Assembly: GCA_002269645.1 (NCBI GenBank)
Contig: NIVC01000476.1
Span: 1-64,000, forward strand
DNA length: 64,000 nt
Source of the DNA: Macrostomum lignano
Lineage: Eukaryota
Direction of reading: 5' to 3'
The first letter of the stretch is position 1. Each line of letters opens with the position of its first letter. Under the pieces are notes generated by a model. It was not told the origin of the DNA. It did no database searches and worked only from the letters and a program-made list of their open reading frames with translations. Both the position numbers and the translations under genes were made by a program. This document shows positions 1 to 64,000 of this stretch, one piece after another.

Positions 1-430
1 CACCCACTCCTTCACCCACCCCACTCCTTCCCCCACCCCACTCCTTCCCCCACCCCACTCATTCACCCACCCCGCTCCTTCACCCACGCCACTCCTTCCC
101 CCATCCCACTCCTTCCCCATCCCACTCATTCACCCACCCCACTCCTTCCCCCACCCCACTCCTTCCACCCACTCCTTCACCCACCCACTCCTTCCCCCAC
201 CCCACTCCTTCCCCCACCCCACTCATTCACCCACCCCGCTCCTTCACCCACGCCACCCTTTCACCCACCTACTCCTTCAGTCACCCCACTACTTCCCCCA
301 CCCCACTACTTCCCCCACCCCACTCCTTCACCCACCCCACTCCTTCACCCACCCCACTACTTCCCCCACCTCACTCCTTCCCCCACCTCACTACCATCAC
401 CCACCTCACTCTTTCACCCACCTCGCCCGC
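1..430. repeat. C/A-rich minisatellite (cacccaccccactcctt-like units)
   Basis: Degenerate 12-17 bp tandem units; the same array and the same downstream flank (aacacagaga..aaagcaaagacaaaaa) recur at 17370-18110. Confidence 0.95.
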
Positions 431-606
431 CAACCATGTCAACACAGAGATGAAAGCAAAGACAAAAAACAGTGAATGATTCACAACGCTTCACAGATAG
501 TTGCGCTTCTCGATTCAGTGATTAAAAATGTCCATATTTGCTACTTAAAAGCAATCAGTAGCAAGCAGTGCTTATAAACAGTATTATCATTTAAATTCGA
601 ATTAAG

Positions 607-1098
607 GCAAGCGAAGGCCAGCATCAGCAGCAGTCGAAGGACACCACAGCGGTGGCGGACCCAGCCGCCTTCCCCCAGTCGGTGCTGCACCAGCGCACCC
701 CGTCGGGCAGGTTCAACTCAGTGAAGCGCCGGCAGCTGCAGCAGCTGGCCAGGCGAACCCGCTGGTTCATGTCCTCCTCGGCTGGCGACGCCGGCGATCT
801 CGACGATTTCGAGTCCGACGAAATCGACAGCTTCGTCGATGGTGGCCGCGCGTTGGACTCGACGGCTTCTGCGGCGGTGGTTTTAGAGAGGCCGCTGCTG
901 CACAGTTTCTACAGCCTACCGTCAGCACAGGAGCAGCAACAGCAGCAACAGCAGCAACAGCAGTTAGCTGAGCCACAGGTCCAGCAGACTCCCGACCTTC
1001 AGCAACAACAGCAGCAGCAGCCGCTGTGCTCGAGTCCAGCTTTGATCACCGAGCAGCGCTACTTCCTGGTGAACCGGAACTATGGAACTGACTCTTAG
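607..1098 (+). CDS. Probable terminal (cytoplasmic-tail) exon with polyQ of an upstream receptor gene copy
   Basis: Open frame from ttaag|GCA (607) to TAG at 1096-1098; GC-rich and codon-like; phase 0 matches the phase-0 donor of the TM exons (..PDPN|gtgag). It lies at the position that follows the TM exon in the tandem unit. Confidence 0.55.
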   Translation, partial: ASEGQHQQQSKDTTAVADPAAFPQSVLHQRTPSGRFNSVKRRQLQQLARRTRWFMSSSAGDAGDLDDFESDEIDSFVDGGRALDSTASAAVVLERPLLHSFYSLPSAQEQQQQQQQQQQLAEPQVQQTPDLQQQQQQQPLCSSPALITEQRYFLVNRNYGTDS

Positions 1099-1792
1099 CT
1101 GAAGTCCCCCCCTAGCCTTTGACACTGTTCAATCAAATAAGTTGTTCGAGCTCATCTAGATGTTCAATCTGACCTTCGAGACCTTTAACAGGAGGTATTT
1201 GGATGAAAAAGAGTTTATATAAAAATTTGCTGTCTGTTTCTGTTTCAGTACTAGAAGTAGTGCTGTTGGCAAGCGTTTTTTATTCCACAAATTTTATCTA
1301 TAAGCGGATTGCTAGTCTAACTGTATGCTATCGTAGATTAGCAATCCATTCTAATTTAACAGACAGTCTTACTAAATGAGTACATTATTTATTGTATGTG
1401 CAATATGATTCACTTCCAAATTTCATTTAATTTTGCTTTCCTGTACATAAAAATGCATGAATTCATTGCTTGTTATTCATCATTTTAACTGGTACAGTTT
1501 TTAGCTTATGTTCTTTTTTACTGAAATCCAGCACTAACAATCAGAACTGATCAATGCACCTCTGCTGTTTCTATGCATATCCGTCTCTCTTCACACACTG
1601 CAAGCATTCCGGAGTCTTTGATTCTGATAATCCACTTCTTCTAGCACTTCTCTGTGAGTGTTGGCAATGGAATTGAGCTTTGTGATATTGATTTATTTGG
1701 ATTTCCTCTTTGGTTGTTGGAGCCCAAGTTCTGAAGACCTTTTGTTTAACTGGAAATGTAAATGGTTAATGTGTTATTTAGTAAACACTAAA

Positions 1793-1985
<193 letters not shown>

Positions 1986-3418
1986 GTTTTAGAAGAGTTT
2001 CAGCGAATTCAACCTACCGATATGTATCGAAATATAGATTTCTTTTACTGGCTGCACTTTTACTTGACGGTTTGTGTACTTTTCGCTCTTTTTGCATGGC
2101 CGTTCAGCACTGCCCTGAGGAAAGGGGATCAGAGCCGCAGGATTTGCACCCTCGCACCGGGCACTGCACTGCTCTGGTGCAGCTGCACCAATCGGTTAAG
2201 CGCACCTGTACTGCTATAAACTGTTTATCATCCTCCCTGCGGCCTGATCCCCTTTTTCGGACTGCTGGCTGAAACATTTCGCCGAATATTTCTGTCGATC
2301 GCCTCGCTTTTCCTTGTTTTAATTTTTGATTTTGTCATTTGAGCTCTACAGCAGATGCAATGGGGAGTCCGACTCCTGCCAATGGCGTTTGATAATCACT
2401 GATTGAGTAGCTTTGCTTGCCTCTCTGACTTGCGTGTGTTCCAGTGACTGATTGACTGACTGATTGATAACTCTTATCTGATTGTTTTATTACTCCGTTA
2501 ATCAGAAATGCGAATAAAGCGTTGCGAAAACTAAAGTATTACTGAAGCTGAAATTTTTTTTGTTTTAGGAGTTTTGAAGATTGTCTGAATTGGTTTTGTT
2601 TTGTTTTATCTGCCTGAGTAAGTTTCACAGATTGCAATCCTAGAATTGCCGATGCGTGATTGGCTAAGAAGTCTGGCCAATCTGCGTGCTATATTAAACT
2701 CCTCCTAAATATATGCACTTTTAAGGAGTAATGCAACAACAACAAGCTTTTATTGCCCTGTGAAAAGCGGCTCTCGTGAGCTACGAGCGTGTAAAGCAGT
2801 AAAACCATTTTATACTACAAGCCTGCGCATTCAATTAGTTGATAGACCAAGTCAATAGAAAATGGTTTAACTGCTATCGTTAGTTAATTGCTCCCATTTG
2901 ATAAACAACTAACTCTGGTATAAGAAATATCGTAAAAGAAGGGTGAAGGGTGCTATTAGAGACCATAAAAGTGGTAAATATTGTACTCAGCAAAACAGCT
3001 CACAGAAAAGAGTACATGTCGGAATCTAAGCTGATTCGTGATGTTTTAAGATGCAACAATGTTTGTTGAAATTGGCGTTGACTCTCATTGAGCCGAAATC
3101 GAGATGCAGTACGGAATTCTTCGAAGAGTTTATCCTTTGCCTGAATTGCCTGGGTCGCCAAACGTTGGCGTCTTTATCGTCAGAGCCCAGGTCACTGTCC
3201 GAAAACATGACAAAAAGACACTCCTACTAACCTAAGAGTACAATTTGGCCCTTGAAATCTAACTATCGGAGTTAGGAGCTAGAAATGAAATTCGCTCCTT
3301 CTATAGGACACGCACTCCTAAAATTCACTCCGAAACGGCAACATCCAGCACCCACAGTAGCTCCAACTCCTCTCTCCTTATTCTTTAGCACTTGCAGAAA
3401 CCTTTATGAGGTCTCCTA

Positions 3419-3613
3419 CAGGCGCGGATCCAGGAATTTATTGAGGGGGGCCAACTTTTTTCATGCTGCCCGAGTAGGAACCCACCCCAAGGCCCAAGCC
3501 CTTTCTTTACTTACTGGTAGAAGGGGGCCAAAGGCCAAGAGCAGAATTTTTTTCGAGGCAGCTGAGGGGGGGGCCATGGTCCCCTTGCCCCCCCCCCCCA
3601 GGATCCGCCACTG
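3419..3613. mobile_element. hAT-type MITE
   Basis: Termini CAGGCGCGGATCC / GGATCCGCCACTG; 8-bp TSD gtctccta (3411-3418 and 3614-3621); empty site in copy 2 at ~20491. Confidence 0.9.
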
Positions 3614-5744
3614 GTCTCCTAAAATGGTCTCCTTAAAGGAGCCTCCTAGCTCTTAAAATTACTCTTGATTCTATAGCACAGGCACTTCCTCCCCAACTTA
3701 CGTCTATGGCCGATCATAAGTTGCTTTTGAGAAAGACCCCCCAGGCAGGCAGAAAATGAATGAGGATCTTCTGTCCTCACATTTCTTCAAGCCCCTCACT
3801 GCTGAGAGAAGCTGCTGATTCCGCCATCTTCGCCCGCCTCATTGGCCTCCAATCTCGCACCTCGCTTGCCTGCTTTGCAGCCAGCCAGCCAGCCAATCTT
3901 CTTCCAGCCTATGGGCTGCGGCTGCACTTCCGCCTCCACACGCAGCCCTGCCGCTTTCCTATAAACATCGGCTCGACTAAGGTTGGGAGGCCCAGCGATA
4001 CCACAGCTGTTGCTAGCAGCAGCTTATATGTAAAATTGTTTTTTTACAAAGTACAGCTCTGCGATATGACTGTCCACATGAAGGAACTTCTGTGCCTTGC
4101 AATCATTTCGTACTGTATAAGTAACAGTAAGTGACTACGACTGTTTCTCCTTAAAGTTAAAGAATTCAATTATTTTTGCTGATGCTGATCAGTGGGATTG
4201 AAAGTTTTCAGTTTTTGAGAACTAAGCTCTGGATGAGGTTTCGCCATTGGGAAATTCTGTGGGGAGAATTTGCACACTACAACCAGAAACAGCTGAGATT
4301 TCGTTCACTGAAACTGTGTGTTTATCTGCCGGTCTCCGGTAGCAGTTCCAGTGAAATCGTACTGGTAAACTGGTGAGCGTACCTCGGACACAAGGCATAC
4401 TTGCTGGATTTTGAATCCAGAAGTTCAGAAGTAAAAAAACACTGAAAACTTTCTTCTGCTTTAGCTGTCCATGGAGCAAATGTCCATGGAGTTTTAGTTG
4501 ACTTACGTGCAGTTCTATCTAATTGGCTGACTGTGACAAAAGCGTAAACAACGCACAATGGTCTCATAACAGGTCATATTTCGAAGTTGTTGAACCTCCA
4601 CATCCACAGGCTGTGCCATCAAGGTCTCCAGAGCTGAGATCGCCAATGCCTGGCAATCGTCTGTCTACAATCACCCAGAATGCGACTGCTTCATCAGATC
4701 AATGGACAAGCCGGGGCAGTGGGCCTATTTTCTTACCAGCGACACTCCGGACCCCTCCGGCTACCAGTGGCTGCTGCTGAAGCTGTTTCGAAGTGTCCCA
4801 GTGCGCTCCATCACTGTCTATGGGAGACAGGAGGGTGAGTCCCCTTCACATTTCAGTATCACTCTGTATAAAATTTCGCACCAGAATTTGCCCCTTAAAC
4901 GTTTCTCAGTCAGCCACAGAGCCCTGGGCATCGAAGTGCTGCTCAGTGAGGAGAAGCCAGCCGGTCTGGATGAGGATGCACCCAACTGCACTGCAGCCAA
5001 TTTCAGTCACAGTCTGTCCGGATTCCAACACTGCGGCTTCACCAGAAATGACAGCAGCAAGTCACTCAGGTCGCACTTGGTGCATGAAGTGACCTGCTCA
5101 GCTGAGGCCGATGTCAAGGTTTGTCACCCAGTTGCTGCTAATCTTTCAATATTGGAATTCGCAGTGCTGCAGCATCGCATTGCAGATGGGGCAGTATGTG
5201 CTGCTGAGGAAGTTCGTGGCCAATCAGACTGACAAGATGATGAACTTTGAGCTGCTTGAAATTGAGAAAAGAGACTGCTTTCAGCGTAACAGAGACAGCA
5301 GCTCTGGCTGCTCTCCAGCTGACTTCTGCAGGCAATATCAGAGCGGATGCTTTGTGGAAGACTTGTCTCAGCTCAAGCTCAATGAGAAAGTGATGACTCG
5401 AGCTCGGCTGCCAGGAAACTGCAGAGCACCTGCTGCATCAAACTGCAGCATCAGAATGCGGAACGGCAGTGATCTCTTGGAGTTGAGTTCGGTAAGAGTT
5501 CGATTGAGATAAATACTTGAGCTTGCACCAGATATGGGAATTAAACAGCGCAGATGGGCATTCGCATTGCAGAGGGCGGTCTTGGCCAGCTCTCTGATTC
5601 TGAGAACTTTTACAGTGCGGCTGCGGATGCACGGGGCGGATTTGAAGTGCCGACACAGCTGCAGCGGTGGGACTGCGATTGGCACTTCGCACACACTGGG
5701 TGTGCAGTCAGCCAGTGAGTCAGGCTTACAAACCCAGGCTTACA

Positions 5745-6030
5745 GCCCTGCACCACTCACTACTCAAACCCTTCCGGAGCCCTGCACTACTCACTACTCA
5801 AACTCTTCCAGAGCCCTGCACCACTCACTACTCAAACTCTTCCAGAGCCCTGCACCACTTACTACTCAAACCCTTCCGGAGCCCTGCACCACTCACTACT
5901 CAAACCCTTCCAGAGCCCTACACCACTCACTACTCAAACCCTTCCAGAGCCCTGCACCACTCACTACTCAAACTCTTCCAGAGCCCTGCACCACTCACTA
6001 CTCAAACCCTTCCAGAGCCCTGCACCACTC
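5745..6030. repeat. 34-bp intronic minisatellite (gagccctgcaccactcactactcaaacccttcca)
   Basis: Contiguous near-identical units without spacers. Confidence 0.95.
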
Positions 6031-6467
6031 ACTTTCTGCTCCTCGCAAACACCAGCTGGACAGACGGAGCAGCCGTCAATCTGACAGCTGACACACCGGG
6101 TTGCTACTGGATGCCAATCAGCCACAGCTGCTCTGTCCAGTCACAGCGAAATGGAAACACAGCGCTTCAGCTGCTGTCAGTGAGTCTCACACTGGCCCAT
6201 GGTTGCACCTGTGTATTGGGTGCATGGCAACAATGATCTGACATTTAGCTGTGAATACTGACTCATTTCAGAGCACGAACTCAAGCAGCACATTCTCAGT
6301 GATTGTGAGCAGGAGCTGGGGAAGCTCAGCATCCGTTTTGTGTCGGGTGAACCAGTCAGGACTGTTCAATGAACTGGCTCATCGCGAGCTGCCTGCAGTT
6401 CTGTGTAAGTGTCCATGTACTTGTGTTTGTTCTTGGATGCATGTTCTCCAGTTCAACAGTTAGATCC

Positions 6468-6850
6468 AATGCGGAACCAGTTCACCAGTTAGATCCAATG
6501 CGGAACCAGCTCACCAGTTGGATCCAATGCGGAACCAGTTCACCAGTTAGATCCAATGCGGAACCAGTTCACCAGTTAGAACCAATGCGGAACCAGTTCA
6601 CCAGTTAGATCCAATGCGGAACCAGTTCACCAGTTAGAACCAATGCGGAACCAGTTCACCAGTTAGATCCAATGCGGAACCAGTTCACCAGTTAGAACCA
6701 ATGCGGAACCAGTTCACCAGTTAGATCCAATGCGGAACCAGTTCACCAGTTAGAACCAATGCGGAACCAGTTCACCAGTTAGATCCAATGCGGTACCAGT
6801 TCACCAGTTAAACCCAATGCGGAACCAGTTCACCAGTTCAACCCCAATGC
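6468..6850. repeat. 29-bp intronic minisatellite (gttagatccaatgcggaaccagttcacca)
   Basis: Tandem units; shorter paralogous array at 24065-24290. Confidence 0.95.
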
Positions 6851-9454
6851 AGTTCACCTGACTGCCATACCGAACTGCATTTCAGACCGCAGCTCCGGCC
6901 TGTCAATCAAGCTGCCTCCTGGACGAATCCGCAGTGGAAGAGAAGCTCAAGTCACCCTGCAGACGCTGGAAACAGGAAATCCGCCTGCTCAGCACTTCTG
7001 CTCAATCGGTGGAGCCAATCTGAAACAGCTCAGAGTGAGTTACTCACTGTGAATTTTCAATGCAAAAATTATGCATACATTTATAAATTACTGACTCTTT
7101 TGACTCCAGCTGCCATCTGAGTCAAATGCTTCATCAGTGTGGCGACTCAATGCATCGGCCAGCCACAACCAGATGAGAGTCATCTGCCAGGTCGCTCAGA
7201 CTCGTACAGACGGCACACTTGTATTCAATCAGTATGTCAGCAGTGAGCAACTCGATGTGTCATGTGAGTGGATTGCAGTTCAGCTTCTCTGACCCATCAG
7301 CAACTCAGATTGCTGAGACAATTAACCATCCATGCTCACACCTGCACGAAAACAGACGCGTCAAACAGCTCATGGAATGCAACTCAGCCTCTGGTGATGA
7401 AGGAGGGCGAGCCCGTGTCAGTCTCAGTTCGGTCAGTTGGTGGCAACCCTGAGCCCAGTCACCGGTGCTGGCTGCGGACAGCCGAGGGTCTCAGCACCAG
7501 CATGACCAGGGCCCAAAACACCCCCGAGGCTCAAAATCTAGGCGTTGAGACGCTAGTGGAATCTGAGTTCAGCTTAAGTTCCACAAGGCAGATGAACGGA
7601 GGCTCCTTGGAGTGCAGGGTCTCTCAGCATGGCCTCGAAGATCTGGATGGCAGATTCACACAGAACGTTACTGTATATTGTGAGTTTTCAGCTTCATACT
7701 TGTTACAATAAGTAAGTAATTACCTGCTGAGCCCTGTTGCAGGTGTGTCAATTGGAACGTACTTGTGAATTACACTTTGTTCTATTTCATTGTTGATTTA
7801 TTAATTATTTATCTGTTTAGAGGCATGGACTGTCAGTCGACAGAAATGAATTATGCATCAATGATATACCTTTTCGCGTTGGGTCAAAAACGAATCTGGG
7901 TTAAATTTTTCTGCAGAAAAAAGTTGAAAATAACACGATGTTGTGGGCTTCTTTGATCTGCTCCGCAGCTCTAAAATTCCCTCAATATCCTTATTGAGCA
8001 TTCAACTCACGGAACCAATGACTGAGACCTGCACCGAGCTCTGAACACAATGATTTATTCCCGTTTTGAATTTTAAGCCTTTAATTGATGCTGTGGCAAT
8101 GGTGCCTGTTGTTAGCTCGTACTTAAATGGGACCAAAGATTATGGTATCGGGAACCCTGACCCGCTACGCTGTTTGCGAATTAACGGACGCTCCGTGATG
8201 TGCGGAGTCGTGATAGATAAGCGAGATAATGAGTAACATTTCGTACAAAACATTACTGTGTTCTGTGAGTAGGAAGGAACCTCTCGAACTTCTAGCAGAA
8301 AGCACGCACTAGCTACAGGTTGAAGCCCGACGTAACTTACCAAAATGGAAGGCAAAACTGTCATTGCACTGTCTTGCAGTTCCTTCGAACAGCATCGGTT
8401 GGACTGGCCAGCTGCTGAACGGCTCTGAGCTGAGTCTGCTGGGACGGACACAAGAAGGAAACCCGAGGCCCGAGCTGCACTGCTCGATCAAGTCCGACAC
8501 AGTCAGCATTGAAGGACTCACTGTGAGTTCATGTTTGTTGCTACCAAAGCTGCTGTCCATCATTGCTGTACATGCATTCTCAATGTCATTACTCACGGCC
8601 CTCTACTTGACCTTCGATGTTACTGAGCAGCTCACTCCTGAGCCCGATCTCAGAGGCAGCCACGGAGGCTGGATTCGGAGAGCTCGACTGACTCACCAGT
8701 TCTTTGAGCGACAGGATGAGGTCACTGTGACGTGTCTGATCAGCCAGAGCTGGCCCGGTCTTGGCGCTGTGTTCTCACCGGTGAAGAGCTCGAGGACTTT
8801 TCGAGCCGTGTTTTGTGAGCATTCAAGTTTTAGTTTGTGTGAGAATGCTCACAGGGTTCGATCACTGCTCACAAAGTACACATTGTCCTTCAGCGTGCGC
8901 TACAGGCAGCTCTGGTAGCGGGCGCAGTGGACGGCGCAGCGATTGCCGCGGCAGCCGCCGCTGCCAGCCAGGGTGCGGCCGTGGAGTTGCTGGCTGCTGC
9001 CAAGCCGCCCGACCCCAACGTGAGACTCAGTTTGTATCAAGCAGGCATTTCATGTGAGAATAACTCAGCAACACTTTTATTCCTTCCAGTCGGTTTACTA
9101 CTGTGCTGTGAGCAGAGGAGAGCGGCACGCAGTCCGTGAGGCATCCGATGGCTTCTGAGGAGGCGGTGTATGGCTTGCGATGCAGTTTTTTGTGAGCTTT
9201 TCCCGTACTGATATTTGACACTAACTAACAGATGAATTCTCGTTCTTGTCTTATCCAGATTCATTTAACGCGCACAGCAAATCAATATGGCTTGTAATTT
9301 TTGATAATTTTTTTTAATATTCAGCTCATACTTGAAAATTTCACTCGTTGCCGTGTTGCAGAAGGAGAAGCTGATATTTACATGGATCTGTTTCTCATTT
9401 TGCGAAGAGGTCTCTGTTAAAGGTACAAGATGTTGTTAAGTACGCTCGTATTCA

Positions 9455-9945
9455 GACTTGAAATGTTAAAATTTGTTAATTATTCAGACCTGAAATGTTA
9501 AAATTTGTTAATTATTCAGACCTGAAATGTTAAAATTTGTTAATTATTCAGACTTTTTGAATGTTAAAATTTATTAATTATTTAGACTTTAAATGTTAAA
9601 ATCTGTTAATTATTCAGACTTGAAATGTTTAAATTTGTTAATTATTCAGACTTTAAATGTTTAAATTTGTTAATTATTCAGACTTTTGGAAAGTTAAAAT
9701 TTATTAATTATTTAGACTTTAAATGTTAAAATTTGTTAATTATTCAGACTTTAAATGTTAAAATTTGTTAATTATTCAGACTTTTGGAATGTTAAAATTT
9801 ATTAATTATTTAGACTTTAAATGTTAAAATTTGTTAATTATTCAGACTTGAAATGTTAAAATTTGTTAATTATTCAGACTTGAAATGTTAAAATTTGTTA
9901 ATTATTCAGACTTTTGGAATGTTTAAATTTGTTAATTATTCAGAG
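9455..9945. repeat. ~32-bp AT-rich minisatellite (aatgttaaaatttgttaattattcagact..)
   Basis: Tandem units visible directly. Confidence 0.95.
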
Positions 9946-9989
9946 TGTAACCTGTTTATCTATGATTCTACTGCTTCTCCAGCTTTTAT

Positions 9990-10175
9990 GGGGTTGTGGG
10001 GTTATAGTGGTTAGAGCGTCGGATTCACGACTGAAAGATAAGAGGTTCGATTCTCGTCCCATTCGGAACAATTCTGTCCTTGAGGAAGACACTCAATTCA
10101 ACTCTGCATTGCTTCAGTTCACCAAGCTGTAAAATGGGTGCCAGCATTAGCTGGGGTAATTGAGGGTGTGTGGCG
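9990..10175 (+). mobile_element. tRNA-derived SINE with CORE/MIR-like body, truncated by a retrotransposon
   Basis: A-box (tagtggttagagc) and B-box (ggttcgattc), then gtccttgaggaagacact..ctgtaaaatggg, which resembles the MIR CORE; second copy at 26866. Confidence 0.75.
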
Positions 10176-13100
10176 GTGGTCGGTCGGGAAATGGCGGAGC
10201 TGAACGCGTTTGCAAAGATCGCCGACAGCATGCTGGCTGTCGCCGGTTGCGCCACCCCGTTCGCCTCTGTAAACCGCACCTCGGCCACCGGCCAAGAGCA
10301 CCTGAGAGGCAACGCTGGTTCTTTTCGTAACAGGAAGCCCGACGACTCGTGCTCCAACCGGAACTCACGCCGACGACCCAAGATCTGCAACGGTCATCTC
10401 TACTACGCTGCCGATGCTCGCACCTGTCGACCATGGTGCCAGTGGCCAGGCTCGAAACCGCCGACACTGCTGGCCAGCCGTCAGCCCACTCCGGTTCAGT
10501 CCCGGGCGTCCAGCCCGACGCCAAGCCAGGCGTCAAAATAGTCGGTCATGTGCCTCGGCCGAGCCGCGACCCGTCAAAGGCCACCACGTTGCTGCTTCGT
10601 TGCCAAGTTCTCCGTGCGCCCGTTTCGTTCATCGTTGACACCGGCGCCGAACGGTCGCTCCTTCCTTTGCAGTTTGTTCCTCAAAATCTACTCGTACCCA
10701 CTTATGTCAAGCTTTGTGGCGTCGAAGGCGGCAAAATCCGAACCTAGACTATACCCTTGCGACGTTCATTGTTACTAGTACTGCGCCAATCCTCGGTGCA
10801 GATTTCTTCCTCAAGCTCGGTCTCCTAATTGACCTGAATTCACGGCGCATTCAAGACCCTGTGACATCTTTGCGTGCGACTCTCTGTTCTTCTAGTGATT
10901 CAGTCCCTCAAATAAACGCCAACACGCTGCTTGAGCCCACCACACCGCTTGCTCGGTTCCCTCGAGTTCTGGAAGCTCCGGACTACACCGCAGCACCCGC
11001 CACGTCGGTTCGGCATCGTTTTGAGACCACTGGCGAGCGCATTTTTTGTCGACCGCGACCGCTTGCCCCTGCCAAGTTCGCGGTTGCAAAAGCGGAGTTC
11101 GACAAGCTCCTGCGCCTTGGCATCGTCCGCCCCTCCGCCAGTCTGTCGGCCTCCCCGCTTCACATGGTGAAGAAAAAGGACGGCTCCTGGAGACCTTGCG
11201 GAGACTATCGAGCCTTAAACGCGGCAACCAAGCCAGACCGCTACCCTATCCCTAATATCAACCATTTCCATCATCAGCTGCACAGTGCGAAAGTTTTCAG
11301 CACCCTTGACCTCGTCAAGGCCTATCACTTCGTTCCGATGGCAGATGAGGACATCGAGAAGACGGCGATTTGTACCCCGTTCGGCTCGTTCGAATACCTG
11401 CGGATGCCCTTTAGCCTCCAGAACGCCGCTAGCACGTTTCAGCGATATGTTGACTCCGTGTTTCGGGACCTACCATTTGTTTCTACCTACATCGACGACA
11501 TACTAGTGCACAGCAGGTCTCGGGAAGAGCACCAAGTACACATTGAAACAGTGCTGCAACGACTTACAGACAAAGGTTTGGGAGTAAATTCGGACAAGTG
11601 TCGGTTTTTCCGCGAGTCTGTAGAGTTTCTCGGCTATCTCGTGTCTGCGGAGGGCATTCGGCCCCTGCCCCACCGTGTCGAGGCCCTCCGACAGCTGCCA
11701 CCTCCTACTGACCACCAGGCCTTGCAGCGCTACCTCGGGATGTTTGGATTTTACCAACGGTGCATCCCTGATTACGCAAAGACCGTCCTACCATTGCGGC
11801 AGCTCGTCTCAATGACATTCGTCTGGACGGAGCACCACGGTCGCGCCTGGAAAGCGCTTCAGAACAGCCTCACGGAAGCGGTCACGCTCGCCTTTCCGCA
11901 TCCCCAGGCTACGTTTACCATCACAACGGACGCCAGCTCGACTGCCATCGGTGGTGCTCTACATCAAGTGGTGGACGGCCAGTCTACACCCCTAGCTTTC
12001 TACTCGCGGAAACTGTCCGGTACCGAGGCTGCGTACAGCACCTTCGATCGGGAACTCCTCGCCATCGTCGCCGCTGTCAAGGCCTGGAAGCACATGATTC
12101 AAGGCCAGCGGACAACTGTGTTCTGCGACCACAAGCCTATCATCGGAGCCTTCGGCAACAGAAAGGAGCGTTTTTCGGACCGACAGCAACGCCACCTATC
12201 CGTGATCACTGAATTTGTCAGCGACATCGTTCACATTGCCAGTAGGGACAACGTGGTTGCCGATGCACTATCTCGTCCCAACGTCACCTCCGAAGCGCAG
12301 CCACCATCGTCCGAAAGACTGCTAGCTGACATCCCGCCCTCGGTGGATTTGCCAGCTATCGCGCGAGCCCAGAAAGACAGTCTACCCGCCAACGATCCGC
12401 CAGGAGGCTTGTTCAGCAACTTCGATGTCGGAATTAAAGATAACCCATTACGCTGTCAGACTTTGCAGACTAACCCGTGTCCCGTAGTTCCTGAAGTACT
12501 ACGATGTGCGGTGTTCAACTCGCTGCATTCGTTCGCACAGCCCGGCAGAAAAGCTACGCAACGGCTCATTAGCTATCGTTTTCTTCTGGCCGCTAATGGG
12601 TGCCGACATTCGCAAGTGGGTAGCCGAGTGCCAACAATGCCAGCAGTGCAAGACTGGACGACATGTTCAACGCCCACTGCAGCAGCTGCCTGTGCCATCT
12701 CAGAGATTCACGACGGTACACATTGACCTGATCGGACCGTTACCGCCTCCTGAGTCTGAAGACCCCTTCACGACGATACACATTGACCTGGTCGGACCGT
12801 TACCGCCTCCTGAGTCTAAAGACCCCGGCCCGAAGCCTTGCTACCTACTCACCATGATCGATGCCTACTCACGCTGGTTCGAGGCAGCACCGCTTTCGAA
12901 CATTGCCGCCACATCAGTCGCACGAGCCTTCCTGGAAACCTGGATTTCTCGGTTCGGCCCACCTTTGACGATGATCAGTGACCAGGGATCCCAATTCCGA
13001 GCGGAGCTCATAAGAAACTTGACGGACCTACTCGGCATCCACCACATCCGCACTTCAGCCTATAATCCGAGAGCAAACGGTGTCATCGAACGTGCACACC

Positions 13101-14019
13101 GGACGCTGAAGCTCGGTTTGAAGGCGCGCGGCAAGAACTGGCTGCAGCAGCTGCCCGTCGTGCTCCTGGGCATGCGCATTTTCCCAGATGAGTCAGGTGC
13201 CTCTCCGTTTTCCGTTGTTACGGGTGAGCAACCGCTGGTCCCACCAGTCGTCACCGACACTTCTGCGCTCAAGGAGCTCTCGACTAGCCTACATCAGCTT
13301 TTCTTCCCATACCGGCAGCTGAGAACGCGCGAGATAGCCGTGCATCTGCCAGCCGCGCTGAGTTCGTGCACACACGTCTGGTTGCGGTTGGACCGGGTGC
13401 GACGACCCCTGGAGGCTCCTTACCAAGGCCCGTACGCGGTACTGGACAGGTACGACACCACAATGATACTCAAGATCAACGGCAAGCCTACCGTAGGTTC
13501 GATCGATCGTGTCAAGCCCGCCACCCTACCAACAGCCCAACAAGAGCAGCCAGCAGCTACACCGGCCCCGCCAAGCGACGCTCCCGCCTCTAACACAAGG
13601 TCGCGCAGCGCAAATCGCGTGCGATTCAAGAGCGAGACCTCCGTGCAAGTTTTCCAGAAAGACAGTCCACCTAGCAATACCTGAACAGTGTTCATAAACT
13701 GATCAACCTATGACATCTGCAATGCTTACCTACTCGTTCCCCTGCGCTGTTCGAACTTTTTGTCTCCGATTAGATAATGCATAGTGATGTACTTCATCAT
13801 CAGTGATCTTGTATCATCTTGCATCAGTATCTTGTAGCAGTGAGAAGCATTAATCAGCTAGCAGCGAGTCCCTTTTGGCCCTAGACGATATTCTTAAGCT
13901 GTTCTCGTTACTGTCTCTAAAATCGAATAAAGCCGAAGTTAGAGCCCGTCAAGGGTTTACAACCGTTCTATCTCACTTCAACAAAACAAATTCCACTGCG
14001 TTTTGATTCACTCGCTACA
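10176..14019 (+). mobile_element. Ty3/gypsy LTR retrotransposon, CsRn1/Kabuki-like, 5'-truncated, frameshifted
   Basis: Gag C-terminal CxxH..A..C.PWC.W; protease FIVDTGAE; [18 protein letters not shown] and YIDD; RNase H TDAS..DRELLA; integrase HxxxH..CxxC, HIDLVGP and GPY. Frameshifts at ~10745 and ~12585. Putative 3' LTR tgtagc..gctaca at 13833-14019 with AATAAA. No 5' LTR. Confidence 0.93.
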
Positions 14020-14896
14020 CACGTTAAGAAAGGTGTAGTCAAATATTACATTATTATTATCTTTGCTTTGACACTGGGTTTTCTGCTGCCATGTTTCACA
14101 GAAACGTTATTGCTTTGTCATATATGTTATTCTTTAACTCAATAAGGATTCGCACACAGTGTAGTGAATTGTTTTTAAACAATTATCTTTTGTATTTTTC
14201 TCTTGAATTTCAATAAAATTTTGTTTCTATTCGAGCGCATGGAGACACAGAACACTTCTGTGCATTTTGCATAGTTTCACGCAGTACACAATACGGTCCG
14301 GGCTTCAATTTCAATTAATTTCAATGATTGTCGTGTTGGCGATACATTTATAATTTTACCTCATTTAAATTCCACTCGATCCCTTTTTTAAAAAGATTGG
14401 CACCTATTTGTGGCAGCGAGCCGAAGGCTGCAGTAATGCTAAACACGGCTTGTTTACCTCCGGCGCGGCTCATCGCATGCCAGCGGTGAATGCCATACAT
14501 AGTTGGAAACGCCACAGACAAATCATGAGTGTATATATGTGAGGTAAACATGTGACTTCCTGACCGATTTTCTGTCCTTAGTTTATAGCTTCTCGGTTAC
14601 TAAAAATACACAAGTACCTGATTGTTTCCGAAATTATTGATTCAATAATAGAAATTCTGGTAGCATTGTAACATGAACATTTGTGACAGCACCACACCTA
14701 CATGTCGCTACCTGAAGTATATGTATCACCTAGTACTAGCAGGCGATTGTATCAAGGTCCATCTCTGTAAATGTAAAGTAGATACTTCTCCATTACCCCG
14801 TCAGGACTCCAACCCCGGCGTGGGGGGACTGTTATCGTATCCAGCCTTCTAGAAATTTCCGTGTAAACAACACTTTCTATATAAGGCAATTTAACC

Positions 14897-15745
14897 GTGT
14901 CTTCCTCTCTGCCTCCCCTCTATGTGTCTCTCTGCCTCCCCTCTCTGTGTCTCTCTCTCTCTGCCTCCCCTCTCTGTGTCTCTCTCTCTCTGCCTCCCCT
15001 CTCTGTGTCTCTCTCTCTGCCTCCCCTCTCTGTCTCTCTGCCTCTCCTCTCTGTCTCTCTGCCTCCCCTCTCTGTGTCTCTCTCTCTCTCTGCCTCCCCT
15101 CTCTGTGTCTGTCTCTCTCGGCCTCCCCTCTCTGTGTCTCTCACTCTGCCTCCCCTCTCTGTGTCTCTCTCTCTGCCTCCCCTCTCTGTGTGTCTCTCTC
15201 TCTGCTTCCCCTCTCTGTGTCTCTCTCTCTGCCTCCCCTCTCTGTGTCTCTTCGCCTCCCCTCTCTGTGTCTCTCTGCCTCCCCTCTCTGATCTCTGCCT
15301 CCCCTCTCTGTTTCTCTCTGCCTCCCCTCTCTGTGTCTCTCTGCCTCCCCTCTCTGTTTCTCTCTGCCTCCCCTCTCTGTCTCTCTGCCTCCCCTCTCTG
15401 TGTCTCTCTGCCTCCCCTCTCTGTGTCTCTCTGCCTCCCCTCTCTGTGTCTCTCTGCCTCCCCTCTCTGTGTCTCTCTGCCTCCCCTCTCTGTGTCTCTC
15501 TGCCTCCCCTCTCTGTGTCTCTGCCTCCCCTCTCTGTGTCTCTCTGCCTCCCCTCTCTGTTTCTCTCTGCCTCCCCTCTCTGTCTCTCTGCCTCCCCTCT
15601 CTGTGTCTCTCTGCCTCCCCTCTCTGTTTCTCTCTGCCTCCCCTCTCTGTCTCTCTGCCTCCCCTCTCTGTGTCTCTCTGCCTCCCCTCTCTGTGTCTCT
15701 CTGCCTCCCCTCTCTGTGTCTCTCTGCCTCCCCTCTCTATGTTTC
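14897..15745. repeat. CT-rich minisatellite (ctctgcctcccctctctgtgtct)
   Basis: 22-24 bp pyrimidine-rich tandem units. Confidence 0.97.
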
Positions 15746-16769
15746 CCTCCTGCTGAGCACATGCTTTCCGAATATTTCCGAAATTTAGAATTTTCTATGA
15801 AATTAAATAAAGCCACCCGACACTATATGTACTCAAGTCTAACAAGCCTAACTACACTCAAAACCTAAACTGCTAAACAAAAACAAACCTTCGGAACCGC
15901 TGCCTTCACGCCTCATAATTACTTAACACTGCTTCATACTGATACATTTTATCAATACAATTGTTTCAATGTTAATTATCTTTATATATTCAATACACCT
16001 GGCTAAAAACTATTGTTTAAAATTTTATATTTAATTTTGTATTTCTACACACATATTAATTAAATCAATTAAGTTCAATTAAGATAATTACATTAATAAG
16101 TTGCTTTGCGCACCACTAGCAAATGGAACCAGTTTACTTTCTCTTCTTAAGCATGTATAAATCTATAAGCACGCTTTCCTGAGGGTTAGCTATTTAGCTA
16201 CTAAAATAGCAAAAGCATGCTTGCCAGAGGAGGAGATTGCCTGATATTCCCTCTCACCCCGGCCATGTGGATGAAAAGTTATTCCTGAAGCAGATCCTAG
16301 AATTCACGTACTGAAAACGTGACAAGAGGAATCACAAACAACCTTTTAAGTGATTTCAGTAGCTTTATTTAACAGACCTTGGCGTCCCACTAGTTTTCTG
16401 CTTTTAGCTGCTTTGTTACTAAAAATAGATTACGTTAAGCAGAATTTCTTACAAATTAATAAATAAAAAATCCTTGGAATGAAATGCTCGTCTAAAATTT
16501 CCACCTTTCCACTCTGAACATTGTAAGCCACATCCAAACACAGGTTTAATTGTTTATTCAGTCACATGTGCATCGATTATTCGTTGACTTGCTAAGGTAT
16601 GCACATTGGAAACGATGAAAATTTACCCAAAACTAATAATTTCTTAATGATTACCTGCTACCTGCTACTTTTACAAGTAGTAGAGGCGAATTAATTTCGA
16701 AAATGATGCTGGATGCGAAGAATGAAAAGACTTGAAAAATTTATTGTCTCAAAAAACCTACTTATCTAG

Positions 16770-17270
16770 TCGGACCTATGTACCTATGTACCTATGTACT
16801 TATGTATCTATGTATCTATGTATCTATGCATCTATATATCTATGTACCTATGTACCAATGTACCTATGTGCTAATGTACCTATGTATCTATGTATCTTAT
16901 GTATCTATGTATCTATATATCTATATATCTATGTACCTATGTACCAATGTACCTATGTACCAATGAACCTATGTATCTATGTACCTATGTATCTATGTAT
17001 CTATATATTTATGTATCTATGTACCTATGTACCTATGTGCCAATGTACCTATGTACCTATGTACCTATGTACCTATGTGCCAATGTACCTATGTACCTAT
17101 GTACATATGTACCTATGTACCTATGTACCTATGTATCTATGTACCTATGTACCTATGTATCTATGTACCTATGTACCTATGTACCTATGTATCTATGTAT
17201 CTATGTACCTATGTACCTATGTACCTATGTATCTATGCATCTATGTATCGATGTGTCTATATATCTATGC
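16770..17270. repeat. (TATGTACC/TATGTATC)n 8-bp repeat
   Basis: Direct observation. Confidence 0.96.
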
Positions 17271-17369
17271 CAAACCAGTTTTGGCGTATCTTCTTTAAAC
17301 TGATTTGCTTTGTATGCAGTCGAAAAATTAGTAAATCAACCTTATCCACTAGGTAATATTAGGCCTACT

Positions 17370-18035
17370 TTAACCCACTCTCTCACCCACCTGCTTCTTC
17401 ACCCACCCGCTCCTTCACCCACCCGCTCCTTCACCCACCAGCTTCTTCACCCACCCGCTCCTTCACCCACCCGCTTCTTCACCCACCCACTCCTTCACCC
17501 ACCTCACTAACATCACCCACCTCACTACCATCACCCATCCCACTCCTTCACCCACCTCACTAACATCACCCACCTCACTAACATCACCCACCTCACTCCT
17601 TCACCCACCTCACTGGTTCACTCACTTCACTTCTTCTCCCATCCCACTCCATCACCAACCTCATACCATCACCCACCTCACTACCATCACCCACCCCACT
17701 CCTTCACCCACCTCACTAACATCACCCACCTCACTAACATCACCCACCTCACTCCTTCACCCACCTCACTGGTTCACTCACTTCACTTCTTCTCCCATCC
17801 CACTCCATCGCCAACCTCATACCATCACCCACCTCACTACCATCACCCACCCCACTCCTTCACCCACCTCACTAACATCACCCACCTCACTAACATCACC
17901 CACCTCACTAACATCACCCATCCCACTCCTTCACCCACCTCACTAACATCACCCACCTCACTAACATCACCCATCCCACTCCTTCACCCACCTCACTAAC
18001 ATCACCCACCTCACTCCTTCACCCACCTCGCCCGC
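17370..18035. repeat. C/A-rich minisatellite, paralogue of 1-430
   Basis: Same unit family and same 3' flank. Confidence 0.95.
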
Positions 18036-18169
18036 CAGCCAACACAGAGATAAAAGCAAAGACAAAAACAGTGAATGATTTCCGCTTCCCAAATAGTTGC
18101 TCTTTTCGAATCAGTGATTTAAAAATTCAATAAAAAATGCCCACATTTGCTGCTTCTAGCCATTCAGTA

Positions 18170-18725
18170 GCAAATGCGGGGAGAAGGCCCAAGCAACCCG
18201 AGCAGCGAGTCTCCCCCCCCCCAAATGGGACCCGTCGCACCCAGCAGACCAGCGAGTACCGATCTAGCGAAGGCGAATCTTTTCTGTCAGATCTACAGCG
18301 CCGTCTCCAGGGTCGCAACCAGCCCTAGGGACCGCCCAGTGACCCGACCAGCCAACGAGGTGCTTAAAGAACACTGCTGTGACGGGCACGGAGCTCGAAG
18401 TGGTATCTGCTCGCCCTTCAGCAACCCGGAGCACTGTAATGCCATCCGCTAGTCTGCAAGGCCCCCGGGCAGGATGGCGTCACCAATGACATGTTAAAGC
18501 ACCCCCACCCTCCACGGATGACAGGACCCTGTCCATCACTAACCGCTCTTGGCAGAAGGGGGAATGTCCTTGGCAATGGAAATGAGCCATCATCATTCCG
18601 TTCCAAAAAAGGGAAAGGACGCCAGCAAGCCTGACTCCTACCGCCCAGTCGCCCTCACGAGTTGTATAGCCAAACTGGCAAAGCGGCTGGTCCTCCAGCG
18701 TCTCCGCCATGCCATAAAAAAATGC
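18170..18725 (+). mobile_element. Non-LTR retrotransposon RT N-terminal fragment
   Basis: ..PKKGKDASKPDSYRPVALTSCIAKLAKRLVLQRL is the typical LINE RT motif (PKxGK..YRPISL.S..K). Confidence 0.8.
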
Positions 18726-19414
18726 ATAAAAATGCCATGAGTTCAATGCTTGTCATTTATCATGTTCACTGATATCGTTTTTAGCTAATATTTTTACTGA
18801 AATCCAGCACTAACAGTCAGAACTGATCAATGCACCTCTGCTGTTTCTATGCATATCTGTCTCTGCGCACACTGCAAGCATTCCGGAGTCTTTGATTTTG
18901 ATCAAACACATAGACTAAGACAGACAGACACTGAGATAGACAGACAGACACAGTTTCAAGAGTTTCAGCAAATGCAACCTACCGATATGTATCGAAATGT
19001 AGACTTCTTTTACTGGCTGCACTTTTACTTGACGGTTTGTGTACTTTTTCGCTCTTTTTGCTTGGCCGTTCAGCACTGCCCTGAGGAAAGGGGATCGGAG
19101 CCGCGGGATTTGCACCCTCGCACCGGGCACTGCACTGCTCTGGTGCAGCTGCACCAATCGGTTAAGCGCACCTGCACAGCTATAAACTGTTTATCGTCCT
19201 CCCTGCGGCCTGATCCCCTTTTTGCGGACTGCTGGCTGAAACATTTCGCCGAATATTTCTGTCGATCGCCTCGCTTTTCCTTGTTTTAATTTTTAATTTT
19301 GTCATTTGAGCTCCACAGCAGAACCGATGGGGAGTCCGACTCCTGCCAATGGCGTTTGATAATCACTGATTGAGTAGCTTTGCTTGGCTCTCTGACTTGC
19401 GTGTGTTCCAATGA

Positions 19415-19505
19415 CTGATTGACTGATTGATTGATTGATTGATTGATTGACTGATTGATTGACTGATTGATTGACTGATTGATTGACTGATTGATTGATT
19501 GATAA
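19415..19505. repeat. (GATT/GACT)n microsatellite
   Basis: Expanded relative to the paralogous site at ~2445. Confidence 0.95.
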
Positions 19506-22500
19506 CTCTTATCTGATTGTTTTATTACTGTTAATCAGAAATGCGAATAAAGCGTTGCGAAAATAAAGTATTACTGAAGCTGAATATTTTTTGTTTTAGG
19601 AATTTTGAAGATTGTCTGAATTGGTTTTGTTTTGTTTTATTCTGCCTGAGTAAGTTTCACAGATTGCAATCCTAGAATTGCCGATGCGTGATTGGCTAAG
19701 AAGTCTGGCCAATCTGCGTGCTATATTAAACTCCTGAATATATGCACTTTTAAGGAGTAATGCAACAACAACAAGCTTTTATTAGCTTTTATTACCTTCT
19801 ATTTTTATTATTAAAAAGCTTTTATTGCCCTGTGAAAAGCGGCTCTCGTGAGCTACGGCTTACGAGCGTGTAAAGCAGTAAAACCATTTTGGACTACAAG
19901 CCTGCGCATTTAATTAGTTGATAGACCAAGTCAATAGAAAATGGTTTAACTGCTATCGTTAGTTAATTGCTCCCATTTGATAAACAACTAACTCTGGTAT
20001 AAGAAATATCGTATAAGAAGGGTGAAGGGTGCTATTAGAGACCATAAAAGTGGTAAATATTGTACTCAGCAAAACAGCTCACAGAAAAGAGTACATGTCG
20101 GAATCTAAGCTGATTCGTGATGTTTTAAGATGCAACAATGTTTGTTGAAATTGGCGTTGACTCTCATTGAGCCGAAATCGAGATGTAGTACGAAATTCTT
20201 CGAAGAGTTTATCCTTTGCCTGAATTGCCTGGGTCGCCAAACGTTGGCGTCTTTATCGTCAGAGCCCAGGTCACTGTCCGAAAACATGACAAAAAGACAC
20301 TCCTACTAACCTAAGAGTACAATTTGGCCCTTGAAATCTTAACTATCGGAGTTAGGAGCTAGAAATGAAATTCGCTCCTTCTATAGGACACGCACTCCTA
20401 AAATTCACTCCGAAACGGCAACACCCAGCACCCACAGTAGCTCCAACTCCTCTCTCCTTATTCTTTAGCACTTGCAGAAACCTTTATGAGGTCTCCTAAA
20501 TTCACCAAGGAGTCTCCTATGTCCTTAAAGGAGCCTCCTAGCTCTTAAAATTTACTCTTGATTCTATAGCACAGGCAGGCAGGCAGAAAATGAATTTCAG
20601 GATCTTCTGTCCTCACATTTCTTCAAGCCCCTCACTGCTGAGAGAAGCTGCCGATTCCGCCATCTTCGCCAGCCTCATTGGCCTCCAATCTCGCACCTCG
20701 CTTGCCTGTTTTGCAGCCAGCCAGAGCCAGCCAATCTTCTTTGGACTGGCTGTCCTTCCAGCCTATGGGCTGCGGCTGCACTTCCGCCTCCACACGCAGC
20801 CCTGCCGCTTTCCTATAAACATCGGCTCGACTAAGGTTGGGAGGCCCAGCGATACCACAGCTGTTGCTAGCAGCAGCTTATATGTAAAATTGTTTTTTTA
20901 CAAAGTACAGCTCTGCGATATGACTGTCCACATGAAGGAACTTCTGTGCCTTGCAATCATTTCGTACTGTATAAGTAACAGTAAGTGACTACGACTGTTT
21001 CTCCTTAAAGTTAAAGAATTCAATTATTTTTGCTGATGCTGATTAGTGGGATTGAAAGTTTTCAGTTTTTGAGAACTAAGCTCTGGATGAGGTTTTGCCA
21101 TTGGGAAATTCTGTGGGGAGAATTTACACACTACAACCAGAAACAGCTGAGATTTCGTTCACTGAAACTGTGTTTATCTGCCGGTCTCCGGTAGCAGTTC
21201 CAGTGAAATCGTACTGGTAAACTGGTGAGCGTACCTCGGACACAAGGCATACTTGCTGGATTTTGAATCCAGAAGTTCAGAAGTTAAAAAAACACTGAAA
21301 ACGTTCTTCTGCTTTAGCTGTCCATGGAGCAAATGTCCATGGAGTTGTAGTTGACTTACGTGCAGTTCTATCTAATTGGCTGACTGTGACAAAAGCGTAA
21401 ACAACGCAAAATGGTCTCATAACAGGTCATATTTCGAAGTTGTTGAACCTCCACATCTACAGGCTGTGCCATCAAGGTCTCCAGAGCTGAGATCGCCAAT
21501 GCCTGGCAATCGTCTGTCTACAATCACCCAGAATGCGACTGCTTCATCAGATCAATGGACAAGCCGGGGCAATGGGTCTATTTTCTTACCAGCGACACTC
21601 CGGACCCCTCCGGCTACCAGTGGCTGCTGCTGAAGCTGACCCGAAGTGTCCCAGTGCGCTCCATCACTGTCTATGGGAGACAGGAGAGTGAGTCCTCCCT
21701 CACATTTCAATATAAATCTGAACGATAATTTGAATCAGATTTTGCTCACTAAACTTTTCTCAGTCAGCCACAGAGCCCTGGGCATCGAAGTGCTGCTCAG
21801 TGAGGAGAAGCCAGCCGGTCTGGATGAGGATGCACCCAACTGCACTGCAGCCGCTTTCAGTCACAGTCTGTCCGGACTCCAACACTGCGGCTTCACCAGA
21901 AATGACAGCAGCAGTTCACTCAGGTCGCACTTGGTGCATGAAGTGACCTGCTCAGCTGAGGCCGATGTCAAGGTTTGTCACCCAGTTGCTGCTAATCTTT
22001 CAATATTGGAATTCGCAGTGTTGCAGCATCGCATTGCAGATGGGGCAGTATGTGCTGCTGAGGAAGTTCGTGGCCAATCAGACTGACAAGATGATGAACT
22101 TTGTGTTGCTTGAAATTGAGAAAAGAGACTGCTTTCGGCATAACAGAGACAGCAGCTCTGGCTGCTCTCCAGCTGACTTCTGCAGGCAATATCAGAGCGG
22201 ATGCTTTGTGGAAGACTTGTCTCAGCTCAAGCTCAATGAGAAAGTGATGACTCGAGCTCGGCTACCAGGAAACTGCAGGGCACCTGCTGCATCAAACTGC
22301 AGCATCAGAATGCGGAACGGCAGTGATCTCTTGGAGTTGAGTTCGGTAAGAGTTCGATTGAGATAAATACTTGAGCTTGCACCAGATATGGGAATTAAAC
22401 AGCGCAGATGGGCATTCGCATTGCAGAGGGCGGTCTTGGCCAGCTCTCTGATTCAATTCTGAGAACTTTTACAGTGCGGCTGCGGATGCACGGGGCGGAT

Positions 22501-22602
22501 TTGAAGTGCCGACACAGCTGCAGCGGTGGGACTGCGATTGGCACTTCGCACACACTGGGTGTGCAGTCAGCCAGTGAGTCAGGCTTACAAACCCAGGCTT
22601 AC

Positions 22603-23640
22603 AGCCCTGCACCACTCACTACTCAAACCCTTCCGGAGCCCTGCACCACTCACTACTCAAACTCTTCCAGAGCCCTGCACCACTTACTACTCAAACCCTT
22701 CCGGAGCCCTGCACCACTCACTACTCAAACTCTTCCAGAGCCCTGCACCACTCACTACTCAAACTCTTCCAGAGCCCTGCACCACTTACTACTCAAACCC
22801 TTCCGGAGCCCTGCACCACTCACTACTCAAACCCTTCCAGAGCCCTACACCACTCACTACTCAAACCCTTCCAGAGCCCTGCACCACTCACTACTCAAAC
22901 CCTTCCAGAGCCCTGCACCACTTACTACTCAAACCCTTCCGGAGCCCTGCACCACTCACTACTCAAACTCTTCCAGAGCCCTGCACCACTTACTACTCAA
23001 ACTCTTCCAGAGCCCTGCACCACTTACTACTCAAACCCTTCCAGAGCCCTGCACCACTTACTACTCAAACCCTACCAGAGCCCTGCACCACTCACTACTC
23101 AAACCCTTCCAGAGCCCTGCACCACTCACTACTCAAACCCTTCCAGAGCCCTGCACCACTCATTACTCAAACCCTTCCAGAGCCCTGCACCACTCACTAC
23201 TCAAACCCTTCCAGAGCCCTGCACCACTCATTACTCAAACCCTTCCAGAGCCCTGCACCACTCACTACTCAAACCCTTCCAGAGCCCTGCACCACTCACT
23301 ACTCAAACCCTTCCTGAGCCCTGCACCACTCACTACTCAAACCCTTCCAGAGCCCTGCACCACTCACTACTCAAACCCTTCCAGAGCCCTGCACCACTCA
23401 CTACTCAAACCCTTCCAGAGCCCTGCAACACTCACTACTCAAACCCTTCCAGAGCCCTGCACCACTCACTACTCAAACACTTCCAGAGCCCTGCACCACT
23501 CACTACTCAAACACTTCCAGAGCCCTGCACCACTCACTACTCAAACCCTTCCAGAGCCCTGCACCACTCAATACTCAAACCCTTCCAGAGCCCTGCACCA
23601 CTCACTACTCAAACCCTTCCAGAGCCCTGCACCACTCACT
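22603..23640. repeat. 34-bp minisatellite, expanded (~30 units)
   Basis: Same unit as 5745-6030. Confidence 0.96.
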
Positions 23641-24064
23641 TGCTGCTCCCCGCAAACACCAGCTGGACAGACGGAGCAGCCGTCAATCTGACAGCTGACA
23701 CACCGGGTTGCTACTGGATGCCAATCAGCCACAGCTGCTCTGTGCAGTCACAGCGAAATGGAAACACAGCGCTTCAGCTGCTGTCAGTGAGTCTCACACT
23801 GGCCCATGGTTGCACCTGTGTATTGGGTGCATGGCAACAATGATCTGACATTTAGCTGTGAATACTGACTCATTTCAGAGCACGAACTCAAGCAGCACAT
23901 TCTCAGTGACTGTGAGCAGGAGCTGGGGAAGCTCAGCATCAATTTTGTGTCGGGTGAACCAGTCAGGACTGTTCGATGTAACGGCTCGTCGCGAGCTGCC
24001 TGCAGTTCTGTGTAAGTGTCCATGTACTTCTGTGTGTTCTTGGATGCATGTTCTCCAGTTCAAC

Positions 24065-24290
24065 AGTTAGATCCAATGCGGAACCAGTTCACCAGTTAGA
24101 TCCAATGCGGAACCAGCTCACCAGTTGGATCCAATGCGGAACCAGTTCACCAGTTAGAACCAATGCGGTACCAGTTCACCAGTTAGAACCAATGCGGAAC
24201 CAGTTCACCAGTTAGATCCAATGCGGTACCAGTTCACCAGTTAAACCCAATGCGGAACCAGTTCACCAGTTCAACCCCAATGCAGCTCAC
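24065..24290. repeat. 29-bp minisatellite
   Basis: Same unit as 6468-6850. Confidence 0.93.
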
Positions 24291-26865
24291 CTGACTGCCA
24301 TACCGAACTGCATTTCAGACCGCAGCTCCGGCCTGTCAATCAAGCTGCCTCCTGGACGAATCCGCAGTGGAAGAGAAGCTCAAGTCACCCTGCAGACGCT
24401 GGAAACAGGAAATCCGCCTGCTCAGCACTTCTGCTCAATTGGTGGAGCCAATCTGAAACAGCTCAGAGTGAGTTACTCACTGTGAATTTTCAATGCAAAA
24501 ATTATGCATAAATTTATAAATTACTGACTCTGTTGACTCCAGCTGCCATCTGAGTCAAATGCTTCATCAGTGTGGCGACTCAATGCATCGGCCAGCCACA
24601 ACCAGATGAGAGTCATCTGCCAGGTCGCTCAGACTCGCACAGACGGCACACTTGTATTCAATCAGTATGTCAGCAGTGAGCAACTCGATGTGTCATGTGA
24701 GTGGATTGCAGTTCAGCTTCTCTGACCCATCAGCAACTCAGATTGCTGAGACAATTAACCATCCATGCTCGCACCTGCACGAAAACAGACGCGTCAAGCA
24801 GCTCATGGAATGCAACTCAGCCTCTGGTGATGAAGGAGGGCGAGCCCGTGTCAGTCTCAGTTCGGTCAGTCGGTGGCAACCCTGAGCCCAGTCACCGGTG
24901 CTGGCTGCAGACGGCCGAGGGTCTCAGCACCAGCATGACCAGGGCCCAAAACACCCCCGAGGCTCAAAATCTAGGCGTTGAGACGCTGGTGGAATCTGAG
25001 TTCAGCTTAAGTTCCACAAGGCAGATGAACGGAGGCTCCTTGGAGTGCAGGGTCTCTCAGCATGGCCTCGAAGATCTGGATGGCAGATTCACACAGAACG
25101 TTACTGTATATTGTGAGTTTTCAGCTTCATACTTGTTACAATAAGTAAGTAATTACCTGCTGAGCCCTGTTGCAGGTGTGTCAATTGGAACGTACTTGTG
25201 AATTACACTTTGTTCTATTTCATTGTTGATTTATTAATTATTTATCTGTTTAGAGGCATGGACTGTCAGTCGACAGAAATTAATTATGCATCAATGATAT
25301 ACCTTTTCGCGTTGGGTCAAGAACGAATCTGGGTTAAATTTTTCTGCAGAAAAAAGTTGAAAATAGCACGATGTTGTGGGTTATTTGATCTGCTCCGCAG
25401 CTCTAAAATTCCCTCAATATCCTTATTGAGCATTCAACTCATGGAACCAATGACTGAGACCTGCACCGAGCTCTGAACACAATGATTTATTCCCGTTTTG
25501 AATTTTAAGCCTCTTATCGATGCTGTGGCAATGGTGGCTGTTGTTAGCTCGTACTTAAATGGGACCAAAGATTATGGTATCGGGAACCCTGACCCGCTAC
25601 GCTGTTTGCGAATTAACGGACGCTCCGTGATGTGCGGAGTCGTGATAGATAAGCGAGATAATGAGTAACATTTCGTACAAAACATTACTGTGTTCTGTGA
25701 GTAGGAAGGAACCTCTCGAAATTCTAGCAGAAAGCATGCACTAGCTACAGGTTCAAGCCCGACGTGACTTTGCACAATGGAAGCCACGCATGCAGATCTG
25801 TTATTGCATTGCCTTGCAGTTCCTTCGAACAGCATCGGTTGGACTGGCCAGCTGCTGAACGGCTCTGAGCTGAGTCTGCTGGGACAGACACAGGAGGGAA
25901 ACCCGAGGCCCGAGCTGCACTGCTCGATCAAGTCCGACACAGTCAGCATTGAAGGACTCACTGTGAGTTCATGTTTGCTGCTACCAAAGCTGCTGTCCAT
26001 CATTGCTGTACATGCATTCTCAGTGTCATTACTCACGGCCCTCTACTTGACCTTCGATGTTACTGAGCAGCTCACTCCTGAGCCCGATCTCAGAGGCAGC
26101 AACGGAGGCTGGATTCGGAGAGCTCGACTGACTCACCAGTTCTTTGAGCGACAGGATGAGGTCACTGTGACGTGTCTGATCAGCCAGAGCTTGCCCGGTC
26201 TCGGCGTTGTGTTCTCACCGGTGAAGAGCTCGAGGACTGTTCGAGCCGTGTTCCGTGAGCATTCAAGTTTTAGTTTGTGTGAGAATGCTCACAGGGTTCG
26301 ATCACTGCTCACAAAGTACACATTGTTCTTCAGCGAGCGCCAAAAGCAGAAGCAGTTCTGATAGCGGTGTGCTGCTGACAGTCGTTATCAGCTGCTTGGT
26401 GGCCGCAGCCGTCGCAGTGGGCGGCGCAGCGACTGCCGCGGTGCTGAAGCGGACCCGAGCAGCCGCCGCCTCCGCTGGCGTCACCAGCCAAGGAGCGGCC
26501 GTGGAGCTGCTGGCTGCTGCCAAGCCGCCCGACCCCAACGTGAGACTCAGTTTTTATTAAGCAGGTGTTTCAGGTGAGATTAACTCAGAAGCTTTTATTT
26601 CTTCCAGTCGGTTTACTACTATGCTGAGAGCTGAGGAGACCGGCAAGCGGTTCGTGTGGCCTTCGATGACTTCTAGGAGGCAGTAATGGGCTGCTGCTGC
26701 TGCTGCTGCCTCCGGTTCACTGCATTGGTCTATTTATTAGACAGCAACTTTTTTATTGTTTATTAACCCAGAGTTATTCGAAGAGTTTTTTCCCGAGGTT
26801 TCCAACTGCTGTGTACAGCAGGCAACACTTTTTTAAAACATTCTCTTTGCTTTGAGTTGGTTGTC

Positions 26866-27150
26866 GCCTAGCGGTCAGAGCGTCGGACTCACGACCGAAA
26901 AGTCAGGGGTTCGATTCTGGAGCCACTCGGAACAATTTGTGTCCTTGAGCAAGACACTTGTAACTCTGCAATGCTTCAGTTCACCCAGCTGTAAAATGGG
27001 TGCCAGCATTAGCTGGGGTAAATGAGGTGTGTGGCGACCCCCCAGTCCTTGGACTGAACAGCCGTACGCAGCCTTCAGATGCGCCGCGCAATAGCTGCGG
27101 CAGAGCTGTCGGTTGCGCATATGCCCATTAGAACAGGTGTAATTAATTGT
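26866..27150 (+). mobile_element. tRNA/CORE-like SINE (uninterrupted copy)
   Basis: A/B boxes, then gtccttgagcaagacactt..cacccagctgtaaaatggg; paralogous to 9990. The 3' boundary is approximate. Confidence 0.72.
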
Positions 27151-27370
27151 TACATTGATATTATCCTTGTTTTGACACGGGGTTTTCAGCTGCTATTCTT
27201 TCACAGAAGTATTATTGCTTTGTCATATATTTTATATTTTAACTTAATCAAGGACTCGCACAGTGTAGCGAACTGGTTTCATAAACGCATTATCTTCTGT
27301 TGGTTACTCAGTTTTTCTCTTGCTTTCTCTTGAATTTCAAATAAAAGTTTGTTTCTACACCATTTTACCA

Positions 27371-27901
27371 AAGTCTTGATCAAAAGAGACAAGCAGGAAT
27401 TCAATTCAAACACTTTAGGAAACCTCAGCGCTTGCGGAAATTCAATTCAAGCAAAGTCACATTCTATTGAAACAGACGAACTTCAATTCAGACTGTTTGT
27501 GACCAAAACTGTCTCTGAGTAATGCGCATGAGCAGATTTGAAATTCGAAAGAGACAAAGTGACATTCTTGTACATCATGGTGGCAGAACCAGGTTATTGA
27601 TGGTTAGGTGGCTCAAGTTGACCACAGGACACCGACTTGTTCCTGTTTTAAATTTTACTATTGTGTTCATAGATATGTTGTGTTTTATCTCTCTGTCGAA
27701 ATAGAATGTAACTTGGTTTGTTTTGAATTCCCTATCTGCTCAAGCCCGTCAATCAGGGACAGTTTTGGGCTCAGACAGTCTGGATTGAAGTTCATCTGTC
27801 TCAATAGAATGGGACTTTGTTTGAATTGAATTTCCGCAGGCGCTGGGGTTTCTTAAAGTGTTTGAATTGAGGTCCATCTTGTCTCTTTTAAACAAGACCT
27901 T
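27371..27901. mobile_element. Foldback/MITE with ~200-bp imperfect terminal inverted repeats
   Basis: 27371-27570 matches the reverse complement of 27700-27901; absent from the paralogous region near 14220. Confidence 0.85.
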
Positions 27902-30837
27902 ATTCAAAGTAGGAGGCAAATGTTGCATTAAAGTTCACTAAGACAGAACACTTCTGTGCATTTCGCATTGTTTCATGCACAGTAAATGTACAATCTGATC
28001 CGGGCTTCAATTTTAATTAATTTCAATGAATGCCATATTGGCGATAAATTTATCGAATTGCCGAGATTAAAATTCTATTCGATTCCCATTTGAAAGATTG
28101 GCACCTATCTATAGCAGCGTGCTGAAGGCTGCAGCAATGGAAAACGTGGCTTGTTTACCTACAGCGCGGTTCATCAAGGACCACTGTATATATATATATA
28201 TACAGTGGTCCTTGGGTTCATCGCATGCAAGCGGTGCAATCCATATAGTTGGAAACGCCACAGACAAATCAGGAGCGTATATAGCAACTCATTCGGTAAA
28301 ACTTTGACTTCCTGACCGACTTGATGTCCTTAGTTTAGCTTCTCGATTGCTTAAAATGCACAGCTGACTGACTGTTTCCGAAAACAGTCAATAGTCGAGA
28401 TTCTGGCAGCACTGTAGCAACTGATGAGGATGTGAACATAGTCTGAAAATGAAAGACAGTAATATAGACGGTAGTAAGTGTAGAATCCGGCTTCGCTCTG
28501 TTGAGGTTCTTCAGTTAGTCAGGCTCGAGTCGTTTTAATTTGTCATTGAAAAAGGAACCGTCATAAAGGATGCCTTTCATCGCCTCCGAAAAAAGCAAAC
28601 GACTGTCGTGACCTAAGCGGTATTTGGGACATGATGTACATGAAGTCTGGCTAACTAACGCCTTCTGTAGCAGTGTGAAGGCAATCCAGACTACGTGACG
28701 AAGAGCCTTTCTGTTAGTATTTGGGATTCAGTGTATGTCTTCAAGAAGTCCTACAGCGATCGCTTGAGCGAATCTAGGGTACCAAGGTTTCTGTCAGATT
28801 CTGTATGAGAGTTGGATTGTTGTCATGGGCTTAAAAATCAATATAAAATACCATATTATACTCCATTCTCAAGCTCAACTTTTGAAGCTGCTCGTGGGCA
28901 CTTCCGGATTCTGCGCTCATTACGGTCTAATAATAGCATTTGGCTGCGAATCCAGCGCTCTGACATTCCGCTTCGATTTTCGGACTAATTTGACACCCCT
29001 TATGCATGCAAATCCTTGCAGCAGCTTATTGTTTCACACAAGCCTAGGGATACTGTAATTCAAGCGTTCTACAAAGTGCTGAACTGCTGAGACTGAGAGC
29101 TCTTGCAGCTCGTGACTTGTATTTCTACTGCTGCTCAGAGCTGCTGCCCGAACAGGACGATCCAGTAGACGAAGTAAAGCCCACACACGGTGACTGCAGT
29201 GAAGTTTGTCGCCCCGTTCTTTCTGCTTCTAGTAGACTGATACTGCAATATTTGGCAGATACATGTAGAAGCAACACTGCTTTAGAGTCTTACAGGAACT
29301 GCTTGAGTAGGACGCTGAACTTCTTGATATTAAGTACATGTAGTCCTTGTAAATGAGCGATACAATTACTCAAGGATCTTTCAAAAGGTAAACTTGCCGC
29401 ATCTCAGGGACGGAAGGATTTAGAGATGAACTAAATTGACAATCAATCGAACACGCGGAAAAGAAGCCGGGACACAATTCGATTCAGTGCATGCATGTTG
29501 CGCCCAAATTGCTTTAAGTAGTATCCTTGGGCCATCCCATGCATGATCCGAGTTCAAGGTTTGCTTGCCAAAGTTTCCTGGCAATTTTTTCTTGTCAAAC
29601 CTGCCGAATCTATATAATGACAGCAAAACTGTGATATCGTAAGACGCGCCCTATAGTTAAAACCTAAACCTAAACTGAACCCTAACCTAAATTGCGGCAG
29701 TGAATTGACGCGCTCCCCTCACCGAGCATGGAATTTTACGAGCGTACATGTGCCTTCTGCGTGGCTGCGATTGCCGCCGAATCGCCTTGCAAACTGCCGC
29801 TCACGGATGCTCGGAATCAGCTTTTGAAACAAATCAAAACATTTGGGACAAGCTGTATATAGTTGCATAAACTATATATCCATTGCTTAGCTGCATGCAG
29901 ATTATTAAAAGTATTTGTTTTACTAAGCCGTGCTCCTGTCTCAATCTCCGGGGTTGCCCAGTGCCAGCCAGCAGGCAGTTGACGAATCGTCGAGTTTTTC
30001 GAGCACGTTCTCGCTTGGAAAGGGTGCCTACAGCCTGCAGCTCAGTGCAGCATCAGCACTGCCTGCGGACATGACGAGTCTTAAAAGACATGCGCGGAGT
30101 TGCATTGGGAGATTCGCTAGTTGACTAGCAATCGACCAACCCAGTTGACATACAGAATACACTTTCAGAGAGTTAGAAAGTGGATAGACGAAATATGATT
30201 CATTCACCGTCCCATTTCAATGTCTGATTCCTTTGAATCAACTTCCATTTTGCTCTATTCAGTCCACATCACGTGCTTCTTATGTACTCTGCAGTTCACA
30301 GCAGCTACGCCGTGTGCCGCTCTTTACTTTGTGTCACAAAAGGTCGTCTGCGCTCCCCCACCCCCAAAGCAACCGCTTAAGTGTGCGCTCAAGTGTCCGC
30401 GTACTTAGACTTGGAAGCCACGTGCATCCAGCCAACCAATCTGCTGTCAACAGTGCAGTCTGACAATTCAGTCAGTCTGTCTGCCAGCATAGTGCCTTTT
30501 GCATATACAGCGGTCGGAAAGCTGGTGCCCTGCAAGATTACAAAGAATCAGCAGCAAGAAGTTTTGTATCAAAAACTTCTTAGTCAAGGAATCTCTTAGA
30601 GATGCCTGTCCGACTGAAGGAATTTCTGTACCTTGCGGTTATACAGCATTGTGTACATCGAAGTAAGTAAGCGGTTGTTGTTCTTTTCCGGCAAGAAAGC
30701 TGTTTTTACCGATGGGTTGTTATAGGCTTTATGTATTTTATATTCCATTTTATCCCTTCTGTTACTCTGCTGTTACTAGATGTTCAAAAAAATATGTTGT
30801 CTTTGGTACAAGTTATTCAACCTCCACCTCCACAGGC

Positions 30838-33751
30838 CGTGCCATCAAGGTCTCCAGAGCTGAGATCGCCAATGCCTGGCAATCGTCTGTCTTCAATGAC
30901 GCAGGCTGCGATTGCTTCATCAGATCAATGGACAAGCCGGGCAGTGGACCTATTTTCTTACCAGCGACACTCCGGACCCCTCCGGCTACCAGTGGCTGCT
31001 GCTGAAACTGACCCGAAGTGTCTCAATGCGCTCCATCACTGTCTATGGGAGACAGGAGGGTGAGTCCTACTCACATTTCAATATCAATCTGAACGATAAT
31101 TTGAATCAGATTTTGCTCACTAAACTTTTCTCAGTCAGCCACAGAGCCCTGGGCATCGAAGTGCTGCTCAGTGAGGAGAAGCCAGCCGGTCTGGATGAGG
31201 ATGCACCCAACTGCACTGCTGCCAACTTCAGTCACAGTCTGTCCGGATTCCAACACTGCGGCTTCACCAGAAATGACAGCAGCAGTTCACTCAGGTCGCA
31301 CTTGGTGCATGAAGTGACCTGCTCAGCTGAGGCCGATGTCAAGGTTTGTCACCCAGTTGCTGCAACTCTTTCAATATTGGAATTCGCAGTGCTGCAGCAT
31401 CGCATTGCAGATGGCGCAGTATGTGCTGCTGAGGAAGTTCGTGGCCAATCAGACTGACAAGATGATGAACTTTGTGCTGCTTGAAATTGAGAAAAGAGAC
31501 TGCTTTCGGCGTAACAGAGACAGCAGCTCTGGCTGCTCTCCAGCTGACTTCTGCAGGCAATATCAGAGCGGATGCTTTGTGGAAGACTTGTCTCAGCTCA
31601 AGCTCAATGAGAAAGTGATGATTCGAGCTCGGCTGCCAGAAAACTGCACAGCAACTGCTGCATCAAACTGCAGCATCAGAATGCGGAACGGCAGTGATCT
31701 CTTGGATTTAAATATGGTAAAAATTCGACTAAGAATACTTGAGCTTGCACCTGATATGGGAATCAAACAGCAAAGGTGGAAATTCACATTTCAGAGTGCG
31801 GTCTCGGCCAGCTCTCTGATTCGGAGAACTTTTACAGTGCGGCTGTGGATGCACGGGGCGGATTTGAAGTGCCGACACAGCTGCAGTGGTGGGACTGCGA
31901 TTGGCACTTCGCACACACTGGGTGTGCAGTCCGCCAGTGAGTCAGTCTTGCCATCAGTTTTCCTGCTGTCACAGAAATCGGCATTGAAATTGCAGATACG
32001 AATTGAATGAAGCTGGCTTGAAGTTTGGCTTGCTTTGCTGGAAAGACTTTGCAGATACAGGGTCAAGTAGGAAAACTGAGTATTGGATGCAGAAAGAAAT
32101 CCTAAACATAGGAAAAGGACTCCATTAAAGGCAGTCTCAAAGTTAAAAGATGTGTCTAACCCAGAAACATCAGAAAGCTAGATGTTCAAATGGCAGAATT
32201 ATATGAATTATTGAGCCGTCTAAAACCTTCCTGTTTCGTTAAAACTAGTAAAAAGTAACCTAAGATTAGGCCTACTAATCTTAATATTTCTGCAGGCAAT
32301 ATCAGAGCGTTCAAAAACGTTCCGCATTCAGATATAAAGGGATTAAATAAAAATAATCATACCACCAAACTTTCTTATAGCCTCACTTTGCTAAGCTGCA
32401 GCTGTCTGTTCGGAGAGCACTCACTACTCAAACCTCTCGAGAGCCCTGCACCACACACTACTCAAACCCTTCCAGAGCCCTGCACCACTCATTACTCAAA
32501 CCCTTCCAGAGCCTTGCACCACTCACTACTCAAACCCTTCCACAGCCCTGCACCACTCACTACTCAAACCCTTCCAGAGCCCTGCACCACTCACTACTAA
32601 AACCCTTCCAGAGCCCTGCAACACTCACTACTCAAACCCTTCCTGAGCCCTGCACCACTCACTACTCAAACCCTTCCAGAGCCCTGCACCACTCACTACT
32701 CAAACCCTTCCAGAGCCCTGCACCACTCACTACTCAAACCCTTCCAGAGACCTGCACCACTCACTACTCAAACCCTTCCAGAGCCCTGTACCACTCACTA
32801 CTCAAACCCTTCCAGAGCCCTGCACCACTCACTTTCTGCTCCCCGCAAACACCAGCAGCCGTCAATCTGACAGCTGACACACCGGGTTGCTACTGGGTGC
32901 CAATCAGCCACAGTTGCTCTGTGCAGTCACAGCGAAATGGAAACACAGCGCTTCAGCTGCTGTCAGTGAGTCTCACACTGGCCCATGTTGCACCTGTGTA
33001 TTGGGTGCATGGCAACAGTGATCTGACATTTAGCTGTGAAAACTGACTCATTTCAGAGCACGAACTCAAGCAGCACATTCTCAGTGACTGTGAGCAGGAG
33101 CTGGGGAAACTCAGCATCAGTTTTGTGTCGGGTGAACCCGTCAGGACTGTTCGATGTAATGACTCATCGCGAGCTGCCTGCGGTTCTGTGCAAGTGTCCA
33201 AAAAGCTCGTACTTCTGTTTTTTCCTTGATGCATATTTGATTTTTGATATTCGGATGTACCTACTAAAACAGGTGAAGACAAGCACGTATGTTTTTTGAT
33301 CTGATCACTTTTAAGCCTTTACTATAATTTTGCAAAACTAAAGAATATCAATAAAAAACCTGGCCTTGTGTAGTGAAGTATTTAAAAGAAAAGGTCAAGT
33401 TAGGAAATCTTAAAAACTTCACGTGGTCATTGGACCAAATCTTCGGGTTTCATAGTTGAAACTGCAGCGGCGAGTATATTCAATTTTAAACGTTTCCTTT
33501 CTATCTTCCTTCTTACAGCTAAAAAGTGACTGCACATGACTTGATTCACTTAAAGCAGCTGGTGATGTGCTGGGAGTGCGCATCAGTCAGCGCAACTGCA
33601 GTAAAGACGATACGAAGACGTGACGGTCAGGAGGTTCAGCTTGAGATCCGCCACACTGTTTCGTCATCGAGGCGAATGAACGGAGGCTCCGTGATGTGCG
33701 GACTCGTGATAGATAAGCGAAATAATGAGAAATACTTCGTACAAAAACATT
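30838..33751 (+). pseudogene. Copy 3 (partial) of lectin/Ig receptor gene
   Basis: Lectin exons and first Ig exon are open (no TAA; reads KIRLRILELAP). Upstream exons absent, middle Ig exons deleted, last visible Ig exon cut at ~33751. Confidence 0.75.
32418..32833. repeat. 34-bp minisatellite (third paralogue)
   Basis: Same unit as above. Confidence 0.95.
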
Positions 33752-33756
33752 TCCAA

Positions 33757-35370
33757 CTACTGCAGCTGCACCCCGGCAGTAGCCACAAACTGCCTCAGCT
33801 GGTCGAGCCTCTTTCTGGCAAAGTCGTCCAAGTTGTTGAACCTCTCGAACTCGCCCACCGCGGCGTCGACGGCTGCGACGTCGCAAGCGTCGGTAGCCAA
33901 AGCCAGCGACCTCACCAGCGAGAGCTCGTCGGTGTCCTTGAACGAGCTGCACAGCCCAGCCAGCTGCTCCGCCTTCTCGCCGACTCCCGCAGCTCCTGAG
34001 CACAGCAGACACAGACAGCTCTTGGCCAGGTGGTCCTTGGCTCCGAAGCTCAACAGACTGTGCTGCTCAGCCGACACTCCCAGATCCTCAAACACCGCAG
34101 CTGCCTCTGCCAGCCTCCCACAGTCCGCCATCAACTCCCCGGCCTTGGCGCGGCTGCCCGCAGCGCTGGCCGGACTGTCCTCGCCGCTCCAGAAGTCCGC
34201 CGCTCTCAAGTAGGCATCGATGGCCTCCTCGACTTGCTGGGATGAAGCCAGCAGGTCTCCAGCCTCCTCCAGTTGTCTGGCAGCGATGCTGAACTGGCCC
34301 TGCTCTGCGTACATCTTGGCCGCTTGTTGCAGGCACCACACGGCCTTTGCTCTCGTGTCTGGCAGCTTGCGGTAGCAGTTCGCAGCCTCCGAGTAATTGT
34401 TGGCCGCATCGAGCTCGCATCGCCTTTGCTTTGAGAACAGCTCGGCTGCGGCTTCGAATGCCCGCCCAGCTTCGCTCCATTTCTGATAAAGCTTCAGCTG
34501 GTTGCCCTGCTGCAGAAGTTTGGCGGTGTCAGTAGTTTGCAGTTGGGCTGACTGGGGCTGCGTCCGCACCGGGCCTTCAGGACGCGTCTGACTGCTGGTT
34601 TCATCATCTCTAGGAAAGCTAGGGTAGCAGTTCGCAGCCTCTGAGACATTGTTGGCCACATCTATCTCCTCGAATATCGCAGTCACCGCGGCGTCTCTTG
34701 ACCAGTCACCAACTTCACTGCTTACCGCACAAATTCCGACAAGCCGCTCGAGCTGGCCCAGAAGCCGCAGCTGCAGCTCCTCATTGTCGCTCTGTTCTCT
34801 AAGCAGGCGCTCTGACCTCTCAAAGTCGGCCTCCAAGTCTCCAAGCGATTCGTGCATGGACTGGACCAGGCGAAGCAGCTCTGCCATGTCGCCTGCAGCC
34901 TCCGCCGTGGCCACCTCCTGCTTGTAGCTGGAGACGTCCTCGAGGTCCCGCTCGCACACACGCACTGCCTCAAGCACACTCGAGAGCTGGCCCGTCACCC
35001 TGCTACGAAACGAGTCGATGTCTTGCTGTACCAAATCGAATTTGTGATTGACCTCTTGCAGCTCCTGTTGGATGTCGAGAGCGAGACGATGCAGCGACTC
35101 AGCGTCTTGTTGCGGTCGCAGTAGCGCTGCACGGCTAACTGCACCTGCTGCGCGTTGTGACTCTTGTGAGTAGGCACGCAGCAGCTCTTCGACCTCCTCC
35201 TTGAGCTTGAATAGATTGGCCACATCGACACTGAGGTGTTGACTGCACATGTGGCAGCGGGAGAAAGGAGCCACACCGACTGCAGCTTTTTCGCAGATGA
35301 TGCAGAGAGGAGTTGGGGTAGCGAGAGGCGCGTCCGAACTCGAGCTGTCGCTTGAGCTTTTGCGGCTCAT
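33757..35370 (-). CDS. B-box-like/coiled-coil + alpha-SNAP (NSF attachment protein) domain fusion protein, ~537 aa, uninterrupted CDS
   Basis: C-terminal ~255 aa align by eye to alpha-SNAP (KWSEAGRAF, DAANNYSEAANCYRK, GQFSIAA, AIDAYLRAADFWSGEDSPASA, LLSFGAKDH, F.DTDE..L). N-terminus has CxxC..CHxCxxH followed by a heptad-rich region. ATG at 35370 is preceded by an acceptor (tttcag|, 35392). Confidence 0.85.
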   Translation of the reverse strand: MSRKSSSDSSSSDAPLATPTPLCIICEKAAVGVAPFSRCHMCSQHLSVDVANLFKLKEEVEELLRAYSQESQRAAGAVSRAALLRPQQDAESLHRLALDIQQELQEVNHKFDLVQQDIDSFRSRVTGQLSSVLEAVRVCERDLEDVSSYKQEVATAEAAGDMAELLRLVQSMHESLGDLEADFERSERLLREQSDNEELQLRLLGQLERLVGICAVSSEVGDWSRDAAVTAIFEEIDVANNVSEAANCYPSFPRDDETSSQTRPEGPVRTQPQSAQLQTTDTAKLLQQGNQLKLYQKWSEAGRAFEAAAELFSKQRRCELDAANNYSEAANCYRKLPDTRAKAVWCLQQAAKMYAEQGQFSIAARQLEEAGDLLASSQQVEEAIDAYLRAADFWSGEDSPASAAGSRAKAGELMADCGRLAEAAAVFEDLGVSAEQHSLLSFGAKDHLAKSCLCLLCSGAAGVGEKAEQLAGLCSSFKDTDELSLVRSLALATDACDVAAVDAAVGEFERFNNLDDFARKRLDQLRQFVATAGVQLQ

Positions 35371-35391
35371 TGTTGGATTGTCTGTGAGGAG

Positions 35392-35760
35392 CTGAAATGC
35401 AGATAAAGTTGAAACTCCACAGAGTAAAAAGAGGGAGAAGAGAGAGAAAAAGGGAGAACAGAGGGAGAAGAGCGGGAGAAGAGAGAGAGCAGAGGGAGAA
35501 CAGAGGGAGAAGAGCGGGAGAAGAGAGAGAACAGAGGGAGAACAGAGGGAGAAGAGCGGGAGAAGAGAGAGAACAGAGGGAGAACAGAGGGAGAAGAGCG
35601 GGAGAAGAGAGAGAGCAGAGGGAGAACAGAGGGAGAAGAGCGGGAAAAGAGAGAGAACAGATGGAGAACAGAGGGAGCAGAAGGAAAAAGTGCTCAATGC
35701 GCTGTGGGATTAGCAAAGCAGATTTCAAGAAATTTCCAGCCTCATTCCAAACCGACTCAC
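35392..35760 (-). other. Probable 5'-UTR intron of the SNAP-fusion gene, containing a pyrimidine-rich minisatellite
   Basis: Minus strand GACAG|GTGAGT donor at 35760; tttcag| acceptor at 35392; tandem (ctcttctccctctgttctct..) array at 35430-35680. Confidence 0.65.
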
Positions 35761-36399
35761 CTGTCAAATGCGAATGTAGTCGGATTTTGAATCAGTGAGT
35801 TCAGTGATGGTCAAGGAATACTTGGCTGAATATCCTCTGCTGCCAGTGCAAGGGTGCTGAGCTCTGCAAAAGCCAGTGTGCCACACTTTGAATCGGTGCC
35901 AGTATCGCAGGTTACAGAATTGCATCTCTGCAGCTGCAAGAATGCTCAGTCTGAGAAATTACTGAGCACACACTGGTACCTGTTTTGGGTGAATTTTCTA
36001 TTGCAGACATTTATTATTTAAACTTTGTTCATCATTGCAGCGGTGCAAAATTCGAATTTCGAGCCATTCGATATTAGAAATGTGCATCGGAGACCGGGTT
36101 GGTCTGGTTGGCAACTCTTGCTGCACTCAACTGTGCTCTGCATTTTCTGCTGCGCCTCTCATTCCGTTTCTGTGTGTGCAACCTGCGGTCTGCTGTACTT
36201 TGCCAGCAGCTGTGCGAAGAAGCTCGCGTGTGCAGAGCGGCCCTGCAGTAACAATGGAAACTGCTGGCTGAGAAACAGTGGGGAAAGAGAAGGTGCGATG
36301 AGGACTGAGAGCTGTGCTCAGGAGAGATGTGCTCAGAAGAGGTGTGCTCAGGAGAGAGAACGTTGTCAATGGGCAGTGAATTCTGTGCAATTTTAACGC

Positions 36400-36640
36400 C
36401 GCAGTGGGCGGCGCAGCAACTGCCGCGGTGCTGAAGCAGTGAGCGGCCATGGAGCTGGCCAAGCCGCCGGTTGGCCAAGCCGGCTGGCCAACTGCACCAA
36501 GCCGCCTGACCCCAACGTGAGACTCTGTTTGCATGAAGCAGGCATTTCATTTGAGATCAACTCAACAGCAATTTTATTCCTTCCAGTCGGTTTACTACTA
36601 TGCTGAGAGCTGAGGAGTGCGCAGGCGGTCCGTGTGTGGC
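36400..36640 (+). pseudogene. Orphan fragment of receptor TM exon and downstream intron
   Basis: gccgcagtgggcggcgcagc..aagccgcctgaccccaac|gtgagact and ccagtcggtttactact match 26400-26660. Confidence 0.8.
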
Positions 36641-39600
36641 ATTCTTGACGAATCAATTAAAAGTTTAATGTACAAGTTCTACATGAAGGTGAAATATGGG
36701 AATAAAATAAAACTTCTGTATACAGACACAGACAGTTTGATCCTGAACATTGAAACAGTAGACTTTTATCAGGACCTTTTGACGCGGAAGGACTTGTATG
36801 ACCTATCTGAATACCCAGAACTGTTGGTTCTGGATTCACGGACACTAGGTCATATGAATAAAATGAGCAACTGCTCCAACTCAAGCATTTACTAGGGCCT
36901 GTATGAATAAACTGAGAAATTGCTCATACTCTGATAATACTCTGAGATTGAGCCATTTCTAAGGTCAATAAGAATAAAACTGCTACCATAAACTTAATTT
37001 CTGAGCAATTGCTCAGAAAACGTTGAGGCAGCCTCCTGGCAGACTCAAGAACGAGTCGCAGTGTAAAAAGCAGATAAATCGTCAAAGCTAAACTCCTGAA
37101 CTCCTGAAACTCCGGATAGTCTCTGCCGATAAGGTTGACTGCGTAACATGTACTTCTGCCTATTATCTGTAGGCATCGACTTTTACGAGCAGGTACTTGT
37201 TGCCCTTAAACGGTCCAGCGTAGTCTGCGTGCACACGGCACCACTTTTCGCTTTCCTCTGGCCAAAATGCCCATTGGATTGATGCTCCATGGTCTTTATT
37301 TGTCTGGCAGGCGACGCATTGCTTGGGATGCCTAGTGACATCAGCGTCTATTCCTGGCCACCATACGCATTGTCTGGCGATGGATTTCATCTTGTCCGCG
37401 CCTATGTGGCCGTCGTGCAATAGTTGAAGAACTCTTTGTCGCTCCTCCTCCGGGATCAGCAGGCGTATTCCTCTGTAAAGAAGATCGTTCTCGATTGCCA
37501 GTTCGTCAAGAGTTCGAGCATATGTTGGTAACTCCTTGATTCCTCGGGCTGTCCAGCCATGCTTGACGAGCGCAAACAGTCGTCGCATCTCCTGATCAAG
37601 CATTGACGTGCGCCTAAGCCGCTGCTTGTCAACTGGTATATCGAGTAGACTGTCCTGAATCGAGTTGACGTCGAATTGCTCGCTCTCCGCGGCACTATTA
37701 TTCAATCGAGATAGGGCATCGGCGGCAGGGATCTACTCGGAACGCTTACACTCGATGACGTAATCATACTCCATGAGTGTGATCGCCCATCGCTGTAGCC
37801 TAGCAGCAGCAACCGTAGACAAGGCCTTTCCCGGGTTGAACAGGAATTTCAGTGGGTGATGGTCCGTCCTGAGCACCAACTTGCGTCCTAGCAAATATTT
37901 GTGGAGACGTTTAACCGCCCAGACTATGACTAGCGCCTCTCTTTCGATCTGTGCATAGTTTCTCTCAGCCTGTGTCAACGTCTTGGAGATAAATAGAACA
38001 GGACCGGACGACTGATCTAACACGGCTCCCAGACCCACCGGTGATGCATCAGTCGTAAGTATAATATTGTCAGCTGGATCGAATGACTTTAGGAGTCCGG
38101 CGTTGTGCAATCTTTCCATGATTGTGTTAAAGGCCTTCTGTTCTTGCCTTCCCCAGGTCCATCGCACACCTGACCTGGTTAGATTGGTCAATGAATCTTT
38201 CAACGTAGCCAAGTTAGGAATGCATTGTCCATAGAAATCGACCATTCCCAAGAACGCCTGTAGTTGTTTGAGGTCGCTTTGCTCTTTTAATCCGGCAATG
38301 GCTTCCACTTCCTCCTTTAGAGGGCGAATTCCATCTGCACTGATCTCGTAGCCCAAAAATCGTATTGACGACTTGTTTAGTACAGACTTGTCAGCATTTA
38401 TGCGAAGTCCATTGTTTTCCAGGATCTTCATTACTGTGTTGAGCCTTTCGTCATGATCAGTCTGACTTTCGCCCCAGATGAGGATATCGTCCTGGTAGGA
38501 TATCACGCCGTCGAGGTTTAGCAGGAGTTTATCTATATATGACTGGAAGATAGCGGGTGCTTGTTTTACCCCAAAAGCCAGTGAGGTTGGACGAAACAGG
38601 CCAAAGGGTGTGCTCCAAGTTTGCATCTGACTTGTCTCGGCGTCGACTGGTACCTGCAAGTATGCGTTTGTGAGATCTAGCGTGGAGAATTTCCGGGCTC
38701 GACCCAATCTGGACATCACTTCATCTATCGATGGCGTTGTCGATACCATGTCTTCCAAGACTGGGTTCAGTGTTATCTTATAGTCGCCACAAATCCTGAT
38801 ACTTCCAGATTGCTTTCTGACACACACTATAGGCGTGGCCCATTCGCTCGATTGCACTTTCTCCAACTGTCCTTTCAGATTCCATTCTTCGTAGCTCGTT
38901 CTTTACGTCTTCTTGAATACCATAGGGAATCGGTCTTGGCTTGCAGAAAACAGGTTTTGCGCCTGGCCTGATCGATAGTGACGCCTTCACGGTGTCGACT
39001 GGAGACATGCGACTTGATTGCCGTTCTTCTGTGGTGTTAGCATTACCACCTTGGGTTATGGCGACATAAAGCTCCGGCTCCAGCTCTGCAATCCAGTCCA
39101 AACCATATATGGGCTCCACATCTCTGTGGTCTACGACAAACAATGGCAGGTTCGCTACTGCACCGCCACGCTCTACTCTGACAGTAACTTCTCCTAAAAC
39201 ACGCACCGGATCTCCTTGGTATGCTGTAAATCATCGGGCTGTCGGTCTTAAATTGGATTTCAACGGAAGGCCTTGATACATCTTTAGCGATACAAATGAT
39301 GAGACGGATCCAGTGTCCATAATCATACGAAGATTGGCCCCATTGACCAGCAGAAGCCTTGTTATCCTGCGCCTGCTGGGCTCCTCACAGCTGCTATTTA
39401 CGGAGAAAATGCTGTCAAGACCTACAGGTCCTGAAGAATCTTCCTGCGGTTCGATCGTCTGTCTTGACCGTTGAGCAGGTCTTGATGATTAGACTACACA
39501 CAGCTTTCAGATGGCCAGTCTTTCCTCAATTCAGGCAGGTCTTTGAACGGTGCTGGCAGACGTCCTTGCGGTGTCCATCCTTGCCACAGCAGAAACATTT

Positions 39601-40985
39601 TGCTTGGTTGCCATGGCTCTGTTGATTCCACTTGCCGTACCCGGTTGGCTGCCACGCTTTGCGATCGTTCTGTCGAGTCTCTGGCAAACGCGGTCGATCC
39701 GCCCTCTTGACCGATAAGATTTCGCTGCTGTTCATCTGTTTTTCACCACGCGCTACGGCTTCGCATGCGCTTGCCACGGACGTCACCTTCTCCCAGGTGA
39801 GGTCTGCGAGTTTTTCAGTTAGCAGTTTCCTCACGATGTCTTTGTTGGACAAGCCGAACACAAACTGGTCGCGCAAATTGTCGTTTAGGTCCGTGAATTC
39901 ACAGTTGTCCGCGGCTTGTCGAAGTCTCCTAGCGTAGGCCGACGTGTCTTCTTCGCTTTCCTGCTTCATGTGTGGAAAGCGTACCTATAGGCCAGTCCCG
40001 ACTTCGATGCTTTCGTTTCGTTTGTTAGTAGCGTCTTAACTGGTCGAAGGTCTTTTCCTCTGGCTTTGCTGGCAGTGAAGCGTCAGCCAGAAGGTTGAAC
40101 GCCTTCTTCCCCAGTTGTGCTATAAACGCGTACTTCAGCACGTCGTCGTTCCACTTGTTGAATTTGGCTATAGCCTCGAATCGCTGCAGCCATCTGCTGA
40201 TCTCGGCAGGCACGTCTGTCTCCAGGGGTTCGATTGGAATCGTCGCCATCCTCGTCGCCAGTGTTGGTTCTGAATGCACGGACACTATAACACCAATTTT
40301 GATGTAGCCTTTAGCTAGCTCGGTTATTTCTTAAGTGCTCCAGTTGAGCAGCTCTCTCTAATCACGCTTAGTGTATTTCAGCCTTGCGGCTCTGCTCACT
40401 TTAATGAAAAGAGTATCGCTTAACAGTTTCGGCCATAGAGTATGCACCGTGGTAATAACTAACATAAGAGATTTTCTATAAACCATCAAAGCATCTAACA
40501 AGAACCATTCAAAACACAGAATGGCAATCAAAATGTTTAACTTTTATCAGGACCTTTTGACGCGGAAGGACTTGTATGACCTATCTGAATACCCAGAATC
40601 ATTCAAAACACAGAATGGCAATCAAATGTTTGACCCTCGTAACAAGAGGGTAATTGGGATTTGGGAAAATGAACGATGATTATTATTGAATTTTATCGGG
40701 TTGAGAGCAAAGTCTTATTTTGTAAAATGTGAGGCATCAGATCCCATTAAAAAAGCTAAGGGTGTTCCCAAAAATGTAGTTAGGAATGAGTTAAAAGCCG
40801 TATTCAGAGATCTACTGTGTCACAATAAGAGAACTATCCATGAATTCTCGAAAATGCAGTCCAAGAACCACAATATTTATACGATTCAATAGAGGAAGAT
40901 TGGCCTGTCAGGCGCAGACAGTAAGAGATTGTCTTTGATGGCAACATAAAAAGCCTACAGTTCCGGCCACTGGAGATTGCAAAAA
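36638..40985 (+). mobile_element. Polinton/adintovirus-like protein-primed family-B DNA polymerase C-terminal remnant (36638-36821 + 40506-40985), interrupted by an LTR element
   Basis: ILDESIKSLMYKFY..KYG..IKLLYTDTDS; then FDPRNKRVIG, FIGLRAKSY, KKAKGVPKNVV, SKNHNIYT, LSGADSKR, SGHWR. Contains stops and frameshifts. Confidence 0.85.
36822..40500 (-). mobile_element. Mag-clade Ty3/gypsy element, integrase-truncated, 5-bp TSD AGAAC
   Basis: 5' LTR 40500-40262 (TGTTAG..CCAACA). PBS TGGCGACGAGGATGG (40246-40260) is complementary to the tRNA-Ser(GCU) 3' end and overlaps the gag ATG. Two CCHC knuckles, MDTGS protease, RT YQDD, RNase H, HHCC integrase ending at 37163. AGAAC at 36817-36821 and 40501-40505. 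Confidence 0.92.
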
Positions 40986-41011
40986 AATGGGTTTTTAATT
41001 AAAAATTGTAA

Positions 41012-41096
41012 AAATGACAACAGATACTTTTCTTCAAGATTTAGTTAATGAGCTAAAGATTCCAAACTTCCGAGGGGTCTTTATGAGCGATAAACT
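41012..41096 (+). pseudogene. N-terminal fragment of Polinton/adintovirus adenain-like cysteine protease
   Basis: MTTDTFLQDLVNELKIPNFRGVFMSDKL directly downstream of pPolB; L.IPxFRGVFMxD.L is how I recall the start of these proteases. Confidence 0.65.
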
Positions 41097-41187
41097 GTGC
41101 ATGACTTTTTTATATGCAATGGCCAAAACCCGAAAGAGCTACAAGGAAATTATTCCAGGGTTTTAGGTTTTGATCTTTATGTCACAG

Positions 41188-41720
41188 GGTTCGACCACTG
41201 CTCACGAAGTACATTTTGTCCTTCAGCGAGCGCCACAAGCAGAAGCAGTTCTGACAGCGGCGCGCTGCTGACGGTCGCTGTCATCTGCTGCTCGGTGGCC
41301 GCAGCCGTCGCAGTGGGCAGCGCAGCGACTGCCGCAGTGCTGAAGCGGACCCGAGCAGCCGACGCCTCCGCCGGCGCCATCAGCCAAGGCGCAGCCGTGG
41401 AGCTGCTGGCTGCTGCCAAGCCGCCCGACCCCAACGAGAGCTGCTTAAGTCTCCAACTGCTTGAATAAACACGTGTTTTATGCAGTGAGAATAGCTCAAC
41501 AGCACTTTTAATCTTTCCAGTCGGTTTACGACAATGCTGAGAGCTGAGACCAAAAGGCGGTCTGTATGGCAATTGACTCGGAGAAGGCAGTATTGAGCTA
41601 CTATGTTGTTTTTGTGAACGTTTCCTGTACTGTCCTTTGATCCTAGCAGACAGATAAAATTTCTTTTCCTATCCAGATTCATCCAATGCAATCAGCAAGT
41701 CAATATGGCTTGCTACGAGC
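41188..41720 (+). pseudogene. Orphan receptor TM exon plus following intron sequence
   Basis: cacag|GGTTCGACCAC..; GFDHCSRSTFC..LLTVAVICCSVAAAVAVGSAATAAVLKR..KPPDPN; the donor gt is lost (aacgagagc). Confidence 0.85.
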
Positions 41721-42096
41721 ACTATTCGATTATTGATCTCTGTTGAAAGTACGAGGTGTTTATTAACTATTCAAGCTTGGTTGAAATGTTAAAAAATGTT
41801 AAGTTTTTTACATGCAAGTATCCTTTATTTATTAAACATTAGCGTTAAATTTCGCAAAAAAATCTATTTGGAACAGTAAATAGCCGATGGATTTCCATGA
41901 AAGATCACTGAAATATGTTAAGTATCAGACAAACTTCGATCAGCGTAGAACCAATGAATAAAACTTCAAAGAAGTCATGTCAATACGTGTAAATCATCGT
42001 AGCTATTTATCGAACTGGGCAGGATATACAGCTACCCATATGTAACTGGAACCGATTGCAAAACAGCCTGACTTCAATTCGATTTTCTTCAATATT

Positions 42097-42582
42097 CTAC
42101 TCGCGTCGAGTACTTACATGTACGCCGAGTACATCCGCGGCAATAGACGAATGCTCGCTGTTTTCCACCGCAGCAACGACAGCAACTTCAGGCTGCTCAT
42201 CTGCACCATCGTCGTTGTCTTCGTGCAGCAGGGTCGACCGCCGAGTCAATGTCAGATCGCAGCAGAAGCCCGAGCAGCAGTGACAAGCGGTACACAGCAG
42301 GAATGCAAATGTGAGAAGTAAGGTCGCTGCCAGCAGTAACTTCCTGCCCTGCCAGTGGGCGGACAGTGTGCTGGCAGCAGGCAATAGCAGCAGAACAAAA
42401 ATGCTCAAGCAGGCGAGCGAATAAAGCAGGAAGGCTAAACAGTACTTGCGGGAGAGGTAAGCCGGCCAGCCGAATGCTGCAGCCCCGTGCTGATGACGCA
42501 CCTGCAGCTGGGGCAGCTGCTGCTCGGAATGTTGTCCACGTTGCTGTCGTGCATTGTGCTGCGGTTGGTTTGAATCTTGCAT
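42097..42582 (-). CDS. Small two-transmembrane protein, 161 aa, unknown family
   Basis: ATG-initiated GC-rich ORF within AT-richer flanks; two hydrophobic helices (YCLAFLLYSLACLSIFVLLLL; LLLAATLLLTFAFLLCTACHCC) followed by a Cys cluster and an acidic tail. Confidence 0.55.
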   Translation of the reverse strand: MQDSNQPQHNARQQRGQHSEQQLPQLQVRHQHGAAAFGWPAYLSRKYCLAFLLYSLACLSIFVLLLLPAASTLSAHWQGRKLLLAATLLLTFAFLLCTACHCCSGFCCDLTLTRRSTLLHEDNDDGADEQPEVAVVAAVENSEHSSIAADVLGVHVSTRRE

Positions 42583-44172
42583 TTTTGTTTCTTTGGACTT
42601 TTATTATTAGAACGTTGAAGTGAAAAAAAACTTTCATCCACTTTAAACCTCATTCACTTGTATCGATATCTCTGTCAAGCTCTTATTTTCATTTTCTATG
42701 TCTACCACAGACAATTAATTACACTGATTCATGGCCGCACCAATTCATGCACCATGCAGCTTCCGCCATCACTGTCTGTCCTTCGCTGCTCTTTTTAACC
42801 TCTCCATTGTCCATACAGTCCATTAATTAATGTCATCTTCAGGTTTCACTTCAAGATAGAACGTACTCGTATATTAACATCTGCACTATAGGGGACATCC
42901 TTGAACAAAAGCTCTAATTGGATACTGTCACGATTATGGCGTAGCGGCTAGCTATGCTATGACCCTTAAAAGGGCCGTTTTAGTCCCAAAGTAAGTTGAA
43001 GTCAACTCTTGTAAAGCGGATTTTGTAGCGGAGCACTTGGCGATAAAGGCAGGAACTGCCGTAGTTGGTTTTATTGGTAGTATCAATATTAGGCTTGGTT
43101 AAAATTTATGTCAATAAACAAACTATAGCTTTCTGGGCACTGGCGGCTGCAACAACGGGTTGAAGATAAATTGGATATGAAGTCAAGTGACAGACGAATG
43201 GTGCAATGGCGATGTAACGTGATGAGCAATGGCAATGAGCACAGTGAAGGCAGTGAGACGCAGTAGGCAGGCAGATGAGCAGTGGCGAGGTTGGCGTCAG
43301 CCGTGGCGTGAGATAAGGAGGCTCGAGGCAGCCAGACAGAGAGAAGGGAAACAAGGCCGCGAAGGGACGGCAGAACGAAAGGAGCGGACAAGAACGGAAG
43401 TGAGGAGTGCCCGCCGCCAGGCGGGGGGTTAATAAAGAGCGCAAAAGGGGGTAGCGTAAACACGGAGAGTTTTCATTGGCTGGCGAGAGAACTTGAAATT
43501 ATCGATCGTGCCAAAATTTACAGACGAGCGCAAGGCCTACCAAATACACAGTGAATTAGCAGTTGATACAGATTATTTGCACGCTACTATAAGTAAACGT
43601 TAAAATAAACTATTGGAGAAATTAATGAGAAATTGCAAGGGAAACTATAGTCCAACGGCCCTTTTGCGGGACCACTTAAACTAGCAACGTCACAATACAT
43701 TTTGAGATTCTCAAAAACTCAATTTGTGGTGGATTCTGAAGAACTTATTTTGTCTTGATTTATCTGTCAGATTTGGGCTTTATGTTAATAGCTTCTACCT
43801 GTAATGTTGCTTATCCCTCAACTGCATGACTTTGTGTCGATATGGTCGTATGAGTAGATATGGTCGAAAACCTTATAGCACCTAGAATGGTGATGTAAGG
43901 GTAGTAAGCAGATAGCTCAGTGTGGGCATATTATGTTGCTATAGGTTTATATGGCACAGGTAAGCATCAAACGGGCGAAATGTAATTCAAAAGAAGATAA
44001 ATCCATATACATGTAATGGCTTTAGCTGTCTTTATCAACAGTTTTAACTTAGGGTTAGTAGTGTGGTATAGATAGTAAATAGTGAATGTAAATGCATGTA
44101 CAGTGTAGCCTGATTAAATCTTCTGGCCTGAAAGTACATGTAGTTGCAATTTCACAGTTCAATTCTTCCAGA

Positions 44173-44510
44173 CCCGTACAACAATCCGACGTATCTGACC
44201 GACGTCGTACGACGTCTATGTAACATTACGTGTTTCCTATTGGTCGGACGTCGGGCCGACGTCGAAGTCGTAGTCGAAAAATTAAATTCGCCTTAATTCA
44301 CGTTATTCGCCTTAAATAATTAAATTAAGCATAACATTATTGCTTGCCAGTTCATCCCGCGAAAATAAATGTTAAAGCAGCGCGAAATAAATTTTTGGAC
44401 TACGACTTCGACGTCGGCCCGACGTCCGACCAATAGGAAACACGTAATGTTACATAGACGTCGTACGACGTCGGTTCAGAGGTCGGTGCGACGTCGGATT
44501 GTTGTACGGG
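44173..44510. mobile_element. MITE with ~110-bp near-perfect TIRs, CCCGT..ACGGG termini
   Basis: cccgtacaacaatccgacgt.. / ..acgtcggattgttgtacggg; AGA on both sides. CCC/GGG ends with a 2-3 bp TSD suggest CMC/EnSpm (inference). Confidence 0.9.
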
Positions 44511-45564
44511 AGAAGACCGGAAGAGCACTTGAAAAGTCACATACATGTACATGTATAGATAAATGCCTGATGGTCCCCCCAAGGCCTGGACACAGAAACC
44601 AGTGGAATTGGTCGATCATATTCTGTCGAGGAAAATAAAAAACTAACTATCAACATTTGTAAGTCGACGAGTTTCGCACTCCGTGGTGCATCTTCAGGTT
44701 TATTTTATTAGAACGAACGAAAAAACTGAGACTAACGATAATAAACAAAGTCGAGGAAAATGTACACGGCATGTGCGACTCCGGCAGAGATAATGGGTTA
44801 TTTCCGCTATCCATGTCTATCCATCTCGAATTGGTTTGTCTATGGTATCAGAGTTACGCTACTAATTATCACCGCTCATTTAACACTGAAGGAATAGACG
44901 AGGCGCACAGGCAAAGTGGATTACATGTACACTATACGAGCCGTATATTTACGTTAAGCAGCTTGTTTACCTTATAGTATAGCTTAGCGGTGATCGCGGC
45001 CATGGTGCCTTTTAGTATAGTAAGACGGCCACTGAGTGTTTTACATGTGCGATTGTTGAGCAAGCTTCTTTTTCTTCGCTTGTATCCATCATGGGATGAC
45101 TCGTACAATGCAATGCAAGGCAAGGTCAATGCAAAGTCCGTTGCTTGGGTCGAGCTCGGCTAGTCGTCCGTTTGAACAGTTTTATTTTACGGTAAAGCCA
45201 AAACGTACATGCACGGTTGTAGCTTCACATGTATGTCTTCTAACTTAAGCGCTTTTGGTCTTCATGGCAATAGAAGAATTTTCTCAAAGTTGCCACTGAT
45301 CCACCCCAATGTCCGGAAGAGGATCAATGTAGGAAAACTATATGTGGACCAATAAATTAAGCGAAAGTTCGCTAGAATACAGCCCCTTCATCCTTTGGTC
45401 CGGAGATCCGCATCCTTACCAAATTTTCGGTTGCGCCACTGTGTTTATCGCAGGCAATAAAGTCCTGCGCTTTTGTACATGTACACAGTACGCCTCAATG
45501 GGCTGAATCTAAAAGTCAAGTCTCGCGTTTAAACTAATATTTTACTGTACTGCGAGGTTACTGT

Positions 45565-47350
45565 ACTACTACCTGGCAAGCGACTCAGGAGCCCAGGAAC
45601 GAGCTGTGTGAGTTCTTCGCCGCCATTGTCAACGCGCCGCCACCCCCGCTGCCAGACAGTCTGACGCTGCCGCCGGAGATGCCGTTGCCGGCAGAGGAGA
45701 GCTTCAGCCTAGTACCAGTCAGCACAGCCGACGTTGTGAGGCTCACCTAACAGCCACCGGGCGGGAAAGCGCTGCGTCCGGACGAGGTGCCCATCGAGGC
45801 GCTGCGCGCATCCAATGTGTGGCCAGTGAGGTCGCCAGAGTGATGAATCGCGTGCTCTTCGGTGAGGAGGCACCCAAAGAATGGACCACGGCGCACAACG
45901 TCGCAGTTCCTAAGAAGCCGGGCACCACGAGGCTTGAGGAGCATCGAGGCATCTGCCTTCAGTCCTGCGCTGCGAAGCTGTTCAACCGGATGCTGTTATC
46001 GCGGTTGCAGCCCGTGCTGGATCCGTTACCTGCGCCCAGAGCAGAACGGGTTCCGGCCCCATCGCGGCACAGTAACGCTCATCCTGGCTCTTCGGCGAGT
46101 CATCGAGGAAGCACGGCTACGCCAGTCGATCCTGATTGTTATCTTCATATAGATTTCAAGAAGGCATTCGACTCGGTCGTCAGGTCTGAGCTCCCAAAGG
46201 TGCTCCGTGCGTACAACGTGACAGAGCAGCTGATTTCCGCCATCATCGCGATGTACCGTGATACGAAAGCTGCTGTTTGAACACCGGACGGCCTATCGGA
46301 CTTCTTTGAGACATCCTCCGGGGTGCTTCAAGGAAATACGCTTGCGCCGTTCCTGTTTGTTATGGTGCTTGACTGGGTGGTGCGGACCGCTCTTCCTACC
46401 AACGACGACGGCTTTCTGTTGCGGCGACGCGTGGGTCGACGTCAACCGGAGAGGTGGCTCAGCGTGCTTGGCTACGCCGACGACCTCGCCCTGCTGTCCT
46501 CAACTGTCGAGGGTGCCCAGCGACAACTGGACAAGCTAGTTGCTGTTGCGGCGAGTGTCGGCCTGGTGGTCAACACGCAGAAAACCGTCGCGTGCTCTGC
46601 GTGCCGGACGACATCGAGGCTGCAATTTTATGCCGAGGCGCTGATGGACAGGCGACAGAGCTTCCGCGTTGTCAGCAGTTCCTCTACCTCGGCGGTCTGG
46701 TTCCTGGCGTCCGCGAGGATCTGCGGCGTCGCCGCGGGCTTGCCTGGGCTGCCTTTCGTTCTGTGAGGGCAGTCCTGCAGTCCGAGGCCTTATACCTGAC
46801 CTCCAGAGGGCGGCGTTGTACCAGGCGGTGATCGAGACCGTCCTGCTGTACAACGCCGAGACATGGATGCTGACGGAGTCGCTCGAGCAGAAAGTTGACG
46901 CGGCGCACTCTGGCCTGCTGCGCGCCGCCTTCAAGATCGGCTACGAGCGAGACCAACGCGGCTTTGTATCGCCGCGCCGGCCTGGTGCGCGACCTAGGTT
47001 GCGCCGTCGGCGACTCCAGCTGGCAGGTCACATCATCCGCGCCGAGTCGTACTGCCCAGAGCCGGTGCAGGAGGTGCTGCTGCTAACGCTGCAGGCACCC
47101 TATATACCGGCGGGGGCAGGCGCGCACTCCGCGTTTCGTCGACTGCCTACTGGCTGACGCCGGCGCCCCGGATTCGGCTGGCGGCGTGGCGTCCATTCGC
47201 GACCTGGCTTTGAAGCGTGCCCTGTGACGCTAACTGCGTTGTTGTGTTGTTGTTTACTGTACTATTATTATATGTTATTATTATACTATTATATATTATT
47301 ATTATTACGTGTGTTATGTTATTATATGCTATTATTATATGTTATTATTA
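45565..47350 (+). mobile_element. RTE-like non-LTR retrotransposon, 5'-truncated, frameshifted, with (TAT/TTA)-rich tail
   Basis: VPKKPG..HRGICL, EQNGFRP, FIDFKKAFDSV, GVLQG.TLAPFLF, YADDLALL, VNTQKT, LLYNAETW; ends TGA at 47226 followed by an AT simple-repeat tail. Confidence 0.92.
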
Positions 47351-49289
47351 AACTGCATTATGAGATGAGCCTGATGGCACAACATTTTTGCAGAAGCAAA
47401 CTATTGAAGAAAATAATTGCATTACATTTTCTTATGACTGCCTTTCGTTTCCTGGATCGTTAAATTGTTTAGAGGCGGTTTAAATTGTTATCTTTCGGTA
47501 TTTTTCCATCGTTGTTGATGATTGAGTCATTGAGAGAGTAGTGATTGAGGCACTCATACTAATAATTAGTTCTACACGCAAGACGCGACACGGAAGCACA
47601 CGCGAAAACAGTCCTGTGCTGCAAATATTTGCGTGACACTAAGTGTCATAAGTTTAAACTTTAAGTTCTTTCTGTTTGTTGCAAGCCCGTTAGGCGATCT
47701 TCCGGTTTCTCGCTCTAAATTATTCTAACCCCCTTTTCAGAGTCCCAAAGCGATGAAAACGAAATGAAGTTAAGCCAGTCGACTACAGCTTCACTCCCAA
47801 TTGTGGCCTTCACTATAACATCTGTAGCCTGCAGCCCTGCAGGTTCTTTGACCAGAAGTAGATGATGTTGATGAGCTGGAGCAGCAACAGATGACTTCCC
47901 TTCAAAAAATTGCAAATCCCTTAAAAATGGTTTACATCGAGGTTGCACAGCACGATGCTATTGATGACTTCAATTGCAGGAACAATAGATTGCAGCATTC
48001 GAGGTTGGCCAGCCATAGGCCTATTTTAGATTCAGCAATAGCTGAAAAGTTCAAAAAGAGGGTTAAAATAATTTAAACAAAGTAGGAAACCAAAAGATCA
48101 CCCATATAGGTGCTAGGCATAGCCTTGGAAGGATCTACCTTGGTGTATCTCGGTATACAGTAAGGGTCTTACTATTTTTAGTGTATATCAAGATATATCC
48201 CAGCATACATAACAATAGTAATTGTCAATACTTAGTTGATACATTGTGTCAAATGACATTTTTTTTATTGGCATATAAACCTAGTATACAAACAAGGTTT
48301 AGGGCCTATTCTTTTTTTGGCATTAAACCTACAAATATATGATCCAATCTATGGAAGATCTAGGACATTCAGCAATATGCCAATATATTGCTAGGTTAAG
48401 TATATTTGATTTTGTCTTATGGACTTTTAATCTAGCCTAGCCTAGGTAGTTAAATTGCTAGGCCTAGCCCGCTAGCCCTAGGTAGGGGACAATTTGTCTA
48501 CTAGTTCTTGCTTCTTGCTTAGGATAGAATCTTTGCATGGCAATTTTGGAATAAAAAGTTATATGTAGATTTTTTGCACAAGTTTTTACCCTAAGGCAAG
48601 ACTATGCAAATTTTTTATTTGAATTTTTAGTAACCTATTTTATAGATGTTTCATACAAAGTTTAATTGTTTAATTAAATATCTAAAATGTTTTTTATATT
48701 ATTCTTTTTATAGGCCTAATATAATGCTTAGTGGCTTTGCTTTTAAATCTGAAATAACTTTGAAATCATTTGAAATAACTTATTATAGCCAATGGCCATT
48801 ATTGCAAACATACATGCCCAACCTCAAAATTTCACCCATCCGGTGCAACTTAGTTTTGTCCAGATTTGCAACTTACCTATGCACCACTATACTGAAGGAC
48901 CAGGGGGAGGGGGTAGCATGCCTCATGCGTGCTTGTGTGTTGTGCTTATTGAAACATAGAAGTACCTCATTTCTCTTCCCTTTCTCCTGCCCTTACTCTC
49001 TTTACCGATTGATTTATCATTCACTTATGTAGCATTGTACTAAACTGCACTGTAGCCTATACTCTGTAGGCTACATTCTCTACATACTATACTGTATATT
49101 TCTGGCAAACTAATTTGTATATGCACATTCATGCACTCACATATATATATATATAGGTATAAATATATATATAGGTATAAATATATATATATATATATAT
49201 ATATGAGTGCATGTGTATATAGGTATATATAGGTATACATTCTTTGAGTCATTATATATTTCACTTAAAGATAGACCTGCACCTGGCTA

Positions 49290-49950
49290 TATGAGGGCTA
49301 AGCAATAAGTTTCTAGATATGCCCAGACAGAAATAGTTTAAGAGAAAAAACAGTTGCATCTTTTCAAAGTACTCTCCAGAAGATTCAATGTAAATTTTCA
49401 TGTGCTTTACCACTTGCTAAAGCAGGCACCTCCTCCACATGCCAGATGAAGGCCTCTATTGCAGCTTCTGATGATCCATAGTAGATTCCACACATCCTGC
49501 GCTTGATTTGTGGAAACAGGGGGCCATGTTGAGGCTGTAGGGTGGATGACCAAGCTCTTGAATGCACTCTCTAGCCAGGAACTCCACCACCTGTTGAGCC
49601 TTGTGGGCTGGGGCATTGTTGTGATGGAGAAGGATGCCCCAAGCTTGAGTCCTTGGGCGATGCCTGGAGAGAGTGCTCAGCACTTCTGGCAGGCAAACAT
49701 TGGCGTACTAGTCACCGGTGACTGTGCGCTGCTGCACAAGTGGAACTGTGGCCAGATGACTAGTTTTCGCCACAAAAATGGCCACCATCTGCTTTGCCAC
49801 GCTGCACTCTCACCGAAGCTTGGATGGTGGGATGCCGCCAACTGGAGTCCACTGGGCCGACTGCTGCTTAGTCTCCTGTTTAGAATTCTGCTGTTTTTTT
49901 CAATTCTATGCTAATTTAAATAGAAAAATTATGTCAATATCTATATGCCA
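49290..49950 (-). mobile_element. Decayed mariner (Tc1/mariner) transposase 3' half
   Basis: LLHHNNAPAH (from HDNAPAH), HPPYSLNMAPCF (from YSPDLAPCDF), GEYFEK C-terminus; terminus TA|TATGAGGG resembles TACGAGGG. Confidence 0.85.
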
Positions 49951-51632
49951 AAATTTAAGAGAAGATATATTTCTTAGAAATAAACTTTTATTGAACTTTT
50001 AAGTATAAAGTATAGTATTCCACTGTAGCTATGGCTACAGCTATGGGATCCTATGGCAAATATGGTAAAATAGGTGCTTATAACAACTACAGATATGCCT
50101 ACAGTAGATAGCTGCTCTTACAGCTATAACTACAAAAATATAGTAGTTTTTGTCATATTCCATAGATTCCTATAGCCATAGTTATTAATTTAAAAATTAA
50201 AAAATATTAGAAACAAGTAGAGTAAAACAAAGATACTTTGGTAAACTATATTATAGACTTAGAAACTTATAAGTTATACCTAATAAATTACAACAAAACA
50301 TTAACAAACCATAACTTTTATTAATGTGAAAAAGTTAAGCAATACTTTTAGTAGTGATTAAGTATCATTACTCTGTAAAAAGATAAAATATAATCTTTCA
50401 AAGGCAATCAAGTGTTTGTTTTATTTTCTATTATTTTTTGTAGTTGTTTAAGCACCAAGTTATCTTCCTGGTTCAAAATATTTTGTTTCTTAGACTTTAA
50501 GATATTTTGTTAAAACTATGGCTATGGCCATGGGAACTATAGAAATATAGTAATATTGGGGTTTTCAGCGTAATTGTAATGAAACAGACTATGGGATATG
50601 TTTTCATGTGCAATATTAGTCTGTTAGCATACATTGGCATATAAGAGCTAAGAAAGCAAATTTTGTTCTAGTGTACATTGGTACATAATACTAATATTAG
50701 GTATGCCCATTCTTATAATATTATATTTTAGCTGCTATGTGAATAAATAAGACATTATTGGCATAGCACTATATGGATAATATTATCATTATTAAAATAA
50801 GATCATAGGAATTAGTGCTTTTATAATGATTATTAATTACTAACTAGTGTTCTACCACTAAACACCATGGATTGCAAAGACTATAACTATAAATGTAACT
50901 ATAAATTTTTGCCACCTGACTATAGCTGTATATTTTTTGATCAAAATCTTTATAATCCATATTTTCCTATAACTATGGCTATAATATAACAAAATTATAA
51001 AAAAAGCTGCAAACAAATTAATATGAGAAATCCTAAATATGTTATTACAAATCTTATCTATCTCTTTATTACATATCTAATGACTTCCTAAAAGGTAATA
51101 TGTAAAAGGACTTTAATATTTTAACATTGCTTTAGGAAAACATGACTTGCTGCAGATGCAACTACATTATCTATTTATAATTATATCCATAATTACAGGG
51201 TAACAATATTACTACTTTCTAATTATAAAAACTTGTTTCAAGAGAGAAAATATTCATTTCTGGCCTAATTTGACCTTAATTAACTGAAAAATTAAGTGTT
51301 GCCATTACTTTTTATAAAAGTGCACAAATATTTTATTCATTTTAAAGAATTTTTATTTGTTTAAATTTTCAAAATTTTAATAGTATCAGAATACCAAACT
51401 ATTTGGAAAATAAAAAAATGTATTGTAAGTTACTAAAGTGTATAATTGTTAAGAAAGTATAAATGTGAAAAATACTTAGCATGTAACAAGTGGAATGATA
51501 TTAACATTCACAGTTATTTAGTCAAAAATGTGTTTATAGCCTAGTTATTAGGTATATAATGCTTATTATCAGCAAATGCTAAAAATGCAAGACAAAGTAC
51601 ATTATTATTCTAACATTTACTGGATCCCACAG

Positions 51633-54600
51633 CCTTGTTTGCAAATCCTAAACTCTCAGTCTCAGTGAAGATTGAGAGGCTGACAAATTTCTTAGAGACT
51701 GCGCCAGTTTTTGTAAGTTTATTTTACATTCTGTGTAATGAGTCTACACAGAAGACTTATTTTAAACTAACTTATACATTAATGAGATGTAGGTAATGAT
51801 GAGATGTAGAGATTGATAACATGTAGGTAATGATGAGATGTAGGGATTGATGAGATGCAGGTTAGCAGGTATTGATAAAATGCAGGGCTTGATGAGATGT
51901 AGGGATTGATGAGATGTAGGGATTGATGAGATGCAGGGAATGATGAGATGCAGGGAATGATGAGATGTAGGAATGATGGGATCTAGGGATTGACGAGATG
52001 CAGGGATTGATGAGATGCAGGGAATGATGAGATGTAGGGATTGACGAGATGCAGGGATTGATGAGATGCAGGGAATGATGAGATGTAGGGATTGACGAGA
52101 TGCAGGGATTGATGAGATGCAGGGAATGATGAGATGTAGGGATTGACGAGATGCAGGGATTGATGAGATGCAGGGAATGATGAGATGTAGGGATTGACGA
52201 GATGCAGGGATTGATGAGATGCAGGGAATGATGAGATGTAGGGATTGACGAGATGCAGGGATTGATGAGATGCAGGGAATGATGAGATGTAGGGATTGAC
52301 GAGATGCAGGGAATGATGATATAAATGTGTAAGGAATAATCAGAGGTGCATGCAGAGACTGACGGGGAGATATTCACTGAGAGTGAGTATTTGAGATGCA
52401 AGGATGCTAAGCCACTTCTGTACTCCTATCCTCCGCAGGAGGTGCACACTGCCCTGCCAACCCTGCTGGACAACATCCTTGGCTACGATGGCGACGCCAA
52501 CTGGCGTCTGCTTAGCCGGCCTTCGCCGAACTCCTCCGCAGCTGCCTCGTCCTCATGGAGCAGTAGCGGCAGCGGTTCCTCAGCCGAGTACCGGCTCATC
52601 CTGAGCTTCCTGGCGCCAGCCGGGCCGCTGTGCCAGTGCCTGCTGCGCCGGCTTCTACCTGATCAGGCCTGTCGCTATGACTTCCCCGTGTCCCGCCTGT
52701 CCCACCGGACCCAGTGCCTGCTGTTGCAGCAGTCTGACGCAGCATCGAATTCAACTGCCGACGCCAGTTTGCAGTTTTTCCGCCAACGATTCAATCAGAC
52801 TGTTGCTGCTAATGCTGCGTCTTCTTCTGCTGCTGGGGCGCCGGTGTTGCGCTTGAATGCGCTGGAATTGCTACTGTTCAACCTTATTGGCCATCCGGCT
52901 CATGTTGGTTGCCGGGCATCTGATTGGAGAGGCTCAGTTGATTATCTATATTGCCAGCTGCTCATGCTGTACATGCAGCATTTCTTGCTCATGACCGACT
53001 GCTCTGTGCAGCTCTTTGATCGGGACTTTGCCGCCGCAGCCATCGCCCCCGCTGTTGATGTCGACGGATTCGGCTACGGCTACGGCTACTCGTCTCTGAT
53101 TGGTCGGGCCGGCAGAACCGGAGCCGGGGAGCCGCCCTATCCGGTTGATTGCTTTGTCCAATCGCTGCTGGAGTTCTGGATCGGCTGGTGCTGCTTGGAT
53201 TGCCGCCACGCGCCTTGTTTGACCACCTGCTCGGGGATTGCTAGGGACTTCCTGGTGAGCTGGCTTGCTGATTGGGGAGTCTTGGTTGCTGATTGGGGAG
53301 TCTTGGTTGCTGATTGGGGAGTCTTGGTTGCTGATTGGGGAGTCTTGGTTGCTGATTGGGGAGTCTTGGTTGCTGATTGGGGAGTCTTGGTTGCTGATTG
53401 GGGAGTCTTGGTTGCTGATTGGGGAGTCTTGGTTGCTGATTGGGGAGTCTTGGTTGCTGATTGGGGAGTCTTGGTTGCTGATTGGGGAGTCTTGGTTGCT
53501 GATTGGGGAGTCTTGGTTGCTGATTGGGGAGTCTTGGTTGCTGATTGGGAAGTCTTGGTTGCTGATTGGGGAGTCTTGGTTGCTGATTGGGGAGTCTTGG
53601 TTGCTGATTGGGAAGTCTTGGTTGCTGATTGGGAAGTCTTGGTTGCTGATTGGGGAGTCTTGGTTGCTGATTGGGAAGTCTTGGTTGCTGATTGGGAAGT
53701 CTTGGTTGCTGATTGGGGAGCTGAATTGCTGATTGGAGAGCTGATTGGGAGAGTCTTGGTTGCTGATTGGGAGAGTCTTGGTTGCTGATTGGGGAGCTGA
53801 ATTGCTGATTGGAGAGCTGATTGGGAGAGTCTTGGTTGCTGATTGGGAGAGTCTTGGTTGCTGATTGGGAGAGTCTTGGTTGCTGATTGGGGAGCTGAAT
53901 TGCTGATTGGAGAGCTGATTGGGAGAGTCTTGGTTGCTGATTGGGAGAGTCTTGGTTGCTGATTGGGGAGCTGAATTGCTAATTGGAGAGCTGATTGGGA
54001 GAGTCTTGGTTGCTGATTGGGAGAGTCTTGGTTGCTGATTGGGGAGCTGAATTGCTAATTGGAGAGCTGATTGGGAGAGTCTTGGTTGCTGATTGGGAGA
54101 GTCTTGGTTGCTGATTGGGAGAGTCTTGGTTGCTGATTGGGGAGCTGAATTGCTGATTGGAGAGCTGATTGGGAGAGTCTTGGTTGCTGATTGGGAGAGT
54201 CTTGGTTGCTGATTGGGAGAGTCTTGGTTGCTGATTGGGGAGCTGAATTGCTAATTGGAGAGCTGATTGGGAGAGTCTTGGTTGCTGATTGGGAGAGTCT
54301 TGGTTGCTGATTGGGGAGCTGAATTGCTAATTGGAGAGCTGATTGGGAGAGTCTTGGTTGCTGATTGGGAGAGTCTTGGTTGCTGATTGGGAGAGTCTTG
54401 GTTGCTGATTGGGAGAGTCTTGGTTGCTGATTGGGGAGCTGAATTGCTGATTGGAGAGCTGATTGGGAGAGTCTTGGTTGCTGATTGGGAGAGTCTTGGT
54501 TGCTGATTGGGGAGCTGAATTGCTAATTGGAGAGCTGATTGGGAGAGTCTTGGTTGCTGATTGGGAGAGTCTTGGTTGCTGATTGGGAGAGTCTTGGTTG

Positions 54601-57600
54601 CTGATTGGGAGAGTCTTGGTTGCTGATTGGGAGTCTTGGTTGCTGATTGAAATGAGTCTTGGTTGCTGATTGGGAGAGTCTTGGTTGCTGATTGGGAGAG
54701 TCTTGGTTGCTGATTGGGAGTCTTGGTTGCTGATTGAAATGGAGTCTTGGTTGCTGATTGGGGAGGCCACCCTGACAATGGTATCTAAACCTACCCTGAG
54801 AATTAGCTGTTTACTTCCGCCTTCTACTTGCCGCCGCCAACAGGAAGACCTGCACCCCACGCCTGACCACGTGTGCCTGGTCCGCCTGGCGGTAAAGTAC
54901 CTGCATCATTTTGCGTACGCGCCTCGCCTCGCCGGCCTGCCCCGGCCCGACACCAGCCCCCGGGCACCGCAGCTGCTCCTGGGTGCCGACCGCTACCGCA
55001 GCGAGCGGCTGCCACGTCTGCTGCAACCGAAGCTGGCCGGGTTTTTCGATTTTACATTTCAACAATGGCCGTACGATACTAGCTTCCGGTTTGTGCTGGA
55101 GGCCTGGCTGTCATATCTGCAGGTGTGTGTGTGATCGTTGCAGTGTGATCTTTTAGGCAGGTTGGTCACTTGCGTGTGTTTTTGCTCATTGCAGTGTGAT
55201 CTTTTAGGCAGGTTGGTCACTTGCGTGTGTTTTTGCTCATTGCAGTGTGATCTTTTAGGCAGGTTGGTCACTTGCGTGTGTTTTTGCTCATTGCAGTGTG
55301 ATCTTTTAGGCAGGTTGGTCACTTGCGTGTGTTTTTGCTCATTGCAGTGTGATCTTTTAGGCAGGTTGGTCACTTGCGTGTGTTTTTGCTCATTGCAGTG
55401 TGATCTTTTAGGCAGGTTGGTCACTTGCGTGTGTTTTTGCTCATTGCAGTGTGATCTTTTAGGCAGGTTGGTCACTTGCGTGTGTTTTTGCTCATTGCAG
55501 TGTGATCTTTTAGGCAGGTTGGTCACATGTGTGTGATCATTGCAGTGTGACCTTATAGCCAGGTTGATTACCTATGTGTTTGTGATCACTGCAGTGGGAC
55601 CTTATAGCCAGGTTGATTACCTATGTGTTTGTGATCACTGCAGTGGGACCTTATAGCCAGGTTGATTACCTATGTGTTTGTGATCACTGCAGTGGGACCT
55701 TATAGCCAGGTTGATTACCTATGTGTTTGTGATCATTGCAGTGTGACCTTATAGCCAGGTTGATTACCTATGTGTTTGTGATCACTGCAGTGGGACCTTA
55801 TAGCCAGGTTGATTACCTATGTGTTTGTGATCACTGCAGTGGGACCTTATAGCCAGGTTGATTACCTATGTGTTTGTGATCATTGCAGTGTGACCTTATA
55901 GGCAGTTTGGTCACAGGTGTGGTCATTGTAGTGTAACCTTTATAGGTAGGTCAGTCGCAGGTGTGCTATAAGAACATATTTAATGATTGTTCTCTATTTT
56001 CATTAGGTAACTCGTGACCAGTTAGGCTACCGATATGTAGCGCAGATAACTTTCTCGGTTAGGTTTATGGGGGGGGGGTTAACAAGCTTAATGTTTCATA
56101 AGCTCGACTGTTGGAGCAAAGAGTTTGAAGCCGTCAATTCTTCATTTTGCTGTTCATCCTTTCACGCTCGCCGCAGCCCTGGCGCTATGTGGACTCGCCG
56201 ATGCACCCGGCAACTGGTGGGACGGACGTCTCCCCCGGCACAGGCTGGTCGGCCTTTGTTGAGTCCAATGCTCATTTCTACGCTGACCTGTGGCTGGGTC
56301 TGCTGCGCAGGCTGGCCCGGGCCGACCTGCGGGTGCCCCGGTTCGCCCACATGCTGCACCGCTGCCTGTCTGTGTACTGCCGGGCCCGGCCACTGCTGGC
56401 CGATGCATTCTCTGTCGCCGCTGCTGCCGCAGCTGCCAACGCCGGCGGAGGCACGTCGCCATCTCGACAGTCGGCGATGCAGATGTCGGATGGCTGCGGT
56501 ACTGGCGCCGCACTTTGGTGGCAGCGCCAGGCCGAGGTGACCCGCCTTGGCGCCGAGCTGCTGCGCGCCTGCGTTGACGCCAAGCGCCGATCGGGCTTAA
56601 AGAGCGGCTCAGTTGCCGCCGACTCTGCCGACAATAACAACTATGACGATCAGGCCGACGTTCGGACTCGGGTTGTGGATTATCTGGCTGATTCGGCGAG
56701 GCTGCTGGCTCTGGTCTGCGATCTGGGCGGCGATGAAGCTGTAGCGGAGGCTGAGGCCGAGGCAGAGGCCAGCGGAGCCGATTTGTCGACTGGGACGGCG
56801 CTGCCGCGGCCGCAGACGTCGCCGTGGTCCTCGGGGCCGCTGGACAGTCAAGCGCCTGACGTGGCGCCGGACGGCACTCTGACGCCTCTGGGCCGCTACC
56901 AGCTCGCTAATAATGCCAGGCGCTTCCAGTATCTGCCTTACTCTGGCGACTGGGACAGGTGAGTGAGCGGCTGAGCCTTTGAGTTTTTCCTTTTCTTAAT
57001 CTACTAAAGTTACCCAGACAGTGGCCTCTAAACCTACCCTGAGAATGGCCTCTAAACCTACCCTGAGAATGGCCTCTAAACCTACCCTGAAATGGCCTCT
57101 AAACCTACCCTGAGAATGGCCTCTAAACCTACCCTGAGAATGGCCTCTAAACCTACCCTGAGAATGGCCTCTAAACCTACCCTGAGAATAGCCTCTAAAC
57201 CCTGAAAATGGCCTCTAAACCTACCCTGAGAATGGCCTCTAAACCTACCCTGAGAATGGCCTCTAAACCTACCCTGAGAATGGCCTCTAAACCTACCCTG
57301 AGAATGGCCTCTAAACCTACCCTGAGAATGGCCTCTAAACCTACCCTGAGAATGGCCTCTAAACCTACCCTGAGAATGGCCTCTAAACCTACCCTGAGAA
57401 TGGCCTCTAAACCTACCATGAGAATGGCCCCTAAACCTACCCTGAGAATGGCCTCTAAACCTACCCTGAGAATGGCCTCTAAACCTACCCTGAGAATGGC
57501 CTCTAAACCTACCCTGAGAATGGCCTCTAAACCTACCCTAAGAATGGCCTCTAAACCTACCCTGAGAATGGCCTCTAAACCTACCCTGAGAATGGCCTCT

Positions 57601-58939
57601 AAACCTACCCTGAGAATGGCCTCTAAACCTACCATGAGAATGGCCCCTAAACCTACCATGAGAATGGCCCCTAAACCTACCCTTAGAATGGCCTCTAAAC
57701 CTACCATGAGAATGGCCTCTAAACCTACCATGAGAATGGCCTCTAAACCTACCCTGAGAATGGCCTCTAAACCTACCCTGAGAATGGCCTCTAAACCTAC
57801 CCTGAGAATGGCCTCTAAACCTACCCTGAGAATGGCCTCTAAACCTACCCTGAGAATGGCCTCTAAACCTACCCTGAGAATGGCCTCTAAACCTACCCTG
57901 AGAATGGCCTCTAAACCTACCCTGAGAATGGCCTCTAAACCTACCATGAGAATGGCCCCTAAACCTACCCTGAGAATGGCCTCTAAACCTACCATGAGAA
58001 TGGCCCCTAAACCTACCCTGAGAATGGCCTCTAAACCTACCCTGAGAATGGCCTCTAAACCTACCCTGAGAATGGCCTCTAAACCTACCCTGAGAATGGC
58101 CTCTAAACCTACCCTGAGAATGGCCTCTAAACCTACCCTGAGAATGGCCTCTAAACCTACCCTGAGAATGGCCTCTAAACCTACCATGAGAATGGCCCCT
58201 AAACCTACCCTGAGAATGGCCTCTAAACCTACCATGAGAATGGCCCCTAAACCTACCCTGAGAATGGCCTCTAAACCTACCATGAGAATGGCCCCTAAAC
58301 CTACCCTGACAATGGCCTCTAAACCTACCCTGCCACCGCAGGCAGCCAGTCAGGTCCTGGGAATGCGGCACCCTAGTGGTGCTCACCACCGAGCTGTCGG
58401 ACTGGCTCACCCACCTGGCCGGCCGAGACCGACTCGAATCTCTATGCTCGCGGTCCCGGCTAGCTCGCCTATTGCTGGCGGCGCCAAACGAGCGCGATCG
58501 TCTGCGCCGGCGCCTCGGCCGACGCGCGGCGCCAATTTTACGAGTATGCTCTTCTTCTTCTTCGTCGCGAGAGTGTAAAGATCGGGCCGGAGATGCGAGA
58601 ATCTCATTGAGATGGCTGGCGGGCTACCCGACCCTGTTGGTGATGCTGGCAGCCTATGCCGCCTACAGCTGCCTGCTTGGCTACAAGTCTCTGGCCTTAT
58701 TCTGCTTGCTAATAGCTTTCACCAAGTTCTGCCTGCTAGTGCTCGATGAGGCCTGCTGGATTTGGAGATTCGGATCGGCAAATCCTGCTGGTGCTACTAC
58801 TGCTAGCAATAGTACTAGTAGTAGTGCTAGTAAAAGTCCGGCTCTGGATGTGTCTGACTGTTCTCGGCTTGTTGGTTCCGCTATTAGAAGCGGCCCGATA
58901 CCGTTTCCCGGCTTGGATGCGTCCTCTTTGGCCGATTGA
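51633..58939 (+). CDS. SMPD4: Sphingomyelin phosphodiesterase 4 / nSMase3-like. Exons ~51633-51712, 52439-53254, 54844-55122, 56177-56958, 58342-58939; first exon not located
   Basis: EVHTALPTLLDNILG, YDFPVSRL, PTPDHVCLVRL, QWPYDTSFRFVLEAWLSYLQ|PWRY, WSAFVESN, LTPLGRYQL..RRF, QPVRSWE, ISLRWLAGYPTL and a C-terminal TM all match SMPD4. All listed junctions are GT-AG and phase-compatible. Confidence 0.9.
51775..52320. repeat. 17-bp minisatellite with 51-bp (3x17) higher-order unit
   Basis: gatgagatgcagggaat / gatgagatgtagggatt / gacgagatgcagggatt cycle. Confidence 0.93.
53265..54765. repeat. 18-20 bp minisatellite (gtcttggttgctgattgggga) with higher-order blocks
   Basis: Pure 18-mers up to ~53720, then 20-mers interleaved with a gagctgaattgct..ggagagctg unit. 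Confidence 0.96.
55135..55910. repeat. Two adjacent related ~48-bp minisatellites
   Basis: ttgcagtgtgatcttttaggcaggttggtcacttgcgtgtgtttttgctca, then ctgcagtgggaccttatagccaggttgattacctatgtgtttgtgatca. Confidence 0.95.
57022..58332. repeat. 24-bp minisatellite (aatggcctctaaacctaccctgag)
   Basis: Over 50 tandem units filling the intron. Confidence 0.97.
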
Positions 58940-59359
58940 TTTATGGTGTAATTGTTATCTCTCATTCCTTAGTGCATTTTTTAGTTTCACTTTATTTAAA
59001 CTAATCTTGAAGCATTGCGTTCTAGCATGAGAAAGGTGTAGCGTCTTGTGACACTGGACAATTGGATGGTAGAATTCGTTTCACCTGAAGGATCGGTGAG
59101 TTTAGCGGGTTCTAATTCAAGCCAAAGTACATTTGCTTTTGTATGTGTTTAATCTTGCTGCATTCATCATCGTCACTATTTCACAATACGCGTTTGAGTT
59201 CTTTTTTTACGCTCGTAAGTAGTGCAATTGTGTAGTATTGTATTTTTTAATATCCTAAATAAATATGTATTGGCGTTTAATCAGCATGTCATATTGGCAA
59301 GCTTGCCGTTCATTCATTATTTTGTCACAATTGTGCTGGCTGGGCTTTAGGGGCTGGCC

Positions 59360-59510
59360 ATCTGTCTATCTGTCTATCTATCTATCTATCTGTCTATCTA
59401 TCTATCTGTCTATCTATCTATCTGTCTATCTATCTGTCTATCTATCTATCTGTCTATCTATCTGTCTATCTATCTATCTGTCTATCTATCTATCTATCTA
59501 TCTATCTATG

Positions 59511-59555
<45 letters not shown>

Positions 59556-60020
59556 GTCTATCTATCTATCTGTCTATCTATCTGTCTATCTATCTATCTG
59601 TCTATCTATCTATCTGTCTATCTATCTGTCTATCTATCTATCTGTCTATCTATCTATCTGTCTATCTATCTATCTATCTATCTGTCTATCTATCTATCTA
59701 TCTGTCTATCTATCTATCTGTCTATCTATCTATCTATCTATCTATCTGTCTATCTATCTATCTATCTGTCTATCTATCTGTCTATCTATCTGTCTATCTA
59801 TCTATCTGTCTATCTATCTGTCTATCTATCTATCTATCTGTATATCTATCTATCTGTCTATCTATCTGTCTATCTATCTATCTGTCTATCTATCTGTCTA
59901 TCTATCTGTCTATCTATCTATCTGTCTATCTATCTGTCTATCTATCTATCTATCTGTCTATCTATCTAATCTGTCTATCTATCTATCTGTCTATCTATCT
60001 ATCTATCTATCTATATATCT
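59360..60020. repeat. (TCTA/TCTG)n microsatellite
   Basis: Direct observation. Confidence 0.97.
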
Positions 60021-60132
60021 CTCGATCACCAGTGCAGCTCAGCCACAAGCCCCACCGCATCACTTCTGCCCTGAGTCGGACACCGCCAGCCCAGCCGCAG
60101 ACTCCGCACTCGACAACCTGCCCAGCTGAGCG

Positions 60133-62686
60133 ATGTCTGCATCAGCAGCCTGGGATTTGGCTTTGGCCAATCGCGCCGGAAACGGCGCCGAATTTGGCGC
60201 AGGCGCCTCGGCAGCGGCGGCGGCAGCGTCGTCCTCCACGGGAGTCGCCGCCTTGCTGGATCCGACTTCTTCGCTGTCGGGCCTGCTGTCGCCGGCGTGT
60301 CCAGCCGCCGAGCAGCAGCAGGAGCAGGGCGGCCCGGACCCCGCCCACGCAGTGATGGTGCTGCAGGGCCTGTGCTCTCTGCGCTCCAAATCGGTTCTCA
60401 CCGATGTCACTCTGCTGGCTGACGGCCAGAGATTCGATGTGCACAAGGTGATTCTGGTGTCCTGCTCAGACTATTTCCGCAGCATGTTCACCTCCGGGAT
60501 GAAGGAGTGCAGCCAGAGTGAGATTGAACTCAAAGGCGTCACCGCTAAGGGATTAGAGAAGGTGAGTAAACACTCGTCGCACAAAGTTATTTACACAACA
60601 TATCGGTGTAGTGCATAGCTTGTAGTGCCTTCAAAAACGCGCAGGTGCTGGACATAATCTACACGTCGAGCACCAGCATTGAAGGTGATGACGTGTTCGA
60701 CATTCTGGCCGCTGCCACTCATCTGCAGGTGAGTTGTTGTGCTTATTTTCTAGAAATTAGACTCAAAATTTACCTTTCATTGGCCATTACATGTAGAATC
60801 ACCTGTCAACAAGCCATTACATGTAGATCTTCACCTGTCAACAAGCCATTACATGTAGAATCACCTGTCAGCAAGCCATTACATGTAGATCTTCACCTGT
60901 CAACAAGCCATTACATGTAGATCTTCACCTGTCAACAAGCCATTACATGTAGATTTTCACCTGTCAACAAGCCATTACATGTAGATCTTCACCTGTCAAC
61001 AAGCCATTACATGTAGATCTTCACCTGTCAACAAGCCATTACATGTAGATCTTCACCTGTCAACAAGCCATTACATGTAGATCTTCACCTGTCAACAAGC
61101 CATTACATGTAGATCTTCACCTGTCAACAAGTCATTACATGTAGAATCGCACCTTATTTGTCACTGCCTTCCATCTCTCTATAAGGTGATGCCAGTTCTG
61201 GAGTTCTGCGAGCGGAATTTCCTTCGCAACATGACCGCAGCCAACTTCACGGATTTCATCGTGACGGCTCGCCTGTACAACATGGCCGGCGTGCTGGCCC
61301 AGATTGACAAGTTCATCGCCGCCAACCTGCTGTCCATAGCTGACGGGCCGGCACTGAGCCAGCTGGGACTCGACCAGATGCTGGCTTGCCTGCGTTCGCC
61401 GCACTGTCGCCTGCGCGAGATCGATGTGTTCCGTGCGGTGCAGCTCTGGCTGGATGCCAGAGATCAGCAGCAGCAGTGCATGGAACAGCTGCTCACTGAG
61501 ATCCGCTATAACCTGATTGCGCCTTCGGATTTGGTGTCGAAAGTACAGCTGGCTCCGGCAGTTATGGCTAATGCTAGACTGCACAGCCTACTGCTGCAGG
61601 TGATTGTCTTTGTCCTCTCAGAATGCACTTTTTGGGCAATGCACTTTTATATTTAGGTCTTTGTTTTTGTCTTAAAGTCTCAAGTCTCAAGCGTTTTCTC
61701 AAAATAGGTCTTTGTTTTCTTGTTTTCTTAAAATAGGTCTTTGTTTTCTTGAAATAGGTCTTTGTCTTCTTGTTTTCTTAAAATAGGTCTTTGTTTTCTT
61801 GAAATAGGTCTTTGTCTTCTTGTTTTCTTAAAATAGATCTTTGTTTTCTTGAAATAGGTCTTGGTTTTCTTGAAATAGGTCTTGGATTTCTTGAAATAGG
61901 TCTTGGTTTTCTTGAAATAGGTCTTGGTTTTCTTGAAATAGGTCTTGTTTTCTTAAAATAGGTCTTGTTTTCTTAAAATAGGTCTTTGTTTCTTAAATAG
62001 GTCTTTGTTCTCTCAAGATTAGTCTTTGCCATTTACATAGTCCATGGCTTTGTGACACAACACCGCAGGCGCTCAACTATCACGTGGTGCCGCACTGCCA
62101 GCCGCTGTGCACCCCGCCAGACATGTGGCTGCGCTGCTACCGGGAGCAGCTGGTCTGCGTTGGCGGCCGCGACCTTCAGCCGACCACGCCCGGTCTGGTA
62201 GAGGACTGCTCAGCCCTGCTGCTGCCGAAGCCGTCTCAGGGCGCCACCGCTGCCGTCGCTGCGGCTGAGTCCCCGCTGATGTCGGCAGGCAGGAGCTCTT
62301 CAACTATCCGTCGTCACACCCTCGCTTCCCTGCCTACGCCTGTCAGTCACGCCCAATGCGTTGTGCTCAACAACTTTCTGTACGTCCTGGGCGGCTGCGT
62401 CACCCAGTGCGCTCACGCCGAGTCGGCTGTGAACGCTGTGAGCCGATTCGACCTGCGCTTCAACGCCTGGTACCAGTGCGCCCCGATGCTGCAGCGGCGC
62501 GCCTACTTTGCCGCCGGCATTGTGATGGTGAACCGGCGGCCAAGGATTATGGTGGTGGCCGGCCGGCGGAAGGAGGGCGCCCTGCAGCACTGCGAGCTGT
62601 ACGATCCTGAGGCCAACTGCTGGACTGCCGGCCCGTCGCTTGGGCAGGCCTTCTACTCCCATGCTGGGGCTGTGTATAAGGATACG
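60133..62686 (+). CDS. Kelch-like BTB-BACK-Kelch protein (KLHL9/13/26-like). Exons 60133-60561, 60645-60728, 61186-61599, 62069-62686; continues beyond
   Basis: BTB: LTDVTLLADGQRFDVHKVILVSCSDYFRSMFTSGMKE. BACK: LREIDVFRAVQLWL..IRYNLI. Kelch: NNFLYVLGG, RFDLRFNAW, ELYDPEANCW. GT-AG phase-0 junctions. Confidence 0.92.
60785..61142. repeat. 32-bp intronic minisatellite (gccattacatgtagatcttcacctgtcaacaa)
   Basis: Direct observation. Confidence 0.95.
61655..62025. repeat. ~20-bp T-rich intronic minisatellite (aaataggtctttgttttctt)
   Basis: Direct observation. Confidence 0.92.
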
Positions 62687-62714
62687 GTGAGGGATTTAGG
62701 GGGGCTGCTTCCAT

Positions 62715-63730
62715 TCTGGGGGCTGTTAGGTCACGCAGAGGTTAACGTTTTTCGATTGTCGTGTCATCTGGGGGCTGTTAGGTCACACAGCGCTTAACGT
62801 GTCCGATTGTCGTGTCATCTTGGGGCTGTTAGGTCACACAGAGGTTAACGTGTCCGATTGTCGTGTCATCTGGGGGCTGTTAGGTCACGCAGAGGTTAAC
62901 GTGTCCGATTGTCGTGCAATCTGGGGGCTGTTAGGTCACACAGCGCTTAACGTGTCCGATTGTCGTGTCATCTTGGGGCTGTTAGGTCACACAGAGGTTA
63001 ACGTGTCCGATTGTCGTGTCATCTGGGGGCTGTTAGCTCACGCAGAGGTTAACGTGTCCGATTGTCGTGTCATCTGGGGGCTGTTAGCTCACGCAGAGGT
63101 TAACGTGTCCGATTGTCGTGTCATCTGGGGGCTGTTAGCTCACGCAGAGGTTAACGTGTCCGATCGTCGTGTCATCTGGGGGCTGTTAGCTCACGCAGAG
63201 GTTAACGTGTCCGATTGTCGTGTCATCTGGGGGCTGTTAGGTCACGCAGAGGTTAACGTGTCCGATTGTCGTGTCATCTGGGGGCTGTTAGGTCACGCAG
63301 AGGTTAACGTGTCCGATTGTCGTGTCATCTGGGGGCTGTTAGGTCACACAGCGGTTAACGTGTCCGATTGTCGTGTCATCTGGGGGCTGTTAGGTCACAC
63401 AGCGGTTAACGTGTCCGATTGTCGTGTCATCTGGGGCTGTTAGGTCACACAGCGGTTAACGTGTCCGATTGTCGTGTCATCTGGGGGCTGTTAGGTCACA
63501 CAGCGGTTAACGTGTCCGATTGTCGTGTCATCTGGGGGCTGTTAGGTCACACAGCGGTTAACGTGTCCGATTGTCGTGTCATCTGGGGGCTGTTAGGTCA
63601 CACAGCGGTTAACGTGTCCGATTGTCGTGTCATCTGGGGGCTGTTAGGTCACACAGCGGTTAACGTGTCCGATTGTCGTGTCATCTGGGGGCTGTTAGGC
63701 CACACAGCGGTTAACGTGTCCGATTGTCGA
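62715..63730. repeat. 48-bp intronic minisatellite (ggggctgttaggtcacacagcggttaacgtgtccgattgtcgtgtcatct)
   Basis: About 20 tandem units. Confidence 0.96.
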
Positions 63731-64000
63731 GCCAAAATTCTTGGTCAAACTAGCCTGTTGAAGAAAAGGTTACCTTGACAAGTAGGGTCAATCTGCTGGA
63801 TAAACTTTTTTTGTTGCACTACTAATGGAACACATATTGACTTCATTTGGAATTCGGCAGGTCTAACATTCGCAATCTAAATCCCTTGGTCAGAAGGTTG
63901 GATTTGTTATGCGATTCACAGTCGTGAGGACCAATCCCCAAGTCACTAAGGGTCATTGCAAACAACTAACTGGGGGACTCTAGCGACTCCTGTGACTTTT

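Follow-up and report, generated by a model that had tools for sequence, protein, structure and literature searches.

A chimeric gene in Macrostomum lignano that appears to place a divergent SNAP-like domain behind the front end of a TRIM-NHL-like family

The window analysed here, a 64-kb stretch of the Macrostomum lignano genome, contains a chimeric open reading frame (ORF) that we are highly confident is real and derives from the front of a TRIM-NHL-like protein and a divergent SNAP-like domain. Alpha-SNAP in animals is normally a single-copy, stand-alone housekeeping adaptor. Judged from its sequence, the ORF represents a new architecture within the SNAP family, and the gene is young and specific to M. 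lignano. The features of the locus are listed below; window coordinates equal 35371 minus the gene nucleotide (nt).

33757 to 35370, minus strand: chimeric ORF with 537 codons before its TAG stop, in an uninterrupted frame; sole copy in the window
34660 to 35370, minus strand: part from the zinc-knuckle/coiled-coil/NHL family, residues 1-237; 89-95% nucleotide identity to at least 10 paralogues at loci L002-L006
35236 to 35304, minus strand: zinc knuckle, C23-x2-C26-x12-C39-H40-x-C42-x2-H45; ligand pattern also in paralogue P0014
34732 to 35244, minus strand: predicted helical, coiled-coil-like region, residues 43-213; AF2 helices at low pLDDT, heptad score and weak Pfam matches to coiled-coil families
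34623 to 34662, minus strand: 40-nt templated filler at the junction, nt 709-748, encoding D-VANNVSEAANCY; GATG overlap with the N-terminal parent
34525 to 34619, minus strand: linker from an S6-type N-terminus, with one 'FPRDDETS' unit and 'TQPQ..TSDTAKLLQQ'; blastn match to L001 16102-17178
33805 to 34524, minus strand: SNAP domain, residues 283-522; Pfam PF14938 (E=2.1e-46), PDB alpha-SNAP 3j96_G (E=4.8e-26) and Foldseek
34371 to 34410, minus strand: internal SNAP segment that is the source of the filler (DAANNYSEAANCY), nt 961-1000
33737 to 33756, minus strand: 3' flank, about 20 nt common to the SNAP-like paralogues, where homology stops
35371 to 36358, minus strand: 5' flank from the NHL-family parent, a putative promoter and 5' UTR; 88-91% identity to paralogue flanks in L003 and L005
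35433 to 35681, no strand assigned: 42-bp CT/GA-rich minisatellite inside the 5' flank; an expanded array by comparison with the L003 paralogues

A first-pass annotation of the same DNA had claimed that the 537-codon ORF was intact, and this was borne out: from 33757 to 35370 on the minus strand the frame is open, with no frameshift, stop or indel over 1.6 kb despite ~56 private substitutions. Only one stop-free stretch in the window is longer, the ORF of a retrotransposon pol. A private GTAAG at ~34721-34726, if paired with the nearest TAG acceptors as a cryptic intron, would shift the frame into a stop. The exact 537-residue protein was absent from protein records in an exact-sequence look-up, and homology searches, HMMER included, returned no protein covering both halves, whether among 5.8 billion clusters or in a set of 1.84 billion representatives; the latter, scanned exhaustively with HMMER, gave 1017 matches, and none of the best 150 spanned both halves. 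Homology searches likewise found no annotated M. lignano protein covering the two, and a search of the literature covered here retrieved no description of the fusion architecture or of the anchored SNAP-like family of M. lignano described below. The earlier statement that the architecture is undescribed therefore stands across the databases searched.

All close homologues of the chimera in these searches are M. lignano proteins, and its halves come from two M. lignano-specific, multicopy, intronless families (92-95% nucleotide identity), both of which consist of single-exon genes in tandem arrays in assembly GCA_002269645.1. Residues 1 to ~240 share 82-90% amino acid identity with proteins of ~550 residues that end in NHL repeats, whose propeller has TRIM71 as its best PDB match (E=1.6e-21) and also matches Pfam NHL. 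This zinc-knuckle/coiled-coil/NHL family has at least seven copies within 40 kb of NIVC01000200.1, and three of ten sampled copies carry premature stops. Residues ~268-537 share 85-90% amino acid identity with stand-alone SNAP-domain proteins of 320-360 residues, and NIVC01000090.1 and NIVC01000684.1 hold arrays of ~7 genes of this SNAP-like family, in which the SNAP cassettes are ~90% identical and the N-termini mutually unrelated. Six of these N-termini contain TM-like segments (Kyte-Doolittle 19-residue means of 2.0-3.5). That of paralogue S6 starts MGNICSC, has 18 Cys among its first 100 residues and resembles a myristoyl/palmitoyl anchor. Among the SNAP-like members, the chimera alone has neither a TM segment nor a Cys-rich anchor.

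In the N-terminal half, a Ser-rich stretch of 22 residues is all that precedes the zinc knuckle. The motif had been read as CxxC-x13-CHxC-x2-H; the ligands are as described and the spacer is 12 residues, not 13. The same ligand pattern is kept by P0014 at 45% identity, and the Cys/His knuckle would be expected to bind zinc. Behind it a coiled coil is predicted: AF2 places helices, with low confidence, at residues 43-83, 90-139, 145-159, 162-193 and 198-213, and heptad a/d hydrophobicity is strong at residues ~85-135 and 150-175. The coiled-coil-like stretch, earlier put at ~190 residues, is nearer 170. The description of this half as 'TRIM-like B-box/coiled-coil' was correct as to a TRIM-NHL-like origin and a helical, heptad-rich region; for the B-box, neither Pfam nor the PDB profile gave support. 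Pfam gave no zf-B_box match for the N half at E up to 10 and no RING finger match in the chimera, and a profile of the N half retrieved no TRIM protein from PDB sequences (best E=1.2, nothing meaningful). The zinc motif has six possible ligands, versus eight in a full B-box. UniProt labels the NHL-family parent proteins 'B box-type domain-containing', and a B-box label for the chimera derives from that name and nothing else.

The C-terminal half is a near-complete alpha-SNAP domain, as had been proposed. PF14938 matches with 159 bits (cut-off 25) over profile positions 35-274 of 282, and the PDB matches are led by mammalian alpha-SNAP chains of the 20S complex (E=4.8e-26), followed by Sec17 (4.6e-14), with gamma-SNAP at only 1e-4. 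Foldseek ranked Sec17/alpha-SNAP first with a poor AF2 model, built from a trimmed alignment (pLDDT 54, with zinc knuckle and linker <50), which served solely for helix boundaries and the SNAP fold match.

Residue roles in alpha-SNAP were assigned after PMC6457932, PMC11532144 and PMC5540461. The alignment of the chimera to alpha-SNAP opens at approximately alpha-SNAP residue 40-47, and the columns of the F27/F28 loop are gaps. Of the two acidic NSF-N-binding sets defined in PMC11532144, D217/E249/E252/E253 reads G/L/D/A and D290-D293, in the tail, is absent; the protein ends ..VQLQ, with the penultimate Leu (L294) present. Loss of the FF loop and of the acidic C-terminal tail, together with retention of this Leu, had all been noted on first reading and agree with the alignment. 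Among SNARE-contact residues, R116 is changed to Q, K163 to G and R239 to D (R116A alpha-SNAP has 2% disassembly activity left; PMC6457932), and those kept are K122 (as R), L197, L198, Y200 (as F) and K203; K167 and K94 are retained too. These states, kept and lost alike, as well as the absence of the F27/F28 loop and the acidic tail, are common to all stand-alone SNAP-like paralogues, which makes them traits of the SNAP-like family and not of the fusion. Across that family the penultimate Leu does not vary, the divergent members S2div and P0021 included, an argument for some remaining role of the C-terminus.

These residues also bear on an earlier proposal, made by analogy with soybean Rhg1, that the protein may be an immune- or secretion-related decoy in which an oligomerised SNAP poisons SNARE recycling under regulation. 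Rhg1 alpha-SNAPs are tandemly repeated variants with non-canonical C-terminal NSF-interaction sites, which impair NSF function, are cytotoxic and have a demonstrated role in nematode resistance (PMC6712407). The chimera resembles them in its atypical C-terminus, lacking both acidic sets, and in belonging to a family that sits in tandem arrays. Unlike the chimera, however, they are plant proteins in which only a few C-terminal residues differ, with no N-terminal fusion. Moreover, the atypical residues of the chimera occur in every stand-alone member of its family and are thus nothing special to the fusion, no immune-related neighbours or domains were found and nothing ties the gene to immunity. 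Loss of R116, K163 and R239 may weaken SNARE binding too, and so weakens the case for a SNARE-binding decoy or regulator. A decoy role would seem very improbable.

The origin of the chimera can be read at its junction. Similarity to the NHL family invariably breaks off at gene nt 710-712, within the linker that separates coiled coil from propeller. The 40-nt filler that follows is identical at 36/40 positions to the ORF's own internal SNAP segment and at 37/40 to paralogue S6, the source segment being near-identical across all SNAP-like paralogues. Past the filler, nt 752-779 correspond to a single 'CCFPRD(E/D)E..S' repeat unit from the S6 N-terminus, now without its cysteines, the linker aligns to L001 16102-17178 with 26/28 and 72/81 identities (blastn), and from nt 806 the chimera is colinear with S6 to the stop codon and ~20 nt past it. 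The breakpoint thus lies in the linkers of both parents and is in frame. By this sequence match the SNAP parent is a lipid-anchor-type (S6-type) member, whose anchor was replaced in the fusion. The product is a ~2.6-kb block (33737-36358) in which the 5' flank of an NHL gene, a zinc knuckle and a coiled coil are in frame with an S6-type linker and a complete SNAP cassette, through a joint that shows GATG microhomology and a templated insertion of 40 nt. The chimera locus lacks the parental 3' UTR and poly(A) signals, and no AATAAA occurs within 200 nt beyond the shared 3' flank.

An origin by retroposition was rejected, since both parents are intronless, ~1 kb of 5' flank including the putative promoter region is kept, a poly(A) tract is absent, and templated filler and microhomology mark the joint. 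This combination points instead to template switching or end joining at the DNA level, and the sequence would fit a template-switch or polymerase-theta-type end-joining event. The net effect would be a domain swap, in which the NHL propeller gave way to the SNAP solenoid or, equivalently, the lipid anchor to the coiled coil.

With parents present in multiple copies and a highly repetitive genome, it might be asked whether reads of two arrays were wrongly joined during assembly. The parent families, however, share no homology able to mislead an assembler. The join is in frame, its templated filler bears substitutions of its own and is accompanied by a rearranged S6-type unit, and both halves have many private substitutions that are absent from all sampled paralogues. 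Given this structured joint and these private substitutions, we give little credence to an assembly artefact.

The ORF had also been placed inside an otherwise decaying array. This was not upheld: the nearby repeats are an unrelated segmental duplication and retrotransposons, and neither half has a further copy in the 64-kb window, from which NHL sequence is absent as well, so that membership of the surrounding repeat array was rejected. The segmental duplication pairs 1943-8900 with 18914-26340 at 94-97% identity, and a third, partial copy lies at 30810-33200. It contains a 34-bp minisatellite as well as weak Ig-like ORFs and has Ty3/gypsy elements around it; the chimera locus lies among retrotransposons and duplication debris. 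Elsewhere in the window, at 61997-62794, lies a BTB/Kelch exon that shares 99% identity with an M. lignano protein.

Selection on the chimera was assessed from changes private to the window copy, counted against eight NHL-family and 11 SNAP-family paralogues.

N half: 10.5 synonymous, 20.5 nonsynonymous, omega 0.61, p=0.10
SNAP half: 13 synonymous, 12 nonsynonymous, omega 0.28, p=0.002
Both halves combined: p=0.001

The dN/dS comparison, which the first-pass annotation had suggested, thus indicates constraint on the SNAP half and an N half indistinguishable from neutral, in estimates subject to incomplete paralogue sampling, gene conversion within arrays and a branch that may in part predate the fusion; some of the private SNAP-half changes in particular may be older than the fusion or occur in unsampled paralogues. 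Private dS is alike in the two halves (0.062 and 0.074), consistent with a single event in which both pieces were copied from their arrays.

These values have to be weighed against the possibility that the ORF is a non-functional by-product of a recent rearrangement in a repetitive, duplication-prone genome, in frame by chance and too young to have decayed. It is single-copy, unannotated and located among transposons and duplications, it has lost the parental 3' UTR, and the omega of its N half is non-significant. The parent families themselves evolve fast (pairwise omega 0.3-0.7 within both) and include broken copies. The probability of no stop after 60 neutral substitutions is ~0.10, so the open frame alone is weak evidence of function. 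By contrast, the private omega of the SNAP half, the absence of any indel in 1.6 kb, breakpoints that preserve domains and frame, and the ~1 kb of 5' flank count against this reading. We consider it a real possibility that the ORF is a by-product, with the chances somewhat against it.

Our preferred reading, which we hold to be on balance probable, is that the ORF is an expressed gene encoding a soluble, coiled-coil-dimerised, non-canonical SNAP that would modulate SNARE complexes, not recycle them. Transcription would start from the promoter inherited from the NHL family, with a 'tttcag' ~21 nt before the ATG (~35392) as a candidate spliced-leader acceptor or 5' end, and the product would be a soluble SNAP-like protein presenting two SNAP solenoids, dimerised through its putative coiled coil. 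As in the rest of its family, docking onto the SNARE bundle is probably kept, since L197, L198, K122R and K203 are retained; coupling to canonical NSF-driven disassembly is probably poor, given R116Q, K163G and R239D and the loss of both acidic NSF-binding sets. Docking without efficient NSF coupling would suit a modulator or competitor, not an alpha-SNAP of the standard kind. A broader version of this reading is speculative and, we think, unlikely: that the functional new gene, with a coiled coil that dimerises a SNARE-docking, NSF-uncoupled SNAP, belongs to a flatworm-specific system in which the conserved SNAP cassette is time and again re-equipped with N-terminal targeting modules (TM helices, lipid anchors and the zinc-knuckle coiled coil), so that non-canonical SNAPs would be stationed in advance on particular membranes or complexes.

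With alpha-SNAP/Sec17 (PF14938) the chimera shares the SNAP alpha-solenoid, at 25-37% identity to canonical alpha-SNAPs, and the retained residues L197, L198, K203, K122 (as R) and penultimate Leu. In addition to the missing N-terminal loop and acidic sets and the R116Q, K163G and R239D changes, it differs from them in a ~280-residue N-terminal extension with zinc knuckle and coiled coil, and in its place within a multicopy clade confined to the lineage, most animals having just one alpha-SNAP (PMC6712407). The anchored SNAP-like paralogues of M. lignano (BOX15_Mlig022924g1/g2, Mlig021756g2 and Mlig027212g2, and the unannotated S1-S7 in NIVC01000090.1) are intronless like the chimera, with cassettes 85-90% identical at the amino acid level, the same atypical residues and, in S6, the same type of linker; unlike it, they are proteins of 320-560 residues whose N-terminus carries a TM helix or is Cys-rich, of the MGNICSC type. 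The NHL-family parent has the zinc knuckle, long coiled coil and C-terminal NHL propeller that recall TRIM-NHL proteins (TRIM71/LIN-41, Brat, TRIM2/3, Thin), and the chimera keeps the first two of these modules; it departs from TRIM-NHL proteins in having no RING, a zinc motif that fails the Pfam B-box model, and SNAP in place of the propeller.

There are two further parallels. An N-terminal membrane anchor engineered onto Sec17 substitutes for its apolar loop (PMC5540461), and the natural M. lignano family also has an anchor N-terminal to SNAP; the engineered protein, however, is a yeast protein with canonical SNARE- and Sec18-binding residues, and the chimera has lost the anchor again. In young chimeric genes such as those formed by tandem duplication in Drosophila (PMC5460883), two parents are likewise identifiable, one giving the 5' end and promoter and the other the 3' coding domain, and the event is recent; in M. 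lignano, by contrast, the parents lie in intronless arrays and the joint is a templated insertion, not a simple duplication boundary.

M. lignano has arrays of divergent SNAP-domain genes with interchangeable N-termini, and the chimera is a further step, in which the putative promoter and the putatively oligomerising front end of a TRIM-NHL-like family have captured a SNAP cassette to which that family is unrelated. Without expression, the locus would be just another rearrangement in a genome that is very fluid. Were it expressed, it would be a clean and datable case of new-gene birth by domain swap, with a junction that can still be read, and a natural experiment on a SNAP solenoid that is dimerised and off the membrane. 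It would also offer a way into naturally membrane-anchored SNAPs, mirroring the engineered TM-Sec17 used for dissecting fusion. The arrays of anchored SNAPs, a natural counterpart of TM-anchored Sec17 (PMC5540461), are arguably a more interesting lead than the fusion itself. Should it be true that M. lignano gives its SNAP cassette new targeting modules, this would constitute a previously undescribed layer of animal SNARE regulation.

The family that supplied the N-terminal half of the chimera, encoding zinc-knuckle/coiled-coil/NHL proteins, forms a tandem array at one M. lignano locus (L003, array contig NIVC01000200.1):

L003 3001-40269: at least seven zinc-knuckle/coiled-coil/NHL genes in 40 kb

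Premature stops or frameshifts were seen in three of the 10 family copies sampled; either genuine decay or errors of long-read assembly could account for these. Zinc-motif residue C39 is replaced by Ser in two copies. Within the chimera itself, a change of GGACGC to GTAAGC (window 34721-34726, minus strand), private to this gene, creates a 5' splice-site-like GTAAG; splicing from it to the nearest TAG acceptors, at ~34610 or 34619, would cause a frameshift that runs into a stop.

The surroundings of the chimeric gene carry a segmental duplication and a 34-bp minisatellite:

1943-8900, 18914-26340, 30810-33200: segmental duplication, 94-97% identity
5744-6033, 22603-23640, 32418-32833: 34-bp minisatellite, up to 30 copies

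The third duplication copy (30810-33200) is truncated and stops ~550 bp short of the chimeric gene. Within the duplication are weak CD80-like Ig C2-set ORFs (7268-7708 and 24701-25141), and all three frames of the minisatellite are open, giving long spurious ORFs such as 22408-23691. Ty3/gypsy-type sequences were also present:

10714-13684 (+), 37166-38866 (-), 45612-46277 (+): pol ORFs (RT, RNase H, integrase)

The 5' flank that the chimera inherited from its NHL-family parent has the 37-39 kb element ~0.8 kb upstream of it. A short ORF at 36617-36895 (+), which had no Pfam match, contains 'YTDTDS', resembling family-B DNA polymerase motif C, and is possibly a Polinton/Maverick-like fragment. 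Further along the window, densely packed minisatellites follow an AT-rich block (50001-52000, GC 0.28):

52300-58600: periods 17, 22-174, 51 and 24 bp

Pfam matches to DUF2345 and Cornifin, arising from long low-complexity ORFs in these repeats, are spurious. A Kelch-repeat exon at 61997-62794 (+) shares 99% identity with the M. lignano BTB/BACK protein A0A1I8GAZ6, and this match served to assign the window to that species.

Genes with SNAP domains are arrayed at two other loci (array contigs NIVC01000090.1 and NIVC01000684.1, respectively):

L001 1143-19979: ~7 intronless SNAP-domain genes
L007 911-18590: ~7 intronless SNAP-domain genes

Across both arrays the SNAP cassettes share ~90% identity and the N-termini are unrelated, being TM-like helices or a Cys-rich, lipid-anchor-like MGNICSC motif. 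In GCA_002269645.1, several of the arrayed genes have no annotation or are fused into one gene model. An additional M. lignano SNAP-like paralogue, P0021 (BOX15_Mlig015185g1-3, 287 aa), is 37% identical to the chimera, ends in ..PRLA and lacks an anchor. This paralogue branches deeper, and the SNAP-like clade therefore predates the recent arrays.
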